Positions 1 through 64,000 of a stretch of DNA of 64,000 nucleotides are shown here, piece by piece. Every line of letters starts with the position of its first letter. Positions within the stretch are counted from its first letter, which is position 1. Source of the stretch: Peptoniphilaceae bacterium (GTDB taxonomy: Bacteria > Bacillota > Clostridia > Tissierellales > Peptoniphilaceae). The stretch is taken from the NCBI GenBank assembly GCA_052090825.1, contig JBQDBK010000011.1, forward strand, positions 2,103-66,102, given 5' to 3'. The position numbers were made by a program, and so were the translations under genes. A model generated the notes under the pieces. The model saw nothing but the letters and a program-made list of their open reading frames with translations. It was not told where the DNA came from and did no database searches.

Positions 1-43
1 TATTTTATTAGCTATAGTAGGAGCTATCAAAAAAAGAAAATAA
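1..43 (+). CDS. 3' end of an upstream gene truncated by the window edge (hydrophobic tail ...ILLAIVGAIKKRK*)
   Basis: Open frame from position 2 to TAA at 41-43, followed by a hairpin terminator. Too short to assign a family. Confidence 0.3.
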   Translation, partial: ILLAIVGAIKKRK

Positions 44-54
44 ATCATGAAAAA

Positions 55-88
55 AGTATCTAGATATTTATCTAGATACTTTTATTTT
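55..88. terminator. Bidirectional intrinsic terminator between convergent genes
   Basis: Perfect inverted repeat AGTATCTAGATA (55-66) / TATCTAGATACT (69-80), with an A-run before and a T-run after. Confidence 0.7.
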
Positions 89-2354
89 ATAAAGACATTA
101 ATACTTTTTCAGGTGTTATAGGTAAAGATCTATAAGATTTATTTATACCATTTAATAAAGCTCCAGCTATTGCTGGTGCAGGAGTATTTATTACTATTTC
201 ACCAATACTTTTAGCTCCATAAGGACCAGTAGGTTCAAAACTTTCTATAAAATCTATGTGAATATTACCAAAGTCTATTCTAGAAGGAATTTTATAGGTA
301 AAGAAATCATTAGTGGTTATCATACCCTTACTGTTATACCTAACTTCTTCAAATAAACTATATCCTATACCTTGAACTACTCCACCTTCAGCTTGAACTT
401 TTGCTAAAGATTTATTCATAACTTTACCGCAATCTACTATACCTACATAATCTAAAATTTTGATTTCGCCTGTTAATAAATCTGTTTCAATTTTTGCAAA
501 GCCGGCCATAAAAGGAGGAGGCGAATCTTCATTTCCAAAGGAACCTGTAGATATAATATTTTTACCATTCATTCCAGTAGTAAGCTTAGTCGCTAAATCC
601 TTTATAGATATAGACTTACCTTTTCCAATCAATTCTTTTCCGTTAAAATCTATTAAATCGGGATCAACATCCAAAAACTCAGCTGCTTCTTTCTTTATAT
701 TATCAATCATATTTTTAGAGCAATTTACAACTGCATTACCTGTAGTGTATACACCACTAGAAGCATAAGAACCGGGATCATAAGGAGTAGCGTCTGTATC
801 AGCAACAACAAGAGAAATGTTGTCTAAATCAGTTTTTAAAGTTTCAGCTGCAATTTGAGTCATTACAGTATCAGTTCCTGTTCCATTATCAGTAGAGCTG
901 ACAAATAAAGTATAATCTCCACCCTCATTAAGCTTTAATTGAGCTGTAGAAGTATCTATTTCAGCTATACCAGACCCTTGCATAGTAATAGAACAACCGA
1001 CACTTAAAATCTTATTAGGGGATATTTTTTTGTAAGGGTATATATCATCCCAACCTATAAGTTTCTTACCTTTAATTAAGCATTCTTTTAGTCGAGAAGA
1101 TCGTATATCCTTATCAAAGGACATTGTGTAGTCACCTTCTTGAACCAAATTTTTTAATCTAAGTTCAATTGGATCCATACCTATTTCTTTTGCTAATTGG
1201 TTTATAGCAGATTCAACAGCAAAACAACCTTGAGTTGCACCAAAGCCTCGGAAAGCACCAGCAGGTTGTTTATTAGTATAGACAACTTTAGCTTTAAAAC
1301 GAGTAGCCTTAGGTGTTCTATATAAAGGTAGGGTTTTTTCGCCAGCTAGTTTTGCTGTTACCCAAGCGTGAATTCCATAAGCTCCTTGATCAGATAGTAG
1401 ACTTATATCTATAGAATTTAATATACCATTTTCTTCAGCGCCTATTTTAATTCTAATTTTCATAGCATGTCTACTATTTGTAGAGTAAGCTGTTTCTTTT
1501 CTGCTTAAGATTAATTTAGAAGGTTTTCTTGTAATATAAGTTACTAAAGCAGCATAAACATCTGTTTCTGAAGTTTGTTTTGCTCCAAATCCTCCTCCTA
1601 TTCTAGGTTTAATAACTCTAACCTTACTAGAAGGTATTTCTAAAGCTCTAGCTACATGTCTTTTTACATGAAAGGGAACTTGAGTAGAACTTATAATTAC
1701 TAATCTATCAAAAGTATCTATATAAGCATGACTCCTAAATGTTTCCATCATAGATTGTTCTTGTGCTTGAGTTGTATAAACTTCATCAATTTTAATAGGA
1801 GATTTTTCATATTCATCATCAACATCTCCGCCAAAACTTATATTGTGAGCTCCAACAATATTTTTATCATAGTCACATAAGACAACAGAATCTGGCAAAT
1901 GACAAAAAGGTTTATAAGAATGAAGAGCAGGACCTTCTTCTGCTTTTTCTGGATCTAATACAGGCTCTAAAACTTCATACTGAACTTTTATAAGTTTCAT
2001 AGCCTTAATAGCATTTTTTTCAGTATCAGCAGCGATAATAGCCACTGGATCACCTACAAATCTAACATGTTTATCAAGGATTAACATATCATATGGAGAT
2101 GTTTCTGGGAAAGATTGGCCAGCCGTAGTATACCTAGTCTTAGGAACATCCTCGTGCGTTAATATACATTCCACTCCAGGAATTTTCATGGCTAGTGAAG
2201 TATCAATACTTTTTATAAGAGCATTTGGATGGGGAGATCTTAGTAACTTTATAATTAAACTTTCCTTATCAGCAAGATCATTAGTATATATTTTTCTACC
2301 TTGAAGTATAGAGGTTGAGTCTAATTTTTTAATTTTTTTACCAATATATTTCAT
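87..2354 (-). CDS. Xanthine dehydrogenase / aldehyde oxidase family molybdopterin-binding large subunit
   Basis: 755-aa ORF with the family-typical RIGGGFGAKQ motif. It is abutted by a 2Fe-2S subunit gene and an FAD subunit gene. Confidence 0.85.
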   Translation of the reverse strand: MKYIGKKIKKLDSTSILQGRKIYTNDLADKESLIIKLLRSPHPNALIKSIDTSLAMKIPGVECILTHEDVPKTRYTTAGQSFPETSPYDMLILDKHVRFVGDPVAIIAADTEKNAIKAMKLIKVQYEVLEPVLDPEKAEEGPALHSYKPFCHLPDSVVLCDYDKNIVGAHNISFGGDVDDEYEKSPIKIDEVYTTQAQEQSMMETFRSHAYIDTFDRLVIISSTQVPFHVKRHVARALEIPSSKVRVIKPRIGGGFGAKQTSETDVYAALVTYITRKPSKLILSRKETAYSTNSRHAMKIRIKIGAEENGILNSIDISLLSDQGAYGIHAWVTAKLAGEKTLPLYRTPKATRFKAKVVYTNKQPAGAFRGFGATQGCFAVESAINQLAKEIGMDPIELRLKNLVQEGDYTMSFDKDIRSSRLKECLIKGKKLIGWDDIYPYKKISPNKILSVGCSITMQGSGIAEIDTSTAQLKLNEGGDYTLFVSSTDNGTGTDTVMTQIAAETLKTDLDNISLVVADTDATPYDPGSYASSGVYTTGNAVVNCSKNMIDNIKKEAAEFLDVDPDLIDFNGKELIGKGKSISIKDLATKLTTGMNGKNIISTGSFGNEDSPPPFMAGFAKIETDLLTGEIKILDYVGIVDCGKVMNKSLAKVQAEGGVVQGIGYSLFEEVRYNSKGMITTNDFFTYKIPSRIDFGNIHIDFIESFEPTGPYGAKSIGEIVINTPAPAIAGALLNGINKSYRSLPITPEKVLMSL

Positions 2355-2804
2355 TTAAACCTCCAAATATTTTTTCACTGCACGTAACTGACTCTCATAT
2401 CCAGTACATCTACATAAATTACCGCTAAGATATTCTTTAATAGTTTGTTCATTTACTTTTTCTTTACTTCTTTTTAAAGAAACAAGATTAACTATAAATC
2501 CAGATGAACAATAACCACATTGATCAGCACCTTCTTCTGCCATATATTCTCTTAGTTTCTCTGTTTCTTCAGTAAGACCTTCAAGAGTTGTTATTTTTGA
2601 ATCTTGACATCTAATAGCTAATGTAGTGCAGCTAAGCTTAGGTAGGTCGTCTATAAGTACAGTGCAAAGTCCACAAGACATAGATCCACAACCACAACGT
2701 ACAGAAGTATAAGATAAATCTCTAAGCACATTTAATAATCTATCTTCTGGATTAATATCAATGTTGTGTATTCTATTGTTAACATTTAATTTAATATTCA
2801 TCAA
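2355..2804 (-). CDS. (2Fe-2S)-binding small subunit of the molybdoenzyme
   Basis: 149 aa with two Cys clusters, CGCGSMSCGLC and CGYCSSG...CRCTGY, typical of XdhC/CoxS-type iron-sulfur subunits. Its stop abuts the start of the large subunit gene. Confidence 0.9.
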   Translation of the reverse strand: MMNIKLNVNNRIHNIDINPEDRLLNVLRDLSYTSVRCGCGSMSCGLCTVLIDDLPKLSCTTLAIRCQDSKITTLEGLTEETEKLREYMAEEGADQCGYCSSGFIVNLVSLKRSKEKVNEQTIKEYLSGNLCRCTGYESQLRAVKKYLEV

Positions 2805-3612
2805 TATCCTCCAAATTACAAATAGTTCTTTTAAATAAATTTTTTGCTAATTTTTCTCTAAATTCTTTACTAGCCCTAGAGTTTGAAGCGAAATATACAT
2901 CTTTAGTTAGATTTTCACAGATTTCATTAATCATATTTTCATCTATTTTATTATTAGTAAGTAATTGTGAAGTTTTACTAGCAAGAGTCGCCCTTTGTGG
3001 CCTAGCGCCAAAAGCTACCTTATAATTACCATCAGAATTAGAGATAGCTATGTTTATTAAAGAAAGGTTAGTTTTTGTACTTCTTAAAGCATTAAACTCA
3101 GCCTTTAAGACTTCCTTTTTTATATAAATATGAGTTAAAATATCTTTTTTTGTTTCTTTTTTTAAAAATTCGTCAAGTTTAATTCTGCCCATCTTATATA
3201 AATTAACTTCTGCGTCTAATACTAAAAGTGCAGTTAAGAAGTCAGAAAAACCATACTTAGAATATACACTTGCTCCAACTGTGACAGAATTTTTAAATTG
3301 AGTGCCAACTATATATTTAATTGATTTTTGTAAAATATTATCTGCAAAATCTTTTAAAGAGTTACTTCTTTCTATATCTCCATAAGTTACGTAAGCCCCT
3401 ATAATAAATTCATTGTCATTTTCCTCTATAGTATTAAGGCTTAGTTTAGACAAATCAATGGCAGTTTGGTAATTTTTTGAAGAAAAATTTAAAAAAGTTG
3501 TTCCACCTAAAACAATATTATTTTTAGAAGAATGTAAAATTTCATACGCTTCATCTAATGAATCAGGAACAATATAATTTTTTATTTCAAACACATATAC
3601 AACCCCTTTCAA
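2791..3612 (-). CDS. FAD-binding (CoxM/XdhB-like) medium subunit of the molybdoenzyme
   Basis: 273 aa, with a 14-nt overlap onto the FeS subunit gene. Size and position fit the flavoprotein subunit, but the sequence match is weaker by eye. The start codon is uncertain. Confidence 0.65.
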   Translation of the reverse strand: MKGVVYVFEIKNYIVPDSLDEAYEILHSSKNNIVLGGTTFLNFSSKNYQTAIDLSKLSLNTIEENDNEFIIGAYVTYGDIERSNSLKDFADNILQKSIKYIVGTQFKNSVTVGASVYSKYGFSDFLTALLVLDAEVNLYKMGRIKLDEFLKKETKKDILTHIYIKKEVLKAEFNALRSTKTNLSLINIAISNSDGNYKVAFGARPQRATLASKTSQLLTNNKIDENMINEICENLTKDVYFASNSRASKEFREKLAKNLFKRTICNLEDIDEY

Positions 3613-3751
3613 TGTTATAATCTAATTATCAAAGAAATATTATAATTAATCAACTAAAAATATAAAAAAGTTTAAAAGAGAACGATACCAAATAAAATAG
3701 CTGATATTTGTAAACGTAGAAATAATAATTTAATAACAATCAAGATAAATA

Positions 3752-3780
3752 TTGAAAATTCGCCAATAATGTACTATTAT
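3752..3780 (+). promoter_or_regulatory. Candidate sigma-A promoter of the ecf-truA operon
   Basis: TTGAAA (3752-3757), 17-nt spacer, TATTAT (3775-3780), about 27 nt upstream of the ecfA1 ATG. Confidence 0.4.
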
Positions 3781-3806
3781 ATAAAAATATGTGAGGTATA
3801 AAATCT

Positions 3807-4634
3807 ATGATAGAAATAAATAATGTAAGCTTTAAATATAGTCAAGAGAGTGAAGTTAATATTATAAATAATTTAAACTTAAAAATTGAAAAGGGAGAGT
3901 TTTTAGCAGTATTAGGACACAATGGTAGCGGAAAATCAACTTTAGCTAAATTAATAAATGGCCTTTTGCTTCCAAGTTCGGGAAGTGTTTTAGTCAATGG
4001 AATGGATACTAAAAATGATGATTTAATTTGGGATATTAGGGCAAATACAGGCATGGTGTTTCAAAATCCAGACAATCAGCTTGTAGCTACAGTAGTAGAA
4101 GAAGATGTTGCTTTTGGTCCTGAAAATTTAGGGATTTCATCAGAAGAAATTGCCAAAAGAGTTACAGAATCTTTAGAAGCTGTAAATATGTTAGATTTTA
4201 GGGGGAATGCACCTCATATGTTATCTGGAGGGCAAAAGCAGAGAATAGCTATTGCAGGTATTTTAGCTATGTCTCCTGATTATATAATTTTAGATGAACC
4301 TACTGCTATGTTAGATCCTGTAGGTAGAAAAGAAGTTATGGATACTATAACCATGCTTAATAAAAGTCAAAATAAAACTATAATTTTAATAACACACTAT
4401 ATGGATGAGGCTGCTTTGGCGGATAAAATTGTAGTGATGGAAAAAGGGAATATAGCTTTAGAAGGAAGTCCCAGAAAAGTATTTTCAAAAGTTGATAAAA
4501 TAAAAGAAATTGGACTTGATGTTCCACAGGTTACAGAACTTGCTTGGGAATTAAAAAAAGAAGGTTATGATTTTAATGCTGAAGTTTTAAATGTAGAAGA
4601 ACTAGTAGGTGAATTATGGACATTATTGAAATAA
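3807..4634 (+). CDS. ecfA1: Energy-coupling factor (ECF) transporter ATPase A1
   Basis: Walker [13 protein letters not shown] signature LSGGQKQR, Walker B IILDEPT. It is the first of the conserved ecfA-ecfA'-ecfT-truA array. Confidence 0.9.
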
Positions 4635-5482
4635 AAAATTTAACTCATATATATGGATTAGCTACTACATTTGAAAAAAAAGCCTTAGATAATATAAATT
4701 TAAATATTAAAAAAGGTGATTTTATAGGGCTTATAGGTCATACGGGGTCTGGGAAATCAACCTTGATTCAACATTTAAATGGACTTATAAAAGCGAGTTC
4801 AGGACAAGTTTATATAGATGGAGTTGATATTGGAGCAAAAGGTGTAAAACTAAGGAAAATAAGACAAAAAGTTGGTCTAGTATTCCAATATCCAGAATAC
4901 CAATTATTTGAAGAAACTATTGAAAAAGATATAGCCTATGGACCAATGAATCAAGGATTGAGTGGGATAGAATTAAGTCAAAGAGTTGAGGAAACTATGG
5001 ATTTAGTTGGTCTTGATTATGACGAATATAAAGATAGGTCCCCTTTTGAATTATCCGGTGGACAAAAAAGAAGGGTTGCAATAGCGGGAGTTTTGGCTAT
5101 GAAACCAGAAGTCTTAATTCTAGATGAGCCAACAGCTGGGCTTGATCCATCAGGCAGGGATGAAATATTAAGTAGGATAAAGAATATTTATAAAAATAGT
5201 GACATTACAATAATACTTGTGTCTCATTCTATGGAAGATATAGCAAATATAGCTAAGAGAATAGTAGTAATGAGTAATGGGAAAATCATAATGGATGATA
5301 AGCCTAGGGAAATATTTAAAAGAGAAAATGAATTAGTAGAAATAGGCTTAGGAATACCACAGATAACATCTTTTATGAGAGCTTTAAAAAATAAAGATTT
5401 GAACATAGATGATGATATTTTAACTGTAGAAGAAGCAAAAGATGAACTAATCAAATATTTAAGGGGAAAAATAAATGCTTAA
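4616..5482 (+). CDS. ecfA2: Energy-coupling factor (ECF) transporter ATPase A2
   Basis: Walker [10 protein letters not shown], signature LSGGQKRR, Walker B LILDEPT. Overlaps the ecfA1 stop by 19 nt. Confidence 0.9.
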
Positions 5483-6272
5483 AGATATAACAGTGGGGCA
5501 ATATTACCCTGGAAATTCAGTTGTACACAAACTTGATCCTAGAATGAAGATTATAGTAATGTTGATATTTATTATAAGCTTATTTTTTGTAGAGACTTAT
5601 TTACCATATTTAGTGATATTTATATATATAATTACAACTATAAAAATATCAAAAGTTCCTTTTAAATTTGTTCTTAATGGACTTAAGCCTTTAAAATGGA
5701 TTGTTATTATAACTTTTATAATAAATATATTCTTTATACCTGGAGAAACTCTTTATAATATAGGAGCTTTTACAATAACAAAAGAGGGACTTGAAACAGC
5801 AATAAAAATGGCAATAAGACTAATATTTTTAGTTGTAGGAACTAGTATGCTAACTTTTACAACTTCTCCAATAGAAATGACAGATGGAATAGAAGAATTA
5901 TTAAAGCCATTCAAAAAAATAGGAGTTCCTTCACATGAAATTGCAATGATGATGACCATAGCTTTGAGATTTATTCCAACTTTAGTTGAAGAAACAGATA
6001 AGATAATGAAGGCACAAATGGCTAGAGGGGCAGATTTTGAATCAGGAAATATAATGAATAGGGCAAAAAATTTAGTTCCTTTACTAGTTCCTCTATTTAT
6101 TAATTCTTTTAGAAGAGCAGATGAATTGGCTACAGCTATGGAAGCCAGATGTTATAGAGGGGGAGAAGGGAGAACAAAGTTTAAAAAGCTAGAATTAAAA
6201 GCCTTAGATTATAAGGTATTTGCTATTAATATAATCTTCTTTTCTGCAATAATAATATGGAGTTTTATATGA
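5475..6272 (+). CDS. ecfT: ECF transporter transmembrane (T) component
   Basis: 265-aa polytopic protein with the conserved ARG...RRA coupling-helix region (MARGADFE...[17 protein letters not shown]). Sits in the conserved position after the two ecfA genes. Confidence 0.9.
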
Positions 6273-7000
6273 ATATAAGATTAGATGTATCTTATGATGG
6301 AACTCGATATAATGGATATCAAATTCAGCCTGATGTTTTAACAGTAGAGGGCGAATTAAAAAAAGCAATTGAAAAATCAGTAAAGCATGAGGTTAAATTA
6401 TATAGCGCAGGAAGGACTGATAGGGGAGTTCATGCTTTTTCTCAAAGTCTTAATTTTTACTCAAATACTACTATTAATATAGGCAATTTACCAAGAGTGA
6501 TAAATTATTACTTACCAGAAGATATATCTATAGTAAAGTCTAAGTATGTAGATGAAGATTTTCATGCAAGATTTTCAGCAAAATCTAAATATTATAGATA
6601 TATAATTTATAGAGGAAAGTATAGAAATGCATTATTAAGTAATAGAGCTATGCACTATCCCTTTAACTTAAACTTAGAAAGAATGGAAAGGGCTATAGAG
6701 TGTTTAGTTGGGGAGCATGACTTCAATACTTTTATGGGTAGGAATGCAATTGTAAAATATACCATTAGAGTAATTCACAAGATCGAGATTATAGATAATG
6801 GAGAATACCTTTATATAGATTTTCATGGTAAAAGTTTTTTAAAGAATATGATAAGGATAATAGTTGGGACATTAGTTGAAATAGGTAGAGGAAGATTTGA
6901 AGATGATTATATGAAAAGAGCACTAGAAAAAAAGAACAGAAAGGTAGCAGGGCCAACAGCTCCAAGTTATGGCTTATATTTAATGAAAGTAAATTATTAA
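6269..7000 (+). CDS. truA: tRNA pseudouridine(38-40) synthase TruA
   Basis: Catalytic motif GRTDRGVHA. The preferred start is ATG 6269 ([11 protein letters not shown]), which has a GGAG 6 nt upstream and an ATGA overlap with the ecfT stop. The track start at 6257 adds 4 residues. Confidence 0.9.
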   Translation: MNIRLDVSYDGTRYNGYQIQPDVLTVEGELKKAIEKSVKHEVKLYSAGRTDRGVHAFSQSLNFYSNTTINIGNLPRVINYYLPEDISIVKSKYVDEDFHARFSAKSKYYRYIIYRGKYRNALLSNRAMHYPFNLNLERMERAIECLVGEHDFNTFMGRNAIVKYTIRVIHKIEIIDNGEYLYIDFHGKSFLKNMIRIIVGTLVEIGRGRFEDDYMKRALEKKNRKVAGPTAPSYGLYLMKVNY

Positions 7001-7001
7001 C

Positions 7002-7027
7002 ACCTCTACAAGTAGAGGTGTTTTTAT
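7002..7027 (+). terminator. Intrinsic terminator after truA
   Basis: CACCTCTAC / GTAGAGGTG stem (7002-7021) followed by TTTTT. Confidence 0.8.
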
Positions 7028-7131
7028 AAAAAAATAACAAAAGCTCCCATAGGTTACAATAAAGTAAAAATAAGAATATTTAATTGAAAAAATTTAATTT
7101 TTAGTTTATTGTTTATGTAAGAGGAGAATAT

Positions 7132-8931
7132 ATGAAAATAATAAATAGCATTTTAAATACTTTAAATAAGACTAAATCGTCTTTTCAGAGATTTCCTTTA
7201 GCAATGCTTAGTATATTTATATCTTTTATATTTTTCATGATTGGAGAAAATAAAAAACAATCTATATTTTTAAGTAATGTTTACAAAGGAAATGAACAAT
7301 TATATATAAAGTATGGATATTTATTTTTTATCCTTACAATTATTTTAGTGCTGATATCTTTATTAAATGAATTATTAAAAAACTCTGCTAGAGATGAGGA
7401 AGAATTAAAAAAATTTAAACTAATTAGTAGAGGGGCATATATCTTAACTATACCTTTAATTTATGCTCTGTATAATAATGTTATTTTTAAGGAAACTGGA
7501 CTTTTTTTATATGAAGATATGTATAAATATTTTGGACTTCTTGCTTTTTTTTCTTTAGTTGTAACTTATATAGCAAAAATAAATTATCATAAGGATTATG
7601 TTTTTTATTTTATAAAAATTTTAAAAGCAGGAATGATATCATTAGGATATTCTTTTATAATGTTAGTAGGACTTTTTTCAATTTATTATGCAGTTCAAGA
7701 ACTATTTGGAGAAAAAATAAATCCCTTAGTTTATACAAATACTGCATTAGCTATATTCTTGCCTTTTAATTTTGGAGTGTTTTTCTCAAATTTTCCAAAG
7801 ATCAGAGATTCTTTAGTGAATTATAAAATATCAAAAGTAATAAAAGTATTAATAAACTATATAATAATACCAATATTTACAATATATGCTATAATTTTAT
7901 ACTTATATTTTGCTAAAATTATACTGATAAAGAGTATACCTGAAGGAATTATAAGTAATTTAGTGCTTTGGTTTTGTTTATTAAGTATTTTTTTGTTATT
8001 TATAACTACAGTTATAAAGGATATAGAAATATCTAAGATTTTTAATAAAATTTTTCCTATAATTTTATTACCATTGTTAATAATGCTTTTTTATGCAATA
8101 GGAATAAGGATCTATGAGTATGGTTTTACAGAAAGTAGGTACTATGTTTTAATGGGTGGAATATTTTCATTTATTTCGATGTTGTACTATATATTTTATA
8201 AAGATAGTTCTAATATAACCATAATTATACTATTTTCTATAATTATTTTAATATCATCAGTAGGACCTTTAAATGCCTACAATATTTCTGCAACAAGTCA
8301 AAATAAAAAATTTGAAAGTATTTTACTAAAAAACAAAATGATTAAAGATAATAAAATAATTCCTAAATCAGATATAGATAAAAATGATAAAAAAGCAATA
8401 GAGAGCATAGTAAATTATATGACAGTAAAACATAGACCCTGGGAGCTTAAATATATACCTAAAGATTATGAAAATAATGAAGAAAATTTTGAGAAACTTT
8501 TGGGATTTAAATATACCAAGGATGATAGTGAATTAGACTCAGTCCACTTTAATTATGACAGGTCTTATTCAATAACTATAGCTGGTTATACAAATATGGT
8601 TGCCATGAACCTGTCTTCTAATAATGATATAATTGCAGAATCTGGAAATTATACTGCCAATATTGAAGATGGTGTAGTTAATATTGATTATAAAAGTAAG
8701 GATGAATTTACTTTAGTAAAATTTTCAATAAAAGAAGTTTTTGATAAATATAAGGCAATAAAAAATTCTAATCAAAGTGTTACTTTAGATTATATTGCTA
8801 TAAAAGGGTCAGAAAATGGTATAAATTATAAAATTATTTTTACTAGTTTAGAGTCTTATCAAAATAGTTTAAGTCCAGAAAAATGTGACTATGATTTTTC
8901 TTTTTATATATTAACTGATTCAGAACAATAA
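7132..8931 (+). CDS. Large polytopic membrane protein with a C-terminal soluble domain (DUF4153-like by general appearance)
   Basis: 599 aa, with many hydrophobic segments over about the first 385 aa and then a hydrophilic tail. RBS GAGGAG lies upstream. The family name is recalled from memory, not verified. Confidence 0.5.
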   Translation: MKIINSILNTLNKTKSSFQRFPLAMLSIFISFIFFMIGENKKQSIFLSNVYKGNEQLYIKYGYLFFILTIILVLISLLNELLKNSARDEEELKKFKLISRGAYILTIPLIYALYNNVIFKETGLFLYEDMYKYFGLLAFFSLVVTYIAKINYHKDYVFYFIKILKAGMISLGYSFIMLVGLFSIYYAVQELFGEKINPLVYTNTALAIFLPFNFGVFFSNFPKIRDSLVNYKISKVIKVLINYIIIPIFTIYAIILYLYFAKIILIKSIPEGIISNLVLWFCLLSIFLLFITTVIKDIEISKIFNKIFPIILLPLLIMLFYAIGIRIYEYGFTESRYYVLMGGIFSFISMLYYIFYKDSSNITIIILFSIIILISSVGPLNAYNISATSQNKKFESILLKNKMIKDNKIIPKSDIDKNDKKAIESIVNYMTVKHRPWELKYIPKDYENNEENFEKLLGFKYTKDDSELDSVHFNYDRSYSITIAGYTNMVAMNLSSNNDIIAESGNYTANIEDGVVNIDYKSKDEFTLVKFSIKEVFDKYKAIKNSNQSVTLDYIAIKGSENGINYKIIFTSLESYQNSLSPEKCDYDFSFYILTDSEQ

Positions 8932-8933
8932 AA

Positions 8934-8963
8934 GTAGAGAAGATTAATACTTCTCTTTTTTTT
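8934..8963 (+). terminator. Intrinsic terminator after the membrane protein gene
   Basis: AGAGAAG ... CTTCTCT stem followed by a T8 run. Confidence 0.7.
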
Positions 8964-8979
8964 ATGTTAAAATATATTT

Positions 8980-9672
8980 ATGATTAAAAAAGATAATGTT
9001 CCTGGTAAAAAATATAAAATATATCAAGAAGATTCTAATTTTAAATATACTACTGATTCCTTAATACTATCATCTTTTGCTAAAGTTAAAGGATTGTGCG
9101 TGGACTTAGGATGTGGAACGGGTATTTTGTCCTTAAGGCTTATAGATAAAGTGAAAAAATTTATAAATATAGACATAAATGAGGAGGTTATAAAATTACT
9201 TAATATGTCAGTAGCCTTAAATGAATTAGAAGATAAAATTGATAATTATAATATTGACCTAAAAGAGATTTCAAAAATCTTAACTAGGCAAAGCATAGAT
9301 ACGGTTATAACAAATCCACCTTACTATAATAATGGTCATAGAGTGAAAAATAATATGATAGACAAGGCTAGATATAGTGATTTTATAGAAGACTTTATAT
9401 ATGCTGCTAACTATATATTAAAAAATGGAGGTAAATTTTATTGTATAGTTCCAGCAACAAGAATGTTGGATATATCTATAATTCTTATAAATTCACATAT
9501 TGAGCCTAAAAAATTTCAATTTATTAAGAAAGATATATCTTCACAGGCTAAGCTAGTATTAGTTGAAGGAGTAAAAGGCGCTAAGAAGAATTATACTATA
9601 CTTCCTGATTTTATTTTATATAAAAATGGTCAAATAAGTGAGGAATTAAATAAAATATATAAGGAGGTATAA
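8980..9672 (+). CDS. SAM-dependent N6-adenine methyltransferase, tRNA1(Val) m6A37 TrmN6/YfiC/YabB-like
   Basis: SAM motif DLGCGTGIL and catalytic TNPPYY motif. Sits directly upstream of rsmI, as in the Bacillus yabB-...-yabC locus. Confidence 0.75.
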   Translation: MIKKDNVPGKKYKIYQEDSNFKYTTDSLILSSFAKVKGLCVDLGCGTGILSLRLIDKVKKFINIDINEEVIKLLNMSVALNELEDKIDNYNIDLKEISKILTRQSIDTVITNPPYYNNGHRVKNNMIDKARYSDFIEDFIYAANYILKNGGKFYCIVPATRMLDISIILINSHIEPKKFQFIKKDISSQAKLVLVEGVKGAKKNYTILPDFILYKNGQISEELNKIYKEV

Positions 9673-10488
9673 ATGATTTATTTTTGTCCAACACCAATTG
9701 GTAATTTAAAAGATATAAGCTTAAGAACATTAGATATATTGAAAAAAGTTGATATAATAGCTGCCGAAGATACAAGAGTGAGTTTGAAGTTATTAAGCAC
9801 TTATAATATAAAAAAAAGACTTATTAGTTATCATAAATTTAATGAAAAATCTCAATCTGAAGAAATTATAAAGTTATCAAAAGAAAATAATATAGCAATA
9901 ATAAGCGATGCAGGGCTACCTGGTATAAGTGATCCAGGGGAAATATTAGCTAAAAGATTGATTGAAGAAAACATAGATTTTCAAGTTATACCTGGAGCAA
10001 ATGCTGCTCTTACAGCTTTAGTTTTATCTGGAATAAGTAGCCAACATTTTTTATTTTATGGCTTTTTAACTTCTAAATCTTCACATAGGAAAAAAGAGCT
10101 TAAAGAATTAGAAAATAATCCATATACTTTAATTTTTTATGAATCTCCACATAGGTTGATGTCTATGTTAGAAGATCTTTACGAAATATTTGGCGATAGA
10201 AAAATTTCTATATCTAGAGAATTAACTAAGATGTATGAAGAAACTTATAGAGGAGACCTATCTGAAATCTTAAATAATAAAGAATATGTAAAGTTAAAAG
10301 GTGAATTTGTAGTTGTTGTAGAGGGTAAAGCTAGAGTTAAAGAAGAGAACATAGATGTAAGAAAGCTATTAAAAGAAAAAATAGAATCTGGTATAAAGAA
10401 ATCCCAAGCAGTCAAAGAAATTTCCAAAGAATATAATATTTCGAAAAATGACCTATATAAAGTAAGCTTGGAGGTAGACAATGAATGA
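9673..10488 (+). CDS. rsmI: 16S rRNA (cytidine1402-2'-O)-methyltransferase RsmI
   Basis: The N-terminus PTPIGNLKDISLRTLDILKKVDIIAAEDTR is typical of RsmI tetrapyrrole-methylase-fold enzymes. Starts 1 nt after the preceding stop. Confidence 0.9.
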   Translation: MIYFCPTPIGNLKDISLRTLDILKKVDIIAAEDTRVSLKLLSTYNIKKRLISYHKFNEKSQSEEIIKLSKENNIAIISDAGLPGISDPGEILAKRLIEENIDFQVIPGANAALTALVLSGISSQHFLFYGFLTSKSSHRKKELKELENNPYTLIFYESPHRLMSMLEDLYEIFGDRKISISRELTKMYEETYRGDLSEILNNKEYVKLKGEFVVVVEGKARVKEENIDVRKLLKEKIESGIKKSQAVKEISKEYNISKNDLYKVSLEVDNE

Positions 10489-11440
10489 CTTCAATGAAAT
10501 GAAAGAGGATATAAAAGAATTAAATTATCTTTTAAAAAATAAATATAATAAATTCTTTTCCATGCCTAGAGAAAGTTTTAGGGTTGAAGTTTTAAATGAA
10601 ATAGGAAAATTTTCAAGTTTAGAAAAGCTTTCTAATAAAAAGTTAAAAGAATTTGGTTTGGTAGTAGGTGTGGATGGGTCAGTGAATAAGGTAGGAGGAA
10701 GCTATCCTCACTATATTGAATTATATCAAGCTCTGGCTAAACCAACTATAGGAGAAGATTTGTTTTCTAATAGTTATTATAGTCCTATGCTAAGTGGTAA
10801 TACATCAGAAGATGAAAAACTTGAAATCAATAAGAGAGAAAAATTATTAGCTAGTATAGAGTTAGATGTAGCTATTAAGTCTGTAAAGTATCATAAACCA
10901 TCTATACTTATGATGGATGGAGGATTAATAAGATATAAAATTCATGATCAATATAATTATGAAGAATTAATAAGTTTATGTGAAAAAAATTCAGTTGTTA
11001 TAGTAGGAGTAATAAAAGATTTAAAGACGAATGTAATATCAAGAACCTTAAATGAAGACTTATCTTTATACGATAGAGAATTACTTTATGGAAAACTTAA
11101 CAAGGGTGATTTTATTGAAATAAAAGATGAATATAATAAGAAGTCTGAAGAAAAGGATAGTGATGAAGGATTAGTATCTGCTTTTTTAAATACATCCAGC
11201 TCAGCTATGGCAATAGGCCTAGATTTAATAAAATCGCAGAGAGAATATATTAAAGATGTTGCAAATCTAGTTTATACTTTAACTCCAAATAATTCTAGAG
11301 GAGTACCCTTATGGTTAGATATAGTAGATAATGAAGTTAAGATAACAGATCTTATGATTGAATCTATGTTAGAGGAGTACTTAGATAGAGATATATATGA
11401 AAGGTTTTTTGTTTCTGAAAGAGATAGGAGAGGAATATGA
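10481..11440 (+). CDS. NurA-like nuclease (RNase-H-fold DNA end-processing nuclease family)
   Basis: 319 aa with the ordered acidic motifs VGVDGS, SIELD and MMDGGL, which resemble the catalytic D..E..D arrangement of NurA. The ATG overlaps the rsmI stop (ATGAATGA) and GGAGG lies 6 nt upstream. Partnered with a HerA-type ATPase gene. Confidence 0.6.
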   Translation: MNDFNEMKEDIKELNYLLKNKYNKFFSMPRESFRVEVLNEIGKFSSLEKLSNKKLKEFGLVVGVDGSVNKVGGSYPHYIELYQALAKPTIGEDLFSNSYYSPMLSGNTSEDEKLEINKREKLLASIELDVAIKSVKYHKPSILMMDGGLIRYKIHDQYNYEELISLCEKNSVVIVGVIKDLKTNVISRTLNEDLSLYDRELLYGKLNKGDFIEIKDEYNKKSEEKDSDEGLVSAFLNTSSSAMAIGLDLIKSQREYIKDVANLVYTLTPNNSRGVPLWLDIVDNEVKITDLMIESMLEEYLDRDIYERFFVSERDRRGI

Positions 11441-13284
11441 AAGTAGTTGGAATAACAACAGCTCAAGAAGTTTTTATAGGTTCTAGAGATAGAAATTTTA
11501 GAATGAATGAGTTTTTAATAATAGAAGATTCAGTTCAAGGAGATCTTGTAGGTGAGATTGTAGATGCTAAAACTTTTAATAGATATATCCCCTTAAATAT
11601 AGGCGGAGATTTCATAGATGCTTCTGTTATAGAATCTCTTAGGGCTATGGGGTATGACGTCAATGAAGAGACTATATATATAGGAAAACTAAGATTATTA
11701 AGAGAGGCACAATATCCCGTGCTAACAGGAAGCAGCATTAGAATACCAGAATTTAATGAAGTAAAAAAAATAATTGCCCCAACTCATCCAAAGGAAGGTC
11801 TTGTTTTAGGTATAATAAGAAACTCTGATTCTTTAACTAAAAAGATGGATGATTCATATAAAAATTTACTAGATATATATGAGGATGGAAACTATTTAAA
11901 CCAGCATGAAGTACCCTATGTTCTAGACTATAAATCTATGCATGAATATCCTCATATTGGAGTATTTGGAGGTTCTGGATCGGGTAAAAGTTTTGGGCTA
12001 AGGGTTATGCTTGAAGAGTTAATGAATAAAGATATTCCTACTGTAGTTTTAGACCCTCATTATGAGATGTCTTTTTCAGACAAGTCTGAGTCAAATTATT
12101 CACGAGATTATAAGGGGAAATTTTATAATCTTCAAATAGGAATAGATGTAGGGATAAGATTTGAAGATTTAAGTGTGACAGATATTAAGAATTTATTGAA
12201 TACCTCATCTCATTTAACTGAGTCTATGAGTAATAGTGTTGATTTACTTTTTAGTAGGGGAGCTAATTATCATAGTTTTTCCAATAAGTTAAGATATTTA
12301 GTTGAAGCTCAAGAGTTGGGTAGTTTAGATAAAATAGATGAGAAGATAAATTATGCTGATACGCCTCAAGAAAGAGAAGAGTGGGAAAAAAGAAAAAAAA
12401 TATACATGAAATATGATAAATTTTGTCCTAATCAATCTGTAAGAGGTATCATGTGGAGATTAAATAGGCTTTATAATGAAGGGATATTTAATAATGATAT
12501 TTCTAAAATAGTAGATGGAATAAAAGCTGGAAAATTAGTAGTAATACAAGGTTCTACCAGAATAATACAAGTATTTTCAACTTATTTATTAAATAAATTA
12601 TATTATGAGAGAAGAGAATATAGAGAAGCTAAGTATAGGAATGAAATTAAAGAATTTTTCCCGCCTTTTATAATAGTAACGGATGAAGCGCATAATTTTG
12701 CTCCTAAAGGTTATGATACTCCTTCAAAATCAATTTTAAAGGAAATTTCGCAAGAGGGTAGGAAGTATGGTGTATTTTTAGTATTAGCAACTCAAAGGCC
12801 TACTCTTTTAGATGAGACAATAACAGCCCAATTAAATACAAAATTCATTTTTAGGACTGTTAGAGCTTCTGATATAGATACAATAAAAGAAGAAACTGAT
12901 ATATCCTCAGAAGAATCAAGAAGACTACCTTACTTAATGACAGGAGATGTTTTTATATCTTCTGCAAAATTAGGTAGAACTTCTTACGTAAGGATAAGAT
13001 CAGCTCATACAACATCACCTCATAAAGAAAATCCTTTTGATGAATTATTGGGCATAAAATCCAAAGAAAATAAAGATTTTTTAAATTATATAGAAGATTT
13101 TATGCCTATTTCAGTAGCTACAGATTGTCTATCTATCATACAAGAAATAAATAATAGATATTCTATCAATTATACGATGGAACAATTTAAATTAAAGTTA
13201 GAAGAACTCGAGAAAAGTGGGCTTATAGAAGTTGAAGATACTTTTATAGGAAAGCAGTATATTTTTAAAAATAAGGAAATCTAA
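11437..13284 (+). CDS. HerA-type (FtsK/HerA superfamily, DUF87) hexameric ATPase/translocase
   Basis: N-terminal barrel-like region, Walker A GGSGSGKSF, Walker B IIVTDEAHNF, then ATQRPT...FIFR. ATGA overlap with the nurA-like stop. About 90 extra C-terminal residues follow the ATPase core. Confidence 0.8.
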   Translation: MKVVGITTAQEVFIGSRDRNFRMNEFLIIEDSVQGDLVGEIVDAKTFNRYIPLNIGGDFIDASVIESLRAMGYDVNEETIYIGKLRLLREAQYPVLTGSSIRIPEFNEVKKIIAPTHPKEGLVLGIIRNSDSLTKKMDDSYKNLLDIYEDGNYLNQHEVPYVLDYKSMHEYPHIGVFGGSGSGKSFGLRVMLEELMNKDIPTVVLDPHYEMSFSDKSESNYSRDYKGKFYNLQIGIDVGIRFEDLSVTDIKNLLNTSSHLTESMSNSVDLLFSRGANYHSFSNKLRYLVEAQELGSLDKIDEKINYADTPQEREEWEKRKKIYMKYDKFCPNQSVRGIMWRLNRLYNEGIFNNDISKIVDGIKAGKLVVIQGSTRIIQVFSTYLLNKLYYERREYREAKYRNEIKEFFPPFIIVTDEAHNFAPKGYDTPSKSILKEISQEGRKYGVFLVLATQRPTLLDETITAQLNTKFIFRTVRASDIDTIKEETDISSEESRRLPYLMTGDVFISSAKLGRTSYVRIRSAHTTSPHKENPFDELLGIKSKENKDFLNYIEDFMPISVATDCLSIIQEINNRYSINYTMEQFKLKLEELEKSGLIEVEDTFIGKQYIFKNKEI

Positions 13285-13286
13285 TA

Positions 13287-13979
13287 ATGAATACTCATGC
13301 CTATATTTACAGAGAATTAAGTAATAATATAGATAATAAATATAGAGAATTTAACTCTAAATTAATTCCTAATATAGATAAAAAGAAAATATTAGGAGTA
13401 AGAACCCCAATATTGAGAAAGATAAGTAATGAAATTCTAAATAAGTTTGATTATGGAGATTATTTAAAAGAGCTTCCTCATAAGTATTACGAAGAAAATA
13501 ATATACATGGATTTATAATAGCAGGGCAAAAAGATTTTGAAAAAACTATTTATTTATTAGATAATTTTTTACCTTTTATTGACAATTGGGCTACTTGTGA
13601 TAGTATATCTCTTAAAATATTTAAAAAATATCCTAAAGAAACTTATTCTAAGATAATGAAATGGCTAGATTCTGATAGAACTTATACTAAAAGATTTGCT
13701 ATAGTTTCCTTGCTAAAGTTTTACTTAGATGAAAATTTCACAAGAGAATCTTTAAATAAAGTTGTATCTATAAAAAGTAAAGATTATTACGTTAATATGG
13801 CTATAGCTTGGTATCTAAGTTATGCTTTAATTAAACAATATAATTTAACCATAAAGATTATTGAATCAAAAAAATTAGGTGAGTTTGTTCAAAATAAGAC
13901 GATAGAAAAAGCTATAGAAAGTAGAAGAGTAGAATGGGAGGTAAAAAATTATCTGAAAAAATTTAAAATAAGAGGATAG
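13287..13979 (+). CDS. DNA alkylation repair protein (AlkD/AlkC-like HEAT-repeat family)
   Basis: 230 aa with LGVRTPILRKIS and the DNWATCD motif typical of the DNA_alkylation family. Starts 2 nt after the herA-like stop. Confidence 0.7.
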   Translation: MNTHAYIYRELSNNIDNKYREFNSKLIPNIDKKKILGVRTPILRKISNEILNKFDYGDYLKELPHKYYEENNIHGFIIAGQKDFEKTIYLLDNFLPFIDNWATCDSISLKIFKKYPKETYSKIMKWLDSDRTYTKRFAIVSLLKFYLDENFTRESLNKVVSIKSKDYYVNMAIAWYLSYALIKQYNLTIKIIESKKLGEFVQNKTIEKAIESRRVEWEVKNYLKKFKIRG

Positions 13980-14063
13980 ATTAAAATTAAAAGTGGACAA
14001 ATTCAGAGTGTGCTTTTATAATTTATAGTAAAAAATCTTAGTAAGTGGAAGGAGAAAAATGAA

Positions 14064-15569
14064 ATGGAATTTGGGATATGGACGATAGTTCCTCCTTTAG
14101 TGGCTATAATATTAGCCCTGATAACAAAGGAAGTAATTACCTCTTTATTATTGGGGATTTTAGCTGGAGGATTAATTTTTACAGGAGGAAATGTAATTCT
14201 AGCTTTTGAAGAAGTTTTTAGCTTAATGGGAAATAAAGTTGGAGATAATTCTTTGATGATAATATTTTTATCATTGTTAGGTTCCTTAGTTATGGTGATG
14301 AATATGGCTGGAGGATCTTTCGCCTATGGAAAGTGGGCAGGAAAAAGAATTAATAACAAAAAATCTGCAAAGTTGGCTACTGCAGTCTTAGGCATGCTTA
14401 TATTTATAGATGATTATTTTAACTGTTTAACAGTTGGAGCTGTAATGAAACCCATAACAGATCAAAATAAGATATCTAGGGCAAAGTTAGCCCATATTAT
14501 CGATTCTACTGCGGCTCCGATATGTATACTGGCTCCAGTTTCTAGTTGGGCAGCATCTGTAGTTGGGATTATAGGGGACGCTGGAATAAAAAATCCTATG
14601 AATGTATTTTTAAATACCATACCTTTAAATACTTATGCAATACTTACAATTTTAATGGTAATTTATTTTTCTTTTTCTAAAAGTGAAATAGGAATGATGG
14701 AAAAATTAGAGAGAAATGATACATCAAAAATATCTTCTAATGAAGAAACAGGGTATACACATTCAGAAAACGGCAAAGTAATAGACTTAGTTTTACCAAT
14801 AATAATTTTAATAAGTGTAACAGTTTTAATGATGCTTAGAAGTGGGAATTATTTTGGACATAATGGCGTTTCAGCAGGTCAAGCTTTTGGTAATGCTGAT
14901 GTTAGTTTATCCCTAGTATTAGGTTCAGTAACAGCAATTTTTCTAGCTTTTATAATGTATGTGCCTAGGAAATTATTAACTTTCAAACAATTTATAAATG
15001 GATTAGTAGAGGGAATGAAATCTATGTTATCAGCCATAGTAATTCTTACTCTTGCTTGGACAATTGGAGGAATAACAAGCGAAGCTTATTTAAATACAGG
15101 CGGGTTTATAGGTGGTCTCATAAAGAATTCTACTATGCCAATGTGGGGTTTACCAACAATAGTATTTGTAATAAGTGGATTTCTTGCCTTTGCAACAGGA
15201 ACTGCTTGGGGCACTTTTGGACTTTTAATACCTATACTTATACCTATATTATCTCATACTGGTAATATGGAATTTATTAATATAATATTAGCAGCAGTTT
15301 TTTCAGGTTCAGTATTTGGGGACCACTGCTCTCCTATATCGGATACAACCATACTATCTTCGGCAGGTGCGGGCTGCGATCATATAGCTCACGTCTCAAG
15401 TCAATTGCCATATGCCATTATATGTGGAACAGCTTCTGTAGTTGGATTTTTAGTAGCTGGTATTACAGAAAAAGAAATTTTAACCTTACCATCTGCCTTA
15501 TTAGCTTTAATAATTTTTATTATATTTTCTAAGAAACATACCATAAGAAAGTATGCAAATATAAATTAA
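14064..15569 (+). CDS. Na+/H+ antiporter NhaC-family membrane transporter
   Basis: 501-aa polytopic protein. The N-terminus IWTIVPPLVAIILALITKEV and overall layout resemble the NhaC family. RBS GGAAGGAG lies upstream. Confidence 0.65.
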   Translation: MEFGIWTIVPPLVAIILALITKEVITSLLLGILAGGLIFTGGNVILAFEEVFSLMGNKVGDNSLMIIFLSLLGSLVMVMNMAGGSFAYGKWAGKRINNKKSAKLATAVLGMLIFIDDYFNCLTVGAVMKPITDQNKISRAKLAHIIDSTAAPICILAPVSSWAASVVGIIGDAGIKNPMNVFLNTIPLNTYAILTILMVIYFSFSKSEIGMMEKLERNDTSKISSNEETGYTHSENGKVIDLVLPIIILISVTVLMMLRSGNYFGHNGVSAGQAFGNADVSLSLVLGSVTAIFLAFIMYVPRKLLTFKQFINGLVEGMKSMLSAIVILTLAWTIGGITSEAYLNTGGFIGGLIKNSTMPMWGLPTIVFVISGFLAFATGTAWGTFGLLIPILIPILSHTGNMEFINIILAAVFSGSVFGDHCSPISDTTILSSAGAGCDHIAHVSSQLPYAIICGTASVVGFLVAGITEKEILTLPSALLALIIFIIFSKKHTIRKYANIN

Positions 15570-15581
15570 AGAAAATAAATA

Positions 15582-15626
15582 AAAAGAGATGATTCTAAAA
15601 TGTTTTAGAGGTCATCTCTTTTTATT
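15582..15626. terminator. Bidirectional terminator between the convergent nhaC-like and DUF853 genes
   Basis: Long hairpin AAAAGAGATGATTCTAAAA / TTTTAGAGGTCATCTCTTTT (two G-U pairs), flanked by A- and T-runs. Confidence 0.75.
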
Positions 15627-15651
15627 TGTGTTTAAAAGTAAATATATATTT

Positions 15652-17085
15652 TTATTTTCTTTTTTTTATGGAACCGATAATTCCCCTAGCTATCTCTCTT
15701 CCTATTTGACGGCTTATAGTATAGGCAAAAGAATTAAATATGGAAGAAATAAAGTCTTTATTATCTTTAGAAGTACTATTAGCTTTTTTTTCATCAACTA
15801 TATCTATTTTTTTGAACTTTCTTTGTAAGATTTCATAGGCTGATTCTCTATCTATAATTTTTTTGTATTTATTATTTAGTTTTGATAAATTAATAATATC
15901 ATTATAATCAGTTTGAGTTAAAGTTTCAAAAGATGAATGAGGAGGGAATATTAAAGCTTTTTTAGAAAAGGTTGGAGAGCCATCTACATCTATAGTGCTT
16001 ATAATAGCTTCTCCAGTTCTTAAAGTAGATAAATCATTTTCAAGATTAAGATTTTCATCCTGTCTTAAAGTTTTTGAAATGTCCCTTATATTTTTCATTT
16101 CTTTTGGAGAAAAAGCTCTTAACTGATGAATTATTTTATTTCCTAGTTGAGATGATATAGAATCTGGGATATCCATAGGATTTTGGGTTACAAAATATAT
16201 TCCAATACCCTTAGAGCGTATTAATCTAACAACTTGATTAATTTTTTCTAAAATAATTTCACTAGAATTATTAAATAATAAATGAGCTTCATCAAAGAAA
16301 AATACTAATTTAGGAAGATTCTGATCACCCACTTCTGGAAGCTCTTCGAATAACTCAGAAAGAAGCCATAATAAAAACATAGAATAAACTGTAGGATTAT
16401 TAATCAATTTTTCACTAGATAAAATATTTATATATCCTCTACCTAAATCATCTTTTCTAAATAAGTCTCTAATATCTAAGGATGGTTCATTAAAAAATAG
16501 ATCAGCACCTAAATCTTCTAAATATAAAAGTTTTCTTCTAATTGCATTTATAGATTGATTAGATATATTCCCGAATTCAGATGAGAATTCTTGTCTTTTT
16601 TCTGACATCAACTTAAGAATAGAAGTTAGATCCTTTAAGTCTAAGAGTAGAAGTCCCATTGAGTCAGCTATTCTAAAAGCAATATTTAATATTCCAGCTT
16701 GGGTATCATTTAATCCTAAAATTTGGGATAAAATAATTGGGCCCATTTCACTTACATTAATTCTGAGCGGAAGTCCTTTTTCTCCAAAAGTATCCCACAA
16801 TTCAACAGGGTAGGCATAATAGTTGAAATTATATATATTTAGTTCCTCTAACCTAGCAATAATTTTATCATTAGGACTTCCAGCTTTACATAGATTGGCA
16901 AGATCCCCTTTAACATCAGATAAAATCACTGGAATTCCAAGTTCTGAAAAAGACTCGGCTAAAACTTTTAAGGTTACTGTTTTTCCAGAGCCTGTAGCAC
17001 CACATATTAGACCATGTTGATTGATTTTATTAGATAATATATTAATATTTTCATTGTCACTTGTTTTTGCAAAAGTTATATTCAA
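15652..17085 (-). CDS. DUF853 / YjgR-like P-loop NTPase (HerA-like helicase domain)
   Basis: Walker A GATGSGKT, Walker B FFFDEAHLLF, basic C-terminal tail. TTG start at 17085-17083 is supported by AGGAGGT 5 nt upstream. Confidence 0.75.
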   Translation of the reverse strand: MNITFAKTSDNENINILSNKINQHGLICGATGSGKTVTLKVLAESFSELGIPVILSDVKGDLANLCKAGSPNDKIIARLEELNIYNFNYYAYPVELWDTFGEKGLPLRINVSEMGPIILSQILGLNDTQAGILNIAFRIADSMGLLLLDLKDLTSILKLMSEKRQEFSSEFGNISNQSINAIRRKLLYLEDLGADLFFNEPSLDIRDLFRKDDLGRGYINILSSEKLINNPTVYSMFLLWLLSELFEELPEVGDQNLPKLVFFFDEAHLLFNNSSEIILEKINQVVRLIRSKGIGIYFVTQNPMDIPDSISSQLGNKIIHQLRAFSPKEMKNIRDISKTLRQDENLNLENDLSTLRTGEAIISTIDVDGSPTFSKKALIFPPHSSFETLTQTDYNDIINLSKLNNKYKKIIDRESAYEILQRKFKKIDIVDEKKANSTSKDNKDFISSIFNSFAYTISRQIGREIARGIIGSIKKRK

Positions 17086-17170
17086 AAAGTACCTCCTATA
17101 TATTTCATTAATTTAATCTAAGCATATTATATATAAGAAAGCTAGGTCAAGGAAGACCTAGCTTAATAAA

Positions 17171-18805
17171 TCAATTATAAATTAAATAATTCTTTCTAAT
17201 TTTTTTAAAATCATTTAATTCTTTTTGATAGTAATTTATAATTTTTTCAGGATCTTGTTTATCTATTAGCAATTTTCCCATTTCATCAGAACCCATTATC
17301 TTTTCAAACATAGGTATTTTTCCTTTATTTTCTCTAGGTATATTTAAATCACATAGTTTATTAGCTGTTGCTATAATATAGGTTCCTGTTAATTGAGGAT
17401 TAAAAGTTTTATAATCATTTATTTCAAGCCTTACACCACCACGAGATCCTTTATTCATAGGATAAAAAGTTACCCCAGGAAGATTACAAGAATTTAAATT
17501 CTTGGCGAACTTATTAGCATCTAAACCTTTAGCCCCAACAAATTTAAACTTATCGTCTTGAGCAAGACCAGTACCATCGCCTATTCCAGTCGCCATATAT
17601 AAAAATGCACTTTCAATATTAGGAATATTAGGACTAGTTTGCACAAAATTTAAACCAGTTTCTTGCCAAATCATATTTCTTTTGTAATTTTTCATTTTTA
17701 TAACAGTGAGTTCAGCATTTATATTTCTGTTAAAAAATTTAGCAAGCTCTCCAGCAGTCATACCGTGAGCCATAGGTAGATTATCCACGCCAACAAAAGT
17801 CTTATACTTATCCTTTAACACAAATCCTTCTACTTTGTCTCCTAAGGGATTAGGTCTATCTAAGATAACTATTGGAATATTATTTTCTTTTGCAGCCTTC
17901 ATAATATAATTTAAAGTTGACATATAAGTATAAGTTCTTGAACCTATATCTTGCATATCAAATAAAAGAAGATCAATGTTTTTTAGCATTTCCCTACTAG
18001 GCTTTCTACTATCTCCATACAGAGAATAAACCGGTAAATTTAAGTCTTTATCAATATAAGATTCAACATATTTACCAGCTTCCACATCTCCACGAAGTCC
18101 GTGTTCTGGTGAATAAAGTGATACTAGGTTTGTTTTGCTATAATTTTTTAATTTATCATAAGTAAATATATTATTAGAATCTATACCAGTCATATTAGTT
18201 ACTAAACCAATATTTTTATTGTCTATAAGGTAAGAATATTCATCTAATATTCTTTCATTCCCTAAAATAACTTTACCTGAGAATTTACTATCTTTTTTAT
18301 AACTTAAATCTAAACTAGCGCTTGAATAAGTTGAGATTTCTGCTGAATTATTAAGCTTATTATAAGAAACTGAAAATTCTAAAATATTTGATAAGTCGCG
18401 AAGTTTAAAATAGTTGTATCCATCTATGTTATAAGCCTTAATATAAGATTTAGTAATCTTATTATCTTTAATAATTTCAAATTCAATATTTTTATAAATA
18501 GCGTATTTATTTGTATTGTTGATTTTTCTTAAGTCATCTTTTTTAATTTTGTAATTATTATTTAAGTTAAGTTTAATAGATTTGGAATCGCCAGATAGAG
18601 AAAAATCTATTCTATCCCTAAGTATATTTGCAAGATCTCTTATTTTAAAATAATTGTAACCATTAATATTATATCCTCTTAAATCTTGCAAGTTTCCATT
18701 TAAGTATAACTTTTGTGGTGATGGACTTGCAGTTGTTGCATATACCCTATTTGAAGCTATAAAAATTAGGCTAAAAATTAATAATAAATTAAATAATTTT
18801 TTCAT
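17171..18805 (-). CDS. Secreted DUF1343-family exo-beta-N-acetylmuramidase (NamZ/YbbC-like) with two N-terminal repeat modules
   Basis: Signal peptide MKKLFNLLLIFSLIFIA. Two repeats carry GYNYFK(I/L)RDL(A/S)NIL. The C-terminal ~370 aa resemble DUF1343 (GLVTNMTGID, SPEHG, FDMQDIG). Confidence 0.65.
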   Translation of the reverse strand: MKKLFNLLLIFSLIFIASNRVYATTASPSPQKLYLNGNLQDLRGYNINGYNYFKIRDLANILRDRIDFSLSGDSKSIKLNLNNNYKIKKDDLRKINNTNKYAIYKNIEFEIIKDNKITKSYIKAYNIDGYNYFKLRDLSNILEFSVSYNKLNNSAEISTYSSASLDLSYKKDSKFSGKVILGNERILDEYSYLIDNKNIGLVTNMTGIDSNNIFTYDKLKNYSKTNLVSLYSPEHGLRGDVEAGKYVESYIDKDLNLPVYSLYGDSRKPSREMLKNIDLLLFDMQDIGSRTYTYMSTLNYIMKAAKENNIPIVILDRPNPLGDKVEGFVLKDKYKTFVGVDNLPMAHGMTAGELAKFFNRNINAELTVIKMKNYKRNMIWQETGLNFVQTSPNIPNIESAFLYMATGIGDGTGLAQDDKFKFVGAKGLDANKFAKNLNSCNLPGVTFYPMNKGSRGGVRLEINDYKTFNPQLTGTYIIATANKLCDLNIPRENKGKIPMFEKIMGSDEMGKLLIDKQDPEKIINYYQKELNDFKKIRKNYLIYN

Positions 18806-19062
18806 AAATTACCTCCTAAAATAAGATTATCATAAAATATGTAAAATTAACATATTTACAATTTCTATCAATTTAGTCGAAGTCATTTTATAGCTTGTAT
18901 TTAAGTTAAATTTTTAAATTCATAGTTCTATTTTATTTTTAATTAATATAGGATATAATAAGCTTTGGTAATTAGAAAATTTGGTGAAATAGTGTACTTT
19001 AAATTGAAGTATATAATCTTAAGTGATAAAATATAAAATTAGGTAAAGAAAGGGTGAATTAG

Positions 19063-21795
19063 ATGGGTTTATTAGATAAATTATTTGGCTCTTATAGTGA
19101 AAGAGAACTAAAAAAAATATATCCCCTAGTTGATAAAGTTATGGATTTAGATAGTTCTATGCAAAAACTATCAGACGAAGAACTTAAGGCTAAAACGGAA
19201 GAATTTAAAAATAGATATAAAAATGGAGAATCTTTAGATGATTTACTTGTAGAAAGTTTTGCAGTAATGAGAGAAGCATCTTCAAGAGTATTGGGAATGA
19301 AACACTTTAGAGTCCAAGTAATTGGTGGTATCATTTTACATCAAGGACGTATTGCGGAAATGAAAACTGGAGAAGGAAAGACACTTGTTGCAACCTTACC
19401 AGCTTACTTAAATGCAATCTCAGGAGATGGGGTTCATATAGTAACAGTAAATGATTACTTAGCGAGCCGTGATAAGCAATGGATGGGTAAAGTATACGAA
19501 TTTTTAGGACTTAGTGTTGGTTGTATTCTTCACGATATGACTCCAGAAGAGAGAAAAGTTGCATATGGTAGTGACATAACTTATGGAACTAACAATGAGT
19601 TTGGATTTGACTATCTTAGAGATAACATGGTTATTTACAAAGAAGAAATGGTTCAAAGAAAATTAAATTATTGTATAGTAGACGAGGTCGACTCTATATT
19701 AATAGATGAGGCTAGAACTCCTTTAATAATATCAGGACAAGGAGACGAGTCCACTGATTTATATATTAGAGCAAGAGACTTTGTAAATACTCTATCATAT
19801 AGGGTAAAAACAGAAGATGAATCTGCATTAGAGAGATTTAATAGAGAATTTGAAGAAGAAACTGTTGATTTTGTTATAAATGAAAAAGATAAGACAGCAA
19901 CGCTTTCAGGTAAAGGTATTGAAAAGGCAGAGAAATATTTTAATATAGAAAATTTATCAGATCTAGACAATATGGAAATTGCTCACCATATTAACCAAGC
20001 TTTAAAAGCTAAGGGTAATATGAAATTAGATATAGACTATGTAGTAAATGATGGCGAAATTATTATAGTAGATGAATTTACAGGAAGACTTATGTATGGT
20101 AGAAGATATTCTGATGGTCTTCACCAAGCCATCGAAGCTAAAGAAGGCTTAGAAGTTAGAGCTGAGTCTAAAACATTGGCAACAGTAACATTCCAAAATT
20201 ATTTTAGAATGTATAAAAAGCTTGCAGGTATGACAGGTACAGCAATGACAGAAGAGGGAGAATTTAGGGACATATATAATATTGATGTTGTTGAAATCCC
20301 TACAAATAAACCTATAGCAAGAGCGGATAATAATGATTCAATCTATAAAAACGAAGAAGCTAAATTTAAAGCAGTAGTAAAAGATATTGAACAAGCCCAC
20401 GAAAAAGGGCAACCTGTACTAGTTGGTACTATATCAATTGAAAAGTCAGAAGAGTTATCTAAATTTTTAAAACGTGCTGGAATAAAGCATAATGTATTGA
20501 ATGCTAAAAAGCATGAGAAAGAGTCTGAAATAGTAGCACAAGCTGGAAGGTATGGTGCTGTTACTATAGCTACAAATATGGCAGGTCGTGGTACGGATAT
20601 CGTACTGGGTGGTAATCCTGAATATATGGCTAAGGTTGAATTAAAGAAAAAAGGAATGGAAGATGAAGTTTTAGAACAAGTTGATTCCTTTAATGAGACA
20701 GATGACCAGATAATAATTGATGCTCGTAATAAGTATCAAGAACTAGTAAAAAAATATAAAGAAGAAACTGATAAAGAAGCTAAAGCTGTTGTGGAAGCAG
20801 GTGGATTGCACATAATAGGGACAGAAAGACACGAGTCACGAAGAATCGATAATCAGTTGCGTGGTCGTGCGGGTCGTCAAGGGGATCCAGGTTCAACTAG
20901 ATTTTATATATCAGGAGATGATGATTTAATTAGGTTGTTTGCTGGAGATAGATTCAAGACAACAATGGAAAAAATTGATGCACCTGAAGACGAACCAATA
21001 GAAGCAGGGATATTAACAAAACTAATAGAATCAGCTCAAAGAAAAGTGGAAGGAAATAACTTTTCAATCCGTAAACATGTATTACAATATGACGATGTTA
21101 TGAATAAACAAAGAGAAGTGATATATGGAGAGAGAAGAAAAGTACTTGAAGGAGCAAATATAAAAGATGATATATTAGTAATGATTGATAATGTTATTGA
21201 GAAAAATATAGAATTCTATAATAAAATAGATCATGAAAATAAAAGCTATTTTGATCTAGAAGGATTAAAAACATTTGGAATAAATGAATTTGATTTTGAT
21301 GAAAATTTTCTAGATGACATTAAAAATCCGACTAAAGATAATTTAATGGAAAAGTTTAAGACTCTTTCAGAAGAAAAATATTTAGAAAAAGAGGAAGAAT
21401 TTACTCCAGAAAAGTTTAGAGAAGTTGAAAGAGTAGTTTTACTACAGGTTGTTGATCAAAAATGGATGGATCATATTGATGCAATGGATCAATTAAGAAA
21501 AGGCATTGGACTTAGAGCTGTAGGTCAAGTAGATCCAGTTAGAGCTTATACTCAAGAAGGATTTGAAATGTTTGAGCAAATGAATGAACTTATTCAAGAA
21601 GATACAGTTAAGATGCTTTATCATGTAGTTAATCCTGAAAAAGTAAAAAGAGTAAGAGTTGCTAAAGAAGTAGAAACTGTTAATCCAGAAGATGGTAAGA
21701 AAAAACCTTTTGTAAGAAAAAATAAAAAAATTGGAAGAAATGATCCCTGTCCATGTGGAAGTGGTAAAAAATATAAAAATTGTTGTGGAAAATAA
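19063..21795 (+). CDS. secA: Preprotein translocase ATPase SecA
   Basis: 910 aa with MKTGEGKT Walker [20 protein letters not shown] and a C-terminal zinc finger [14 protein letters not shown]. Confidence 0.97.
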
Positions 21796-21827
21796 GAGTT
21801 TGCCTATAGGCAAACTCTTATTTTTTA
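21794..21827 (+). terminator. Intrinsic terminator after secA
   Basis: AAGAGTTTGCC tata GGCAAACTCTT followed by a T-run. The stem overlaps the stop codon. Confidence 0.85.
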
Positions 21828-21929
21828 TTAAAATTATTTTTTATATACCACGGTAAATTATTGCAAACTAAAGTGATATATGGTAGATTTGAAAAAATAA
21901 ACAAAAATATATTTTAACGGAGGGGAAAA

Positions 21930-23729
21930 ATGAAAAAGAAATTTGTAAGCTTAGTTTGTATAATTCTAACAGTATCCTTTATTTTAACAGGATGTGGTGG
22001 CGGAAGTAGTTCAGGAGGTAATGAAGAAGGGAAAACTATACTTCATACTAGGAATGCTTCCGATCCTGGCACATTAGATCCAGCTTTAGCGCAAGGTACT
22101 CACGAGTCATGGATTTTAAATCATTTGTTCACAGGATTATTAACTTATGATAAAGAGGGTGAACTAGTTGAAGGTATGTCGGAAATGCCTACAATTTCAG
22201 AAGATGGATTAACTTATACTTTTAAAATAAAAGATGGAATGAAGTGGTCTAATGGAGATCCAGTAACTGCTAAAGACTTTGAATATGAATGGTTAAGAGT
22301 TCTTAATCCTGAAACAGCATCTATATATGCTTATCAATTGTATTACGTAAAGGGTGGAGAAGACTACAATACAGTTGAAAAACCTGGAATTTACTATGTA
22401 AAAGATGATGAAGGAAATGATACTGATGAAGTAGATCATGAAGTTAAATATACAGATGCTGATCTTCAAGGTTTAGAGACTGATGGAAAATCTGATGATG
22501 AGATAGCACAAATGGTATATGAAAAATGGTCTGAAGAAAAAAGAGCAGAAGTCGGAGTTAAAGCATTAGATGACAAAACACTAGAAGTTAAATTAGAAAA
22601 TCCAACCCCATATTTCTCAGATTTAACAGCATTTTATACTTACTATCCAGTAAATGCTAAGGTAGTAGAAGAAAATCCAGATTGGGCTAAAGAAGGTTCT
22701 ACTCATGTTTCTAATGGAGCTTTTTCACTAGCTAATTGGGAACATGATAATATAATTGAACTAGTAAAAAATGATAATTGGTTTAATGCAGATCAAGTAA
22801 AATTAGATGGAATAATTTTTGATGTTTTAGAAGATGCTAATACTTCTTATCAAAACTATGATGCTGGCAAGTATTCAATGCTAGTTGATCCACCACAAGA
22901 AGTAGTTGCACAAAAATTTGAAGAAAAAGACGAAGAATTAATTATAGGTAAACAAGTAGGAACTTATTATTACAACTTAAACAATATAAAAACTGAAGGA
23001 GTTAAGAATCCTTTTACTAATGTAAATATAAGAAAAGCTTTATCTATGTCAATAGATAGAGAAGGCTTAGTAAACAATATTACTAAAGGGGGTCAAATTC
23101 CAGCTACAGCTATGGTACCTTTTGGTTTATTAGATGAAAATGGAAAAGACTTTAGAGAAGTAAATGGAACTTTAATAGAGTACAATAAAGAAGAAGCTAA
23201 AAATTTATTAGAAAAGGGAATGCAAGAAGAAGGATTAACATTAGCAGATGTTAATGGAAAAACTCTTCTTTATAATACAGATGAATCTCATAAAAAAATA
23301 GCTCAAGCAATTCAACAAATGTGGAAAGAAAATCTTGGTGTAGAAATAAATCTAGAAAATGCAGACTTTAACGTAAAACTATCACGTGAACATGCTCATG
23401 ATTTTGAAATAAGTCGTGCTGGTTGGGTAGGAGATTATTCAGATCCAATGACTATGTTAGATTTATTCGTAACAGGAGCCTCTATGAATGATTCAGGATA
23501 TTCCAATCCAAAATATGATGAATTAATAAATACTGCTAAACAAAGTGCAGACCAAAAAGTTCGTATGGAATCAATGAAAGAAGCAGAAAAGATATTAATG
23601 GAAGATATGCCAATAATACCTGTTTATTTCTACACACAACCTTATTTTGTTAAATCAAGTGTAAAAGGTATTTATAAGCCAGTGCTTCAATATCCAGTAC
23701 TAACTTATGCAGAATTAGGTGAAGAATAA
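21930..23729 (+). CDS. oppA: Peptide ABC transporter substrate-binding lipoprotein (Opp/Dpp family 5 SBP)
   Basis: Lipobox LTGCGGGSS. 599 aa with a family-5 SBP-like sequence. First gene of an A-B-C-D-F array. Confidence 0.85.
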   Translation: MKKKFVSLVCIILTVSFILTGCGGGSSSGGNEEGKTILHTRNASDPGTLDPALAQGTHESWILNHLFTGLLTYDKEGELVEGMSEMPTISEDGLTYTFKIKDGMKWSNGDPVTAKDFEYEWLRVLNPETASIYAYQLYYVKGGEDYNTVEKPGIYYVKDDEGNDTDEVDHEVKYTDADLQGLETDGKSDDEIAQMVYEKWSEEKRAEVGVKALDDKTLEVKLENPTPYFSDLTAFYTYYPVNAKVVEENPDWAKEGSTHVSNGAFSLANWEHDNIIELVKNDNWFNADQVKLDGIIFDVLEDANTSYQNYDAGKYSMLVDPPQEVVAQKFEEKDEELIIGKQVGTYYYNLNNIKTEGVKNPFTNVNIRKALSMSIDREGLVNNITKGGQIPATAMVPFGLLDENGKDFREVNGTLIEYNKEEAKNLLEKGMQEEGLTLADVNGKTLLYNTDESHKKIAQAIQQMWKENLGVEINLENADFNVKLSREHAHDFEISRAGWVGDYSDPMTMLDLFVTGASMNDSGYSNPKYDELINTAKQSADQKVRMESMKEAEKILMEDMPIIPVYFYTQPYFVKSSVKGIYKPVLQYPVLTYAELGEE

Positions 23730-23795
23730 TAATAATAAATAATTAGAACTCCTTGTAAGGGGGGTTCTAACTTTTATTATAAGAAAGGAAATAAC

Positions 23796-24722
23796 ATGAC
23801 TAAATTTATTTTAAAAAGAGTAGGTATGTCTATATTCACAATATTTTTTGTAATTAGTCTTACTTTTTTTCTAATGCATTCTATTCCTGGAAATCCATTA
23901 CAACAAGAAGGTAAGATGCCTCAATCTGTATACAATAATTTAGAAAAAAAATATGGATTAGACAAACCTAAATCAACACAATATATAATATATTTAAAAA
24001 ATATGTTGAAATTTGATTTCGGCGAAAGCATGAAATCTCAAACTGAAAATGTAAATCAAATGATTAATAGGGGTTTCCCAGTATCTGTAAGATTAGGTAT
24101 TCAAGCTTTAATTTATGCGCTAATACTTGGACCTTTATTAGGAGCTTTAGCAGCAATTTATCAGAATAAAATCCCGGATTATATAGCTATGGTTTTTGCC
24201 ATTATAGGTATATCAGTACCATCATTTATAATGGGTACTTTATTAATCCAGCTATTGGCTAAGGGAGGAGCTTTTCCTATAAGTGGATGGGGAACGTTTA
24301 AGCATACTATTTTACCATCTTTTGCCCTTAGTCTAATGCCAACTGCACAAATTGCAAGATTAATGCGTTCGTCAATGTTAGAAGTATTAGGGCAAGATTA
24401 TATGAAGACTGCTAAAAGTAAGGGAATTTCTAAGTTTTCAGTAATAATGAAACATGCTTATAGGAATTCTATATTGCCAGTAGTATCAATATTAGGAACA
24501 ATATCTGCTGACTTATTAATGGGATCCTTTGTAATTGAAAAAATATTTGGAATACCTGGATTGGGTAGATTCTTTATAAAAAGTATAACTGACAGAGATT
24601 ATACATTAATAATGGGAACAACAGTATTTTATGCAATAGTTTTAGTATTAATGATACTTTTAGTTGATATAGCTTATACACTAATAGATCCAAGAATTAA
24701 ACTATCAGGAGGTAAATTATAA
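23796..24722 (+). CDS. oppB: Peptide ABC transporter permease
   Basis: 308 aa, 6-TM layout with the EAA-like loop region (MKTAKSKGIS). Confidence 0.85.
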   Translation: MTKFILKRVGMSIFTIFFVISLTFFLMHSIPGNPLQQEGKMPQSVYNNLEKKYGLDKPKSTQYIIYLKNMLKFDFGESMKSQTENVNQMINRGFPVSVRLGIQALIYALILGPLLGALAAIYQNKIPDYIAMVFAIIGISVPSFIMGTLLIQLLAKGGAFPISGWGTFKHTILPSFALSLMPTAQIARLMRSSMLEVLGQDYMKTAKSKGISKFSVIMKHAYRNSILPVVSILGTISADLLMGSFVIEKIFGIPGLGRFFIKSITDRDYTLIMGTTVFYAIVLVLMILLVDIAYTLIDPRIKLSGGKL

Positions 24723-25666
24723 TGGAAACTAAAAAAACTTTTATACCTTCGCCTGAAATGTTTAAAAAAGTAGTTAAATCGGATGAAGAAAAGATAACAA
24801 GACCAACTATAAAATATTGGGAAGATGTATGGAGAAGGTTAAAAAATAATAAGTTAGCAATGGCGGGTCTTTTTATAATTATATTTATGATTTTATTTGC
24901 TATAATAGGGCCAATGATTAGTGGAACAACATATGAAAAAATGGACATGTTGAATACAAATCAAAAACCAAGTTCGGAATTTTGGTTTGGAACTGATTCA
25001 TTAGGAAGAGATTTATTCACAAGAGTTACTTATGGTTCAAGATATTCTCTTTTAATAGGATTCTTCGTTGCATTTATAAATATTACAGTAGGTGTATTGT
25101 ATGGTGGTATAGCTGGAATGAGCTCAAGAAGAGTAGATTCTATACTAATGCGTATAGCAGAAATCATATATTCAATACCTTATTTGCTAGTAGTTATATT
25201 GCTATCTGTAGTATTTTCTAAAAGTGGTTCAGGAACTTCTTTTGGAGTTATGATACTTGCTATGTCTATTTCAGGTTGGATACCAACAGCTATACTTGTA
25301 AGAGGTCAAGTTCTATCTTTAAAAGAGTCAGAATATGTTATGGCATCAAGATCTATGGGTGCAAAAGACAATTGGATATTATTTAAACATATATTACCTA
25401 ATACTTTAGGGCCAATTCTTGTAAATTTAACATTAATTATACCAAGAGCTATATTTTCAGAAGCGACACTTTCTTTCGTTTCCTTAGGGCTACAAGATCC
25501 CCTTCCATCTCTTGGAAACTTAGCGAATAGTGGTTTGGAAGTTTTAGCTATAGGATTAGGCTATCAAGTAATGTTGCCAGCAATAATGATTTCTCTTATT
25601 ATGTTTGGTTTTAATGTGCTAGGGGATGGATTACAAGACGCTTTAGATCCAAGACTTAGAAAGTGA
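24722..25666 (+). CDS. oppC: Peptide ABC transporter permease
   Basis: 314 aa with the N-terminal OppC-type extension and an EAA-like region (VMASRSMGAK). Its start overlaps the oppB stop. Confidence 0.85.
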   Translation: METKKTFIPSPEMFKKVVKSDEEKITRPTIKYWEDVWRRLKNNKLAMAGLFIIIFMILFAIIGPMISGTTYEKMDMLNTNQKPSSEFWFGTDSLGRDLFTRVTYGSRYSLLIGFFVAFINITVGVLYGGIAGMSSRRVDSILMRIAEIIYSIPYLLVVILLSVVFSKSGSGTSFGVMILAMSISGWIPTAILVRGQVLSLKESEYVMASRSMGAKDNWILFKHILPNTLGPILVNLTLIIPRAIFSEATLSFVSLGLQDPLPSLGNLANSGLEVLAIGLGYQVMLPAIMISLIMFGFNVLGDGLQDALDPRLRK

Positions 25667-25674
25667 GGTAGAAA

Positions 25675-26679
25675 ATGGAAAATATTGAAAATATTTTAGA
25701 AGTTAAAAATTTGCAAGTATCATTTAAAACTTTCTTTGGAGAAGTTGAAGCAGTCAGGGGTATTTCATTTAATGTACCAAAATCTAAAACTGTAGCTATT
25801 GTTGGTGAATCAGGCTGTGGTAAAAGTGTTACGGCTAATTCAATAATGAAATTATTACCTAACCCTCCAGCCTTCTATAAGGGAGGTCAAATATTATTTG
25901 AAGGGGAAGATATAGTAAAAAAGACTGATAAGGAAATGGAAGATCTTAGAGGAAAAACTATATCAATGGTATTCCAAGATCCTATGACTTCTTTAAACCC
26001 AACGATGAGAGTTGGAGACCAAATAATGGAAGGTTTGCTTAAGCATGAAAAAATAAGCAAAGATGAAGCTAGAAAAAGAGCTATAGAAATATTAGAGTTA
26101 GTAAGCGTTCCAAATGCTGCTAGAAGAATAAAACAATATCCTCATGAATTTTCAGGAGGTATGAGACAACGTGTTATGCTTGCTATAGCTATGGTTATGA
26201 ATCCTAAATTATTAATAGCAGATGAGCCTACAACTGCTCTTGATGTAACAGTACAAGCTCAGATATTAGAACTTATGAAAAAGCTTCAAAGTGAAATTGG
26301 AATGAGTATTATATTGATAACCCATGATTTAGGAGTAGTAGCTGATACTAGTGATATGGTGGAAGTTATGTATGCAGGACAGATTATGGAAGAGGGTAAT
26401 ACTAATGAAATTTTTTATAATCCAAAACACCCTTATACTAAAAAATTACTAGCATCTATTCCTAAAGCAAATATGACTAGGGAAGAAAAGTTAAGTTCAA
26501 TTAAAGGAACGCCACCTGATTTATATATACCTCCAAAAGGTTGTCCTTTCTTCGATAGATGTGATGAGGCTATGGTAGTTTGTGAAAAAAATATGCCTCC
26601 AGTAACAGAACATGAAAAGGGACACTTATGCAGATGTTGGTTATATCATGAAATGTGTCCTATAAAAGAGGAGGTATAA
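25675..26679 (+). CDS. oppD: Peptide ABC transporter ATP-binding protein
   Basis: Walker A GESGCGKS, signature FSGGMRQR, Walker [12 protein letters not shown], Cys-rich oligopeptide C-terminal domain. Confidence 0.9.
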   Translation: MENIENILEVKNLQVSFKTFFGEVEAVRGISFNVPKSKTVAIVGESGCGKSVTANSIMKLLPNPPAFYKGGQILFEGEDIVKKTDKEMEDLRGKTISMVFQDPMTSLNPTMRVGDQIMEGLLKHEKISKDEARKRAIEILELVSVPNAARRIKQYPHEFSGGMRQRVMLAIAMVMNPKLLIADEPTTALDVTVQAQILELMKKLQSEIGMSIILITHDLGVVADTSDMVEVMYAGQIMEEGNTNEIFYNPKHPYTKKLLASIPKANMTREEKLSSIKGTPPDLYIPPKGCPFFDRCDEAMVVCEKNMPPVTEHEKGHLCRCWLYHEMCPIKEEV

Positions 26680-26680
26680 A

Positions 26681-27637
26681 ATGAATGAGCCTTTAATAAG
26701 TGCAAGAGGAATTAAAAAATATTTTAATGTGAAAAAAGGAACATTAAAAGCAGTAGATGATGTAAGTTTCGATATTTATAAAGGAGAAACTTTAGGTCTT
26801 GTAGGAGAGTCTGGATGTGGAAAGTCAACGACTGGTAGAACAATTTTAAAATTAATTGAACCTACAGGAGGTCAACTTTTATTTGAAGGTGAGGATATAT
26901 TTAAACTATCTCAAAGTGAGCTTAGAAAAAAAAGAAAAGACTTTCAATTTATTTTTCAAGATCCTTATGCATCTTTAAACCCTAGAATGACTGTTGAAGA
27001 TATAGTAGCAGAGCCTTTTAAAATAAATAATTTATATAAAAATCCGAAAGAAAGAAAAGCTAAAGTAATAGAACTTTTAAGATTAGTAGGTTTGTCTGCA
27101 GAACACGCTTCAAGATTTCCACATGAATTTTCAGGCGGGCAAAGGCAACGTGTTGGAATTGCAAGAGCCTTGGCATTAGATCCTAAGTTTATAGTTTGTG
27201 ACGAGCCAATATCTGCCTTAGATGTGTCAATTCAAGCTCAAGTTGTAAACTTGTTAATAGATTTACAAAAGAAATTGAATCTAACTTATCTTTTCATTGC
27301 TCATGACCTATCAATGGTGAAATATATTTCAGATAGAGTTGGGGTTATGTATTTAGGAAATATAATGGAACTTGCAAGTTCTGATGAATTGTATGAAAAT
27401 CCACTTCATCCTTATACAATAGCCTTGTTATCTGCTATACCTCTAGCAGATCCTATAGTACAAAAGACAAAACAGAGGATTGTCTTAGAAGGAGAAGTAC
27501 CAAGTCCTATAGATCCTCCTGATGCTTGTCCTTTTGTAGACAGATGTCCAAGAGCAGAAGCTATATGTAAAGAATCCAAACCTAAATTAAGAGAAGTTAG
27601 TGAAAAACATTTTGTAGCTTGTCATCTTGTAAAATAA
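26681..27637 (+). CDS. oppF: Peptide ABC transporter ATP-binding protein
   Basis: Walker [10 protein letters not shown], signature FSGGQRQR, Walker [12 protein letters not shown], Cys-containing C-terminal domain. Confidence 0.9.
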
Positions 27638-27676
27638 AAAATATGTTAGATTTATATAAATCTAACATATTTTTTA
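27637..27676. terminator. Bidirectional terminator between oppF and the convergent M3 peptidase gene
   Basis: AATATGTTAGATTTA / TAAATCTAACATATT palindrome flanked by A- and T-runs. Confidence 0.8.
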
Positions 27677-27683
27677 TTTTACA

Positions 27684-29366
27684 TTAATTTATTTCTATAT
27701 TATTTAATGTTTCTTCAAGTTTAGGAATAATATCTTTTAAAATATTAGTATTAATAGGATTCTTTATCTTGCCAATATCTATTAAATCAAAGAAAGAATA
27801 TTCTCCTCCAGCCTTGCATAAAGTAATATATTCAGCTAGAGCTTGATCAGGATTTTCAATAGATTTAATTAAGTATTGAAAAGCACAAACTTGAGCAAGA
27901 GTATAGTCTATATAATAAAAAGGAGCATTAAATACATGACCTTGTCCGAACCAATAACCGCCATTTTCAAGAAACTCATTATCATATATAATGTTTGGAT
28001 CATACATCATTTCAAGTTCATGAAATTTTTTTCTTCTTTCTTCAGGAGTAGCTGTAGGGTTTTCATAGACAAAATGTTGAAAATGATCAATAGTAGCACC
28101 ATAAGGAATAAAACAAATAGCATTAGTTAAGGCCTGGTATCTAAACTTATCTGCATAATCACCAAAGAAATATTCCATATATGGCCAAGTTAAAAATTCC
28201 ATGCTCATTGAATGAATTTCACAAGCTTCATAAGTTGGCCATATATATTCTGGAATTATCTTATCTTGTGACATATAATTTTGAAAAGCATGACCAGCCT
28301 CATGAGTAATTACATCAATATCACCCTTAGTTCCATTAAAGTTGGAGAATATAAAAGGAGATTTATATTTGTCGAAACTAGTACAATATCCTCCAGCTCT
28401 TTTACCTGCTTTTGCTACAAGATCCATTAGTTCTTTATCAACCATAAAATCAAAAAATTTTCCAGTTTCAGGACTCAATTCACGATACATTTTTTGAGCT
28501 TTCTTAATTATGTCATCTGGACTACCTTGAGGATTAGGATTCCCATCTATAAACTCTAATGGCCTATCATAGAATTTAAAGTCTTCAATATTAATTCTCT
28601 TAGCTTGGTTTTTTCTTAATTTAGCTGCGAAAGGGCTTATATATTTTAAAACTTTCTTTCTATATTCTGCGACATCTTTAGAGTTATAGTCAGTTCTTTT
28701 TAATAATTTATATCGTAAATCAATATAATTTTTATAACCTAGACTTTTTGCCATTTCATGTCTAATTTTAACCAATTTATCGAAAATATTATCAAAGGTT
28801 TCTATATTATCTTGGAAAAATTTCCACTTAGCTTCATAGGCTTCTTTTCTGTATTTTCTATCAGGGTTTTGTAAGTGTGGTGCTATTTGACTTAGGCTAT
28901 AGATTTCACCCTTAAAATAAATTTTGGAATTAGCTATTAATTTACTATATTGGCTAATTAATTCATTTTCTTTTTGCATAAAAGGGATGGCTCTTTCATT
29001 TATAACAAACTCACATTCTAATAGTTTAAAATAGTGGCTTCCAATTTCATTTTCTAGCTCTTTTCTAAATTTAGAATTTACAATGGCCTTATAAACTTCA
29101 ACAAGTTTAGAAGATACAATAGGTAAATTTTTATCGATAAAATTATTTTCTTTTTCGTAGAATGCATCTCTAGTATCGATGCTATGTCTAGTATAGGCTA
29201 GATTTATGTTTGTTTCTAAGTCTGTTTTAAATTCATTAAATTTTTTTAGACAAATTAATGCTTCTTCATAGCTCTCAGAATCATTTAATTCAAGTATAAT
29301 CTTATCAAGAAAGTTCAATACTTTTTTAGTATCAAATCTAGTATAAGGCATTTCTTTAAATTTCAT
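27684..29366 (-). CDS. M3-family oligoendopeptidase (PepF-like)
   Basis: 560 aa with the zinc motif HEAGHAF and a downstream E (EIHSMSME). Confidence 0.85.
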   Translation of the reverse strand: MKFKEMPYTRFDTKKVLNFLDKIILELNDSESYEEALICLKKFNEFKTDLETNINLAYTRHSIDTRDAFYEKENNFIDKNLPIVSSKLVEVYKAIVNSKFRKELENEIGSHYFKLLECEFVINERAIPFMQKENELISQYSKLIANSKIYFKGEIYSLSQIAPHLQNPDRKYRKEAYEAKWKFFQDNIETFDNIFDKLVKIRHEMAKSLGYKNYIDLRYKLLKRTDYNSKDVAEYRKKVLKYISPFAAKLRKNQAKRINIEDFKFYDRPLEFIDGNPNPQGSPDDIIKKAQKMYRELSPETGKFFDFMVDKELMDLVAKAGKRAGGYCTSFDKYKSPFIFSNFNGTKGDIDVITHEAGHAFQNYMSQDKIIPEYIWPTYEACEIHSMSMEFLTWPYMEYFFGDYADKFRYQALTNAICFIPYGATIDHFQHFVYENPTATPEERRKKFHELEMMYDPNIIYDNEFLENGGYWFGQGHVFNAPFYYIDYTLAQVCAFQYLIKSIENPDQALAEYITLCKAGGEYSFFDLIDIGKIKNPINTNILKDIIPKLEETLNNIEIN

Positions 29367-29597
29367 ATTATCCCTCCTAAAATAAAGTATATATTATATG
29401 ATTATAATTACAATAGTGGATTAAATATTAATAAAAGTGATTATTTAAAATTACGACAGTGAAATATCACTTTAAAACGTTGAAATACAGACGTTTTCCT
29501 AAAATATAATTATAAAAGTAAATTGATATTATATAAAATTAATGGTAGAATATGTAAATATAAATATGAAAATGATTGCATTGGAGATTTGATAATT

Positions 29598-30602
29598 ATG
29601 GAAAAAAGAGAACCACTAATAGAAATAAAAAATCTTCATACAGGATTTAGAATAAAAGATGAATATTATGATGCCGTAGACGATGTTAGTTTAAATTTAT
29701 ACCCAGAAGAAGTATTGGCTATAGTAGGAGAGTCAGGTTGTGGTAAATCTACTCTAGCAACTACAGTTATGGGACTTCATAATTTAAACTTCACAAGAGT
29801 TTCAGGTGAGGTATTTCTAAAAGGTAAAAATATTCTAAATTCAAGTGAAGAGGAGTACAATAAAATAAGAGGCGGACAAATTGGAATGATATTTCAAGAT
29901 CCCCTATCAGCCTTAAATCCACTTCAAAGAATAGGGCAACAAATTGAAGAGGGTTTGATATATCATACAGATTTAAATGCTGAAGAAAGAAAAGCTAGAG
30001 CCTTAGAATTTCTACAAAGAGTTGGGATTGAAAATCCAGAAAGAATTTATAGACAATTTCCTCATGAATTGTCAGGGGGAATGCGCCAAAGAGTTATTAT
30101 CGCAATAGCACTTATTTGCAAGCCAGAAGTTATGATAGCTGACGAACCTACAACCGCTCTTGATGTAACCATTCAAGCCCAAATTTTAGATCTTTTATTA
30201 GATCTTCAAGATGAAATGAAAGCAGGAATCATACTCATAACTCATGACTTGGGAGTTGTGGCACAAGTTGCAGATAGAATAGCAGTTATGTATGCAGGTC
30301 AAATAGTGGAAATAGCAGAAGCTTCTGTTCTTTTTTCTAATCCCTTACATCCTTATACAAGGAGTCTATTAAACTCTATTCCTCAAGTAGATTTAAAAGA
30401 AGGAAGTAGATTACATGTCATTAAAGGAATGGTTCCATCTTTAAAGAATCTTCCAAGAACAGGATGTAGATTTGCACCAAGAATAGGGCATATACCACAA
30501 GAAGCTCATGAAGAGAATCCTGTCTTGCATGAAGTTGAACCAGGACATTTTGTTAGATGTACTTGTTATAAAGAATTCTATTTCAAAGAGGAGGATAAAT
30601 AA
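29598..30602 (+). CDS. Peptide ABC transporter ATP-binding protein (second system, OppD-like)
   Basis: Walker [10 protein letters not shown], signature LSGGMRQR, Walker [12 protein letters not shown]. Preferred start is ATG 29598 ([13 protein letters not shown]), because the track start at 29523 adds an implausible 25-aa extension. Confidence 0.85.
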
Positions 30603-31537
30603 TGAGTTTACTGGAAATTAAAGACTTAAAAGTTCATTATCCTATTAGAGGTGGATTCTTTAATAGGATTTTAGACTATGTATATGCAGTAGATGGTGTA
30701 GATATGTTCGTAGAAGAGGGTAAAACCTATGGACTTATAGGAGAAAGTGGATCAGGTAAATCTACTATAGGGAAAACTATACTAGGTTTGGAGAAAGCTA
30801 CTTCTGGTGAAATTATTTTTAATGGTAAGAATATTTTAGACAAAAAAATAAGAAAAAAAATAAATTATCATGAAGATGTTCAAATGATATTTCAAGATTC
30901 AATGTCAAGCCTAGACCCTAAAAAAAGAATATTAGATATTATGGCAGAGCCTATAAGGAATTTTGAACACCTTGATGAAAAAGCGGAAAGAAACAAAATA
31001 TATGACTTATTAAGCATCGTAGGTATGCAAAGAGATGCAATATATAAGTATCCTCATGAATTTTCTGGCGGACAGAGACAAAGAATTGGAGTTGCTAGAG
31101 CAATAGCGTGCCATCCTAAATTAATAGTGGCAGATGAACCGGTATCAGCTCTAGACTTATCTGTCCAGGCTCAAGTATTAAATTACATGAAAGATATACA
31201 AAAAGATATGAACTTAGCCTATATATTTATATCTCACGACTTAGGAGTAGTAAGACATATGTGTGATTATATATATATAATGCATAGGGGGAGATTTACT
31301 GAAACTGGGACAAAAGAAGATATATATGGGAATCCTCAGCATATTTATACAAAGAGATTAATATCTTCAATACCACGCATCAATCCAAATGTAAAATATG
31401 AGTTAAAAGAAATGAGAGAAAAAGTGGAAGAGGAGTTTGATAGTCTTTACAATTATTACTACGATAAAGAAGGAAAAGTCTACCCTTTGAAACAAATTTC
31501 TGAGACGCATTTTGTTGGAGAAAGGAAGGGTGAATAA
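30602..31537 (+). CDS. Peptide ABC transporter ATP-binding protein (second system, OppF-like)
   Basis: Walker A GESGSGKST, signature FSGGQRQR, Walker B IVADEPVSALD. Its start overlaps the preceding stop. Confidence 0.9.
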   Translation: MSLLEIKDLKVHYPIRGGFFNRILDYVYAVDGVDMFVEEGKTYGLIGESGSGKSTIGKTILGLEKATSGEIIFNGKNILDKKIRKKINYHEDVQMIFQDSMSSLDPKKRILDIMAEPIRNFEHLDEKAERNKIYDLLSIVGMQRDAIYKYPHEFSGGQRQRIGVARAIACHPKLIVADEPVSALDLSVQAQVLNYMKDIQKDMNLAYIFISHDLGVVRHMCDYIYIMHRGRFTETGTKEDIYGNPQHIYTKRLISSIPRINPNVKYELKEMREKVEEEFDSLYNYYYDKEGKVYPLKQISETHFVGERKGE

Positions 31538-31539
31538 TT

Positions 31540-32502
31540 ATGTGGAAGACTATAGTAAGAAGATTTTTAATAATGATACCTCAGCTTTTTATTCTTAGTT
31601 TATTAGTGTTTATATTAGGTAAAATGATGCCAGGAGATCCATTTACAGGTATGGTAAATCCTAAAGTAGATCCTTCAATAATTGAAAAATTAAGAGTTGA
31701 ATCTGGATATTATGATCCATGGTACGTACAGTATTTTAATTGGATAAAAAGAGCCTTACATGGAAATTTAGGATTAAGCTATAATTACAATTTACCTGTT
31801 TTGAAGGTAATAGGACCAAGAGCTCTAAATAGTTTTGCTTTGTCTTTTATTTCTTTAATAATGATGTATATGATAGCTATACCTTTTGGTATATTTGCTG
31901 GTAAAAATGCTGGTTCAAAGTTTGATAAGGGTGTGGTATTTTTTAATTTCTTTACTTTAGCTATACCAAGCTTTGTACTTTATTTATTTATGATATTAAT
32001 ATTCGGTTATAAATTAGGATGGTTTCCAACAATAGGATCTGTAGCTTCAAATTTAGCAAAGGGTAGCTTGCCTTATTATCTAAGTAAACTACACCACATG
32101 ATACTACCAGCCTTATCTATGGCTATACTTGGAACTACAGGAACAATTCAATATTTAAGAAATGAAATAATAGATGCTAAAACACTAGACTATGTGAAAA
32201 CAGCAAGAAGTAAAGGTGTTCCAATGAGAAAAGTTTATACTAATCATATATTTAGAAATTCTTTATTACCAATAGCTGCTTTCTTTGGATTTCAAATATC
32301 AAATCTCTTAGCGGGATCTGTTATAGCTGAGTCTATATTTAACTATCAAGGAATGGGGAAATTCTTTTTAGAATCGATTAATACTAGAGACTATAGTGTT
32401 GTAACAGCACTTATATTAATATATGGATTTTTATTTTTATTAGGATCACTTTTGTCTGACATCACTATGAGTATAGTTGATCCAAGAATAAGAATAGAAT
32501 AG
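31540..32502 (+). CDS. Peptide ABC transporter permease (second system, OppB-like)
   Basis: 320-aa polytopic protein with the EAA-like region VKTARSKGVP. Confidence 0.85.
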   Translation: MWKTIVRRFLIMIPQLFILSLLVFILGKMMPGDPFTGMVNPKVDPSIIEKLRVESGYYDPWYVQYFNWIKRALHGNLGLSYNYNLPVLKVIGPRALNSFALSFISLIMMYMIAIPFGIFAGKNAGSKFDKGVVFFNFFTLAIPSFVLYLFMILIFGYKLGWFPTIGSVASNLAKGSLPYYLSKLHHMILPALSMAILGTTGTIQYLRNEIIDAKTLDYVKTARSKGVPMRKVYTNHIFRNSLLPIAAFFGFQISNLLAGSVIAESIFNYQGMGKFFLESINTRDYSVVTALILIYGFLFLLGSLLSDITMSIVDPRIRIE

Positions 32503-32505
32503 GAG

Positions 32506-33480
32506 GTGATCATATTGTCAAACTTAGAATTCAAACCAGAAATGGAAGATCCAGAACTTCTTATAAATAAAGAAAAAGAAGAAGAGCTGGCAGAGGAGAA
32601 ATTGAGAAGTGAAAATCCAGTTGGCTTCAGTGTTATTTTAAGAGAGTTTAAAAAAGATAAACTTGCAACGTTTTGTTTTTTTGCCTTAGTAGGATTTATT
32701 TTATTTGTTTTTATAGGATCTTTATTCGTGGATATGGATACCTTAAATAGAGTAGATATTTTAAGAAAATATGATCCGCCTTCATTTGAAAGTATTTGGG
32801 ATATACTAGGAAGAGATAATGGAGGAAAATCTATTTTTGGAATGTTATTAGTAGGAGCAAGAAATTCTATAACAATAGGTGTAGCAATAACTCTTTTAAC
32901 AACTTTACTAGGTCTAATAAGTGGATTAGCCATGGGTTATTATGGTGGATTAGTAGATAATATTATAATGAGAATTGTGGACTTTATAGGTACACTACCT
33001 ACACTTATGATAATTATAGTTTTTGTAACAATAGTACCAACTTATAACATATTATCATTTATTTTAATCATGACAGCTTTTTATTGGGTTGGAACTGCAA
33101 GGTTAGTTAGGTCAAAAGCTTTATCAGAAGGAAGAAGAGATTATGTAAATGCGTCTAAGATTATGGGTACAAATGATTTAAAAATAATGTTTGGAGGAAT
33201 TCTACCTAATATATCTTCTATAATAATAGTAGATGGAACTTTAGCTCTAGCAGCTAATATTGGAATAGAAACTTCTTTATCATTTTTAGGTTTTGGGTTT
33301 CCACCTAACATTCCATCTTTGGGGACTTTAATATCATTAGCATCAAAACCGGAAATAATACAGTATAAGACTTATGTTTGGCTACCAGCAGCCATAACAA
33401 TTTTATTTATGATGCTTTGTATAAATTATGTAGGACAAGCCTTAAGGAGAGCATCTGATGCTAAACAAAGACTTGGTTAA
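32506..33480 (+). CDS. Peptide ABC transporter permease (second system, OppC-like)
   Basis: 324 aa. GTG start is preceded by AGGAGG. Has an acidic N-terminal extension and then the OppC-type TM core (VNASKIMGTN). Confidence 0.8.
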   Translation: MIILSNLEFKPEMEDPELLINKEKEEELAEEKLRSENPVGFSVILREFKKDKLATFCFFALVGFILFVFIGSLFVDMDTLNRVDILRKYDPPSFESIWDILGRDNGGKSIFGMLLVGARNSITIGVAITLLTTLLGLISGLAMGYYGGLVDNIIMRIVDFIGTLPTLMIIIVFVTIVPTYNILSFILIMTAFYWVGTARLVRSKALSEGRRDYVNASKIMGTNDLKIMFGGILPNISSIIIVDGTLALAANIGIETSLSFLGFGFPPNIPSLGTLISLASKPEIIQYKTYVWLPAAITILFMMLCINYVGQALRRASDAKQRLG

Positions 33481-33533
33481 TTAGGTAATAAGCTTTTTAG
33501 CTTTTACAATATAATTTCTTAGGAGGATAAAAT

Positions 33534-35342
33534 ATGAATAAAAAATGGGTTAGCAAAATAACATTATTATTAGCTTTCATGTTTTTACTAACAGCTTGTG
33601 GAGGAGGATCTAGTAAACAAGAATCTCTAGGTAGTTCTGAAATAGAAAAAAAATATCCAGCTGTAGTTGAAAATGAAGGTGAAGTAATAGACGGAAGTAA
33701 TCTTACTTTAAAAGTAGGTGTAGTTTCAGATTCGCCATATAAGGGGATTTTCAATGGTTTTCTTTATAAAGATAGTATTGATGAAAGGTTTATGAAATAT
33801 ACTATGCTTGGAGCCTTTCCAATTGATGGTGATTTAAAGCTAATTGCAGATAGTGATGAAACTCCAATTAAATTAACTTTTGACTTAGAGAATAAAACAG
33901 TGAATTATAAAATTAATCCTAAATTTAAATGGTCAAATGGAGAACAAGTTACTACAGCAGATATAGTTAAGACATATGAAATTGTTGCAAATAATGATTA
34001 TATAGTTTCAGCTAAATCAGTAAGATATGGCGATGAAATGAAAATAATAGAAGGAATTGAAGAATATAACAAAGGAAAAGCTGATAAAATTTCAGGACTT
34101 GAAGTTATAGATGATTCTAATATGAAGATTCATTTAAAAGAAATGACTCCAGGAATTTACTGGGGAGGACCATTTGTTAGTGAATTTGTAAATGCAAAAC
34201 AATTTGAAGGCGTTGCAATGAATAAAATTATTGAATCACCAGCTCTAAGACAAAATCCATTATCTTATGGACCTTATGTTATGAAGAGTCAAGTAATGGG
34301 AGAAAAAATATTATTTGAAGCTAATCCTTATTATTATAAGGGAGAACCAAATATTAAAAATTTAGAGATGCAAATACTTCCACCATCCCAACAAGTTGCA
34401 TCAATGGAGTCTGGTAAATACGATATAGTAATGGATGCCAATGCAGATGTTTTCCCACAAATTGAACCATTAGAAAATATGACTATAGCTTCTAGAATGG
34501 ACCTTTATATGTCTTATCTAGGTTTCCGTGTAGGAACTTATGATAGACAAAATAGCAAAATAATAACAGATACAAATTCAAAAATGTATGATGTTAATTT
34601 AAGAAAAGCTATGGGACATGCCATAGACAATGATACTATTGGAGAAAAATTCTACAATGGATTAAGATTCCATGCTGTAAGCCCAATAGCACCAATTTTC
34701 AAAAACTTACACGATCCAGAAATTAAGGGCATAGAATTTGATATGGACAAAGCTAAATCTCTTTTAGATGAGGCTGGATACAAAGATGTTGATGGTGATG
34801 GATTTAGAGAAGATAAAGATGGAAATCCATTAGTAATAAATTATGCATCTATGACTGGATCAGAAATTGCTGAACCACTAGCACAATATAATATTCAACA
34901 ATGGAAAGATATAGGACTTAATGTTAAATTATTAAATGGAAGGCTTTTGGATCTTAACAATTTCTATGACAAATTAGAAGCAGATGATCCTCAAATTGAT
35001 GTATTCTCTGCAGCTTTTGGATTGGCATCAGATCCTAACCCAACAGGGCTATATGGAGATAGTGAGGCTTTTAACTATTCAAGATATACTTCTGATAAAC
35101 TTCAAAGTTCTCTAGAAGCATTAGGATCAAATGAAGCGTTGGATCCAGAAAATCAAGCTAAATTATATCATGAATTTGAAAAAATATTTCAAGAGGAATC
35201 TCCATCTATCCCTATGTTAAATAGGGTAGAATTTATGCCAATTAATAAGAGAATAAAATTTTATGATTGGTCTATGGATGATGAGAGCGGATTTGATTGG
35301 TCTAAGATAGAACTTACAGCTGAAGAACCAATAGCAAATTAA
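33534..35342 (+). CDS. Peptide ABC transporter substrate-binding lipoprotein (second system)
   Basis: Lipobox LTACGGGSS. 602-aa family-5 SBP-like protein. RBS AGGAGG upstream. Confidence 0.85.
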   Translation: MNKKWVSKITLLLAFMFLLTACGGGSSKQESLGSSEIEKKYPAVVENEGEVIDGSNLTLKVGVVSDSPYKGIFNGFLYKDSIDERFMKYTMLGAFPIDGDLKLIADSDETPIKLTFDLENKTVNYKINPKFKWSNGEQVTTADIVKTYEIVANNDYIVSAKSVRYGDEMKIIEGIEEYNKGKADKISGLEVIDDSNMKIHLKEMTPGIYWGGPFVSEFVNAKQFEGVAMNKIIESPALRQNPLSYGPYVMKSQVMGEKILFEANPYYYKGEPNIKNLEMQILPPSQQVASMESGKYDIVMDANADVFPQIEPLENMTIASRMDLYMSYLGFRVGTYDRQNSKIITDTNSKMYDVNLRKAMGHAIDNDTIGEKFYNGLRFHAVSPIAPIFKNLHDPEIKGIEFDMDKAKSLLDEAGYKDVDGDGFREDKDGNPLVINYASMTGSEIAEPLAQYNIQQWKDIGLNVKLLNGRLLDLNNFYDKLEADDPQIDVFSAAFGLASDPNPTGLYGDSEAFNYSRYTSDKLQSSLEALGSNEALDPENQAKLYHEFEKIFQEESPSIPMLNRVEFMPINKRIKFYDWSMDDESGFDWSKIELTAEEPIAN

Positions 35343-35356
35343 ATATGAATAAAAAA

Positions 35357-35387
35357 AGAGAAGTTTAATTAAGCTTCTCTTTTTTTA
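35357..35387 (+). terminator. Intrinsic terminator after the second peptide transporter operon
   Basis: AGAGAAGTTTAA / TTAAGCTTCTCT hairpin (one G-U pair) followed by a T7 run. Confidence 0.8.
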
Positions 35388-35808
35388 TTTATATTCAATA
35401 AGTTAATTTTAGGAAAGAGAAGATAAATTCTTTAAAAATCTATAATGAATATTGGGGGTTGCTTTATAAATATAAAGAAGTAAAGATAATAGCAAGAGAT
35501 TTATTGAATATTTAAAGCTTAGAAGTGGCTTGATAAAGCTTGATATCTTTGGGAATTTAAAATACAAATTTGAATAAATATATTATAGACAAAAATATTA
35601 TGAAGAAATAGTGAGGTTTAAAAAAGCAGTAATATCAAAGCGTACAAGAGGGTAAGGATAACATTATATATATCCTGATTTATAATAAGTATTATTTAAT
35701 TTAACAATATAAAATATTTTAATAAAATAATAATTTTGATTTTAATTTTATGAGTTAAGGGTATATTAATTTATAGAGATTATAAACTTAGGAATTAAAA
35801 AGAAAGTC

Positions 35809-35850
35809 TTGACATGCCAAAAACAATCTTATACTATATCAGTATAGTAT
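35809..35850 (+). promoter_or_regulatory. Candidate sigma-A promoter with an overlapping 8-4-8 palindromic operator
   Basis: TTGACA (35809-35814), 17-nt spacer, TACTAT (35832-35837). A perfect inverted repeat ATACTATA-tcag-TATAGTAT (35831-35850) covers the -10 and the likely transcription start. Confidence 0.45.
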
Positions 35851-36019
35851 GTTTTGTTTATTTTAGATGAAATTATATTTTTTTATACTATAGAAAACCT
35901 TTTCTATATCTAATAAAAAGTATAATTTTTATGCAAAAATATAAGCAACTAAAGTTTTTTGGATTGACAATAAGGCTGAAACTAAGATTTTAATTTATTA
36001 AAGAAAGAGGGGCAAATAA

Positions 36020-37954
36020 ATGTTATTTAAAACTAATCAAGAGCATGAAGAATTAAGAAAAGCAATTAGAGAATTTTCTGAAGCAGAAATAAAACCTATA
36101 GCATTTTCTTTAGATCAAAACAATGAATTTCCTGATGAAATTATTAAAAAAATTGGAGAAAATGGATGGATGGGCTTACCATATTCTAAAAAAGATGGTG
36201 GAGCTGGAAAAGATGTATTATCTTATGCAATTGCAGTAGAAGAACTTTCAAGAGTTGATGGTGGAGTAGGTGTAATTTTATCTGCACATACATCTTTGGG
36301 ATCTTATCCTATAGAAGCTTTTGGTACAGAGGAACAAAAGAAAAAATACTTAGTACCTTTAGCAAAAGGAGAAGCTATTGGTGCATTTGGTCTAACAGAA
36401 CCAGAAGCAGGAAGTGATGCTGGTGGGACTGAAACTGTAGCAGAACTAGATGGAGACCATTACATTTTAAATGGTAATAAAATATATATAACTAATGCAC
36501 CAAAAGCTGATTATTATATTGTTTTTGCAGTTACAACACCTGGAATAGGAACTCACGGTATATCAGCTTTTATAGTTGAAAGAGGATGGGAAGGATTTGG
36601 ATTTGGAGATCATTATGATAAATTAGGTATAAGATCTTCTTCTACAGCTGAATTAACATTTGATAATGTAAAAGTACCAAAAGAAAATCTATTAGGTAAA
36701 GAAGGACAAGGTTTTAGAATTGCAATGCAAACACTTGATGGTGGTCGTATTGGTATTGCGGCTCAAGCTTTAGGTATAGCTCAAGGAGCTTATGAAGCGG
36801 CTTTAAAATATGCTAAGGAAAGAATTCAATTTGGTAAACCAATTGCTAGACAACAAATTATTTCTTTTAAATTAGCTGATATGGCTACAAAATTAAGATG
36901 TGCTAGATTTCTAGTATATTCAGCAGCAGAAATGAAACAAAACCATGAAAATTATGGTATGGAAGCAGCCATGGCAAAACAATACGCTTCAGATGTATGT
37001 TTAGAAATTGTAAATGATGCTCTTCAAATACATGGTGGTGCTGGATATCTAAAAGGTATGGACGTAGAAAGATTCTATCGTGATGCTAAGATAACTACTA
37101 TTTATGAAGGAACAAATGAAATTCAAAGAGTAGTTATAGCTGCAAATATAATTGGTAAATTACCTAGAAGTAAAAGAGGTTCAGCAGGAGTAGCAGCAAA
37201 AAAAGAAGGGCCTATAACTGGAAATAGAAAAAGACAAATAATCAAGGCGGATACAGCTAAAGAGGCAGTAGATGAATTAGTTGCTAATCTTAAAAAAGAT
37301 GGATATGACTTTACCGTGGGAATAGATATAGATACTCCGATTTATGAGTCAGAAAGAGTAGTTAGTATTGGTAAAGGAATTGGCTCAAAAGAAAATTTAG
37401 AAATGGCAAGAGAGTTAGCTCATGCAGCTGGTGCTTCTTTAGGTAGTTCAAGACCAGTAGCTGAAACAATGAAACTTTTACCTCTAGAAAGATATGTAGG
37501 AATGTCTGGTCAAAAATTTAAGGGAAATTTATATATAGCTTGTGGTATTTCAGGAGCATCTCAACACCTTAAAGGAATAAAAGATGCATCTACTATTGTA
37601 GCTATTAATAAAAATTCTGGAGCACCTATCTTTAAAAATGCTGATTATGGAATAGTAGGAGATATGCACGAAATAATGCCACTTCTAGCTGAAGCTTTGG
37701 GAACAGGTGAAAAGAAAGAAGCTCCTCCAATGAAAAAAGTTAGAAGATCAAAACCTAGAAAATTAGCCCCAACTTATGGAGTATATGTATGTCCAGGTTG
37801 TGGATATGAATACGATCCAAATGTTGGAGATCCAGAAGGAGAAATTGATCCAGGAACAACTTTTGAAAAACTTCCAGATGATTGGACTTGTCCAGAATGT
37901 CAAGAAGAAAAACAAAACTTTATTGAAGAAGAATATCCAGAGGATAGAAAGTAA
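36020..37954 (+). CDS. Tri-domain fusion: acyl-CoA dehydrogenase + ETF-alpha C-terminal FAD domain + rubredoxin
   Basis: aa 1-~380 carry ACAD signatures ([21 protein letters not shown], catalytic-base context [10 protein letters not shown]). aa ~430-560 match the ETF-alpha FAD-domain signature ([29 protein letters not shown]). aa ~586-640 form a rubredoxin (CPGC ... CPEC). The reading frame is uninterrupted, and RBS AGAGGGG lies upstream. Confidence 0.85.
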
Positions 37955-37971
37955 TAAGGAGGATATAGATT

Positions 37972-39213
37972 ATGTATGCAGTTAGAAAAGTTACTGATGA
38001 CTTATATTGGGTTGGTGGAAATGACCACAGATTAGAATTATTCGAAAATATTTTTCCTATACCAAAGGGAGTTTCCTATAATTCATATTTATTACTAGAT
38101 AAAAAAACTGTTTTATTTGATTCAGTTGATTGGTCAATAGCTCGTGATTTAATAGAAAATATTAAGTCTGTACTTGATGGAAAAGACCTTGACTATTTTG
38201 TAATCCATCATATGGAACCTGATCATGCAGCTGGAATTGAAGAAGTTTGTATGAGATATCCAAATGTAAAACTTGTTTCAAGTGAACAAGGTTTTGAAAT
38301 AATGAGACAATTAGGATACGATTTAATAGAAAAACACGAATGTATAATTGTTAAAGAAGGCGACACTATGAACTTTGGTGAGCATACTTTTGCCTTTGTA
38401 GAAGCACCAATGGTACATTGGCCAGAAGTTATCTTAAGTTATGATACTAAAGATGGAGTATTATTTGCTGCAGATGCCTTTGGTACATTCGGAGCCTTAG
38501 ATGGTAAGTTGTTTAATGATGAAGTTAATTTTGATAGAGATTGGTTAGATGAAGCTAGAAGATATTATACTAATATTGTTGGTAAATATGGTCCTTTTGT
38601 TCAAGATGTATTAAAAAAAGCTTCTACTTTAGATATTAAATATATTTGTCCACTTCATGGTCCAGTTTGGAGAAATAATTTTGAATACATTATTGATAAA
38701 TATGACAAATGGTCAAAATATGAACCTGAAGAAACTGGTGTTATGATAGCTTATGCTTCAATGTATGGAAATACAGAACGTGCTGCCCAAGCTTTAGCTA
38801 GTGAGCTTTGTGATAAGGGTATGACAAATGTAGTTGTTCACGATGTATCAAATACACATATGTCTGAATTAATATCTGACTCTTTTAAATATTCTCATAT
38901 AGTTTTAGCTTCTGTAACTTACAACTTAGAAATTTATCCAATTATGAAAAACTTTATAATGGATATGGCAGCTTTGAACCTACAAAACAGAACTGTTGGA
39001 ATAATTGAAAATGGTAGTTGGGCTTGTACAGTAGGTGACAAGATGGAAGAGTTTGTAGAAGAGCAATTAAAATTAGTAGACGTTTTAAATGACAGAGTTA
39101 CAGTTAACTCGGCTTTAAATGAAGCTAATGCTAATGATATGCATAGTTTAGCTGATTCAATTTTAGAATCAATGGAAAAAATTAAAGAAATTAAAGAAAA
39201 ATTCAATAAATAA
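37972..39213 (+). CDS. Class-A flavodiiron protein (FprA / rubredoxin:oxygen or NO oxidoreductase type)
   Basis: 413 aa with a metallo-beta-lactamase-like diiron motif HHMEPDHAAG and a C-terminal flavodoxin-like domain (VMIAYASMYGNTE). RBS AAGGAGG upstream. Starts 17 nt after the fusion gene. Confidence 0.9.
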   Translation: MYAVRKVTDDLYWVGGNDHRLELFENIFPIPKGVSYNSYLLLDKKTVLFDSVDWSIARDLIENIKSVLDGKDLDYFVIHHMEPDHAAGIEEVCMRYPNVKLVSSEQGFEIMRQLGYDLIEKHECIIVKEGDTMNFGEHTFAFVEAPMVHWPEVILSYDTKDGVLFAADAFGTFGALDGKLFNDEVNFDRDWLDEARRYYTNIVGKYGPFVQDVLKKASTLDIKYICPLHGPVWRNNFEYIIDKYDKWSKYEPEETGVMIAYASMYGNTERAAQALASELCDKGMTNVVVHDVSNTHMSELISDSFKYSHIVLASVTYNLEIYPIMKNFIMDMAALNLQNRTVGIIENGSWACTVGDKMEEFVEEQLKLVDVLNDRVTVNSALNEANANDMHSLADSILESMEKIKEIKEKFNK

Positions 39214-39224
39214 ATATTTGATGT

Positions 39225-39267
39225 AAATAAACCATAGGTTATCTACCCTATGGTTTATTTATGTTTT
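39225..39267 (+). terminator. Intrinsic terminator after the flavodiiron gene
   Basis: AAATAAACCATAGG (39225-39238) / CCTATGGTTTATTT (39247-39260), followed by a T-rich tract. Confidence 0.8.
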
Positions 39268-39298
39268 TACAAGTCCTATAATTTAGTGACTAAATTAT

Positions 39299-39326
39299 AG
39301 GGAAGGTGCTTAAGGGAAGGTGCTTA
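39299..39326. repeat. Two tandem copies of a 14-bp unit
   Basis: AGGGAAGGTGCTTA occurs twice back to back, immediately after an 11-bp-stem hairpin CCTATAATTTA gtgac TAAATTATAGG (39275-39301). Confidence 0.8.
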
Positions 39327-39535
39327 TATGAAAAATATTTAAAGAACTTTAAAGATTCCTTTGTATTTTTAATTATAATTTCAAATATTATATTTAGTGA
39401 TTCCTATGAGTATATATAAATATAAACTTACTTAAAAAGTAAAAAATTTTATTAAAAGAATTTATATTATTTTTTATACTAATGAGTATTATAGACTTTA
39501 TATCTGAGAATTTTAAAGGAAATAAGAATACATAA

Positions 39536-39572
39536 TAAAAAAATACTATCTTCAAATGAGATAGTATTTTTG
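39536..39572. terminator. Terminator downstream of the minus-strand operon (palindromic, usable in both directions)
   Basis: ATACTATCT tcaaatg AGATAGTAT flanked by A7 and T5 runs. Confidence 0.7.
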
Positions 39573-39573
39573 T

Positions 39574-40062
39574 CTATAAAAATATTAAACCGCTAAAGTA
39601 GGATAAAAGAAGACCTGATACAAAGTTACCTAAGGCTATTATTAATATGGAGGTTTTTTTGTTTAAGTTGACTATATTTGCTATTAAGGAAGCAGACCAA
39701 ACTCCTGTACCTGGTAAGGGAATAGCAACTAATAAGAAAAGTCCAAATTTTTTAAATTTAATAGCTTTTTCATATTTAATGTGTGATTTCTTTACTAAAT
39801 GACTAATGGTATTTTTTAAAATATTCCTACTTTTTAAAAAGTTAAAAACATGTCTGATATAATAAACTATAAATATTGAAGGTATAAGAGATCCTATATA
39901 AGATATAGAAAAACATTTAAACCAGTGCATATCTAATGATATACCAATAGGAATTGCTAATTTCATTTCAGCTAAGGGTAGCATAGATATGAAAAAAATA
40001 GCAAGTTCTTTAGATAATATAGTACTTAGTTTCTCAGCTATATAATTCATTATGTCCTCCAA
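39574..40062 (-). CDS. Small membrane protein of the 'small multidrug export' (COG2426-like) family
   Basis: 162 aa, about 4 TM segments, with the PLPGTGVWSA motif typical of this family. Confidence 0.6.
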   Translation of the reverse strand: MEDIMNYIAEKLSTILSKELAIFFISMLPLAEMKLAIPIGISLDMHWFKCFSISYIGSLIPSIFIVYYIRHVFNFLKSRNILKNTISHLVKKSHIKYEKAIKFKKFGLFLLVAIPLPGTGVWSASLIANIVNLNKKTSILIIALGNFVSGLLLSYFSGLIFL

Positions 40063-40105
40063 AAAAATAAGATATTTATAATTATAATTTTATTAAAAAT
40101 AAGTT

Positions 40106-41422
40106 TCAAATATTTGTTACAAAAATATTAGGAGCAGTATAGTAGTTTTTTCCTCCACCAATTGTAGGATTTTTACCTATTCTAATATAAGGTGCAATAA
40201 ATTCTTCGTCATATATAAACATACCGAGAACAGCTCTAAAGTCATTTAATTCTACTTGACCAAGTTTATTAAATTCCACAAACTTAATAGGATCCATTGA
40301 GTAAAATTCTTGATAAATATAGTTATTATTACAAGCAATATCTACTTTTTTATTCCAATTTTCTTGATTGAATTGTCTTCCAGGATATACACCATGGCTT
40401 CCATAATCATCAACAGGTTTTAATATATACTTATCTTTATTATCTTTTAATTCTTTTGAATGTTCAGTACTAAGGCTATTAGTATAAGGTATATGAGCTT
40501 TTAAAAATTTAATTTCTTCACTGTTTAAAAAGTTGAAAGTAGCTTGGTCTAAAAGTATTTTAAAGCTAAGTTTAGTATGCATTATTTGAGATCTAAAAGA
40601 TCCTAGCATCATAAAAGCATTATCATAATACGCTGAAATAAAATCTGTTAGCTCATTATAATGCTTCATAAACTCTACTGTTACAGCCCTTCTATAGACT
40701 AAGTCAATTTGGTAATCCTCATGCATTAGTTTGCCATCTATATATTTTAAATTTCTAATATCACAGATTATACAATTATAACCATTATCTTCATATACTT
40801 TTTTAAATTTTTCAAATTCATAGGTAGTCCCAATATCTAAGAAATCGACTATAGCAAGATTAGGTTTTTTATTATGGATTGTTTCATAAATTTTAGTGGA
40901 TTTTTTAACCCAAGGTGTAAATAAATCGACGTTTTCTATTTTATAAAAAGTTTGAAACTTTTTCATTGCTTTAGTTTCTAATAATAATTTTCCTATTTCA
41001 TTGTCTTCATTCATGGCAGATGATCCATCGGTATTAAATTCGCAAAATTTAAATCTATCTCCACCATTGTAAAAAACATCATATCTTGCAATAGGAACTG
41101 GTATATCGTAGCCAGGATCATGTAGAATTAAATTTTCTAAATTCTTAGGGAAATTAAATAATTTTCTATATTCCCTATTTGTTAAATATTCTTTGACAAC
41201 TTTTCTGCTTATATTCATTAATATTTTGCACATATTCGTAAAGTTATTTCTATCATCTTGGGAATAAAAAAGACCTTGGTAAATATGAGGCACAGGCTCT
41301 CCTTTATAAATTGCATTAGAATTTTTAACTTTAGATTTTAATTTTAGAAAATCTTCATAATATTCTTCTGGATTTTCTTTGATTATTTCATAATATTTTT
41401 TTACATATTTATCATTATACAT
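40106..41422 (-). CDS. ATP-grasp ligase of the glutathionylspermidine-synthase-like (YgiC/YjfC-like) type
   Basis: 438 aa. The segment ARYDVFYNGGDRFKFCEFNTDGSSAMNE resembles the R-x-D...E-x-N-x-D core of the GSP-synthetase family. An 8-nt overlap joins it to the upstream ligase gene. Substrates unknown. Confidence 0.5.
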   Translation of the reverse strand: MYNDKYVKKYYEIIKENPEEYYEDFLKLKSKVKNSNAIYKGEPVPHIYQGLFYSQDDRNNFTNMCKILMNISRKVVKEYLTNREYRKLFNFPKNLENLILHDPGYDIPVPIARYDVFYNGGDRFKFCEFNTDGSSAMNEDNEIGKLLLETKAMKKFQTFYKIENVDLFTPWVKKSTKIYETIHNKKPNLAIVDFLDIGTTYEFEKFKKVYEDNGYNCIICDIRNLKYIDGKLMHEDYQIDLVYRRAVTVEFMKHYNELTDFISAYYDNAFMMLGSFRSQIMHTKLSFKILLDQATFNFLNSEEIKFLKAHIPYTNSLSTEHSKELKDNKDKYILKPVDDYGSHGVYPGRQFNQENWNKKVDIACNNNYIYQEFYSMDPIKFVEFNKLGQVELNDFRAVLGMFIYDEEFIAPYIRIGKNPTIGGGKNYYTAPNIFVTNI

Positions 41423-42710
41423 AAAATTCCTCGATTCTATTAGACATTAAAGTTTCTTTAAAAGCTTTATTTTCTAAGTCTATTAAAAATTTATCTTTAG
41501 GATTAAGTCCTTGATTTAAAAGATTTATTAATGGTTTTAAATATTCTTTTTCTTCATTAGTAAGGCTTTTACTTGCAAGTTCTACTAAAAATTTACCATG
41601 TTCTAAAAGACTTTTATTTAAGTAAATTGTATTTAAGCCTTTATCCTTAGATTTTTCTTTTACAGCCATTACATCTTGGTAAGTTACTTTTTCGAAAAGC
41701 TCATACAGTATATGAAGATTTTCTTGAGAATAAAATAAACCTTTAATAAGTGCCACTGCAGAAAAATTTAAAGGGAAGTTTACACTATCAAACATCCTAA
41801 ACTCTAAATAATTTTTAACTCTTATGTCAGGAAAAACTATTGAAAGCATATGGAATATAAAATCTTCTGTAGGATTGTTAATATATAAATTTTTAAACTT
41901 TTCTTCTGTTTTGAATAATTTTCCATCTTTTTCTATAAATATTGGACTATTATTTATTATAAATTCCGCATATCTTTCATAAGATAAGTTTTTATCAAAA
42001 GCTAGACTCAAAAGACCAGATCTATCATTATCGGTATTTTCCCAAATAGTTTGTCTAAGATTATGTTTTTTGTATATTTCATTTTCAAATATAGGAGAAT
42101 TATCAAAAAGTGAGTACAAAATAGGAGAAATAGCAGAAGCTACAAAATACTTTAATTTAAAATCATTTTCATCTTTATAATCTATACTAATTTGAACAGA
42201 AGAAGTTCCTTTCATCATATTATATGCCAAAGTTCCTTTTTCCTTAAAGTGATTATACATGTATTTATACCTATTTTTGGGAAGAATTTTTATTTCATCA
42301 ATTTTCGTTTTAGGATGATAGCCAAGGGCCAAAATGCTCTGATTTTTTGAAGCAAAAATTTTATAGGCATTATTAATAAATTTTTTATAAATACAAACTA
42401 ATTCCTTAATTGTCTTTTTATAATTAATACTTACTTCGAATTGTGAACCTGGCTCTGTAGAAACATTTATTTCTTCAGACTCAAAACCTAGCATGTATCC
42501 ATTTTCTAAATGAGGAAGTCCATTGTAAATATTACATAATTCTCTTATGCTCTCTTCAACTCCATTTTTATTATAAAAAGAAATAGTTTTAAAACTATTA
42601 TTATCTATAATAAAATGCTCGAATTCAGTTCCTATACTAAATTCACTAGAATTTTTTTCGCCTTTTTTAATATAATCAATTACTTTATTAGTTATTATTT
42701 TAGAATCCAC
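41415..42710 (-). CDS. Glutamate--cysteine ligase family (GCS2-like carboxylate-amine ligase) protein
   Basis: 431 aa. The N-terminal SIGTEFEHFII and the later LEFRMFDS resemble glutamate-cysteine ligase family motifs. RBS GGAGG upstream. Confidence 0.55.
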   Translation of the reverse strand: MDSKIITNKVIDYIKKGEKNSSEFSIGTEFEHFIIDNNSFKTISFYNKNGVEESIRELCNIYNGLPHLENGYMLGFESEEINVSTEPGSQFEVSINYKKTIKELVCIYKKFINNAYKIFASKNQSILALGYHPKTKIDEIKILPKNRYKYMYNHFKEKGTLAYNMMKGTSSVQISIDYKDENDFKLKYFVASAISPILYSLFDNSPIFENEIYKKHNLRQTIWENTDNDRSGLLSLAFDKNLSYERYAEFIINNSPIFIEKDGKLFKTEEKFKNLYINNPTEDFIFHMLSIVFPDIRVKNYLEFRMFDSVNFPLNFSAVALIKGLFYSQENLHILYELFEKVTYQDVMAVKEKSKDKGLNTIYLNKSLLEHGKFLVELASKSLTNEEKEYLKPLINLLNQGLNPKDKFLIDLENKAFKETLMSNRIEEFYV

Positions 42711-42852
42711 AAAAGGACCTCCTTAAAACATTATTATTAAATTATACCACAAAAATCCAATTTCAAAGATATATGTCTATTAAGAAAACTTAAAAAGTAA
42801 TATAATTAAGTTAGATGCCTACTTTTAAAATTAAAATTTAAGAGGTGAGAAA

Positions 42853-43203
42853 ATGCAAGATAATATTATAAAAATGACAAGGCAAAAAGAATTAGAGCTT
42901 GAAAGTATAATAGAAATATTAAAAGAAAAAATCAAGGGAGAATTAATATCTAAAGTATATGAAAATATAAAAGGCGTAAAAATAGTTTTGTTAAATTTTG
43001 AAAAATACTATTTTAGAACTGGAGGAAAGGCAGGATTAAGTATCCTTTTGACAGAAGATAATAACTTTCAAAAAGTATCCCTAATTGGATTTGCTGGTGG
43101 AGGAGGTATTTTAAATATTACTTTTGGGGCAAATAATGACTTTCTAGAAAAAGGAGAAGAAATCTTATTAGGATTAGGCTTTGAAAGAGAAATATTTAAT
43201 TAA
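42853..43203 (+). CDS. Hypothetical small protein
   Basis: 116-aa ORF with RBS AGAGGTGAG and a Gly-rich segment GFAGGGGIL. No family recognised. Confidence 0.5.
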   Translation: MQDNIIKMTRQKELELESIIEILKEKIKGELISKVYENIKGVKIVLLNFEKYYFRTGGKAGLSILLTEDNNFQKVSLIGFAGGGGILNITFGANNDFLEKGEEILLGLGFEREIFN

Positions 43204-43235
43204 TTTTTATTTAATAATTTAATAAAAAAATAAAA

Positions 43236-43260
43236 GCAATTTATATTTTATATAAATTGC
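43236..43260 (+). terminator. Possible terminator hairpin after the hypothetical gene
   Basis: GCAATTTATA tttta TATAAATTGC. No clear T-tract downstream. Confidence 0.3.
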
Positions 43261-43370
43261 TAAAGTATAAGGTTTTTCAAGGCGAAAGCTATAACAATAA
43301 TAATTATTACTTAACTTAAAAGGGTAAGATTATAGTATAAAGTGTTTATAAATATAGAAAGGAGAAATAA

Positions 43371-44801
43371 ATGGAATTTAATATAAATAAAACAGGTGGA
43401 CTAAAGGTGTCCTTTATTAAAGAAGGTGAAAGTTTAGATAACCCAATATACAAATGGGCTAAGGACCATAAAAATTTCAAAGGTGAAATGGGGGAACTAT
43501 TATATTTTCCAAAATTAGATGGGGAATCTGAAGTTCTATTTGGTCTAGGAAATCTTGATGAAATTGACTTAGATAAAATAAGACTTGGATTTTATAAACT
43601 AGCCAAACTATTACAAGACAAGAATGAAAAAGAAGTGGAAATTAGTATGCCAGATTTAAAAATGTGTAATAGGAAAACTTTAATGGCTGTTTATGAGGGA
43701 TTTAGACAAGCTGAATATTTATTTTCTAAGAAAGAAATAAAAAAAGAGAGTAAAGAATTAATTGTTAATTATACTGCCTTTAAAGGACCAGAGGAAAAAC
43801 TTAAAGAGGGCCTAAATAGAATTAAATCTCAAATGGAAGGTGTGTTTTTAGCTAGAGACCTAGTAAATGAGACATCAAATGTTATATATCCAGAAAGCTT
43901 AGCAAATATAGCTAAAGAAAAATTAGAAAATTTAGGTGTAGATGTAAAAGTTTATAATAAAGAAGAAATAAAAGATATGGGTTTGGTAGCCTTTTTGTCA
44001 GTAGCTCAAGGATCTGACAAGGAAGCGAAACTTATTGTAATGAAATATATAGGAGACAAGGAAAGTAGTTTGACAACAGGTCTTGTTGGGAAAGGGCTAA
44101 CTTATGATAGTGGCGGTTATTCAATAAAATCAGCTAAAGGTATGGCTAGTATGCATTGTGATATGGGTGGAGCAGGAACTGTAATAGGAACCATGTATGC
44201 TTTGGCAAAATCTAAAGCTAAGAGTAATGTAGTAGGTGTAGTAGCTGCTTGTGAAAACTTAATTTCTGGAAAAGCATATAAAACAGGAGATATAATATCC
44301 TCTCTTTCAGGTAAGACTATTGAAGTTGCAAATACTGATGCTGAAGGAAGGCTGACATTGGCTGATGCTGTGTACTATACAAGCAATAATTTAAAAGTTG
44401 ATAAAATAATAGATCTTGCTACTTTAACTGGTGCAGTATCATCAGCTTTAGGAGAAGAATATACAGGAGCTATTACTAACAATGAAGAATTCTTTGAAGA
44501 CTTTAAGCTTGCTGCAAGTGAAGCTGGAGAAAAAGTATGGGAATTACCTAATGATGAAAAATATAAAGAATACTATAAATCTAAGGTAGCAGACTTAAAA
44601 AATATTTCTTCCAATGGTGCAGGAACAATAACTGCAGGACAGTTTGTAGGAGAATTTGTAACCAATAATATACCTTGGATTCATTTAGATATAGCAGGAA
44701 CAGCTTATATAAGTAAGGCTACAGGATATTTACCAGAAAGAGCAACAGGAATTCATGTAAAGGCGCTTCACAATTTATTGAATCCTATAAGTGAATGTTA
44801 A
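43371..44801 (+). CDS. pepA: Leucyl aminopeptidase (M17 family)
   Basis: 476 aa with the M17 signature NTDAEGRLTLADA and the metal-site context GKGLTYDSGGYSIK. Confidence 0.9.
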   Translation: MEFNINKTGGLKVSFIKEGESLDNPIYKWAKDHKNFKGEMGELLYFPKLDGESEVLFGLGNLDEIDLDKIRLGFYKLAKLLQDKNEKEVEISMPDLKMCNRKTLMAVYEGFRQAEYLFSKKEIKKESKELIVNYTAFKGPEEKLKEGLNRIKSQMEGVFLARDLVNETSNVIYPESLANIAKEKLENLGVDVKVYNKEEIKDMGLVAFLSVAQGSDKEAKLIVMKYIGDKESSLTTGLVGKGLTYDSGGYSIKSAKGMASMHCDMGGAGTVIGTMYALAKSKAKSNVVGVVAACENLISGKAYKTGDIISSLSGKTIEVANTDAEGRLTLADAVYYTSNNLKVDKIIDLATLTGAVSSALGEEYTGAITNNEEFFEDFKLAASEAGEKVWELPNDEKYKEYYKSKVADLKNISSNGAGTITAGQFVGEFVTNNIPWIHLDIAGTAYISKATGYLPERATGIHVKALHNLLNPISEC

Positions 44802-44804
44802 TAA

Positions 44805-44831
44805 AAAAGATGGCTATTAGCCATCTTTTTT
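44805..44831 (+). terminator. Intrinsic terminator after pepA
   Basis: AAAAGATGGC tatta GCCATCTTTT followed by Ts. Confidence 0.8.
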
Positions 44832-44902
44832 AATGGAAACAATTTCTAGAAAATTAGAAAATTTATATATAAAATTTTGTGAATTAAAATATACTTTAAG
44901 TT

Positions 44903-44931
44903 TTGATTAAATTCTAATAATTTGCTATACT
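44903..44931 (+). promoter_or_regulatory. Candidate sigma-A promoter for gltS
   Basis: TTGATT (44903-44908), 17-nt spacer, TATACT (44926-44931). Implies a ~125-nt leader. Confidence 0.35.
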
Positions 44932-45063
44932 AAAAGTAATAAATATTAATAGATTAAAGGATTACAGAAAAGCTTATTAAATAATCTGAAATCGTTAACA
45001 TAATTGATATTAATATTTTGCTAGAGAAATTATTTAAAGATAATTAAATTCAGGAGGTAATTA

Positions 45064-46302
45064 ATGGTATTTAAAAATGTAGGTGGAGTCTTAAATATTA
45101 ATCTAAATGCAATTATAACTTTAGCTTTAGCAGTAATTTTATTACAATTAGGATTTTTCACAAATAGAAAAATTAAAATTATAGATAAATACTGCATACC
45201 AGCACCAGTTGTCGGAGGATTTATATTTATGTTTATCACATGGTTAGGACATATAAATAATTTATTTGTTTTTAACTTTGAAAATATTTATCAAGATGTT
45301 TTTATGTTAGCTTTTTTTACAACAGTAGGGCTTGGGGCAAGCTTTAAAATTTTAAGAAAAGGTGGTAAATTACTTATAATTTACTGGCTTATTGCAGGCG
45401 TAGTTTCAATTATACAAAATACTTTAGGTATTACAATATCTAAAATTATTGGTATAGAAGCTCCTTACGCTCTATTATCAAGTGCAATTTCTATGATTGG
45501 TGGACATGGAGCAGCTTTATCTTACGGGGATGAATTTTCAAAGTTGGGTTATGAAATAGCCCCTTTAGTAGGAGCCGCTGCTGCAACATTTGGTCTTATA
45601 TGCGCCGTTCTTATAGGAGGACCATTGGGAAGAAGACTTATTGAAAAAAATAATTTAAGTCCAGATGAAGATGAAATCATTGATGAATCTATTATGAATA
45701 TAAATGCAGATAGGGGAGAAAAATTAAATTCACTTGATATTTTGAATAATGTAACAGCTATAATAGTTTGCATGGCTATAGGAACTATGATTGTGAATTG
45801 GGTAAATGAGAGTTTTGATTTACCTGTACCTACTTATGTGGGAGCTATGTTCGTTGCAGTAATTGCTAGGAATTTAAATACAAAATTTAAATTTTATAAA
45901 TTTGATTTTGCTGTTGTTGATAATATAGGAAATGTGATGTTGAGCTTATATTTATCATTAGCTCTTATGACTTTAAAACTATGGGATCTTTCAGGATTAA
46001 TAGGGGGAGTATTGATAATAGTCTTAATGCAAGTAATTGTACTATCCCTACTATCATATTTTGTAGTATTTAGGATATTAGGAAGTAACTACGATGCTGC
46101 TGTTATGTGTGCTGGTTTATGTGGTCATGCTTTAGGAGCAACACCATCTGGTATAGTTAATATGACAGCTTTAAATGATAAGTATGGAATGAGTAGAAAA
46201 GCTATGATGATAGTACCTATAGTAGGAGCTTTTTTGGTAGATATAGTTTATCAACCTCAGACTATATTTTTTATAAAGATGTTTGTAGAAAATTTAAAGT
46301 GA
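45064..46302 (+). CDS. gltS: Sodium/glutamate symporter GltS
   Basis: 412-aa polytopic protein with the GltS-like segment SMIGGHGAALSYG. RBS AGGAGG upstream. Confidence 0.8.
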   Translation: MVFKNVGGVLNINLNAIITLALAVILLQLGFFTNRKIKIIDKYCIPAPVVGGFIFMFITWLGHINNLFVFNFENIYQDVFMLAFFTTVGLGASFKILRKGGKLLIIYWLIAGVVSIIQNTLGITISKIIGIEAPYALLSSAISMIGGHGAALSYGDEFSKLGYEIAPLVGAAAATFGLICAVLIGGPLGRRLIEKNNLSPDEDEIIDESIMNINADRGEKLNSLDILNNVTAIIVCMAIGTMIVNWVNESFDLPVPTYVGAMFVAVIARNLNTKFKFYKFDFAVVDNIGNVMLSLYLSLALMTLKLWDLSGLIGGVLIIVLMQVIVLSLLSYFVVFRILGSNYDAAVMCAGLCGHALGATPSGIVNMTALNDKYGMSRKAMMIVPIVGAFLVDIVYQPQTIFFIKMFVENLK

Positions 46303-46307
46303 TGTAA

Positions 46308-46359
46308 AAATTTACAAAGGCTAGATACTTAATTTTAAGTATCTAGCCTTTGTAAATTT
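46308..46359. repeat. 25-bp perfect inverted repeat (long hairpin) after gltS
   Basis: AAATTTACAAAGGCTAGATACTTAA tt TTAAGTATCTAGCCTTTGTAAATTT. An A-run lies on the left only, so a U-tract exists only for a minus-strand transcript. Confidence 0.85.
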
Positions 46360-46421
46360 CTTAGTGTTTAAGAAAATATATACAAGTGATATAATTTAAT
46401 ATAATAGGAGATGAAAGTTTT

Positions 46422-46676
46422 ATGATTGAAAAATTAATTTTTATTTTTCTTATAGCTTTAATTATATTTACTTTAATTAATACTATAAATTCAAGAAAAA
46501 GTTTTTATAGAGATCAAACAGATATAGATTTAATTGAAAAGAATATAAAAGAAGATATAATTAATCAAGCTAAAAGTTTGAAAAAATCAGGGGAAATTAC
46601 AAAAGCGGTAAGGTTAATTAGAAGGGAAACTGGAATGAGCTTAAAAGAAGCTAAATCTTATATAGATAGTTTATAG
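46422..46676 (+). CDS. Small membrane-anchored protein with a ribosomal L7/L12 C-terminal-domain-like tail
   Basis: 84 aa with an N-terminal TM helix (LIFIFLIALIIFTLINTI). The C-terminal KAVRLIRRETGMSLKEAKSYIDSL resembles the L7/L12 CTD helix motif. RBS AGGAG upstream. Confidence 0.55.
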   Translation: MIEKLIFIFLIALIIFTLINTINSRKSFYRDQTDIDLIEKNIKEDIINQAKSLKKSGEITKAVRLIRRETGMSLKEAKSYIDSL

Positions 46677-46715
46677 ATTTTATAAAAGGATTATTTAAAA
46701 TGTAGTGAGGGTAAA

Positions 46716-47261
46716 ATGAATATAACAGTTTATTGTGGCTCTAGTTTAGGAAATAAAAAAATTTATAGTGATTCTGCCTTTAACTTAGCTAAGTGGATTG
46801 TAAAAAAAGGTCATAAATTAATTTATGGAGGAGGGAAAGCTGGTCTTATGGGTATTGTATCAAATACCGTTATAGAAAATGGTGGGGAGGCTATAGGAAT
46901 TATACCTCATTTTTTATTAGATAGAGAACTAGGTAATGAAAATATTACGCAACTTATAAAAGTTGAAAATATGTCTCAGAGAAAAAATATGATGGTAAAA
47001 TTAGGAGATGCTTACATAGCACTACCTGGGGGTGCTGGGACGTTAGAAGAAATATCTGAAGTTATATCTTGGTCTAGAGTTGGACAAAATGCTAATCCTT
47101 GTATTTTCTTTAATGTAGATAATTACTATGATTCTCTGATGAGAGTTTATGATCAAATGGTTGAAAGTGGATTTTTAAGCAAAAAAGATAGAGATAAAAT
47201 ATTATTCTCAGATTCTATAGATGAAATAGAAAATTTTATAATTAATTACAATCTTTTCTAA
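46716..47261 (+). CDS. LOG-family (TIGR00730-type) nucleotide phosphoribohydrolase
   Basis: 181 aa with GGGKAGLMG and the LOG motif PGGAGTLEE. Confidence 0.85.
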   Translation: MNITVYCGSSLGNKKIYSDSAFNLAKWIVKKGHKLIYGGGKAGLMGIVSNTVIENGGEAIGIIPHFLLDRELGNENITQLIKVENMSQRKNMMVKLGDAYIALPGGAGTLEEISEVISWSRVGQNANPCIFFNVDNYYDSLMRVYDQMVESGFLSKKDRDKILFSDSIDEIENFIINYNLF

Positions 47262-47284
47262 GATTAATTTTAAAAGGAGTTTGT

Positions 47285-47821
47285 ATGGATACTGAAAAAG
47301 CAGTGATAGTATATGGTAGTAAATATGGAAGTTCAAAGTCTTATGCAGAAGAATTATCTAGATTAACAAATATAAAATTTTTATCATACAAAAAAATAAA
47401 GGATCTAGGGCAATATGAGACAGTTATATATATAGGATCTATGTATGCTGGTGGAATTCTTGGCCTTTCTGATACCATAAAGAACTTGAATAATAAGAAT
47501 ATTTTAATTGTAAGTGTAGTATTAGCTGATATATCTCTTGAAAGTAATATAGAAAATATAAATAAGTCTTTGTTAAAACAAGTACCAAGAGCTATTTATG
47601 ATAAATCAAAAAAGTTTTATTTAAGGGGTAGTATTGATTACGATAAGTTGGGTTTTATTGATAAGAATTTAATGAAAATGCTTTATCGTAGATCTTCTAA
47701 ATTAAAAGAAGAAAATAGGACACCTGAAATGGAAGTTATTTTAGAAACCTATAATAAAAAAGTAAATTTTATAGATTATAGCAAATTAGAAGATATTGTA
47801 GAATATTTAAGTAGTTTATAG
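47285..47821 (+). CDS. Flavodoxin-domain protein
   Basis: 178 aa. The N-terminus AVIVYGSKYGSSKSYAEEL is typical of flavodoxin-like (HemG/Flavodoxin_5-type) proteins. Confidence 0.6.
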   Translation: MDTEKAVIVYGSKYGSSKSYAEELSRLTNIKFLSYKKIKDLGQYETVIYIGSMYAGGILGLSDTIKNLNNKNILIVSVVLADISLESNIENINKSLLKQVPRAIYDKSKKFYLRGSIDYDKLGFIDKNLMKMLYRRSSKLKEENRTPEMEVILETYNKKVNFIDYSKLEDIVEYLSSL

Positions 47822-47848
47822 AGGGTCTTAATAAGGCCTCTTTTTTAT
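47820..47848 (+). terminator. Intrinsic terminator after the flavodoxin-domain gene
   Basis: AGAGGGTCTT aat AAGGCCTCT (imperfect stem) followed by T6. Overlaps the stop codon. Confidence 0.6.
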
Positions 47849-47853
47849 TTAAT

Positions 47854-47887
47854 AAAAAAGAGTTAGATTTTAAAATCTAACTCTTTT
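47854..47887 (-). terminator. Intrinsic terminator of tRNA-Cys (minus strand)
   Basis: AAGAGTTAGATTTT / AAAATCTAACTCTT palindrome. Read on the minus strand, it is followed by a T6 run. Confidence 0.7.
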
Positions 47888-47889
47888 GC

Positions 47890-47963
47890 TGGAGGCGACA
47901 ACCAGATTTGAACTGGTGATGAGGGTGTTGCAGACCCGTGCCTTACCACTTGGCTATGTCGCC
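47890..47963 (-). tRNA. tRNA-Cys (anticodon GCA), CCA encoded
   Basis: The reverse complement GGCGACATAGCCAAGTGGTAAGGCACGGGTCTGCAACACCCTCATCACCAGTTCAAATCTGGTTGTCGCCTCCA folds as a cloverleaf. It has a 7-bp acceptor stem, a T-arm ACCAG/CTGGT with a TTCAAAT loop, U33-GCA-A37 and discriminator U73. A candidate extended -10 (TGtTAAACT) lies about 14 nt upstream on the minus strand. Confidence 0.95.
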
Positions 47964-48060
47964 TTAAGTACTAATTTAGTTTAACATAGGAAGTTTAAAA
48001 AAACAAGTATAAATTTACAAAGTTTATACATACAAAATATTGATCAAATGGCTGTAGAAA

Positions 48061-48089
48061 TTGATAATACCCTATCTTCGTGCTATAAT
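48061..48089 (+). promoter_or_regulatory. Near-consensus sigma-A promoter of the pheST operon
   Basis: TTGATA (48061-48066), 17-nt spacer, TATAAT (48084-48089). RBS GGGAGGA at 48112-48118. Confidence 0.6.
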
Positions 48090-48122
48090 ATTTTTTATGA
48101 ATGTGCAAAATGGGAGGATATC

Positions 48123-49145
48123 ATGAGAGATAAAATTTTAAATATAAAAAATAAAGCAAAAGAAGAGCTAGAGCAAGCTAATGAACTAAAGAAAATTGAA
48201 GATATCAGAATAAAGTATCTTGGGAAAAAAGGAGAATTAACTTTAGTTTTAAGAGAAATGGGAAAACTTTCTAGCGAAGAAAGACCTATAATAGGAGCAT
48301 TAGCTAATGAAATAAGAACATTTATAGACGATGAAATAAAAGCAAAAGTAAAAAAATTAAATGATGAATTACTTAATAAAAGATTATTAGACGAGAGAAT
48401 AGATATAACACTTAAAGAAAATAAAGTCATAGTAGGCCATGAGCATCCTCTTATAAAAACCTTAGAAGAATTAGAAAATTTATTTATAAATATGGGATTT
48501 ACTGTTTATGATGGACCAGAGGTTGAGTCTGTAGAAAATAATTTTGACTTATTAAATGCCCCTAAAAATCATCCATCAAGAGATTTGACAGATACTTTTT
48601 ATATAGATGATAAAACTTTACTTAGAACTCAAACTTCACCTGTACAAATCAGGGCTATGAAAGAGCAAGGGGCTCCTCTTAGGATGGTTTGTTCTGGTAG
48701 AGTATTTAGGTCTGATGAGGTTGACGCTACCCATTCTCCAATGTTTCATCAATTAGAAGGTTTAATAGTTGATGAAAATATTTCTATGGCAAATTTATTT
48801 GAAACGTTAAATATTTTTGTTAAAACGCTTTTTGGAGATGAAATGAAAACTAGATTTAGACCTCATTATTTCCCATTTACAGAACCTAGTGCGGAGGTAG
48901 ATGTTACTTGTACTGTATGTGGAGGTAAGGGATGTAGTGCTTGCAATAATACAGGATGGAGTATGGAGCTTTTAGGTTGTGGAATGGTTCACCCTAATGT
49001 CTTAAAAAACTGTGGAATAGACCCTGAAAAATATTCTGGTTTTGCATTTGGCATGGGAATTGATAGAATTGCAATGGTAAAATATAAGCTTAATGATATT
49101 AGATTACTTTTTGATAATGACAATAGATTTTTAAATCAATTTTAG
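48123..49145 (+). CDS. pheS: Phenylalanine--tRNA ligase alpha subunit
   Basis: Class II aaRS motifs (FRPHYFPFTEPS, GFAFGMGIDRIAM). Preferred start is ATG 48123 (MRDKILNIKNK) with a strong RBS, because the track start at 48048 would run through the promoter. Confidence 0.93.
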   Translation: MRDKILNIKNKAKEELEQANELKKIEDIRIKYLGKKGELTLVLREMGKLSSEERPIIGALANEIRTFIDDEIKAKVKKLNDELLNKRLLDERIDITLKENKVIVGHEHPLIKTLEELENLFINMGFTVYDGPEVESVENNFDLLNAPKNHPSRDLTDTFYIDDKTLLRTQTSPVQIRAMKEQGAPLRMVCSGRVFRSDEVDATHSPMFHQLEGLIVDENISMANLFETLNIFVKTLFGDEMKTRFRPHYFPFTEPSAEVDVTCTVCGGKGCSACNNTGWSMELLGCGMVHPNVLKNCGIDPEKYSGFAFGMGIDRIAMVKYKLNDIRLLFDNDNRFLNQF

Positions 49146-49157
49146 TGGAGGATTAAG

Positions 49158-51539
49158 ATGTTATTACCTGTTAAATGGTTAAAAGAATATGTGAATTTAG
49201 ATGAAAATGTGAAAACTATAGCTGATAAAATAACAGATACTGGATCACATGTTGAATCGATAGAGAATAGAAGTGAAGCTTTAAAAAATATAGTTGTTGG
49301 AGAAATAAAAAAGATAGAAAGGCATCCAGATGCTGATAAGTTAGTTATTTGTAGTGTTGATGTGAAAAATGAGGTACTGCAAATAGTTACTGGTGCTAAA
49401 AATGTATTTGAAGGTGCTAAAGTTCCAGTTGCTCTTGTTGGAGCAAATTTAGCTGGGGGACTTAGAATAGAAGAAGGTAAACTTCGTGGAGTTGATTCTA
49501 AGGGGATGTTATGTTCTTTACAAGAACTAGGCTTTAGCGATAATGTTATTAGAAAAGATGCTAAAGATGGTATATTTATATTTCCTGGAGATACAGAAAT
49601 AGGTATTTCAGCTATAGATGCTTTAGACTTAAATCATGAAGTTATAGAAATTGAGATAACTCCTAATAGACCAGATTGTCTTAGTATTATTGGTATGGCT
49701 AGAGAAACAGCTGCAACTTTCGATATAAAACTAAATGAACCCAAAATAAAAATAAAAAATGAAGTAGAGAATATAGAAGACTATTTTAATTCGGTGGAAA
49801 TAGAAACAGAAGATTGTTCTAGATTTTATGCAAGAGTTTTAAAAGATGTAAAAATTGAAGAATCTCCTTTATGGATGCAGAATTATCTTACTGCTGCAGG
49901 AGTAAGACCTATAAATAATATTGTAGATGTTACTAATTTTGTAATGCTAGAATATGGTCAACCTTTGCATGCCTATGATCTTGATGACTTGAAATCTAAA
50001 AAGATTGTAGTTAGAAATGCTAAAGATAAAGAAATAATAAAAACTCTAGATGGAGAAGAAAGAAAATTAGAAATAGAAGATGTGGTAATAAGCGATGGAG
50101 ATAAAGCCATAGGTCTAGCTGGAATTATGGGTGGATTTGATTCTGAAGTTAAAAATACTACAGTAAATGTTCTTTTAGAGGGTGCAAATTTTGACCCAGA
50201 AGCAATAAGAAAAACATCTAAGAGATTAGCTCTAAGATCAGAGGCTTCATCAAGATTTGAAAAGGGAATAGATCATAATACTGCTAAAATAGGTGTTGAT
50301 AGGGCAGCTCAACTAATAGAATTAATTGGAGGGGCAAGTGTAGTAAAAGGATCTATAGATAATAACAAAAACTCTAAAGAAGAAAAGAAAATTAACTTGA
50401 GAATAGAAAAAGTCAATAAATTAATAGGCTTTGATCTTTCAGGACAAGAAATAGCTGATTTATTAAATAGATTAGAAATACCTTCTTCAGTAAAAGGTGA
50501 TTTTATAGATGTAAAAATACCTAGTTTTAGATTAGACTTAGAAATTGAAGAAGATTTAATAGAAGAAATAGCAAGACTTTATGGTTATCACAATATAGTT
50601 CCAAAACCATTAGAAGGATCATTAACTGTAGGTGGCAGGTCTGATATTAGAAATCTTTCTATAAGAATAAAAAGAATTCTTTTATCAATGGGATATAATG
50701 AATTTATGACATATTCTTTTGTAAGTCCTTCTAATTTTGATAAATTAAACTTAGAAGAAGATAATAAATTAAGAAATGTTGTTAAGATAATAAATCCTCT
50801 TGGCGAAGAATATAGCATAATGAGAACAACTTTAATTTCAAATTTATTAGATGTATTATCTAAAAATGAACATAAAGGAAATGAAAATGTTGCAGGATTT
50901 GAAATAGGTAATACTTTTAAACCTATAAGAAATGAGCTGCCTAAAGAAGAATTAAAAATATCTTTAGGATTTTATGATATAGGAGATTTTTATTATTTAA
51001 AAGAAAGTATAAGTAGAGCTTTATGGCAGGTAGGTATAGAAAATATAGAATTTAGAAGATCTAATATACCTTATTTACATCCAGGAAGATCAGCAGACAT
51101 TTTAATTGAGGATAAAGTTATTGGATCTTTTGGAGAAGTTCATCCTTTAGTTTTAGATAATTTTGATCTTAAGAAAAAAGCCTATGTAGGTGAATTAGAA
51201 TTAGAAAAAATCCTTCCTTACGCTATTGATAATTATAAGTTTAAGGAGTTGCCAAAATATCCTTCGATAAAAAGAGATTTAGCATTTGTTTTAGATAATG
51301 ACATAGCAGCTTATGAATTGGAAAAAATTGCTAGAAAAAATGCAAAAGATTTATTGGAAGACTTCAATGTATTTGATGTTTATACTGGAGAACATATTGA
51401 AGAAGGTAAAAAATCCATTGCCTTTTCAATGGTATTTAGAGCTAAAGATAGAACTTTAGTAGATGATGATATTAATAAGATTATAGAAAAAGTAATAAAA
51501 GAAACTAGTGATAAATTAGACGCTAAGCTAAGGGGATAA
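49158..51539 (+). CDS. pheT: Phenylalanine--tRNA ligase beta subunit
   Basis: 793 aa with an N-terminal tRNA-binding domain, B3/4 and B5 regions and a C-terminal FDX-ACB-like domain. Directly follows pheS. Confidence 0.95.
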   Translation: MLLPVKWLKEYVNLDENVKTIADKITDTGSHVESIENRSEALKNIVVGEIKKIERHPDADKLVICSVDVKNEVLQIVTGAKNVFEGAKVPVALVGANLAGGLRIEEGKLRGVDSKGMLCSLQELGFSDNVIRKDAKDGIFIFPGDTEIGISAIDALDLNHEVIEIEITPNRPDCLSIIGMARETAATFDIKLNEPKIKIKNEVENIEDYFNSVEIETEDCSRFYARVLKDVKIEESPLWMQNYLTAAGVRPINNIVDVTNFVMLEYGQPLHAYDLDDLKSKKIVVRNAKDKEIIKTLDGEERKLEIEDVVISDGDKAIGLAGIMGGFDSEVKNTTVNVLLEGANFDPEAIRKTSKRLALRSEASSRFEKGIDHNTAKIGVDRAAQLIELIGGASVVKGSIDNNKNSKEEKKINLRIEKVNKLIGFDLSGQEIADLLNRLEIPSSVKGDFIDVKIPSFRLDLEIEEDLIEEIARLYGYHNIVPKPLEGSLTVGGRSDIRNLSIRIKRILLSMGYNEFMTYSFVSPSNFDKLNLEEDNKLRNVVKIINPLGEEYSIMRTTLISNLLDVLSKNEHKGNENVAGFEIGNTFKPIRNELPKEELKISLGFYDIGDFYYLKESISRALWQVGIENIEFRRSNIPYLHPGRSADILIEDKVIGSFGEVHPLVLDNFDLKKKAYVGELELEKILPYAIDNYKFKELPKYPSIKRDLAFVLDNDIAAYELEKIARKNAKDLLEDFNVFDVYTGEHIEEGKKSIAFSMVFRAKDRTLVDDDINKIIEKVIKETSDKLDAKLRG

Positions 51540-51558
51540 TCTTATAGGGAGGTAGCAA

Positions 51559-52107
51559 ATGTCAAAAGAAAAGGTGAAAGTTTCTATAGATGATATGAAT
51601 TTTTATGTTGTTGGTGGAGATGATCCAAATTATGTAAAAGGACTCGCTAAGGATTTAGATGTAAGAATAAAAGAAATCCAAGTAGCCAACTACAGATTAA
51701 ATCAAGTACAATCTTTAATTTTAACAGCTTTAAATATATTAGATGAAAAAGAAAAGCTAAAAAAAGAAGAAACTATTATTGAAAATTCGAAAAATGATGA
51801 AAATGTAATAAGAAATAATATTAAAGAAATAGAAAATCTTAGAAAAATTGTTGACTCCTTTGATGAAGAAAGAAAAGAATATAAAGATAATATAATTCAA
51901 CTAAAAAATAAATTATCAGAAGTTGAGGATTTAAATAAAGATTTAAAAACGAAAAATGAAAATTATCTTTTAGAAATAGATGAACTTAAGGAAAAAACTT
52001 ATAGTTTAAAAAACGAAAAAGAAATTTTAGAAGAACAAATTTATGATTCTCAAAAAAGAATAATAGATTTAAATAGAGAGATTGAGAGTATTAATGAAAG
52101 TAAATAA
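51559..52107 (+). CDS. zapA: Cell division protein ZapA with a long C-terminal coiled coil
   Basis: N-terminal ZapA-like domain (VKVSIDDMNFYVVGGDDPNYVKGLAKDLD) followed by a heptad-rich tail. Conserved position after pheT in Firmicutes. Confidence 0.75.
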   Translation: MSKEKVKVSIDDMNFYVVGGDDPNYVKGLAKDLDVRIKEIQVANYRLNQVQSLILTALNILDEKEKLKKEETIIENSKNDENVIRNNIKEIENLRKIVDSFDEERKEYKDNIIQLKNKLSEVEDLNKDLKTKNENYLLEIDELKEKTYSLKNEKEILEEQIYDSQKRIIDLNREIESINESK

Positions 52108-54466
52108 AGTGGAAATATTAGCACCTGCTGGCAGCTTTGAAGCATTAAAAGCTGCTATTAAAGCAGGTGCAAATGCTATATATCTAGGTGGGCAAAAATA
52201 CAGTGCGAGGTCAAAAGCTTATAACTTCAGTAAAGAAGATTTAAAGGAAGCTGTAATTTACGCCCATTTAAGAAAAGTTAGACTATATGTTACAACAAAT
52301 ATTTTAATAGACGATAGAGAAATGCTAGATGCAATAAAATTTGTAAAGTATTTAAGGGATATAGGCGTCGATGGAGTAATAGTTCAAGATTTAGGGTTTT
52401 CATATCTTGTCAGGAAAAATTTTAAGGATATTGAGGTACATGCTAGTACACAAATGGCAGTAAATAATTTTTATGGAGCTAAGACCATAGAAAGTTTTGG
52501 ATTTGAAAGACTTGTGCTAGCTAGAGAAACTGAACTTCAGGAAATAAATTTAATAAAAGAAAAAACTAGTCTTGAAGTAGAAGCTTTTATTCATGGAGCC
52601 TTATGTGTTTGTTTTTCAGGAGAATGTCTAATGTCCTCTATGATAGGCGGTAGATCGGGAAATAGAGGAGATTGTGCTCAACCTTGTAGGAAAAAATATG
52701 AAATTTTAGATTTAAATTTAAATAGTTTATCAGACAAGGCTTATTTTTTATCGACCAAAGATTTAAATTCAATAGCTAATTTGGATGATTTAATAAATAG
52801 AGGCGTAGATTCTTTAAAAATAGAAGGAAGAATGAAAAAACCTGAGTATGTTTATCAAATAGTATCTAGTTATAAAAAAAGAATAGAAGAAAGATTAACC
52901 AAAAAAGATGAAGATAATATAGAACAGATATTTAATAGAGGATTTACTAAAGGAATTCATTATGGGGATTTTGGAAGAAGTTTTATTTCTTATGATAGAC
53001 CAGACAACAGAGGTAGATTAATAGGAGAAGTTGGAGAGAAAGTAAAAAATGGCTTTATATTAAAATTAAATGAAAATATAGAAATTGGAGATGGGATAGA
53101 GTTTTATAAAGATGGAAGAAGTAGTGGATTAAAATCAAATTTCTTTGCAGAAAAAAATTCTAATTATATTTTTGAAACTAAAAGAAATATCTTAAATTCC
53201 AAAATTTATAAAACCTATTCAAAAGAACTTAACGACTCCATATCTGATAAATTAAATGAAGAAAAAAAATATAGGGAAATCTCTATGACTTGTAATTTGT
53301 ATTTAGGCAAAAAACCTGAACTTTTAATTAATTTTGAAAATAAAGAGTTAAAAGTTTATTTAGAACAAAAAATAGTACAAGCTAAAAATAAAGCTTTAAC
53401 TAAAGAACAAGTTGAAAAATCATTATCTAAACTGGGGGATACAGTATATAGGTTAGAGACTTTAAAAATCAATATAGAAGATAATATATTTATGAGTTTA
53501 GCAAGTCTTAATGAGTTAAGAAGAATGGGGATAAATAAATTAAACGGTTTATTAGAAAATAAAAATATAAAGCCTAGAGTAATAAATGAAAGTGACTTAT
53601 TTATAAAAAGAAAACTTATTAGAAAAAATCAAAATTTAAATGTATTTGTATATAACTTAGGAGACTTAAGAAAAGTAAATAGAGATTTAGCTAGTAAAAT
53701 ATATTTTCCTGTTGATAAATTAAACCAAGAAACAATAGATTATTTATTAGAAAATAAAATTAAAATAAGTGCTGTATTTAAGAAATTTCAAAATTCAAAA
53801 GAACTGGAAAATAGTTTTAACTTAGTAAAAAGTAATTTAAGTATTATTAATGAGGTTTTATTAAATAATCTTTCTCAGATATATATATTTAAGGATATGT
53901 CTATATCAAAAGTTGCAGATATAGGATTAAATAGTTTTAATTCTTATACAGTTAAATATTTATTAGAACTTGGTTTTAATAGGGTAGTACTATCTCCAGA
54001 ATTAAACTATTCCCAAATTAAGAAAATAGGGAAAGATTATGGAGATCTAGTTGAAGTTATATGTCATGGTTTAATAGCAGTTATGACTATGCCACACTGT
54101 CCTATGTCTATAGAACTAAATTGTAAAAATAGCAATAACTGTGAATTTTGCAAATATTCTAAAGGATTTTTCCTAAAAGATTCTTATGGGGAGAGATTTT
54201 TAGTTGAAAGAGACTCGGGAGTGTCTGAAGTATTCAATTCTCATCCTATAATGTTAGAGGAGAAAGTAAAAGACCTAAGTAAAGTTGGAATTTGCAATTT
54301 CAGATTAAATCTAAGAGAAAGTATAGGTGAAAGTTTAAAATTTTATAAGGATATTTTGAAAAATGACACTAATGAGAAAAGAAAAACTTTCATTAGAGAA
54401 GAACTTATAAATAAATATGGAGCTGTAAGCTATGGGCATTTCAATAGGGGGATTATTAATGACTAA
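52094..54466 (+). CDS. Large two-module peptidase-U32-family protein
   Basis: N-terminal U32 module with the Cys motif GDCAQPCRKKY, and a second U32-like module near the C-terminus (VVLSPELN...CHGLIAVMTMPHCPM). The start is uncertain: TTG 52082 (track) or ATG 52094 (preferred). Confidence 0.8.
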   Translation: MKVNKVEILAPAGSFEALKAAIKAGANAIYLGGQKYSARSKAYNFSKEDLKEAVIYAHLRKVRLYVTTNILIDDREMLDAIKFVKYLRDIGVDGVIVQDLGFSYLVRKNFKDIEVHASTQMAVNNFYGAKTIESFGFERLVLARETELQEINLIKEKTSLEVEAFIHGALCVCFSGECLMSSMIGGRSGNRGDCAQPCRKKYEILDLNLNSLSDKAYFLSTKDLNSIANLDDLINRGVDSLKIEGRMKKPEYVYQIVSSYKKRIEERLTKKDEDNIEQIFNRGFTKGIHYGDFGRSFISYDRPDNRGRLIGEVGEKVKNGFILKLNENIEIGDGIEFYKDGRSSGLKSNFFAEKNSNYIFETKRNILNSKIYKTYSKELNDSISDKLNEEKKYREISMTCNLYLGKKPELLINFENKELKVYLEQKIVQAKNKALTKEQVEKSLSKLGDTVYRLETLKINIEDNIFMSLASLNELRRMGINKLNGLLENKNIKPRVINESDLFIKRKLIRKNQNLNVFVYNLGDLRKVNRDLASKIYFPVDKLNQETIDYLLENKIKISAVFKKFQNSKELENSFNLVKSNLSIINEVLLNNLSQIYIFKDMSISKVADIGLNSFNSYTVKYLLELGFNRVVLSPELNYSQIKKIGKDYGDLVEVICHGLIAVMTMPHCPMSIELNCKNSNNCEFCKYSKGFFLKDSYGERFLVERDSGVSEVFNSHPIMLEEKVKDLSKVGICNFRLNLRESIGESLKFYKDILKNDTNEKRKTFIREELINKYGAVSYGHFNRGIIND

Positions 54467-56834
54467 ATTATTTGAAAAATCTAAAATAGTTTTAGAATTT
54501 GATAAAATATTAGACCTACTTCAAGATCATATCGTATCTGAATTGGGCAAAGCATACTCAAAATCAGTTAACATATCCACAGATATAAAAGAAATAAATA
54601 ATAGACTAGATGAAACCTCTGAGGCTGTTAATTTAATTGTGAAAAAGTCTAATCCTCCTTTATTTGGAATAACAAATATAAAGTCTTTAATGAAAAGACT
54701 AGAAATGGGAGGAAGCTTAAATGCCGAAAATTTATTAAGAGTATCTGATTTTTTAAGGGTATCTAGGTATTTAATTTCTTATTTTAAGATAGATCCTAAA
54801 GATGGAGAATACAATTTATTACCTAAATTAGGTATGAATCTCTTAGCTTTTAAAGAAATAGAAGACGAAATAAATAATGCAATTATATCAGAAGACGAAA
54901 TATCAGATAACGCATCTCCTAAGCTAGCTTCAATTAGAAAGCAAATTACAAGAAAAAAAGAAGCTATAAGAGATAAACTTAATTCATTAATAACAAATGA
55001 TTCAGAAAAAAAATACTTACAAGATAGTATTGTTACCATGCGTGAAGGTCGTTATGTAGTGCCAGTAAAACAAGAGAGTAAATCAAAGATTAAGGGACTT
55101 GTACATGATATGAGTTCTAGTGGACAAACTGTTTATATAGAACCCATGGCTGTTGTAAATTTAAATAATGAATTAAAAACTTTATATAATGAAGAAAGAG
55201 AAGAAATTGAAAAAATATTAAGACAACTATCTGAAAAAGTTGGTCAACATTCATATGAAATAGCAGCTAATCAAGATATATTGGTGGAGCTGGATTTTAT
55301 TTTTGGAAAAGCTAAGCTGGCAATAGAACAAGGAGCAAATAGGCCAATTATTAATGATAAACTGTATATAAATTTAAAAAAAGCTAAACACCCCTTACTT
55401 AATGTGGAAAATGTAGTTCCTATAGATCTTAGTTTAGGGAGAGAATTTAGTTCATTAATAATCACTGGGCCTAATACTGGTGGGAAAACTGTTAGTATAA
55501 AGACTGTAGGTTTATTAACCTTAATGAGTCAATATGGTTTACACATTCCGGCTGATGAAAGTAGTGAAATAGGAATTTTTGAAAATGTCTTAGCTGACAT
55601 AGGAGATGAGCAAAGTATAGAGCAGTCCTTATCTACTTTTTCCTCACATATGATTAATATTGTAAAAATATTAGAAGAAGCTAGTCCTAGGAGTTTAGTA
55701 ATATTTGATGAACTTGGAGCTGGAACAGATCCTACAGAAGGAGCTGCTTTAGCTAGAGCTATAATGGAAAATATGTTATCTAAGGAAATAAGAACTTTAG
55801 CAACAACCCACTATAATCAATTAAAAATCTATGCTCTAACAGTGGATAAGGTTGCAAATGCTTCAATGGAGTTTAATGTGGATACACTATCTCCAACTTA
55901 TAAATTATTAATAGGAGTTCCGGGTAAGTCTAATGCTTTTGAAATTTCTAAAAGGCTTGGTTTATCTGACTTGATTATAGATCAGGCCAGAGAATTAATA
56001 AGTGAAGAAAATATGGAATTTGAAGAAGTATTAAAATCTATTGAAGAAGATAGGACCAAAATAGAAGAACATGAATTTATAGCTAATAGGGAAAGACAAG
56101 AATTAGAAGAAAAAAATAGACAATTGGAAAAAGAAATCAATAAATTAAAGCAGAGTCGTGAAAAAGTTATTGAAGATGCAAAATTTGAAGCTAGAAAATT
56201 ATTAAGCAAGACAAAAGAAAATGTTGAATTAGTTGTAGATGAGATAAACTTAATAAAAGAAGAATTGACAACTGAACAGGCTAGAAGACTGCAACAAGCC
56301 AAAGAACTTCTTAAAGATAGCGATAAAGATGTTGCGAAAAAAGTTGAGAGAGTTAAAATAAAAAAAGCTAAAAATCCAGTTAAGAATTTAAAAGTTGGGG
56401 ATAATGTAAGATCAGTATCATTAAATGCTGAAGGAGTAGTTTTAGAATTAGAAGATTCAAGTGGGAATGTGCTTGTTCAGATGGGTATGATGAAAATGAA
56501 ATTGCCAAAAAACACCCTTGAATTAAATAATAAAGAGGAAAACACACAAAAAGTAAAAAATAGAAAGCTAATGGATAATAAATCTAAATATGTAAAGTCG
56601 GAAATTGATATAAGAGGACAAAATTACGAGGACGCTAGAAGCATAATAGAAAAGTATATTGATGATGCCTGTCTATCTGGTTTAAAACAAGTTAGGGTAA
56701 TACATGGTAAAGGAACAGGAGTATTAAGGGAAAAGTTAAGAAAATATTTTAAAAAGAATAAACATATAAAATCTTTCCAAGATGCACCTTATAATGAAGG
56801 CGGTAATGGCGTTACCGTTGTGGAATTAAAATAA
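54459..56834 (+). CDS. mutS2: Endonuclease MutS2 (MutS-family ATPase with a C-terminal Smr domain)
   Basis: Walker A GPNTGGKT, DELGAGTDP, central coiled coil, Smr domain (IDIRGQNYEDA...VIHGKGTGVLR). Preferred start is ATG 54459 (MTKLFEKSK), which overlaps the U32 gene stop. Confidence 0.92.
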   Translation: MTKLFEKSKIVLEFDKILDLLQDHIVSELGKAYSKSVNISTDIKEINNRLDETSEAVNLIVKKSNPPLFGITNIKSLMKRLEMGGSLNAENLLRVSDFLRVSRYLISYFKIDPKDGEYNLLPKLGMNLLAFKEIEDEINNAIISEDEISDNASPKLASIRKQITRKKEAIRDKLNSLITNDSEKKYLQDSIVTMREGRYVVPVKQESKSKIKGLVHDMSSSGQTVYIEPMAVVNLNNELKTLYNEEREEIEKILRQLSEKVGQHSYEIAANQDILVELDFIFGKAKLAIEQGANRPIINDKLYINLKKAKHPLLNVENVVPIDLSLGREFSSLIITGPNTGGKTVSIKTVGLLTLMSQYGLHIPADESSEIGIFENVLADIGDEQSIEQSLSTFSSHMINIVKILEEASPRSLVIFDELGAGTDPTEGAALARAIMENMLSKEIRTLATTHYNQLKIYALTVDKVANASMEFNVDTLSPTYKLLIGVPGKSNAFEISKRLGLSDLIIDQARELISEENMEFEEVLKSIEEDRTKIEEHEFIANRERQELEEKNRQLEKEINKLKQSREKVIEDAKFEARKLLSKTKENVELVVDEINLIKEELTTEQARRLQQAKELLKDSDKDVAKKVERVKIKKAKNPVKNLKVGDNVRSVSLNAEGVVLELEDSSGNVLVQMGMMKMKLPKNTLELNNKEENTQKVKNRKLMDNKSKYVKSEIDIRGQNYEDARSIIEKYIDDACLSGLKQVRVIHGKGTGVLREKLRKYFKKNKHIKSFQDAPYNEGGNGVTVVELK

Positions 56835-56878
56835 GTGTTGTATAATAACATTAATAAAAAAAGTAAAAAGGAGTAGCT

Positions 56879-58591
56879 ATGATAAATTTTAAAGAAGAGA
56901 TTGTAAAAATTTTAAGTGAAAAAATTGAAAGTCTTTCAGCTGACGAAATCAGAAGTATAATAGAAACACCGCCAAACTATGAAATGGGTGATTTTGCTTT
57001 TCCAGTATTCTCATTAGCTAAAGTATATAGAAAGAATCCAGCTATAATAGCCCAAGAAATTGCTGAATCAATAGATAATAAATATTTTGAAAAGGTAGAA
57101 TCAAAATCAGCATACATTAATTTTTTTATAAATAAAAAAGAACTATCCAAAGAAATTATTAATGAAATAAAAGAACGTAAAGAAAACTTTGGTAAACCTG
57201 GAATTGGTGAAGGTAAAAATGTAGTAGTTGAGTATTCATCTCCTAATATTGCTAAACCCTTCCATATAGGACATATTAGATCTACAATTATAGGGGACTC
57301 TTTAAAAAGAATATATGACTTTTTAGGCTATAATACAATATCTTATAACCATTTAGGAGATTATGGTACTCAATTTGGTATGTTAATAGTTGCCATAAAA
57401 AAATGGGGAGATAGAAAAGTAATTGAAAAAAACCCTATACCAGAATTATTAAAATTATACGTAAAAATAAATAATGAAGCGGAAAATGATCCGGAACTTA
57501 GAAATGAATGTAGATATTGGTTTTCTGAATTAGAAAAAGGGAATAAAGAAGCTTATGAACTTTGGGAATGGATTAGAGAAGTGTCTTTAATTGAATTCCA
57601 AAGAGTATATGATATGTTTGACATAGAATATGATACTTATAAAGGTGAAAGTTTCTACTCAGACTATATGCCAGGAGAAGTAGAACAATTGAAAAAATCT
57701 GGTGCTTTAACAGAATCTAATGGAGCTCAAATAGTAGATTTAGAAGAAAAATATAATCTACCACCAGCACTTATTATAAAATCTGACGGTTCAACTATAT
57801 ATATAACAAGAGATATAGCAGCTGCTCATTACAGACATAAAGAACATAAACCATATAAGAATATTTATGTTGTAGGATCTCAACAAATTCTTCATTTCCA
57901 ACAATTAAAAGCTGTTCTTAAAGAAATGGGATATGATTGGTCTGATGAAGTAGTTCATGTACCATTTGGAATGGTTTCACTTGAAGAAGGCACTCTTTCT
58001 ACAAGAAAAGGTAGAGTAGTTTATCTTGAAGATGTTTTAAATAAGGCAAAAGATAAAGTTAAAGAAATTTTAACACAAAGGGAAGAACAAAAAGGTGAAA
58101 AAATAGAAAATAAAGAAGAATTAGCTGCTCAAGTTGGTATTGGAGCTGTTAAATTCCAAGAACTATTTAATCAAAGAATTAAAGACTATACTTTTAGCTT
58201 AGATAAAACTCTTTCTTTTGAAGGGGAAACTGGTCCTTATGTTCAGTATGTTCATGCTAGAATATCTTCTTTATTAGAAAAAGGTAACTTTAATCCAGAA
58301 GTTGAAATTGATACAGATTTATTAAATTCTGAAGAAGAATTAAATCTATTAAGAACTCTTTATAACTTTACGGATACAGTAATAGATGCTCATGAAAAGT
58401 ATGAACCATATTTTGTAACTAGATATGTTGTTGATTTAGCTAAAAAATTTAATAAATACTACAATACAACTCAAATAAATGTAGAAGATGAAAAGTTAAA
58501 AAATACAAGACTTATGCTTTGTTACGCAGTAAAAACTGTAATAAAAGAAGGGCTTAATCTATTAGGGGTACATGCTCCAGAAAAAATGTAA
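56879..58591 (+). CDS. argS: Arginine--tRNA ligase
   Basis: 570 aa with the class I HIGH motif (PFHIGHIRST) and a C-terminal DALR-type anticodon-binding region. RBS AAGGAG upstream. Confidence 0.93.
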   Translation: MINFKEEIVKILSEKIESLSADEIRSIIETPPNYEMGDFAFPVFSLAKVYRKNPAIIAQEIAESIDNKYFEKVESKSAYINFFINKKELSKEIINEIKERKENFGKPGIGEGKNVVVEYSSPNIAKPFHIGHIRSTIIGDSLKRIYDFLGYNTISYNHLGDYGTQFGMLIVAIKKWGDRKVIEKNPIPELLKLYVKINNEAENDPELRNECRYWFSELEKGNKEAYELWEWIREVSLIEFQRVYDMFDIEYDTYKGESFYSDYMPGEVEQLKKSGALTESNGAQIVDLEEKYNLPPALIIKSDGSTIYITRDIAAAHYRHKEHKPYKNIYVVGSQQILHFQQLKAVLKEMGYDWSDEVVHVPFGMVSLEEGTLSTRKGRVVYLEDVLNKAKDKVKEILTQREEQKGEKIENKEELAAQVGIGAVKFQELFNQRIKDYTFSLDKTLSFEGETGPYVQYVHARISSLLEKGNFNPEVEIDTDLLNSEEELNLLRTLYNFTDTVIDAHEKYEPYFVTRYVVDLAKKFNKYYNTTQINVEDEKLKNTRLMLCYAVKTVIKEGLNLLGVHAPEKM

Positions 58592-58604
58592 ATATAAAAT
58601 AAAG

Positions 58605-58631
58605 GCTCAAGAATTATTCTTGAGCTTTTTT
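58605..58631 (+). terminator. Intrinsic terminator after argS
   Basis: GCTCAAGAA tta TTCTTGAGC followed by T6. Confidence 0.85.
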
Positions 58632-58656
58632 AAGTAAAGTTTGACAAAAATATTTG

Positions 58657-58842
58657 TGAAAAGGTGATATATCTTTATTTAATAATTTAAAAAGATATAG
58701 ACTAAAACTTGGCTTAAATCAATAAGAGTTGGCGGAAATTTTTGATATAAACAGATAGAATATATCTTTGATAGAAAGGGGATATTATAATCCATCTTAT
58801 CTATGGTAATTAACCTAAGAGGTAAAAAAGTCTATGATGTAA
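58657..58842 (+). pseudogene. Decayed XRE/Cro-C1-type helix-turn-helix regulator gene with four in-frame stops
   Basis: The frame from GTG 58657 reads KGDISLFNNLKRYRLKLGLNQ*ELAEIFDINR*NISLIERGYYNPSYLW*LT*EVKKSMM*. It matches the canonical small HTH pattern (L+.+R...GLSQEELA...GVSRQTIS.IERG..NPS), with stops at 58723, 58756, 58807 and 58816. Confidence 0.7.
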
Positions 58843-58960
58843 ATTTTTAAAAGTATTGGTTTGTTTCAATGGATGAAAGAGAGAAATTGGAATTTATTAT
58901 ATGGGATTTAAAATATTTAGTTTATCTATATTATGTAAATAAAAGAAAGGAGAATATTTT

Positions 58961-59995
58961 ATGAAAACAAATTTACTAAAAAAACAGATTTTAATATTTT
59001 TAGCAGTAGCTTTTGGAATTAATTATCTTATGGCAATGCCTCTTTACTTAGCTAAAATAAAAGGAATAAATATAGAAGTTTTCCCGCTTTTAATGATGTC
59101 TTTGCCAGCTAGTGGAGTCGCTTTAGCTGCTTTAAAAACAAGAAAAGGAGATGAAAAGATACCTACAATATTCTATTGTTTGCTATTATCTAATACATTT
59201 ATACTATTACTTTTATCCTTTGCCGTATTTTATTATGATAATACTTTGATATTTCAATTAGCGAACATATCTATAGTGATATTATCAGCCATGTCTTGGA
59301 CATTTTTGATTATGAAAAAATTTAGGATACAAAATATAGCTTATGGATTAAAAAAAGGTAATTTACCTAAAGTTCTTTCAGTATCTTTATTATTTTTTTT
59401 AATTTATTTATTTAGGCTATGTATTGTCTATTATGCCGAAGGAAATCTAGAAAGTATTAGTAATTTATTTTCTGTAGCTTCAATTTATAAAATTGGAGTT
59501 GTAATACTTAATTTTTTCTTATCTTATCTTCCTTTCCTAGGGGAAGAGTATGGCTGGAGATATTATTTACAACCTATTCTAGAAAAAAAGTTTGGTATGA
59601 TTAAGGGAGCTTTACTTTTAGGATTTATTTGGGGTATATGGCATCTTCCTCTAAACTTATTTTATTATTCTGCTCAGGGAATGGCTGGGTTGAGTTTGAT
59701 AAATCAAATTCTATATTGTATGACTCTATCAATATTTATGGCTTATGCTTATAATAAGACAAGATCTATTTGGGCTCCAGTTATAGTTCATTATTTAAAT
59801 AATACTTTAGTTTTATTAGTAGCAGACTCAAATGAAGTTACAAGTTTATTTACAAATCAAAATTATGATATAAAGAGCACTATATTTATGTTTATTTTTT
59901 CTTTAATTTTCTTTGGAGGTTTTGCTTTTAGTAAGTATGTAAGAAATAAAGAATATAGAATGCCGACAATGAATGAGATGGCTGATAGAATATAA
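58961..59995 (+). CDS. CPBP-family intramembrane glutamic endopeptidase (CAAX protease / Abi-like)
   Basis: 344-aa polytopic protein with CPBP motifs EEYGWRYY, WGIWH and HYLNN. RBS AAGGAG upstream. Confidence 0.8.
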   Translation: MKTNLLKKQILIFLAVAFGINYLMAMPLYLAKIKGINIEVFPLLMMSLPASGVALAALKTRKGDEKIPTIFYCLLLSNTFILLLLSFAVFYYDNTLIFQLANISIVILSAMSWTFLIMKKFRIQNIAYGLKKGNLPKVLSVSLLFFLIYLFRLCIVYYAEGNLESISNLFSVASIYKIGVVILNFFLSYLPFLGEEYGWRYYLQPILEKKFGMIKGALLLGFIWGIWHLPLNLFYYSAQGMAGLSLINQILYCMTLSIFMAYAYNKTRSIWAPVIVHYLNNTLVLLVADSNEVTSLFTNQNYDIKSTIFMFIFSLIFFGGFAFSKYVRNKEYRMPTMNEMADRI

Positions 59996-60026
59996 AAATA
60001 CCCTATAAAATTTTATAGGGTATTTT
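59995..60026. terminator. Bidirectional terminator between convergent genes
   Basis: Perfect 32-nt palindrome AAAATACCCTATAAAA / TTTTATAGGGTATTTT. Confidence 0.8.
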
Positions 60027-60032
60027 TATATT

Positions 60033-62114
60033 CTATTTTTTATCTATAATAGATATTTCCTTATTGGAATCATTATAGAAAACTTTCATATCTAAGGATT
60101 CTGCAACAAATCTTATTGGTATAAAAGTTCTATTATCTTTAATAATTGAAACTGTATCCATTTTAACTTCTTGATCATTTATATAAAGTTTATCTTCACC
60201 AATAATTAACTTGAGATTTTTATCTTTATAATCGATGGAAACTTCTCTTTTTTCATCATTATAAGATACTTTACCTCCTAAAGCCTCTACTATAAATCTC
60301 AAAGGGACTAGTGTTCTATTATCTTGGATAAAAGGTGCGGTATCCATTTCTTTCTTTAAATCATCAATATAATAAAGTTTTTTCCCGATATTCATTTTTA
60401 AGAATTTAGAATTAATATCAAATATATCTAAAGATTTTTCAATATTACCTGCTTTTACTGTGATTTTTCCGCTAGAATTTCCATTTAAAGACTCAATTAC
60501 TAAATTACCCATTTTATCGAAATTTCCTTGAAAACCTTCAATTACAAAAGATAAAACTTTAGGACTTAAATCAACCCTATTTTTGTTTTTCAAAAGAGCC
60601 TTTGTTGAAATTGTTATAGTATCATTTTCTTTAACCTTATTTTTATTAGCTTTTAAATCTAAAGAAGAAATATAATCAAAACCTTGAACTGTAACTGGTT
60701 TACTAGCAAAAATTCCACTATCAGTTACTATATTTATATTAGTAAGTCCTTCTTTTGTAGCTAAAAAATAATTACCTCCCCATTGGCCGGATTCTGGGTC
60801 AGCAGATGATGGAGTAAATTTTATATTTTCAATACTTAAAGGTTTTAAAAATTCATTCCAAGCTCCAGCTAAAGCAAATTCTGCACTCTGACCAACAACC
60901 ATAGTATCTGGACCTTTGATTTTTATTCCAGCAAGAACATTAGAGTCAGGAGCTGTATTATAAAAACCAATTCCATTTACAACTTTACGTTCAGCATTAT
61001 TTTTTTCGGGATTTATAACTCTGGTTCTATTATTTTCTCCTAAATTTTTCAAAACCATAGTAGTTGAACCACCGCCATCTAAATTAAGAGCCTTATTAGA
61101 ACCTATGGAAACCATAAAATTTGAAAGTTGAGAAAGACTTAAACCAGCACTTCTTTTTGTTCTACCTTCAGCACTAGCTATATATAATGTTTTACCATCT
61201 GAAGATATTCCTGCTGCAGTTCTAGCCCTTACACCGCCAAGAACATTAATATCCTTTGTATATTTAACTTCCTTCCCCTTATCTACTAATAGGGCGTGAC
61301 CACCAACTAAAAATTTGAAATCTCTATTTGGGCTTATTGAATAGTCGATTTTAAGTTTATCGCCAATTTTAACGTTTGATTTTATAAAATCGTAGGCTTT
61401 TCCATCAACTTGCATAATTATTTTTCCATCAGGAACACTAAAATCAAAACTTTTATTTTCACTAATTTGTTCAATAACTCCATTTGAGTTAACTAAGACT
61501 TCAGTATTTTTTTTATCTCCTCTAGATTTAGAAGACCAAAAGTCATTATATAGTTGTATTTTATCTTGATGAGAGTACTCATTAGTAGGTTCATACCAGT
61601 AATAAGATTTGTTAAGTCCGTCAATTTTATAAGTTTTATTGTTTGGAGCTGTAACCTTACCACTAAAGTCAATTTCTTCAATATAAGCTACATTATCTTT
61701 AGAAATACCAAGAGAATATAAACCTATATATTCTACAGGAGAAGTTTGAAGCTTACCATCTACAATAGAAGGTCCCTCAGGTGAACCTTGTAATAAAGTG
61801 TTAAAAAAATCACCGTTTACAAGGGCTGTAGCATTAGTCCTATCTGCCATAGAGGATACTGTGGCACGATTAGTATATTTTCCACCACCCGCAACTACAG
61901 AAATATTTAAGTATGGATTATTAAGATCACATTTTAATAAATTAACAACCGTATTCTTACCATTGTATTTAACAATATGTTCTTCTCTAATAATACCAGG
62001 GCTTATATTTTCAACAATAGATGCTTCTGCAAAAGAAGACTTACTAGTTAGAATTAACAGACTAAGAAGACAAATTGTCAAATATAAAATATTCCACTTA
62101 GATTTAAAAATCAT
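60033..62114 (-). CDS. Secreted phosphodiester glycosidase (DUF2233) family protein with C-terminal copper-amine-oxidase-N-like (stalk) repeats
   Basis: Signal peptide. The central ALNLDGGGSTTM motif is typical of DUF2233. Two C-terminal repeats are present (DNRTLVPLRFIVEALGGKVSYND and DNRTFIPIRFVAESLDMKVFYND). Confidence 0.7.
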   Translation of the reverse strand: MIFKSKWNILYLTICLLSLLILTSKSSFAEASIVENISPGIIREEHIVKYNGKNTVVNLLKCDLNNPYLNISVVAGGGKYTNRATVSSMADRTNATALVNGDFFNTLLQGSPEGPSIVDGKLQTSPVEYIGLYSLGISKDNVAYIEEIDFSGKVTAPNNKTYKIDGLNKSYYWYEPTNEYSHQDKIQLYNDFWSSKSRGDKKNTEVLVNSNGVIEQISENKSFDFSVPDGKIIMQVDGKAYDFIKSNVKIGDKLKIDYSISPNRDFKFLVGGHALLVDKGKEVKYTKDINVLGGVRARTAAGISSDGKTLYIASAEGRTKRSAGLSLSQLSNFMVSIGSNKALNLDGGGSTTMVLKNLGENNRTRVINPEKNNAERKVVNGIGFYNTAPDSNVLAGIKIKGPDTMVVGQSAEFALAGAWNEFLKPLSIENIKFTPSSADPESGQWGGNYFLATKEGLTNINIVTDSGIFASKPVTVQGFDYISSLDLKANKNKVKENDTITISTKALLKNKNRVDLSPKVLSFVIEGFQGNFDKMGNLVIESLNGNSSGKITVKAGNIEKSLDIFDINSKFLKMNIGKKLYYIDDLKKEMDTAPFIQDNRTLVPLRFIVEALGGKVSYNDEKREVSIDYKDKNLKLIIGEDKLYINDQEVKMDTVSIIKDNRTFIPIRFVAESLDMKVFYNDSNKEISIIDKK

Positions 62115-62212
62115 TTTATCATTCCTTTCTTATGGTATAAGTATATTATTTATTGGCACTTTTAACAATTACTTTGTATAATATTAATAAGAATTTATAA
62201 GGAGGTTTTAAT

Positions 62213-62959
62213 TTGGATTATATAGAAGATTTAAAAATGGTTTATAAAAAATCAATTAATTTAACTTTTTCAAGAATTAAAAAGAATAGTATAGTTTTAA
62301 TTTTGCCACTAATATATAGTATTTTAATTTCTTTAAGTGAATATATTTTATATAATTATTTAGGCGGAATTGGAATGATTTTAGGGTTTGTAGTATTTCT
62401 AGTTTATTCTTTAATTTTGTCAAGTTATTTTGAAATTCTTTCAGACTTAAATAGCTTTAATAAAATAAGCTTAAGTTCAATAAGTAGTAGCTTTACTAGA
62501 AATGTAGGATCTATTTATTCAGTTTATTTTATATACTATTTAATTAAATTAGTAGTACCTGCTAATATGTTTAGTTTATTATTTCTATTATTTATAATTT
62601 TAAATCCAATAAGTGAGGCTATTTATATTAGGAATGAAAGTTATATAGGGGCTTATAAATATACATTAGATTTCATGAAAGAGAATTTTCTACATTGGTT
62701 GATTCCACTTTTCTTATACTTATCAGTAATTATAAGTCTGTTTGGATTATCTAGACTTATATCTTTATCTAGTGATGTAATTTCTATAACAACGGGTTTA
62801 AAAGTTAGTTACAACGATTTAATAAACTCCCCAATTAGATTTGTTAAAGTAGTATTTGTACAAGTAATAACAGCTTTTTATGTTGTTTTCAGAGGAGCGC
62901 TATTTAATATATTGAGCAAAAGTACTATGAGAAAAAGAAAATATATGGGTGAAATATAG
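62213..62959 (+). CDS. Hypothetical polytopic membrane protein
   Basis: 248 aa with several hydrophobic segments. RBS AAGGAGG upstream. TTG start as given in the track. No family recognised. Confidence 0.5.
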   Translation: MDYIEDLKMVYKKSINLTFSRIKKNSIVLILPLIYSILISLSEYILYNYLGGIGMILGFVVFLVYSLILSSYFEILSDLNSFNKISLSSISSSFTRNVGSIYSVYFIYYLIKLVVPANMFSLLFLLFIILNPISEAIYIRNESYIGAYKYTLDFMKENFLHWLIPLFLYLSVIISLFGLSRLISLSSDVISITTGLKVSYNDLINSPIRFVKVVFVQVITAFYVVFRGALFNILSKSTMRKRKYMGEI

Positions 62960-64000
62960 ATGAATATAGAAAAAGAAATAAAATCTAGTTTAGATAATAT
63001 AGTTTTTTTAGAACTAAAAAAAGATATAAATTTAGGCGGAAAGATAATAAAGGCAGATATTCCACTTCCTATAAAATTAAATAGTTTAATAAGTGGTATT
63101 AAAGTTGAAGAATTTGAAGAAGATATTAAAATAGATAGAATAAATGAAGCTATAATATTTTTGTTGGGAATTGAAAATAATTTTAAGTATAAAAATGAAT
63201 ATATAAATATTTTAAAAACTAGTTTAAATGATATAGGAAAATATATTATGTATTTAAGTTCTAAAGCTATTGAGGATAAAGACTTGATAGAAGCCTATAT
63301 TTATATTAAATCCTATGATTTAATAATTGCTTATAATGAAGACTTAGAGTTTGCTAAATATAATATCTTAGAGAGTATATTTAATGAAAATTTTGATGAA
63401 ATGGAAGAAAAAGATAAGGAAACACTATTAAAGAGTTTAATAGATGGTTACGAATCTATAATAAGTAAGAATAATGAGCATAGTCTTTCTTATTATAGGT
63501 TAGGATATATATATAGGAGTCTTTCATATTATTTAAAATCTAAAATATATTTAGAAAAGTTTCTACTTTATTCAAAAGAGGACTATGAAAATCTTAAGGA
63601 TGAAGTTAGAGAGGACTTAAAGGAAATAGAAGATTATGCAAATATAGAGATTGCAAATTCTTATATAAGCTATGGTAAATTTTCAGAAGCTTATGAAGCA
63701 CTGCAAAAAGTATCTGATCTGTATCCTGAAAAAGATGAATTGTATTATTTGTTTAGCTTATGTCAGTACAATTTAGGTTTAGTAGAAGATGCAATTGAAA
63801 GTGTGAATTATTCAATAAAAATAAACCCTAAAGTAGATCAGTATTACAATCATAAGGCAATATCATATATAAGCTTAGCTAATAATGATAAAGCTATATC
63901 TACTTATAAAGAAGGAATAATAGAGAATGAGGATAGTTTTCTATTGAATTATAATTTAGGAATTCTATTATTAAATCTTAAAATGGATGGTTATAAAAAA
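62960..64000 (+). CDS. TPR-like repeat protein, 3'-truncated by the window edge
   Basis: Not in the ORF track. ATG 62960 immediately follows the TAG of the previous gene, and I read 347 codons to the window end without a stop. Repeated A/Y/L-rich ~34-aa helical units (e.g. EAYEALQKVSDLYPEKDELYYLFSLCQYNLGLVEDAIE) look TPR-like. Confidence 0.65.
   Translation, partial: MNIEKEIKSSLDNIVFLELKKDINLGGKIIKADIPLPIKLNSLISGIKVEEFEEDIKIDRINEAIIFLLGIENNFKYKNEYINILKTSLNDIGKYIMYLSSKAIEDKDLIEAYIYIKSYDLIIAYNEDLEFAKYNILESIFNENFDEMEEKDKETLLKSLIDGYESIISKNNEHSLSYYRLGYIYRSLSYYLKSKIYLEKFLLYSKEDYENLKDEVREDLKEIEDYANIEIANSYISYGKFSEAYEALQKVSDLYPEKDELYYLFSLCQYNLGLVEDAIESVNYSIKINPKVDQYYNHKAISYISLANNDKAISTYKEGIIENEDSFLLNYNLGILLLNLKMDGYKK

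Follow-up and report, generated by a model that had tools for sequence, protein, structure and literature searches.

A NurA-HerA gene pair overlapping rsmI in a Peptoniphilus-like bacterium: probable operon compaction within an old Bacillota neighbourhood

Introduction

The HerA-NurA end-resection complex of archaea (Sulfolobus, Pyrococcus, Thermococcus) is usually encoded together with mre11 and rad50. In Bacillus, the yab region is located near the replication origin, and in Bacillus subtilis we take its order to be yabA-yabB-yazA(GIY-YIG)-yabC(rsmI) / abrB / metS-yabD; to our knowledge, Bacillus has nothing between abrB and metS. The AlkD family of DNA glycosylases also includes non-catalytic members, namely AlkD2, AlkF and AlkG. 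In the structural literature, the bacterial NurA-HerA pair is a rarity described in 2023 as limited to few bacteria, such as Deinococcus-Thermus, and its in vivo role is called controversial even in Deinococcus (PMC9960219).

Here we analyse a 64-kb stretch of DNA, hereafter the window, from a Peptoniphilus-like bacterium of the class Tissierellia, in which five consecutive genes encode two RNA methyltransferases, NurA, HerA and an AlkD-type protein. The closest matches of the window NurA and HerA come from Peptoniphilus species, with 67% and 76% identity, respectively. A sequence-only reading of this DNA had proposed these five identities, with which the domain and profile evidence agrees, and had regarded it as unusual to find a repair machine within an RNA-modification operon, and as a hint at possible constitutive, growth-linked expression.

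Results

Layout and expression signals of the block

The tight packing of the five genes proposed from the sequence proved exact to the nucleotide (Table 1). The TAA stop codon of the methyltransferase (MT) gene abuts the ATG of rsmI with 0 nt between them, the rsmI/nurA overlap reads ATGAATGA, that of nurA and herA is 4 nt long, and a 2-nt gap separates herA from the AlkD-like gene. Ahead of every downstream start, the preceding gene contains a Shine-Dalgarno-like run of purines (AAGGAGG, GGAGG, AGGAGAGG and AAGGAAA), and, in line with the earlier claim, no terminator-like hairpin was found on the plus strand within the block. In the ORF table of the window, about one in two pairs of adjacent ORFs on the same strand overlap or lie at most 8 nt apart; tight packing is thus ordinary in this genome, and the overlaps are a sign of an operon, not of anything unusual.

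Table 1. Positions of the genes of the block and of neighbouring signals in the window.
Feature	Position	Strand	Evidence or remark
Weak hairpin and T-run	8936..8956	+	Directly 3' of upstream DUF4153 gene
Extended -10 element TGtTAAAAT	8965..8973	+	Ends 6 nt 5' of MT ATG
YabB/TrmN6-like class I SAM methyltransferase (MT), NPPY motif	8980..9672	+	PF05175 MTS, 5.7e-13
rsmI, 16S rRNA C1402 2'-O-methyltransferase	9673..10488	+	TIGR00096, PF00590
nurA, predicted RNase H-like nuclease	10481..11440	+	PF09376; ATG overlaps rsmI stop by 8 nt
herA, FtsK/HerA-type translocase ATPase, predicted hexameric	11437..13284	+	PF01935; start overlaps nurA stop as ATGA
Gene for AlkD-type HEAT-like putative DNA glycosylase	13287..13979	+	PF08713, 4.9e-19
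Sigma-70-like promoter site TGGACA-17-TATAAT	13994..14022	+	11/12 matches; precedes nhaC-type gene
NhaC-type Na+/H+ antiporter family gene	14064..15569	+	PF03553; neighbour of block
Strong bidirectional terminator hairpin	15575..15629	.	Between nhaC-type gene and convergent HerA_C-type gene

Signals were also found on both sides of the block, as had been anticipated. The upstream hairpin (7-bp stem with three G-C pairs, T8 tail, dG -10.4 kcal/mol, z = -2.8) likely terminates the preceding unit and bounds the operon on its 5' side. No Shine-Dalgarno sequence stands ahead of the MT ATG, and the operon mRNA is probably leaderless, with a predicted start at A8980; a TGnTAnAAT element is placed exactly 6 nt 5' of the ATG in Peptoniphilus loci L001, L006, L008 and L009 as well. 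At the other end, there is no terminator between alkD and the sigma-70-like site, where the intergenic sequence folds no better than its shuffles (z = -1.1), and the nhaC-type gene may be reached by read-through transcription too. The first convincing transcription stop 3' of the block is the bidirectional hairpin that follows the nhaC-type gene (dG -26.3 kcal/mol, z = -8.5, with none of 200 shuffles folding as well). A candidate internal promoter lies at 9731-9758, and the promoter scan is unable to exclude one, because promoter-like sites are no commoner in the sequence than in its shuffles (65 found, 74 expected).

Identity of the encoded proteins

The best NCBIfam match of the MT is TrmN (NF047853), with 55.2 bits, far under the equivalog cut-off of 350; its position 5' of rsmI and its PF05175 domain justify describing the protein as a YabB-like class I methyltransferase with an NPPY motif. 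RsmI matches TIGR00096 over its full length (1-267 of 271) with 275 bits for a cut-off of 167.9.

Residues 60-288 of NurA cover the whole PF09376 profile (2-254 of 254; 73.9 bits, cut-off 21, 1.9e-20). The AlphaFold model of the protein (pLDDT 94, pTM 0.91) has NurA chains as its top four Foldseek matches in the PDB (9x1n_G, 9x1m_G, 3taz_B and 9x1l_G; probability 1.0, TMq 0.56-0.63), the best folds being those of T. kodakarensis and P. furiosus NurA (probability 1.0, TMq 0.62). Next in rank come the folds of PIWI/Argonaute and EndoV, proteins with RNA or RNA-guided substrates. No solved NurA was matched when the PDB was searched with the window NurA by sequence and by profile, and the family is, as judged from sequence, too divergent for such matching. 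The acidic residues D65 (in GVDGS), E127, D146, D198, D280 and D283, candidates for the catalytic ones, are invariant among 52 homologues, the PDB searches having given no NurA for a residue-by-residue alignment.

HerA matches PF01935 (68.8 bits, cut-off 23.2) and contains Walker A (GSGSGKS) and Walker B (VTDEAH) motifs, both invariant across the sequences compared. Its search against the PDB gave HerA matches down to E = 3e-15, with 9x1l, 8xau and 4d2i at E of about 1e-14 to 1e-15. The scores remain under the archaeal NCBIfam equivalog cut-offs (91.7 vs 970 bits for NF040819 and 72.3 vs 800 for NF040937), and the protein thus belongs to a distinct bacterial HerA subfamily. The NurA nuclease would dock on the hexameric HerA translocase and process DNA ends.

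The AlkD-like protein matches PF08713 through residues 9-193 (69.3 bits, cut-off 21). Its residues W101, D105 and W175, invariant among the three herA-linked copies described below, align opposite WW-D-S-V-D and IGW, which hold the catalytic Trp109/Asp113/Trp187 of Bacillus cereus AlkD. An enzyme of this type would remove bulky or cationic alkylpurines.

Gene order in Tissierellia and other Bacillota

In all 68 evaluable Tissierellia species representatives, rsmI is found less than 1 kb 5' of nurA-herA, on the same strand, and a survey of rsmI neighbourhoods, suggested by the sequence-only reading, returned no relative in which nhaC directly follows rsmI. The nurA and herA genes are adjacent in every fetched locus that contains both, save where a small gene intervenes. 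The MT gene precedes rsmI in 48 of the 68 Tissierellia loci and in Halanaerobiales, and is missing from the 20 other Tissierellia species. Between rsmI and nurA, 35 of the 68 species have a minus-strand abrB-like ORF of 79-85 aa (PF04014, E of about 1e-11 to 1e-13), missing in the other 33, which include Tissierella as well as Peptoniphilaceae. The constant proximity of rsmI and nurA with this 35/33 split could fit selection for co-expression too, which our main reading, set out in the Discussion, does not require.

In Halanaerobiales and Symbiobacteriaceae as well, an abrB-like gene on the opposite strand separates rsmI from nurA. Halobacteroides and Acetohalobium have their genes in the Bacillus-type yab order, and their nurA-herA pair occupies the interval from abrB to metS; the same holds for a Symbiobacteriaceae MAG and two further contigs. 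The GIY-YIG gene that the sequence-only reading had correctly placed in the Bacillus-type locus is present in Halanaerobiales between the MT gene and rsmI, in the same genome region as nurA-herA; the two coexist, and NurA/HerA does not stand in its place. Mre11-like (Metallophos) and Rad50-like (AAA_15/AAA_23) genes come after nurA-herA in Syntrophocurvum and in one metagenomic contig, the distant relatives L087 and L090, which fits a presumed DNA-repair role of the pair. A tblastn search with the L087 proteins found neither mre11 nor rad50 in the 64-kb window.

Peptoniphilaceae loci contain neither abrB nor the GIY-YIG gene. In all of them rsmI and nurA overlap (-8 to -17 nt), and the nurA/herA spacing is -4 nt except in P. 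catoniae, which has a 1-nt gap. The four genes from MT to herA remain together in this family although both flanks differ. Within the window, no abrB, GIY-YIG, metS, holB or yaaT gene was found. Across 72 loci, the identity of NurA and HerA to their window counterparts tracks that of RsmI (r = 0.90 and 0.79, respectively).

The last gene of the block behaves differently from nurA-herA. An AlkD-like gene lies 3' of herA in only 2 of 77 species and in just three related genomes, those of the window, P. catoniae and P. mikwangii; in P. asaccharolyticus, P. indolicus and other close relatives, the nhaC-type gene directly follows herA. None of 80 metagenomic AlkD-like relatives is beside nurA, herA or rsmI. 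The AlkD-like gene is a recent lineage-specific addition and not part of a conserved module, and the proposed grouping of NurA, HerA and AlkD as such a module does not hold.

Discussion

The block is quite probably one compact housekeeping operon, compacted from an old Bacillota neighbourhood after the loss of the abrB spacer, with alkD as an add-on. The operon would consist of the yabB-like MT gene, rsmI, nurA, herA and the alkD-like gene, which would be transcribed together from a probable leaderless start at 8980, with no terminator before 15575. The ancestral order would have been holB-yaaT-yabA-yabB-(GIY-YIG)-rsmI / abrB(-) / nurA-herA / metS-tatD, a layout still found in Halanaerobiales and Symbiobacteriaceae and, among Tissierellia, in about half of the species; there, nurA-herA is a unit of its own, divergent from the small abrB-like regulator gene between rsmI and nurA. 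As Peptoniphilaceae are devoid of abrB and of the GIY-YIG gene, nurA would have lost its own upstream region there, so that its start overlaps the rsmI stop; through this overlap, we propose, nurA-herA would be transcribed and translated with both methyltransferase genes. The four-gene block would then have held together while both flanks rearranged, and the gene for an AlkD-type glycosylase would have been inserted between herA and nhaC in one small subclade of Peptoniphilus. Comparison with the outgroups, rather than a dated tree, suggests that the direction of evolution was loss of abrB and not gain. The arrangement that had appeared unusual thus turns out to be old synteny, in which nurA-herA sits as a separate unit behind an abrB-like gene on the opposite strand in 35 of the 68 evaluable Tissierellia species as well as in further Bacillota orders. 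The link with RNA methyltransferases is best read as the outcome of a neighbourhood that was inherited and then fused into an operon, rather than as a sign of a common pathway.

A functional tie between the two parts is unlikely, though it deserves to be weighed. NurA-HerA might act together with the RNA methyltransferases or on what these enzymes produce, as in quality control of rRNA, tRNA or ribosomes. Alternatively, its dosage might have to be tied to ribosome biogenesis. Selection would then keep and repeatedly fuse the genes. This would agree with the position of rsmI 5' of nurA throughout the evaluable Tissierellia and in three other Bacillota lineages, with the lack of the spacer in both Tissierella and Peptoniphilaceae, with the integrity of the four-gene block between differing flanks, and with the PIWI/Argonaute and EndoV folds that rank next to NurA itself. 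However, about half of the species, like every outgroup examined, have the units divided by an opposite-strand gene, so co-transcription is not ancestral. Furthermore, a Mahellales MAG keeps abrB/nurA-herA with no rsmI 5' of it, Syntrophocurvum-type loci pair nurA-herA with Mre11/Rad50-like genes and have no rsmI, the MT gene is missing in 20 of the 68 species, and the yab region as a whole is a long stretch of conserved synteny among unrelated housekeeping genes. A broader form of the same idea, for which we would give equally poor chances, is that Bacillota own an undescribed, vertically inherited core NurA-HerA machine by abrB in the yab region, whose unbroken linkage to rsmI, including spacer loss and fusion into a translationally coupled operon, would reflect a tie to ribosome/RNA biogenesis or to AbrB growth-phase control and not mere synteny.

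It is very improbable that nurA-herA serves in anti-phage defence as a HerA-plus-effector pair, such as Sir2-HerA or DUF4297-HerA, located beside rsmI by chance. These systems also combine a HerA-type ATPase with an enzymatic partner, for which a nuclease would be a plausible effector, and among the matches of the window HerA are several PADLOC HerA models and solved structures of defence HerA proteins, with E values of 1e-10 to 1e-21. But this partial HMM similarity falls mostly within the C-terminal ATPase core (about residues 380-530), and the partner is NurA, not Sir2 or DUF4297, with no meaningful PADLOC match. Moreover, the position of the pair is fixed in the core genome across the whole class (68/68 species) and inherited vertically with rsmI, its composition is native, Mre11/Rad50-like genes adjoin some relatives, and no relative was found in the viral contigs searched. 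That nurA-herA-alkD is a recently acquired island between rsmI and nhaC is hardly credible and suits alkD alone, which follows herA in only three related genomes where close relatives run from herA to nhaC, whereas for nurA-herA it is refuted by their presence after rsmI in all evaluable relatives, by a divergence that tracks that of rsmI and by the composition check proposed earlier, in which nurA, herA and alkD matched the flanks and the other 41 ORFs in GC, GC3 and codon usage.

Returning to the reading of a compacted housekeeping operon, every part comes from a known family, and the locus is therefore not a new kind of system. Its interest is of another order: an entire Bacillota class, Tissierellia, carries a distinct NurA-HerA family as a fixed part of its core genome, and this family is also found in Halanaerobiales, Symbiobacteriaceae, Mahellales and Syntrophomonadaceae-like genomes, which provides new, experimentally tractable organisms for asking what bacterial NurA-HerA does. 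Since an abrB-like gene is constantly paired with nurA-herA in divergent orientation, one may hypothesize that this end-processing machine is under growth-phase control. The locus also offers a clean case of a 'mixed'-function operon arising through deletion of a spacer gene, and cautions against inferring function from translational coupling alone.

Among described systems, the neighbourhood resembles the yab region of B. subtilis, whose order and strands for the MT gene, rsmI, the abrB-like gene and metS are identical in the outgroup loci, and whose MT-rsmI pair is retained in the window. It differs by the placement of nurA-herA between abrB and metS in the lineages examined, and the window has no yazA, abrB, metS, holB or yaaT nearby. 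The AlkD-like protein shares with B. cereus AlkD (PDB 3BVS, 3JX7 and 5CL4) its PF08713 domain, its size (230 aa) and, in pairwise alignment, the Trp/Asp/Trp positions, but the similarity is weak (E of about 5e-4 over residues 88-196) and the glycosylase activity is putative.

The pair itself resembles archaeal HerA-NurA in the adjacency of the two genes, in the PF09376 domain and fold of NurA, nearest to T. kodakarensis and P. furiosus NurA, in the PF01935 core of HerA with its Walker A and B motifs, and in the Mre11/Rad50-like genes beside some relatives of the window NurA. In contrast, mre11 and rad50 do not adjoin the window pair, its NurA, at 319 aa, falls short of the roughly 395-450 aa of the matched structures and is not recoverable by PDB sequence or profile search, its HerA reaches 92 bits for an equivalog cut-off of 970, and the whole sits in a bacterial housekeeping region. 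With the NurA-HerA of Deinococcus radiodurans and Thermus thermophilus (PMC9960219, PMC5448004), the window pair has in common the bacterial two-gene unit and, by analogy, the presumed mechanism of a NurA nuclease acting on a hexameric HerA translocase. It is of Bacillota lineage and of another sequence family, the D. radiodurans HerA (7f6d) matching the window HerA at just E = 1e-3 and the D. radiodurans NurA giving no match, and, unlike its Deinococcus-Thermus counterparts, the window-type pair is fixed beside abrB/rsmI and conserved class-wide.

Gene content and layout of the block

The five plus-strand genes of the block encode a methyltransferase (MT), RsmI, NurA, HerA and an AlkD-like protein, and their coordinates in the sequence-only reading all agree exactly with the ORF table. 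With 275 bits against TIGR00096, RsmI clears the curated cut-off of that equivalog family (167.9). The MT product is a class I SAM methyltransferase by PF05175, with an NPPY motif; it scores 55 against the TrmN equivalog cut-off of 350, and only its gene position would make it YabB/TrmN6-like. NurA passes its Pfam cut-off (73.9 bits vs 21), and archaeal NurA chains are the top PDB fold matches (probability 1.0, TMq ~0.6) of its AlphaFold model (52 homologues; pLDDT 94, pTM 0.91). The fold search alone succeeded, while PDB sequence and profile searches recovered no NurA. Residues D65, E127 and D146 are invariant across the family. HerA contains the PF01935 core with Walker A and B motifs and matches solved HerA proteins at E ~1e-14 to 1e-15, although it scores far beneath the archaeal HerA equivalog cut-offs. 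The fifth product is a PF08713 protein that keeps the Trp/Asp/Trp residues (W101, D105, W175) in the alignment with B. cereus AlkD.

A Shine-Dalgarno-like purine run located inside the upstream gene precedes every downstream start, and the signal scan revealed no plus-strand terminator-like hairpin inside the block, whose genes are presumably co-transcribed. The close spacing of the block is unremarkable for this genome: as we read the ORF table, roughly 50% of adjacent ORFs on the same strand overlap or are separated by <=8 nt. In this AT-rich sequence the promoter scan was uninformative and gave fewer sites than shuffled sequence did; Rfam returned one tRNA only for the whole window, and neither a leader nor a riboswitch close to the block.

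The MT ATG lies exactly 6 nt beyond the end of an extended -10 element, TGnTAnAAT, without a Shine-Dalgarno sequence, and the same arrangement is found in four Peptoniphilus loci (L001, L006, L008, L009), whereas the Anaerosphaera MT (L004) has a 15-nt leader with GAGGA. This suggests a conserved leaderless mRNA start at MT in Peptoniphilus-type loci, and the mRNA of the block would likewise be leaderless.

Two neighbouring genes deserve mention. A DUF4153 membrane protein gene lies upstream (7132-8931, 599 aa), with the second-lowest GC (0.221) of the 46 ORFs tabulated, the lowest being 51559-52107 (0.219); several Peptoniphilaceae have a conserved counterpart ahead of the block, with 41-48% identity. 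Two genes downstream and convergent to the block, 15652-17085 (-) encodes a second FtsK/HerA-superfamily ATPase, of HerA_C type (PF05872, E = 6e-180, 477 aa), without a NurA partner. The P. mikwangii HerA_C-type gene directly follows the alkD-like gene (L006, 10623-12152 (-)).

Features of the block and of related loci (L numbers denote the relative loci fetched for comparison)
Feature	Locus	Position	Strand	Detail or source
MT ORF	window	8980-9672	+	ORF table
rsmI ORF	window	9673-10488	+	ORF table
nurA ORF	window	10481-11440	+	ORF table
herA ORF	window	11437-13284	+	ORF table
alkD-like ORF	window	13287-13979	+	ORF table
MT/rsmI junction	window		+	0 nt, TAA then ATG; direct sequence reading
rsmI/nurA junction	window		+	8-nt overlap, ATGAATGA; direct sequence reading
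nurA/herA junction	window		+	4-nt overlap, ATGA; direct sequence reading
herA/alkD-like junction	window		+	2-nt gap; direct sequence reading
Weak hairpin with T-run	window	8936-8956		upstream of block; signal scan and folding
Sigma-70-like site	window	13994-14022		11/12 matches; downstream of block, ahead of nhaC-type gene
Bidirectional hairpin terminator	window	~15575-15629		dG -26 kcal/mol, z = -8.5; first strong terminator downstream
TGnTAnAAT before MT	window	8965-8982 (element through MT ATG)
TGnTAnAAT before MT	L001	~6500-6518
TGnTAnAAT before MT	L006	~5543-5561
TGnTAnAAT before MT	L008, L009			upstream of MT
abrB-like gene	L024	6610-6855	-	divergent from nurA
abrB-like gene	L062	6569-6808	-	divergent from nurA
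abrB-like gene	L086	6460-6717	-	divergent from nurA
abrB-like gene	L172	3505-3750	-	divergent from nurA
GIY-YIG nuclease gene	L082	2431-2715		between nurA and herA; uncultured Tissierella MAG
GIY-YIG nuclease gene	L084	7530-7799		between nurA and herA; Gudongella sp. SC589
23S-rRNA-IVS four-helix-bundle gene	L079	7566-7940		between nurA and herA; uncultured Gudongella MAG
RRXRR/HNH (IscB-like) gene	L086	8657-9916		between nurA and herA; Halobacteroides halobius
nurA-herA, then Mre11-like and Rad50-like genes	L087	7001-13281		Candidatus Syntrophocurvum
nurA-herA, then Mre11-like and Rad50-like genes	L090	7001-13148		metagenomic contig

Neighbourhood of nurA and herA in Tissierellia

A HerA-alignment scan with one genome per species gave 80 loci, in which all ORFs were compared with the window proteins by BLASTP. 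By name, almost every one is from Tissierellia or is an unclassified Bacillota MAG; the actinobacterial title of L071, 'Varibaculum timonense', stands on a typical Tissierellia gene order with a HerA identity of 60%, and this assembly is probably mislabelled. In all 68 evaluable loci rsmI lies on the same strand, <1 kb upstream of nurA. A minus-strand ORF of 79-85 aa separates the two genes in 35 of the 68, and the interval lacks it in the other 33, every Peptoniphilaceae locus among them. Peptoniphilaceae rsmI and nurA overlap as in the window (-8 to -17 nt), and their nurA/herA distance is -4 nt except in P. catoniae (1-nt gap). One Tissierellia MAG has NurA split in two ORFs (L022, 1650-2225 and 2268-2624), which may reflect a frameshift, pseudogenization or misassembly.

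MT was detected in 48/68 loci and is truly absent in at least some of the remaining 20; Tissierellia without it (L024, L035, L040, L044, L020, L036, L049, L054) have ~300-600 bp between yaaT/PSP1 and rsmI. The neighbourhood can therefore dispense with the YabB-like MT.

The minus-strand spacer ORF encodes an AbrB-like protein (MKSTGIVRKVDELGRVVIPIELRR...; PF04014, E ~1e-11 to 1e-13), with an AbrB N-terminal domain and a C-terminal double CxxC, zinc-ribbon-like tail. A Mahellales MAG retains abrB(-)/nurA-herA with other genes upstream in place of rsmI, and thus abrB pairs most tightly with nurA-herA, which suggests that its product may regulate them. The short interval between nurA and herA, occupied by a further gene in the loci listed in the table, resembles a hot spot at which selfish nuclease genes insert.

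Of the 77 species whose sequence extends far enough past herA, only two, P. mikwangii and P. catoniae, have an alkD-like gene directly after it, in addition to the window; in other Peptoniphilus species nhaC comes straight after herA. A metagenome scan gave 80 AlkD-like relatives of 43-57% identity, on contigs with a GC of 22-54%, and not one of them is close to nurA, herA or rsmI. These counts reject a conserved NurA-HerA-AlkD module, and the alkD-like gene is a lineage-specific insertion. Of the conserved extension or lineage-specific insertion contemplated by the sequence-only reading, the former thus holds for nurA-herA after rsmI and the latter for the alkD-like gene.

The nearest NurA is that of P. 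catoniae (67% identity) and the nearest HerA that of P. mikwangii (76%), Peptoniphilus being placed in the family Peptoniphilaceae, class Tissierellia. Across 72 loci, identity to the window NurA correlates with that of RsmI (r = 0.90; HerA, r = 0.79), a covariation that fits joint vertical inheritance. The suggested check of composition leaves nurA, herA and the alkD-like gene indistinguishable from the window's other ORFs in GC, GC3 and codon usage.

Loci outside Tissierellia

The first two homologue searches returned Tissierellia only, and a profile of distant NurA representatives reached other Bacillota. Halobacteroides halobius and Acetohalobium arabaticum (Halanaerobiales) share the order tmk-DUF327-holB-PSP1(yaaT)-yabA-MT-GIY-YIG-rsmI-abrB(-)-nurA-herA-metS-tatD, and its core recurs in one Symbiobacteriaceae MAG and two further contigs. 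We take this to be the B. subtilis yab region (yabA-yabB-yazA-yabC / abrB / metS-yabD), with nurA-herA added between abrB and metS. NurA/HerA as a stand-in for the GIY-YIG nuclease is rejected, because both coexist in Halanaerobiales.

In Candidatus Syntrophocurvum (L087) and a metagenomic contig (L090), rsmI and abrB are absent, and downstream of nurA-herA come genes of the Metallophos (Mre11-like) and AAA_15/AAA_23 (Rad50-like) types. Beyond the latter lie two conserved small ORFs (~88 and ~216 aa), neither of which matches a Pfam family.

Discussion

MT-rsmI-nurA-herA is constant among Peptoniphilaceae, while its flanks vary by species, with truA-DUF4153 or a 4HBT thioesterase gene upstream and nhaC, DUF4825 or alkD downstream; abrB, GIY-YIG, metS, holB and yaaT were not found within the 64-kb window. 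In the simplest reading, Peptoniphilaceae would have lost abrB and the GIY-YIG gene, after which the start of nurA would have come to lie across the stop of rsmI, and the resulting unit of four fused genes would have persisted as its surroundings rearranged. Loss of abrB is thus the putative cause of the fusion.

The observation of the sequence-only reading stands, and its interpretation does so in part. A true functional link of nurA-herA to the RNA methyltransferases could be read from the invariable rsmI linkage and from a spacer that roughly half of the species lack, but it is weakened by the opposite-strand gene and by loci without rsmI, and is not needed. nurA-herA are unlikely to form a defence system: PADLOC gives no meaningful match for NurA, the HerA matches are mostly confined to the ATPase core, the core-genome position is fixed, and a search for HerA relatives in viral contigs found none. 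For nurA-herA, a recent horizontal island is refuted by native composition, rsmI linkage in 68/68 loci and divergence tracking that of RsmI.

In the literature searched, we found no mention of NurA together with rsmI, NurA with abrB in a single paper, which concerns archaeal regulation and has no bearing here, and no discussion of the Bacillota NurA-HerA family, for which database annotations exist. A 2023 study of the Deinococcus complex structure describes bacterial NurA-HerA as present in few bacteria, e.g. Deinococcus-Thermus, with a controversial role (PMC9960219). The machine described here is of a known kind, and its genomic arrangement is new and well explained. We infer that NurA-HerA function in DNA end resection; the linkage to Mre11/Rad50-like genes, which repeats in bacteria the arrangement of four genes known from archaea, is the strongest contextual argument that they process DNA ends.

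Follow-up and report, generated by a model that had tools for sequence, protein, structure and literature searches.

The nurA and herA genes of a Peptoniphilus-like member of the Tissierellia form a vertically inherited, strongly constrained locus that occupies a fixed chromosomal position across this class. The pair lies in a 64,000-nucleotide stretch of DNA (the window) and encodes a NurA nuclease and a HerA-type ring translocase ATPase. By analogy with the complexes already characterised, six HerA and two NurA subunits probably assemble into an ATP-driven machine (HerA6-NurA2) that processes the ends of double-stranded DNA, and we infer that its role in genome maintenance is a core one.

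Layout of the locus

The pair is part of a five-gene unit on the + strand, which runs from a TrmN-like methyltransferase gene through rsmI, nurA and herA to an AlkD/AlkC-like gene. The upstream limit of the unit is likely to be a terminator-like hairpin overlapping a promoter-like site (8936..8973, + strand), which follows the preceding gene and was found by consensus scan only; this evidence is weak, because the counts of such sites were not above those of shuffled sequence. The first gene (8980..9672) encodes a TrmN-like (YabB-type) SAM-dependent methyltransferase, with 49.3 bits to Pfam MTS and TrmN as the top NCBIfam model. A gene of this type was upstream of rsmI in 42 of the 59 evaluable relatives. 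It is followed by rsmI itself (9673..10488), encoding the 16S rRNA C1402 2′-O-methyltransferase, which scored 275 bits against the TIGR00096 cut-off of 167.9.

The start of nurA (10481..11440, 319 aa) overlaps the end of rsmI by 8 nt, with a GGAGG motif 10 nt 5′ of its ATG. The stop of nurA and the start of herA (11437..13284, 615 aa) share 4 nt, ATGA; the two genes are translationally coupled. An earlier, sequence-only reading had given both open reading frames with exactly these coordinates. The last gene of the unit (13287..13979) begins 2 nt past the herA stop and encodes an AlkD/AlkC-like ‘DNA alkylation repair’ HEAT-repeat protein (Pfam DNA_alkylation, 69.3 bits). Such a gene was 3′ of herA in just 3 of 80 relatives; it is a local neighbour and no conserved partner of herA. 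The gene content of the window is housekeeping only, and no flanking defence or mobile genes were found within it.

Identity of the two proteins

The 319-aa protein was confirmed as a NurA. It matched Pfam NurA (PF09376) at 73.9 bits (E 1.9e-20, cut-off 21), covering positions 2–254 of the 254 in the profile. An AF2 model of the monomer (pLDDT 89.1, pTM 0.86) predicted the RNase-H-like NurA fold, with helical extensions at both the N- and the C-terminus of the core, and Foldseek placed the Sulfolobus and Thermococcus NurAs as its best PDB matches (2ygk, E 3.9e-12, TM 0.59; 9x1m_G, E 6.4e-11, TM 0.63), with EndoV and PIWI next at about 1e-6. Direct sequence and clade-profile searches of the PDB did not find the characterised NurAs. 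The link to these therefore rests on the Pfam profile and the fold, the sequence similarity being too low. NCBI already names these proteins NurA; the finding is thus an annotation-level confirmation and concerns a new lineage of a known machine, not a new kind of system.

The acidic motifs on which the NurA assignment had originally been based were all present: VDGS (10670..10681, aa 64–67) with the predicted catalytic D65, the predicted catalytic E127 (10859..10861), and MDGG (10913..10924, aa 145–148) with the predicted catalytic D146. Counted over 91 diverse members of the clade, D65, E127, D146 and G147 were invariant. The catalytic triad of Saccharolobus solfataricus (Sso) NurA is D58/E116/D133 (PMC3326311), in which the residues are separated by 58 and 17 positions, compared with 62 for D65–E127 and 19 for E127–D146. 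By order and spacing, D65/E127/D146 would thus correspond to the Sso triad.

The 615-aa protein is a HerA, but no equivalog of the archaeal ‘DNA double-strand break repair helicase HerA’. It matched the Pfam DUF87/HerA central domain at 68.8 bits (E 9.8e-19, cut-off 23.2) and its top NCBIfam model was helicase_HerA, but it stayed far below the cut-offs of the equivalogs NF040819 (91.7 bits, cut-off 970) and NF040937 (72.3 bits, cut-off 800). A grouping with conjugation/VirB4 or FtsK-type proteins, which would have overturned the original assignment, was not seen. The AF2 monomer model, of moderate confidence (pLDDT 75), had Sso HerA (4d2i, E 1e-17) and Thermococcus kodakarensis HerA (9x1m_A, E 3.5e-17) as its top Foldseek matches; HerAs ranged from 1e-17 to 1e-9, as against 1e-6 for TrwB, and Pfam matches to FtsK and TrwB were limited to the P-loop region (aa 158–207). 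Of HerA, FtsK, TrwB and VirB4, it is HerA that the ATPase resembles most.

Walker A GGSGSGKS (11968..11991, aa 178–185, with K184), Walker B VTDEAHNF (12676..12699, aa 414–421, with D416 and E417) and ATQRP (12787..12801, aa 451–455), all noted from the letters beforehand, were present and invariant in 18 Tissierellia orthologues. ATQRP lies in the conserved core region LATQRPTLLDETITAQLNTKFIFR, which is the segment aligning best to solved HerAs. The N-terminal beta-rich domain (11437..11751, aa 1–105), modelled by AF2 as six strands within aa 2–102 at a pLDDT of about 75–87 apart from a loop at aa 51–58, is predicted to be a HAS-barrel that docks NurA. No Pfam model matched this domain on its own, and the Foldseek alignments covered full-length archaeal HerA (4d2i, 9x1m), N-terminal domain included. 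At the other end, a C-terminal extension (13039..13266, aa 535–610) was modelled as three helices and a beta-hairpin (pLDDT about 80) and is predicted to be winged-helix-like. It had no Pfam match and aligned with the Ammonifex and megaplasmid relatives of HerA.

Conservation of the pair and its relation to known systems

Relatives of HerA were found in 362 species genomes. Synteny was counted at the evaluable loci of the best 80, all of which are Tissierellia. At these, nurA was immediately upstream of herA in 74 of 74 cases, and rsmI was upstream of nurA in 66 of 66, with or without an intervening abrB. In 35 of 69 loci, rsmI and nurA have an abrB gene between them that is transcribed divergently, so the adjacency of the two is positional, not co-transcriptional. 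The locus adjoins the replication-linked cluster tmk-holB-yaaT...rsmI in many Tissierellia. Identity of HerA across the class was 59–76%, and the median among relatives was 61.7%, as against 51.4% for the neighbouring housekeeping protein RsmI. No relatives of NurA were found on plasmids or in phages, and none of either protein on viral contigs. The nurA-herA genes are a core chromosomal pair, and no mobile defence module. The sequence-only reading had taken the housekeeping context as an argument for repair; the context itself held up, as the fixed rsmI synteny across the class, but core location alone is no proof of repair, and what it argues against is a mobile defence island.

The nearest relative found outside Tissierellia was the nurA-herA-mre11-rad50(split) cluster of Ammonifex degensii and Desulfothermobacter. 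The Ammonifex HerA was 36% identical over its full length, C-terminal extension included (E 2e-136), and the NurA 26% identical (E 1e-31). In A. degensii an Mre11-like gene and split Rad50-like genes directly follow nurA-herA, whereas Mre11/Rad50-like genes were absent from the window and from the 80 Tissierellia loci. These hosts are thermophilic, and their pair lies away from the rsmI locus.

The archaeal HerA-NurA complexes of S. solfataricus (2YGK/4D2I) and T. kodakarensis (9X1L–9X1P) share both folds with the Tissierellia pair and ranked first in the PDB for NurA and HerA alike. The genes are likewise adjacent, the residues of the D-E-D triad follow in the same order at similar spacing, and the HerAs have the N-terminal barrel, Walker A/B and ATQRP-type ATPase core in common; a 6:2 complex is presumed for the Tissierellia pair by analogy. 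The differences are a structure-based identity of only 12–17%, mesophilic bacterial hosts, a longer C-terminal three-helix-plus-hairpin extension in the Tissierellia HerA and the absence of the mre11-rad50 linkage seen in the archaeal-type herA-mre11-rad50-nurA cluster.

In the literature that we searched, bacterial NurA-HerA is studied in Deinococcus-Thermus alone, in agreement with the sequence-only reading. The systems of Deinococcus radiodurans and Thermus thermophilus (7F6D, 7WRW/7WRX) have the same overall architecture and, as here, consist of two genes, nurA-herA, without mre11-rad50. However, D. radiodurans HerA scored only 20.9 bits by sequence, compared with 57–59 bits for archaeal HerAs, and by fold its Foldseek E-value was 1e-11 as against 1e-17. 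The pair is a separate Firmicute lineage, not closely related to that of Deinococcus/Thermus.

The Tissierellia are a third, independent bacterial lineage with this machine, and one to which commensals and opportunists common in humans belong. Across hundreds of species the pair is a fixed part of the core genome under strong constraint, and therefore has an important role in ordinary mesophilic bacteria. The nearest thermophilic relatives still have the Mre11/Rad50 linkage. The lineage therefore offers a comparative handle on repair versus DNA destruction.

Function of the pair and alternatives

By homology, six HerA subunits would form an ATP-driven ring, which would bind a double-stranded DNA end and pump the duplex through its central channel into a NurA dimer docked at the HerA N-terminal barrel. 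There the strands would be parted, and the metal-dependent, RNase-H-like active sites with D65/E127/D146 would cut them, as in homologous complexes (PMC3326311, PMC9960219, PMC12977600). NurAs of the family are toroidal homodimers whose nuclease activity depends on Mn2+. The pair may process breaks or collapsed forks for recombination, degrade linear DNA in the manner of RecBCD, or do both. The Mre11- and Rad50-like genes beside nurA-herA in the nearest outgroup, A. degensii, give a DNA-break context, and we infer that the core function of the pair is genome maintenance at DNA ends. Points counting against this explanation are the low NurA similarity, the sub-cut-off equivalog scores, the moderate confidence of the HerA model, the missing Mre11/Rad50 linkage, the missing LexA box and the unconserved AlkD-like neighbour.

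The physiological role of NurA-HerA is disputed. Deletion of the pair in Deinococcus and Thermus caused no sensitisation to DNA damage, and a 2026 structural study argues for destruction of both strands by the archaeal complex, perhaps as an antiviral function (PMC9960219, PMC12977600). Classical 5′–3′ end resection specifically can be put forward only tentatively. It is in doubt because both strands are digested by the T. kodakarensis complex from ends of any structure; even for the archaeal complex, the 2026 study questions resection (PMC12977600).

It is rather unlikely that Tissierellia process double-strand ends chiefly with NurA-HerA, in place of AddAB/RecBCD or dominating over it. If it were true, an entire class of Firmicutes, mesophilic and in part associated with humans (Peptoniphilus, Finegoldia, Tissierella), would process DNA ends with an archaeal-type ring translocase and nuclease, vertically inherited and constrained beyond the neighbouring ribosome-modification genes. 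Bacteria would then be available in which the pair may be indispensable and in which its role in vivo could be decided. RecBCD and AddAB are functional analogues and not homologues: they too are ATP-driven helicase/translocase-nucleases working from double-stranded DNA ends, core-encoded like the Tissierellia pair and, like it, potentially serving both recombination and the destruction of foreign DNA. Their families and architecture are unrelated to the ring translocase plus RNase-H-like dimer of NurA-HerA, for which we know of no Chi-like control.

The alternative that survives best, although we consider it unlikely, is a core-encoded innate barrier, in which both strands of foreign linear DNA (phage or transforming) would be destroyed from any free end, as by RecBCD, leaving no 3′ tails for RecA. 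The both-strand digestion and the antiviral proposal for T. kodakarensis are in line with this, as is the D. radiodurans complex, which also cuts both strands and whose deletion mutants are not damage-sensitive (PMC9960219, PMC12977600). A fixed core location is compatible as well, RecBCD being core-encoded too. Also on this side, a LexA (SOS) box, assumed to follow the Cheo motif, was not found 5′ of nurA: exact boxes (GAAC-N4-GTTC) numbered 0 in 0.95 Mb of loci and 0 in the window, and one-mismatch boxes were not enriched 5′ of nurA (0.07 vs 0.11 per kb), on a consensus that is assumed and may not be that of the class. Against a barrier, NurA had no significant match among the PADLOC defence models, and HerA matched the defence HerA models over the shared ATPase core only. 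Class-wide fixed synteny and conservation above that of RsmI are unusual for immune genes, which are prone to diversify, and the Ammonifex relatives adjoin Mre11/Rad50-like repair genes.

Less probable than a barrier is some other role in chromosome maintenance instead of end resection. The pair may restrain or regulate recombination, forks that have stalled or Holliday-junction intermediates may be what it processes, or it may handle DNA as FtsK does, during division or DNA transfer. Mutants of Thermus and Deinococcus resisted damage better, recombined differently or proliferated abnormally, and HerA interacts with PINA and Hjc in Sulfolobus and with RecJ in Deinococcus (PMC9960219, PMC12977600). 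The proximity of many Tissierellia loci to the tmk-holB-yaaT...rsmI cluster fits such a role. However, the strictly conserved, intact nuclease triad argues for selection on DNA cutting.

A dedicated anti-phage system of the Sir2-HerA or DUF4297-HerA kind, spread horizontally and with NurA as an infection-activated effector, is a very improbable reading of the pair. HerA-family ATPases do serve as the motors of such systems (PMC12977600), which likewise join a hexameric motor to an effector enzyme and have the ATPase core in common with HerA here, and PADLOC HerA models gave partial matches of 57–75 bits. The anti-phage HerA models matched only aa ~380–530, the shared core, and scored far below their cut-offs; HerA_antiphage_2 reached 57.4 bits where 850 is the cut-off, within aa 384–520 only. 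In the Foldseek ranking, defence HerAs stood 4–5 orders of magnitude below the archaeal HerAs that are partnered with NurA. The effector of the mobile systems is Sir2 or DUF4297, whereas the Tissierellia partner is NurA. Those systems are mobile and patchy, whereas the Tissierellia pair is a constant part of the core genome, without defence or mobile genes alongside, with no plasmid or phage relatives of NurA and with no viral-contig relatives of either protein.

Least credible of all is action on RNA or ribosomes instead of DNA, to which the upstream rsmI (with its usual tRNA-methyltransferase-like gene), the unbroken rsmI-nurA adjacency and the kinship of the NurA fold with PIWI and EndoV, both able to act on RNA, might point, but DNA is the substrate of all characterised NurA-HerA complexes (PMC3326311, PMC9960219, PMC12977600), abrB intervenes at about half of the loci, and in Ammonifex the relatives have Mre11/Rad50-like genes, not rsmI, as neighbours.

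Identity and fold of the pair

The two open reading frames, nurA at 10481–11440 (+, 319 aa) and herA at 11437–13284 (+, 615 aa), were both present in the window, and the motifs from which the sequence-only reading had named a NurA-like nuclease and a HerA-type ATPase were all found in the order it described. The 319-aa protein matched the entire Pfam NurA profile (73.9 bits, E 1.9e-20, cut-off 21), and its predicted structure was nearest to solved NurAs, so the reservation that it might lack a NurA profile match or an RNase-H-like fold did not hold. The 615-aa protein matched the HerA central domain DUF87 (68.8 bits, cut-off 23.2), with weaker Pfam matches to FtsK and TrwB restricted to the P-loop region. 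Its top NCBIfam model was the archaeal 'DSB repair helicase HerA' (91.7 bits, aa 128–492), a score far below the NCBIfam equivalog cut-off of 970. The end of rsmI overlaps the start of nurA by 8 nt, GGAGG lies upstream of nurA, nurA and herA overlap by the sequence ATGA, and the following gene begins 2 nt past the herA stop. The identity of the two genes, their intact motifs and the coupling of nurA to herA are direct observations of this analysis.

The AlphaFold2 model of NurA, built with 34 homologues, was confident (pLDDT 89.1, pTM 0.86). Its best PDB match was S. solfataricus NurA (2YGK, E 3.9e-12, TM 0.59), followed by T. kodakarensis NurA from the HerA–NurA complex (9X1M, E 6.4e-11, TM 0.63); EndoV and PIWI, which have related RNase-H-like folds, scored about five orders of magnitude below the NurA matches. 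Residues D65, E127 and D146 belong to just seven that are invariant among 91 diverse clade members, and they follow one another at intervals of 62 and 19 residues, an order and spacing like that of the catalytic D58, E116 and D133 of Sulfolobus (58 and 17 residues; PMC3326311). Searching the PDB with the NurA sequence directly, or with the clade profile, recovered no NurA. This indicates a very divergent NurA lineage, whose link to the solved NurAs is the Pfam profile and the fold.

The HerA model was of moderate confidence (pLDDT 75, pTM 0.71) and consisted of an N-terminal beta-rich domain (aa 1–105), the ATPase core and a C-terminal element (aa 535–610); no Pfam model matched the N-terminal domain or the C-terminal element. 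The sequence-only reading had allowed that the ATPase might group with VirB4 or FtsK types, which was not borne out. In Foldseek the archaeal HerAs of Sulfolobus (4D2I, E 1e-17) and Thermococcus (9X1M, 3.5e-17) scored best, ahead of the defence-associated HerAs of an ATPase–nuclease anti-phage complex (8XAU) and HerA–DUF4297 (9C1N/9C1M), at 6e-13 to 1e-11, and of D. radiodurans HerA (1e-11). Sir2–HerA ranked lower than 8XAU and 9C1N/9C1M, and TrwB reached 1e-6. The C-terminal extension (window 13039–13266) was modelled as three helices and a beta-hairpin with a winged-helix-like appearance and is common to the Ammonifex and megaplasmid relatives described below; DNA binding and partner binding are possible roles for it.

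Distribution, synteny and constraint

The window is identical to a contig of the Peptoniphilaceae/Tissierellia MAG GCA_052103775.1. NurA relatives with 47–67% identity occur in Peptoniphilus, Anaerosphaera and other Tissierellia, and many are already named 'DNA double-strand break repair nuclease NurA' at NCBI, while HerA relatives (60–76% identity) have 'ATP-binding protein' as their sole name. The pair is a known kind of system, already so labelled in public annotation. A library of 1.84 billion representatives yielded just 166 clusters that match the window NurA at E<=1e-3; the named members of the clade were Peptoniphilus, Aedoeadaptatus, Finegoldia, Gallicola and Tissierellia MAGs, together with a distant Ammonifex group. 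When the HerA alignment was scanned against a single genome from each GTDB species, 362 genomes encoded a relative, the best 80 of which were all Tissierellia. One locus titled 'Varibaculum timonense', an actinobacterial name (L074, CABMKH010000005.1), has the typical Tissierellia order trmN-rsmI-nurA-herA with 61% HerA identity, and this genome is probably mislabelled.

Synteny and identity were measured by tblastn of the window proteins against the best 80 of the 362 HerA-bearing loci. In this set nurA lay immediately 5' of herA at 74/74 evaluable loci (at six loci flagged in this count, nurA simply overlaps herA), and rsmI lay immediately 5' of nurA at all 66 that could be evaluated. A divergently transcribed abrB stands between rsmI and nurA in 35/69 Tissierellia loci, for example at 4609–4848 (-) of locus L037 from another genome, and in 24/69 the two genes abut as they do in the window. 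Because of the intervening abrB, the rsmI–nurA adjacency is positional and does not require co-transcription, and functional coupling of the two genes was rejected. The rsmI-abrB order with divergent abrB is also the B. subtilis arrangement; Peptoniphilus-type loci have lost abrB, and there nurA either adjoins rsmI or overlaps it. In Tissierella and [Clostridium] ultunense the region upstream of the locus is the classical Firmicute cluster tmk-holB-yaaT...rsmI(-abrB).

Median identity to the window proteins was 61.7% for HerA, 51.4% for RsmI, 45.5% for NurA and 38.1% for the TrmN-like methyltransferase, and the conservation of HerA exceeded that of RsmI in 62 of 68 genomes. Both the fixation of the pair at the rsmI/abrB locus throughout a class and a constraint on it stronger than that on adjacent housekeeping genes are new here.

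Relatives outside the class, mobility and defence

Outside Tissierellia the nearest NurA group comprised nine proteins from Ammonifex and Desulfothermobacter. In A. degensii (L088, 7001–13175 of the locus from CP001785.1) nurA and herA (643 aa) are followed by an Mre11-like metallophosphoesterase and a split Rad50-like ATPase in pieces of 445, 96 and 222 aa, an archaeal-type four-gene cluster in a thermophilic Firmicute bacterium. Compared with the window proteins, the A. degensii HerA shows 36% identity along its entire length, C-terminal extension included (E 2e-136), and the NurA 26% (E 1e-31). The Firmicute NurA–HerA lineage thus keeps the archaeal four-gene association in thermophiles, and the retention of Mre11/Rad50 linkage in the nearest outgroup is a further new observation. 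No Mre11- or Rad50-like genes were linked to the pair in the window or in the best 80 Tissierellia loci. D. radiodurans HerA is far from the window HerA, at 20.9 bits against 57–59 bits for archaeal HerAs. By sequence comparison, the pair would represent a separate Firmicute lineage distant from the studied Deinococcus pair, which is likewise new.

Full-length HerA relatives (33–38% identity) also occur on Firmicute megaplasmids of 300–720 kb: C. perfringens pJFP838A (L085), B. thuringiensis BTB_502p (L086) and a 300-kb record of C. difficile BI1 (L087). These plasmids also bear secA, dnaE, thg1, CBASS and similar genes, and their HerA loci are without NurA. Just 5' of HerA is a protein of about 220 aa, homologous to the C-terminal piece of the split Ammonifex Rad50 (E 1e-13 to 6e-26), and a metallophosphoesterase is sometimes nearby. 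These loci are possibly a HerA plus Mre11/Rad50-like module.

NurA relatives were found on none of 72,556 plasmids and in none of 50,697 phage records, and when the HerA and NurA alignments were run against the viral contigs of IMG/VR, neither protein had a relative there. NCBIfam models of anti-phage HerAs covered HerA at aa ~380–530 only. PADLOC defence models gave zero NurA matches and partial HerA matches only, and a known defence system was therefore rejected. The remainder of the window consists of core chromosome (ecfA/A'/T, truA, secA, two opp systems, pheST, zapA, mutS2 and argS), and no tandem or CRISPR-like arrays occur in the window. The fixed synteny, the constraint, the core surroundings and the lack of plasmid, phage, viral and PADLOC matches to NurA argue for vertically inherited core genes rather than a mobile defence module.

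Likely role and neighbouring genes

Judging from the homologous complexes of Sulfolobus, Deinococcus and Thermococcus (PMC3326311, PMC9960219, PMC12977600), the HerA hexamer would most likely load on a double-stranded DNA end, move the duplex using ATP and feed it into a NurA dimer docked on the HerA N-terminal barrel, where the strands would part and the D-E-D sites would cut them. Even in the model systems the physiological role is uncertain, since bacterial knock-outs are not sensitive to damage (PMC9960219, PMC12977600) and the Thermococcus complex digests both strands, in a 2026 study that suggested an antiviral role (PMC12977600). The Tissierellia pair probably serves core genome maintenance at DNA ends; within that role, classical end resection is a candidate that we put forward tentatively. 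It is rather unlikely that the pair mainly destroys linear DNA in the manner of RecBCD. That it is a dedicated mobile defence system is disfavoured as very improbable, and an RNA-related role, suggested by the positional adjacency to rsmI, we consider hardly credible. Literature searches found no publication on NurA–HerA in Firmicutes or Tissierellia, and nothing relevant on AddAB in Tissierellia genera.

Taking the canonical Firmicute LexA/Cheo box GAAC-N4-GTTC as the assumed motif of the class, zero copies were found in 0.95 Mb of loci plus the window, and one-mismatch boxes were not enriched upstream of nurA; on this assumed motif there was no sign of SOS control of nurA-herA.

The gene behind herA (13287–13979, +) encodes a HEAT-repeat protein of AlkD/AlkC-like 'DNA alkylation repair' type (PF08713, 69.3 bits) and, starting 2 nt past the herA stop, is probably co-transcribed with herA in the window. 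It follows herA in just 3/80 relatives and was rejected as a conserved repair partner. Some 2.4 kb beyond herA, the opposite strand encodes a second HerA-family ATPase (15652–17085, -, 477 aa), a DUF853/'HerA-like C-terminal' protein of YjgR type (PF05872 599.6 bits, DUF87 50.9 bits) without a nuclease partner; Peptoniphilus mikwangii has it in a downstream position too (L005, 59% identity). The DUF4153 family is represented by a 599-aa multi-pass membrane protein (7132–8931, +), encoded between truA and the methyltransferase genes; it has a counterpart at the same position in only 5/80 loci, the closest Peptoniphilus-type relatives. Elsewhere in the window, a 644-aa fusion (36020–37954, +) joins a complete acyl-CoA dehydrogenase, an ETF-alpha FAD-binding domain and a C-terminal rubredoxin, and is followed at 37972–39213 by a flavodiiron-like protein with ODP/metallo-beta-lactamase and flavodoxin domains.

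Follow-up and report, generated by a model that had tools for sequence, protein, structure and literature searches.

The window, as we call the whole stretch of 64,000 nucleotides analyzed here, has a G+C content of 28.5% and carries a two-gene operon on its plus strand. The first gene (36020..37954) is an uninterrupted ORF with an ATG start; its product of 644 amino acids, called BCR below, is a fusion of an acyl-CoA dehydrogenase (ACAD), the FAD domain of EtfA and a rubredoxin. The second gene (37972..39213, plus strand) begins 17 nt past the end of the first, in the same orientation, and encodes a flavodiiron protein (FDP) of 413 amino acids. The Shine-Dalgarno sequence of the FDP gene, AAGGAGG (37956..37962, plus strand), can be read within the 17-nt gap. 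The remaining part of the window is ordinary chromosome with genes for a xanthine-dehydrogenase-family enzyme, an ECF-type transporter, a NurA/HerA pair, SecA, PheRS, MutS2 and ArgRS, and with two opp operons. No ETF, Bcd or Rnf genes were found in the 64-kb window, and no rubredoxin reductase gene is encoded near BCR.

The ACAD module, which resembles butyryl-CoA dehydrogenase, comprises residues 1-380 (36020..37159, plus strand) and was recognized by Pfam, by sequence matches in PDB and by an AF2 model compared with Foldseek. It consists of Acyl-CoA_dh_N (residues 7-118, E 4.5e-38), Acyl-CoA_dh_M (residues 122-217, E 7e-26) and Acyl-CoA_dh_1 (residues 229-377, E 1e-51), and its putative catalytic residue, Glu363, lies in the motif IYEGT. 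The module is followed by linker 1 and a conserved beta-alpha unit (residues 381-440; 37160..37339, plus strand), delimited by conservation and AF2 and containing the invariant T400-G401-x-R403-K404. Residues 441-565 (37340..37714, plus strand) form a module corresponding to EtfA domain II, the domain that binds alpha-FAD. Here Pfam finds the ETF_alpha FAD-binding domain (residues 441-521, E 4e-26), in agreement with profile alignment and Foldseek, and the putative residues of the second FAD site are S477-R478-P479 and GISGASQH at positions 509-516. A basic linker 2 of low AF2 confidence (residues 566-587; 37715..37780, plus strand) contains the invariant A568-P569-P570-M571 and a further basic stretch at residues 572-581. 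It leads to the rubredoxin module (residues 588-636; 37781..37927, plus strand; Pfam Rubredoxin at 589-634, E 1.2e-18), identified also by PDB and Foldseek searches, whose predicted Fe ligands are C591 and C594 in CPGC (591-594) and C624 and C627 in CPEC (624-627). In the copies from Peptoniphilaceae the rubredoxin is followed by a short C-terminal tail, EEEYPEDRK, which is lacking from the copies of Clostridium and Lachnospiraceae.

This composition agrees with a preliminary description of the locus made from the sequence alone, which had proposed a three-part polypeptide containing only the C-terminal domain of EtfA, with no ETF-beta gene nearby. The ORF and the Pfam boundaries bear out the three parts. 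Of the EtfA/FixB models of NCBIfam, residues 443-560 match no more than the last third (positions 193-311 of about 312), and an ETF N-terminal domain was detected neither in BCR, by Pfam or NCBIfam, nor in the ORFs from 27.7 to 46.3 kb that were scanned. The same ORFs include no ETF subunit, ETF-beta among them. All motifs that the description had quoted, and the basic linker, are present.

The FDP contains two domains found by Pfam, a metallo-beta-lactamase-like diiron domain (ODP/Lactamase_B, residues 34-230) and a flavodoxin domain (Flavodoxin_1, residues 259-360), and the identification is supported by PDB matches and by the motifs of the diiron site. No rubredoxin or other extra redox domain was found by Pfam within the 413 residues, the rubredoxin being located on BCR. 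Since the protein has a beta-lactamase/ODP domain, a flavodoxin domain and no others, it belongs to class A. The motifs of the diiron ligands are the canonical ones, H80-x-E82-x-D84-H85, H149, D168 and H229, and the predicted FMN site was assigned from the match to the flavodoxin domain. The FDP gene is followed by a terminator-like hairpin (39227..39268, plus strand), read from the sequence, with a perfect 12-bp stem (39227-39238 and 39247-39258), an 8-nt loop and a T-rich tail, which marks the end of the operon. It was missed by a consensus scan because its stem has fewer G-C pairs than the scan expects.

Upstream of BCR, an opp-type ABC transporter operon ends in a terminator, after which comes an AT-rich leader of 677 nt that has no match in Rfam. 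A consensus scan weakly points to a promoter-like site, TTGACA-17-TACTAT (35809..35837, plus strand), 183 nt 5' of the BCR start codon. Promoter-like sites are no more common in this region than in shuffled sequence, and the site is therefore a candidate promoter only. Over its -10 hexamer lies a perfect palindrome of 8+4+8 nt (35831..35850, not assigned to a strand), ATACTATA-tcag-TATAGTAT, which is a candidate operator. No second copy free of mismatches occurs in the 64-kb window, and the palindrome was not encountered in those regions 5' of BCR that were examined in related loci. Three Peptoniphilus loci have a palindrome at about -55 that the upstream region in the window lacks.

Distribution of the fusion and its pairing with the FDP

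For a search of genomes we used a profile built on the EtfA-rubredoxin half of BCR, and we considered the best 80 loci, one per GTDB species; pairing, gaps and identities in these loci were computed by tblastn. The loci span Peptoniphilus and other Tissierellia, Clostridium, Lachnospiraceae (including Roseburia inulinivorans DSM 16841, locus L079), Oscillospiraceae/Butyricicoccus, Eubacterium, Erysipelotrichaceae and Acidaminococcus; Fusobacterium is not among these 80. In all of them (80/80) an FDP homolog, 58-82% identical, lies 3' of BCR on the same strand at a distance of 15-224 nt. The FDP motif H-x-E-x-D-H is likewise present in 80/80 loci, while YEGT, SRP and the four-cysteine rubredoxin motifs are found in 79 and GISGAxQH in 78 of the best 80. 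The BCR homologs are at least 70% identical to the window BCR over the full length, and their ACAD part is highly conserved. In R. inulinivorans the identity to the window pair is 73% for BCR and 63% for the FDP.

The preliminary description had considered that a stop or a frameshift might separate the domains. The ORF is uninterrupted, and in 78 of the best 80 loci the fusion is intact and full-length, the exceptions being a locus truncated where its contig ends and a metagenome-assembled genome with an in-frame stop. An origin of the fusion by assembly artefact is ruled out by its integrity in 78 of 80 independent genomes. Three long outliers among the homologous proteins (P0003, P0066 and P0089) contain internal duplications, which look like assembly errors of those records and not of the window.

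At the protein level, the uninterrupted fusion was observed in more than 120 clusters with an identity of 74% or more. The 120 matches listed are all from Firmicutes and at least 67% identical, and among them the best named ones for the window BCR are from Peptoniphilus obesi and P. catoniae (85% identity). A search of the C-terminal half of BCR against 1.84 billion representatives of clusters at 50% identity yielded 61 proteins with E of 1e-30 or lower, and the best 150 included one full-length three-domain representative (P0122), the rest being fragments or ordinary EtfA. The BCR family is compact. Databases give its members no label more specific than "acyl-CoA dehydrogenase family protein" or "butyryl-CoA dehydrogenase".

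An Rrf2-type gene occurs within 2.5 kb of the BCR-FDP pair in 14 of the 80 loci, mostly upstream, and Rrf2 regulators are described as frequent neighbors of the pair in gut Clostridia in the relevant part of PMC13404960. No Rrf2 regulator adjoins the operon in the window.

Counterpart in Fusobacterium nucleatum

The preliminary description, which knew of no biochemical characterization of this architecture, had overlooked the work of Bystrom and Wolthers (2024; Biochemistry 63:2352). [quoted passage not shown] The description had itself stated that a fusion already reported with a defined function would be merely annotated and not novel, and such a report exists. In F. nucleatum, BCR (FN1424) has the same order of three domains and is bicistronic with the class-A FDP FN1423; the locus tags FN1423-FN1424 are given in PMC12630350. 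According to the passage on its cofactors in PMC12528894, the F. nucleatum BCR has two FAD, of which the Bcd part and the Etf-alpha part hold one each, and its rubredoxin part carries an FeS centre. The complex is reported as a stoichiometric α4β4 assembly with oxidative turnover, in which butyryl-CoA is the electron donor and O2 is reduced to H2O (PMC12288474, PMC12528894, in the parts on this enzyme). For Roseburia inulinivorans and further gut Clostridia, the corresponding part of PMC13404960 applies the name BOOR to the same Pfam architecture beside a 'Flavodoxin_1-ODP' protein.

The window pair shares with the F. nucleatum system the Bcd, C-terminal EtfA and rubredoxin parts in the same order on one protein, the bicistronic arrangement with a two-domain FDP directly downstream, and the maintenance of the pair, which is kept across Firmicutes. 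It differs in its host, which is Peptoniphilus-like with a G+C content of 28%, in the EEEYPEDRK tail of the Peptoniphilaceae copies and in the lack of an adjoining Rrf2 gene. Orthology of the window pair to FN1424/FN1423 is suggested by the architecture, by synteny and by R. inulinivorans as an intermediate named in the literature. We estimate at about 85% the probability that the genes at 36020-37954 and 37972-39213 are a BOOR-type two-gene operon carrying electrons from butyryl-CoA to O2. The analysis itself establishes the architecture, the operon structure, the strict conservation of the pair and the presence of the motifs examined, whereas we infer by homology to the F. nucleatum enzyme which cofactors and substrate the window pair uses, that it assembles as α4β4 and that its acceptor is O2 and not NO. 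The window pair is most probably an ordinary member of an already published system, the biochemistry and distribution of which were published in 2024 and have been cited several times since, and it raises no new question.

The practical value of this assignment is in annotation, as the generic label "acyl-CoA dehydrogenase family protein" can be replaced by that of a BOOR-type oxygen-detoxifying system, which is here documented in a Peptoniphilus-like genome. The invariance of the BCR-FDP pair in 80 species-level genomes of several Firmicute families fits the view in the literature that anaerobes forming butyrate supply a soluble terminal oxidase with butyryl-CoA as its reductant.

Proposed electron path and alternatives

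In the proposed BOOR-type mechanism, the ACAD module of BCR would oxidize butyryl-CoA at its FAD, giving crotonyl-CoA, and Glu363 would probably act as the catalytic base. The best sequence match of this module in PDB is 5ol2_C, the Bcd of Clostridioides difficile (E 1.5e-136), and its AF2 model superimposes on 4l1f_A (Bcd of Acidaminococcus fermentans) and 5ol2_C with a target TM-score of 0.96 and 53-57% identity (Foldseek). From its identity of 48-57% to butyryl-CoA and short-chain dehydrogenases, we infer the probable acyl-CoA specificity of the window BCR. The top NCBIfam model for BCR, acryloyl-CoA reductase AcrC, scores 468 bits against a cutoff of 640 bits, and no equivalog model of NCBIfam reaches its own cutoff. 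These scores would be compatible with an ACAD module that in Peptoniphilus uses another short acyl-CoA, for example one from amino-acid fermentation, the pair then being an acyl-CoA:O2 oxidoreductase of a different specificity. We regard this as highly improbable, as the closest structures, at the identities given above, are those of genuine butyryl-CoA dehydrogenases, and the high conservation of the ACAD part among the BCR homologs of the best 80 loci suggests one substrate common to them. Butyrate production by Peptoniphilus, whose species are butyrate producers, also speaks for butyryl-CoA.

From the ACAD module, two electrons would pass singly to the second FAD on the tethered EtfA domain II module, and from there to the Fe(Cys)4 site of the C-terminal rubredoxin. 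The EtfA module aligns as a profile to residues 189-305 of 1efp_A and 204-328 of 5ol2_A and is 40-47% identical to EtfA chains in Foldseek alignments. The rubredoxin module matches PDB rubredoxins with E of about 1e-18 by sequence and with target TM-scores of 0.78-0.91 by Foldseek. The sequence of centers FAD, FAD and Fe(Cys)4, put forward in the preliminary description, coincides with the cofactors of the F. nucleatum protein as given in the passage of PMC12528894 cited above. The claim that the chain is self-contained did not hold, for it ends in the FDP encoded 17 nt downstream, which the description had overlooked.

The comparison with the Bcd-EtfAB complexes (C. difficile 5OL2; A. fermentans 4L1F/4KPU) concerns both flavin modules. 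The ACAD modules are close in sequence and fold, and the EtfA module of BCR corresponds to the domain II that carries alpha-FAD and touches Bcd in those complexes. In contrast to them, the BCR system has neither EtfB nor EtfA domain I, and hence no beta-FAD/NADH site and no bifurcation; its modules are joined in one chain with a rubredoxin; and its published direction is the oxidation of butyryl-CoA, not the reduction of crotonyl-CoA. Covalent tethering would stand in for EtfB and for domain I of EtfA, which would leave the protein without an NADH site and without electron bifurcation. The preliminary description was thus right that this is not a bifurcating Bcd-EtfAB complex, whereas the assay with NADH that it had proposed was off target, because the protein lacks the part of the bifurcating ETF that binds NADH (EtfB and EtfA domain I) and butyryl-CoA is the donor in the published work.

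The rubredoxin Fe(Cys)4 site would then reduce the FMN of the FDP, which we propose as the terminal reductase for O2, and the FMN would pass electrons to the diiron site, where O2 would be reduced to two H2O. As the reduction of O2 takes four electrons, two butyryl-CoA would be used per O2. This part of the path resembles the chains of NADH:rubredoxin oxidoreductase, rubredoxin and FDP (E. coli NorW/NorV, Moorella Hrb/FprA and D. gigas ROO), in which the rubredoxin Fe(Cys)4 site also gives single electrons to an FMN/diiron core and the FDP core is homologous. Unlike in those chains, the electron source in the window is an ACAD with an EtfA flavin and not an NAD(P)H-dependent reductase, and the rubredoxin is fused to the donor, being neither free nor fused to the FDP.

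By sequence, the FDP is matched in PDB best by the NorV core 6etb (E 1.7e-54) and further by Moorella FprA 1ycf and D. gigas ROO 1e5d. Since the best of these include the core of E. coli flavorubredoxin NorV and a Moorella FprA deposited as 'nitric oxide reductase', the pair might be mainly an NO reductase, passing butyryl-CoA electrons via rubredoxin to the diiron site for the conversion of NO to N2O in defence against nitrosative stress. Many class-A FDPs reduce both substrates, as stated in the part of the review devoted to these proteins (PMC12288474), and the selectivity of FDPs for O2 or NO is not readable from sequence. However, the identity between the FDP and NorV is moderate and limited to the shared core fold, and the only characterized enzyme of the BCR architecture, the F. 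nucleatum BOOR, is reported in the same review to have no NO reductase activity. We therefore consider a main role in NO reduction improbable.

Another alternative concerns the direction of the reaction. In the literature the fusion goes under the name 'butyryl-CoA reductase', and the E0' of the crotonyl-CoA/butyryl-CoA couple is about -10 mV (PMC12288474, in the passages on BOOR). A reductive role in vivo would make the protein a crotonyl-CoA reductase with electrons flowing from rubredoxin to the EtfA-type FAD and the ACAD FAD, the FDP being merely co-transcribed.

Typical rubredoxin potentials are close to that of the couple, and the reaction should therefore be reversible. Nevertheless, such a role is very unlikely: the pairing with the FDP is very tight and invariant in 80/80 of the best loci, which argues that BCR depends on the FDP as its obligate redox partner, the genes near BCR include none for a rubredoxin reductase, and the published enzyme is a stoichiometric α4β4 complex with oxidative turnover, as described in the passages of PMC12288474 and PMC12528894 that concern it.

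With the BOOR-type reading, the role of the operon would be, by homology with F. nucleatum, the removal of O2 at the expense of the weak reductant butyryl-CoA, so that NAD(P)H is spared. The crotonyl-CoA formed could be re-reduced by a bifurcating Bcd-EtfAB encoded elsewhere in the genome.

Family-specific elements of the fusion

Solved structures spanning all three modules of BCR were not found by PDB sequence searches or by Foldseek, which matched the modules separately. The full-length AF2 model has a mean pLDDT of 82 and a pTM of 0.60, with low confidence in both linkers. In the first of them, pLDDT is below 50 for residues 383-395, followed by a predicted strand (406-408) and a predicted helix (413-426). 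The beta-alpha unit to which these belong (residues 400-440) apparently lies outside the sequence matches to EtfA and outside the Foldseek alignments of about 125 columns with EtfA chains. One could speculate that the T-G-x-R-K unit and the A-P-P-M motif of linker 2 are undescribed family-specific elements that let the tethered EtfA domain II work without EtfB, either by replacing the EtfB arm or recognition loop or by forming a docking site for the FDP, but we hold this to be unlikely on balance.

Parts of the fusion also occur in other combinations. A protein of 257 amino acids (P0124) is a stand-alone EtfA-rubredoxin, and another of 555 amino acids (P0139) is an ACAD-EtfA without rubredoxin. 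Together they suggest a modular toolkit that could link other dehydrogenases to FDPs. If true, the toolkit and the family-specific elements would extend the known BOOR system and would not define a new one.

Apparent variants and probably faulty records among homologues of the fusion protein

When homologues of BCR, the 644-aa fusion of an acyl-CoA dehydrogenase, the EtfA FAD domain and rubredoxin, are clustered at 50% identity, two database records differ from it in domain content: P0124 (257 aa) is a stand-alone EtfA FAD domain with rubredoxin, and P0139 (555 aa) combines the dehydrogenase and the EtfA domain without rubredoxin. Both architectures were confirmed with Pfam and refer to the database records as found. 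Several other database homologues, whose length departs from about 640 aa in either direction, seem to result from faulty assembly or gene calling. P0003, P0066 and P0089 contain internal tandem duplications of 40-150 residues, and the N-terminus of P0121 is chimeric, carrying an Rnf-Nqr membrane domain. These four records should not be taken for genuine architectural variants. In a Filifactoraceae MAG, codon 108 of the BCR gene (L049:71-1966) is an in-frame TAA; the sequence is either misassembled there or belongs to a pseudogene.

Conserved segments of BCR and the region upstream of its gene

Two conserved segments of BCR, to which the matches to EtfA structures do not appear to extend, are a beta-alpha unit with an invariant T-G-x-R-K (residues 400-440, window 37217-37339), which lies N-terminal to the EtfA domain, and, within the basic linker, an A-P-P-M motif that is likewise invariant (residues 568-571, window 37721-37732). 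These segments might compensate for the absent EtfB or form a docking site for FDP, the class-A flavodiiron protein encoded downstream.

Upstream of the BCR gene lies a perfect palindrome, ATACTATA-tcag-TATAGTAT (window 35831-35850), which overlaps the -10 hexamer of a promoter-like site (TTGACA-17-TACTAT). It is the sole zero-mismatch copy in the window, and it did not turn up in the BCR upstream regions inspected at related loci.

Genes neighbouring the BCR-FDP pair

In 14 of the best 80 related loci listed (one per GTDB species), L072:10235-10648 among them, a small regulator of the Rrf2 family whose cysteines are conserved is encoded no more than 2.5 kb from the BCR-FDP pair; in 13 of these 14 it lies upstream of the pair. 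This is in line with a 2026 preprint that reported such a regulator in gut Clostridia (PMC13404960). No Rrf2-family regulator adjoins the BOOR operon (the BCR-FDP pair) of the window. A second FDP gene was found within 3.5 kb of the pair in L030 (Clostridium tertium; L030:10195-11409) and in L038 (L038:3367-4575).

In the window, two overlapping genes on the reverse strand (40106-42710), convergent with the BOOR operon and 0.9 kb beyond it, encode a member of glutamate-cysteine ligase family 2 (GCS2) and a glutathionylspermidine-synthase-like ATP-grasp protein. Their products might jointly synthesize a low-molecular-weight thiol, which would suit an oxidative-stress neighbourhood. Neither family is among the neighbour families common to at least three of the best 80 loci listed.

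Other features of the window

A 180-aa ORF on the reverse strand (32391-32933) is almost certainly not a gene; it lies antisense to the opp permease genes, with which it overlaps completely, and its translation is of low complexity, rich in Ser, Ile and Asn. Adjacent genes on the forward strand (10481-13284) encode a NurA-domain nuclease and a HerA-type (DUF87) ATPase, the genome harboring this pair being Firmicute-like; a separate HerA_C-like ATPase is encoded 2.4 kb from the pair on the opposite, reverse strand (15652-17085). Three reverse-strand genes (87-3612) encode the FAD-binding, [2Fe-2S] and molybdopterin-binding subunits of a molybdoenzyme of the xanthine dehydrogenase family.

Follow-up and report, generated by a model that had tools for sequence, protein, structure and literature searches.

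By its layout, the locus is a bicistronic, co-directional gene pair, within the 64,000-nucleotide stretch of Peptoniphilaceae DNA that was analysed (the window; Table 1). The first gene encodes a 644-residue fusion protein and the second a flavodiiron protein (FDP). Their coordinates agree exactly with the earlier note, and the 17 nt between them (37955-37971) leave no space for a separate promoter or terminator. An in-frame TAA directly 5′ of the fusion ORF means that the protein has no N-terminal extension. Downstream of the pair lies a hairpin with a folding energy of -22 kcal/mol (z = -6.88, 0 of 200 shuffles as good); it was missed by a simple terminator scan and is essentially the element previously placed at 39225-39267. 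Upstream, a candidate operon promoter is recognisable by its agreement with the sigma-70 consensus. A search of Rfam at E ≤ 0.1 over positions 28000-46000 returned no match, so the 677-nt upstream region is without a known riboswitch or leader. Peptide-uptake and peptidase genes surround the locus.

Table 1. Features of the gene pair and its flanks, in window coordinates
Feature	Position	Strand	Detail or basis
Candidate sigma-70 promoter	35809-35837	+	TTGACA (35809-35814), 17-nt spacer, TACTAT (35832-35837); consensus scan, 10/12 matches
Operator-like palindrome across the -10 box and start region	35829-35850		ATACTATA-TCAG-TATAGTAT, 35831-35850; read from sequence
BCR-type fusion gene (Bcd-like ACAD + EtfA domain II + rubredoxin)	36020-37954	+	644 aa
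Butyryl-CoA (short-chain acyl-CoA) dehydrogenase domain	36020-37159	+	Residues 1-380; YEGTNEI motif with E363, presumed catalytic base
ETF-alpha FAD-binding domain (domain II only)	37220-37705	+	Residues ~401-562; R478 and Q515-H516 in GISGAxQHLKG motif
Rubredoxin domain	37775-37930	+	Residues ~586-637; Pfam Rubredoxin; PDB rubredoxins, e.g. 1e8j, E 8.5e-16
Ribosome-binding site of FDP gene	37956-37962	+	AAGGAGG, inside the 17-nt gap; read from sequence
Class A flavodiiron protein (FDP) gene	37972-39213	+	413 aa
Intrinsic terminator hairpin	39220-39265	+	19-bp stem, 8-nt loop, then U-run; RNA fold

That a rubredoxin is covalently joined to an ACAD-ETF module, as had been noticed from the open reading frame, is borne out by Pfam and PDB matches alike. 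Pfam places Acyl-CoA_dh_N/M/1 at residues 7-377, ETF_alpha at 441-521 (E 4e-26) and Rubredoxin at 589-634 (E 1e-18). The best solved relatives of the ACAD domain are C. difficile Bcd (5ol2_C, E 1.5e-136), A. fermentans 4l1f and M. elsdenii 1buc, along with SCAD; the ACAD model aligns with 5ol2_C at a target-normalised Foldseek TM-score of 0.89. Residue E363, which from known ACAD biochemistry we take to be the catalytic base, is invariant in 28 of 28 BCR counterparts; R478, Q515 and H516 of the ETF domain and all four rubredoxin cysteines (Cys591, Cys594, Cys624 and Cys627) are likewise invariant among the aligned counterparts. The AlphaFold model of the fusion (pLDDT 70, with ~85-90 in the ETF domain) bears out the individual folds, and its low inter-domain confidence (pTM 0.49) makes it silent on the geometry of the electron path and on flavin-flavin distances.

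The FDP belongs to class A because it carries an ODP/Lactamase_B domain (residues 34-230) and a Flavodoxin_1 domain (residues 259-360) and no others in Pfam. A class B enzyme (a flavorubredoxin of the NorV type) is ruled out: the protein ends past the flavodoxin domain, and the rubredoxin sits on the dehydrogenase subunit. The seven diiron ligands (H80, E82, D84, H85, H149, D168 and H229) line up with those of the E. coli FDP and do not vary among all 23 FDPs that were aligned.

A strong association between the two genes is evident from 80 related loci in other genomes, spanning two phyla. In every one of the 80, the next gene downstream is a co-directional FDP counterpart (median gap ~30 nt), so the linkage, for which the earlier note had asked, is not due to chance; no neighbour other than the FDP gene is conserved across this set, and a nitroreductase-like gene present at 17 of the loci is absent from the window. 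Divergence of the two proteins is correlated (r = 0.87), indicating that the pair has been inherited as a unit. Fusobacterium sp. loci L093-L096 show the same bicistronic arrangement, one of them encoding proteins of 637 and 400 aa.

This architecture matches point for point the published description (PMC12288474, PMC12630350, PMC13404960) of butyryl-CoA:oxygen oxidoreductase (BOOR) of Fusobacterium nucleatum (Bystrom & Wolthers, Biochemistry 2024, 63:2352, as cited in PMC12288474), whose BCR and FDP subunits are FN1424 and FN1423 (PMC12630350). The F. nucleatum enzyme is described as an alpha4beta4 complex that oxidises butyryl-CoA and reduces O2 to H2O (PMC12288474), BOOR is reported as conserved in butyrogenic Firmicutes, and a trio of BOOR, Bcd-Etf and Rnf has been described for F. 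nucleatum. Shared with that system are the three-domain BCR, the two-domain class A FDP, the order of the two genes in a bicistronic unit, every catalytic and cofactor residue, and the companion Bcd-EtfAB, Rnf and crotonyl-CoA pathway elsewhere in the genome. We therefore read the locus as a bicistronic BOOR operon, with a probability of about 0.9; its likeness to the characterised system supports this membership. In place of FN1424 and FN1423 themselves, the comparison used the F. necrophorum locus L048 and Fusobacterium sp. proteins: the BCR shows 72% identity with Fusobacterium sp. P0184 and 75% with the L048 counterpart, and the FDP 68% with Fusobacterium sp. L093 and 64-65% with L048. Two FDP paralogues in the host genome, in contrast, are only 37% and 28% identical to the BOOR-type FDP, which by sequence is a distinct FDP group. 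What sets the present system apart is its host, a Peptoniphilus-like member of the Bacillota rather than of the Fusobacteriota, and its C termini: relative to the Fusobacterium counterparts, the BCR of the Peptoniphilus-like clade has an extra tail of ~8-9 residues past the rubredoxin (EEYPEDRK) and the FDP one of ~11 residues.

Complex formation, substrate, electron path and O2 selectivity we infer from this published counterpart. Electrons from the acyl-CoA would reach, one by one, the FAD in the EtfA domain II part of the fusion. The [Fe(Cys)4] rubredoxin of the same chain would receive them next and relay them to the FMN and the diiron site of the class A FDP co-translated with it, where O2 would be reduced to water. 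The crotonyl-CoA formed could be re-reduced by the host's bifurcating Bcd-EtfAB, and with Rnf this recycling would let the cell gain a modest amount of energy from removing O2. The host genome is equipped accordingly, with bcd-etfB-etfA at C10:26472-29446, an RnfC scoring 486 bits against a curated cut-off of 246 bits, and thl-crt-hbd at C5:45876-48707 (hbd backed by PF02737, thl and crt read from sequence); on this gene content, it appears to have a complete route to butyryl-CoA. The chain from acyl-CoA through the ETF flavin, fused rubredoxin and class A FDP to O2, put forward in the earlier note as an inference, has been shown biochemically for F. nucleatum BOOR (PMC12288474). The idea of an acyl-CoA-driven, O2-reducing pair is correct but already known, and the locus is one more typical representative of an established system.

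The relation of the fusion to Bcd-EtfAB (C. difficile 5ol2; A. fermentans 4l1f/4kpu) bears on which electron donor it could use. In structural alignment, its ACAD domain shares 57% identity with 5ol2_C; its ETF segment corresponds by homology to EtfA domain II, whose alpha-FAD delivers electrons to Bcd and accepts them from it. When the C-terminal 247 residues were searched against the PDB, this segment aligned to residues 206-329 of the 331 of EtfA (5ol2_A, E 1.3e-29), and with a match to these residues only, an identity as an electron-bifurcating Bcd-EtfAB was ruled out. Unlike Bcd-EtfAB, the fusion lacks EtfB and EtfA domain I, and hence the beta-FAD, the NADH site and bifurcation; no EtfB gene lies in the operon. 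Its electrons would flow in the oxidative direction, to rubredoxin and FDP rather than to ferredoxin or flavodoxin. The lack of EtfB and EtfA domain I makes entry of NADH, the other donor envisaged earlier, through the ACAD flavin unlikely. NADH is indeed used by bifurcating Bcd-EtfAB complexes, but at a site built, with the beta-FAD, from those very parts; Pfam detects no Rossmann or NAD-binding domain in the fusion, and the published enzyme runs on butyryl-CoA (PMC12288474). We consider it very improbable that NADH is the physiological donor, whether through the ACAD or the ETF flavin, in the manner of an NADH:rubredoxin oxidoreductase.

The BOOR pair can also be set against the other chains in which a rubredoxin passes electrons directly to a flavodiiron core of the same fold and ligands, namely NROR-rubredoxin-FDP of Clostridium acetobutylicum, Hrb-FDP of Moorella thermoacetica and NorV/NorW of E. 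coli. In those chains the reductant is NAD(P)H, whereas here it would be acyl-CoA (about -10 mV); the rubredoxin, free in the NROR chain and fused to the FDP in NorV, is here fused to the dehydrogenase.

Whether the terminal acceptor is O2 or NO had been left as a choice, and the evidence favours O2. Determinants of O2/NO selectivity in FDPs are not settled (PMC13133992), but Tyr265 occupies the position of E. coli FDP Ser262, at which a Tyr protects O2-reducing FDPs (PMC13133992), and offers an indirect hint of an O2-type enzyme. Asp53, at the position of E. coli Asp52, is instead the NO-type residue. This residue, together with the ability of class A FDPs of some organisms to reduce NO and the fact that the E. 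coli NO reductase flavorubredoxin is the best NCBIfam and PDB sequence match of the FDP, would suit a pair acting mainly as an acyl-CoA-fed NO reductase in nitrosative-stress defence. The NorV models of NCBIfam, however, score just 209-217 bits against cut-offs of 635-711, and the characterised BOOR is reported to be without NO reductase activity (PMC12288474). A separate FDP in the host genome (C3:62205-63428), adjoining a RIC/ScdA-like gene (read by eye) and a Crp/Fnr-like regulator, is in a more typical NO-response arrangement. An NO-reducing role for the BOOR pair is accordingly improbable.

The fuel of the dehydrogenase deserves a similar weighing, since the substrate specificity of the fusion is not readable from sequence: no NCBIfam equivalog scores above its cut-off, the best match being AcrC at 468 bits against 640. 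In a peptide-fermenting, Peptoniphilus-like host, with peptidase and peptide-uptake genes at hand around the locus and only one other ACAD in the genome, the enzyme may oxidise isovaleryl-, isobutyryl-, 2-methylbutyryl- or valeryl-CoA besides or instead of butyryl-CoA, and the sub-threshold NCBIfam scores are compatible with this. Against such a broader range, all of the nearest solved relatives (5ol2_C, 4l1f, 1buc and SCAD) are butyryl- or short-chain-specific, the ACAD is highly conserved with that of Fusobacterium, whose demonstrated substrate is described as butyryl-CoA, and the host's own route to butyryl-CoA is complete. We regard the broader range as doubtful, though more probable than NO reduction, and retain butyryl-CoA as the expected substrate of BOOR.

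Typical rubredoxin potentials lie close to that of the butyryl-CoA/crotonyl-CoA couple. This couple is given as about -10 mV (PMC12288474), and the published name of the BCR subunit is 'butyryl-CoA reductase'; the fusion could on these grounds be imagined to work backwards, reducing crotonyl-CoA with electrons from rubredoxin, and to lie beside the FDP gene for regulatory reasons only. But BCR-FDP adjacency is invariant and both proteins co-diverge across two phyla, the counterpart is reported to form a stable alpha4beta4 complex (PMC12288474), and no rubredoxin reductase gene is encoded alongside, which makes the reverse reaction hardly credible beside O2 reduction by BOOR.

BOOR explains how strict butyrate-forming anaerobes consume O2 without NAD(P)H cost, and it lowers butyrate output upon O2 intrusion. 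The occurrence of intact BOOR, Bcd-EtfAB, Rnf and thl-crt-hbd in a Peptoniphilus-like genome extends the documented range of the system, and the presence of the fusion in 81 of 151 sampled genomes of the host's family goes some way towards accounting for the oxygen tolerance of these anaerobes of skin, wounds and mucosa. Mechanism, architecture and wide distribution in Firmicutes are already published, and the locus adds no new principle to them; what is new about it is confined to regulation, where BOOR lineages clearly differ.

The promoter and operator found here differ from those of F. nucleatum BOOR, and no GntR or Rrf2 gene adjoins the pair in the window. The same BCR-FDP pair is described as Rrf2-linked in gut Clostridia (bioRxiv 10.64898/2026.07.15.738679 = PMC13404960), and an Rrf2 gene lies directly upstream in ~10 of the 80 loci compared; here, in contrast, the operator sequence is different and the nearest Rrf2 homologue in the host genome, at 33% identity, is on another contig. 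A MerR-family gene of the host (C5:78204-79025) carries a near-identical TATAC-N7-GTATA dyad within its own promoter, in the 19-nt spacer. It was considered as the BOOR regulator and rejected: full-length MerR homologues have other operators in P. mikwangii, P. indolicus, a further Peptoniphilus and a Clostridium, and the core dyad pattern is no commoner in the host genome than chance would have it (7 occurrences against ~10 expected).

The operator-like palindrome can alternatively be read as TTATAC-N7-GTATAG (35829-35847), and the closest relative (L003) has the same 8-4-8 palindrome upstream. Related GTATAC-N7-GTATAC arrays occur in the BOOR promoters of Clostridium loci, where two to four phased GTATAC hexamers are the sole promoter-proximal exact matches found in those genomes; the exact sites elsewhere whose contexts were fetched lie inside coding regions or a terminator hairpin, and these contexts revealed neither a regulon nor an autoregulated regulator. 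We tentatively suggest, as a possibility with the odds against it, that a dedicated DNA-binding protein may control BOOR here, in Clostridium and in other Peptoniphilus through promoter (G/T)TATAC-N7-GTATA(C/G) dyads, and, as a separate matter, that the enzyme might accept branched-chain acyl-CoAs. If true, BOOR would here be under a control separate from that by Rrf2, the regulator already proposed for gut Clostridia.

Two ORFs, encoding a Bcd-like acyl-CoA dehydrogenase (ACAD)-EtfA domain II-rubredoxin fusion and a flavodiiron protein (FDP), run in the same direction through the window, which is AT-rich (G+C about 28%; see table), and sequence re-reading together with Pfam bore out everything factual that the earlier note had said of ORFs, gap, domains and terminator. 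The in-frame TAA directly 5' of the fusion ORF excludes a longer isoform, and the FDP is assigned to class A because its domains are metallo-beta-lactamase/ODP and flavodoxin alone. No known RNA element was found by Rfam in the operon leader. Directly past the terminator, at 39299-39326, AGGGAAGGTGCTTA can be read in two tandem copies.

Features of the window, the host genome (contigs C3, C4 and C8) and related loci (L-numbers, relatives of the fusion in other genomes)
Feature	Location	Strand	Details
Upstream non-coding stretch	5' of the fusion ORF		677 nt
Promoter candidate	35809-35837		TTGACA-17-TACTAT; within the 677-nt stretch
Perfect 8-4-8 palindrome	35831-35850		ATACTATA-TCAG-TATAGTAT; overlaps candidate -10 box
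Fusion ORF	36020-37954	+	644 aa; in-frame TAA just 5'
ACAD domains (three)	fusion residues 7-377		Pfam
ETF_alpha domain	fusion residues 441-521		Pfam
Rubredoxin domain	fusion residues 589-634		Pfam
Intergenic gap	fusion to FDP		17 nt; AAGGAGG inside
FDP ORF	37972-39213	+	413 aa; metallo-beta-lactamase/ODP and flavodoxin domains, no others
Terminator-like hairpin	39220-39265, 3' of FDP gene		19-bp stem, -22 kcal/mol, z = -6.9, then U-run
Three-gene unit	39574-42710	-	GCS2-family glutamate-cysteine-ligase-like; ATP-grasp, weak GSP_synth match; small multidrug-export-family membrane protein
Third FDP, 28% identical	C3:61541-64181	-	closer to E. coli NorV core; flanked by RIC/ScdA-like di-iron repair and Crp/Fnr-family genes (by-eye reading)
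Second class A FDP, 37% identical	C4:57322-58527
Free rubredoxin	C8:28796-28960		54 aa
Rrf2-linked loci	L037, L040, L057, L063, L066, L067, L068, L076, L078; ~3400-3990 in each

A full-text search on the three domain names returned a 2025 review on how Fusobacterium nucleatum copes with oxidative stress (PMC12288474), whose passages on the fusion name it BCR and describe BCR and FDP as an alpha4beta4 complex, butyryl-CoA:oxygen oxidoreductase or BOOR (Bystrom & Wolthers, Biochemistry 2024), that couples butyryl-CoA oxidation to the reduction of O2 to H2O and is without NO reductase activity. The BOOR locus of F. nucleatum is FN1423-FN1424 (PMC12630350), and BOOR, Rnf and Bcd-Etf are encoded together in many anaerobic Firmicutes (PMC12288474); both the biochemistry of BOOR and its reported wide distribution are already published. 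The window BCR is 75% identical to that of F. necrophorum and 72% identical to a Fusobacterium sp. BCR (present on 532 contigs), whose locus has the same two-gene layout, and the FDP is 64-68% identical to its Fusobacterium counterparts. By this likeness the window locus is very probably (roughly 90%) an ordinary, intact copy of BOOR, and the core proposal of the earlier note, an acyl-CoA to O2 chain through fusion and FDP, proves right by its match to the published system.

The first 380 residues of the fusion are nearest in PDB sequence searches to C. difficile Bcd of the Bcd-EtfAB complex (5ol2_C, E 1.5e-136) and to further butyryl- or short-chain enzymes, and the predicted ACAD fold superposes on these relatives with target-normalised TM-scores of 0.86-0.90. 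In the C-terminal 247 residues the EtfA match is confined to residues 206-329 of 331 (5ol2_A), i.e. the alpha-FAD domain II, beyond which canonical rubredoxins are matched. Invariant in 28 aligned BCRs are E363 (YEGTNEI), at the ACAD catalytic-base position, R478, Q515-H516 within the flavin motif GISGAxQHLKG, and the four rubredoxin cysteines. Sequence searches with either protein returned no BOOR structure in the PDB.

The NADH/beta-FAD site of bifurcating Bcd-EtfAB sits in EtfB and EtfA domain I. Alignment to PDB sequences places neither of these in the fusion, and Pfam detects no NAD-binding domain there; entry of NADH through the ACAD flavin, which had been offered as an alternative to acyl-CoA oxidation, is therefore unlikely.

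All seven diiron ligands of the FDP (H80, E82, D84, H85, H149, D168 and H229) are invariant in 23 aligned FDPs and fall on the ligand positions of E. coli flavorubredoxin. Reduction of NO, also proposed earlier, is not supported: characterised BOOR lacks this activity, and Tyr265, which corresponds to Ser262 in E. coli, is of the O2 type, though Asp53 is the same residue as its E. coli counterpart. A Tyr at the equivalent position protects the Entamoeba O2 reductase during O2 turnover, with FDP selectivity determinants still unresolved according to a 2026 structural study (PMC13133992). An NO role is further disfavoured because another FDP of the host (28% identity) adjoins genes read by eye as RIC/ScdA-like and Crp/Fnr-type, a more typical NO-response setting; that FDP is likely, from its gene neighbourhood, an NO-responsive module separate from BOOR. 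The host genome holds two FDPs besides that of BOOR, 37% and 28% identical to it. These two paralogues carry FGSYSWSG and FGTYGWSG where BOOR-type FDPs have a conserved ENGSWA loop (FDP residues 346-351, window 39007-39024; alignment A2), presumably the flavodoxin FMN loop; the clade-specific change might bear on fused-rubredoxin docking or FMN potential.

The 1.87-Mb host genome, of which the window's contig is C11, carries a thiolase-crotonase-Hbd cluster, a canonical bcd-etfB-etfA cluster, a second etfBA pair, and RnfC (scoring above the curated cut-off), so that butyryl-CoA can be made and crotonyl-CoA recycled. Such recycling has been proposed for F. nucleatum.

Linkage of the two genes in other genomes, on whose absence the earlier note would have given up its reading, is complete in our sample: a scan that took a single genome for each species turned up 542 loci with fusion relatives, and in all 80 retained (from Peptoniphilus, Clostridium, Eubacterium, Butyricicoccus, Roseburia, Megasphaera, Filifactor and Fusobacterium) the fusion gene is followed immediately by a co-directional FDP counterpart, 7-236 nt away (median 30 nt). 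BCR and FDP divergence correlate across loci (r = 0.87). Within the host's family the full-length fusion occurs in 81 of 151 sampled genomes, or 65 of the 124 of high quality (34/56 counted by genus), the closest named relative being Peptoniphilus mikwangii (89%). Fusobacteriota copies (L047-L049) and Peptoniphilus loci share 72-75% identity in BCR and 64-68% in FDP (alignment A1), unusually high for cross-phylum counterparts, which suggests lateral spread of the whole operon between Bacillota and Fusobacteriota. ACAD-EtfA domain II fusions without rubredoxin (~565 aa) occur as paralogues in five genomes of the family (L106-L110; G081, G076, G035, G162 and G026), usually without an FDP next to them; in L109 an FDP (43% identity) is oriented divergently, and L110 has the rubredoxin-less form and full BCR plus FDP in tandem.

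The operator-like palindrome at the window promoter can also be read as TTATAC-N7-GTATAG (35829-35850 region). In a dyad survey of this element and the upstream regions of L050, L054, L064, L073, L077 and L008-L022, Clostridium BOOR promoters showed 2-4 phased GTATAC hexamers with 7-nt spacing, and TTGTATAC was present twice, 16 nt apart, in many Peptoniphilus loci. As elements related to that of the window, 8-mers containing GTATAC occur in 25 of 75 BOOR upstream regions versus ~0.4 in shuffles, a count inflated by kinship among loci. Among the matches examined in four Clostridium genomes, no exact GTATAC-N7-GTATAC was promoter-proximal outside the BOOR promoter; the four whose context was retrieved are within coding sequence or a terminator hairpin. 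In about 10 loci BCR is instead immediately preceded, in the same orientation, by an Rrf2-family gene whose product has three conserved Cys, in agreement with a 2026 preprint in which an Rrf2 regulator adjoins BOOR pairs in gut Clostridia (PMC13404960); the window itself has no adjacent Rrf2 gene. Palindromes like ACTGGAyAAA...TTTrTCCAGT precede rrf2 or sit between rrf2 and BCR, and differ from the GTATAC type.

Elsewhere in the host genome (G000, C5:78140-79025), a MerR-family gene (273 aa) has the promoter TTGACT-19 nt-TAAAGT, whose spacer contains the near-identical dyad TATACTATAAGGGTATAG, matching TATACTATATCAGTATAG of the window at 15/18 positions; we do not take it for the BOOR regulator, since the operators of its homologues in other genomes differ and chance alone would yield the core motif at least as often. 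The three-gene unit convergent with the BOOR operon may, from its gene content, make a low-molecular-weight thiol or peptide next to this O2-defence operon.
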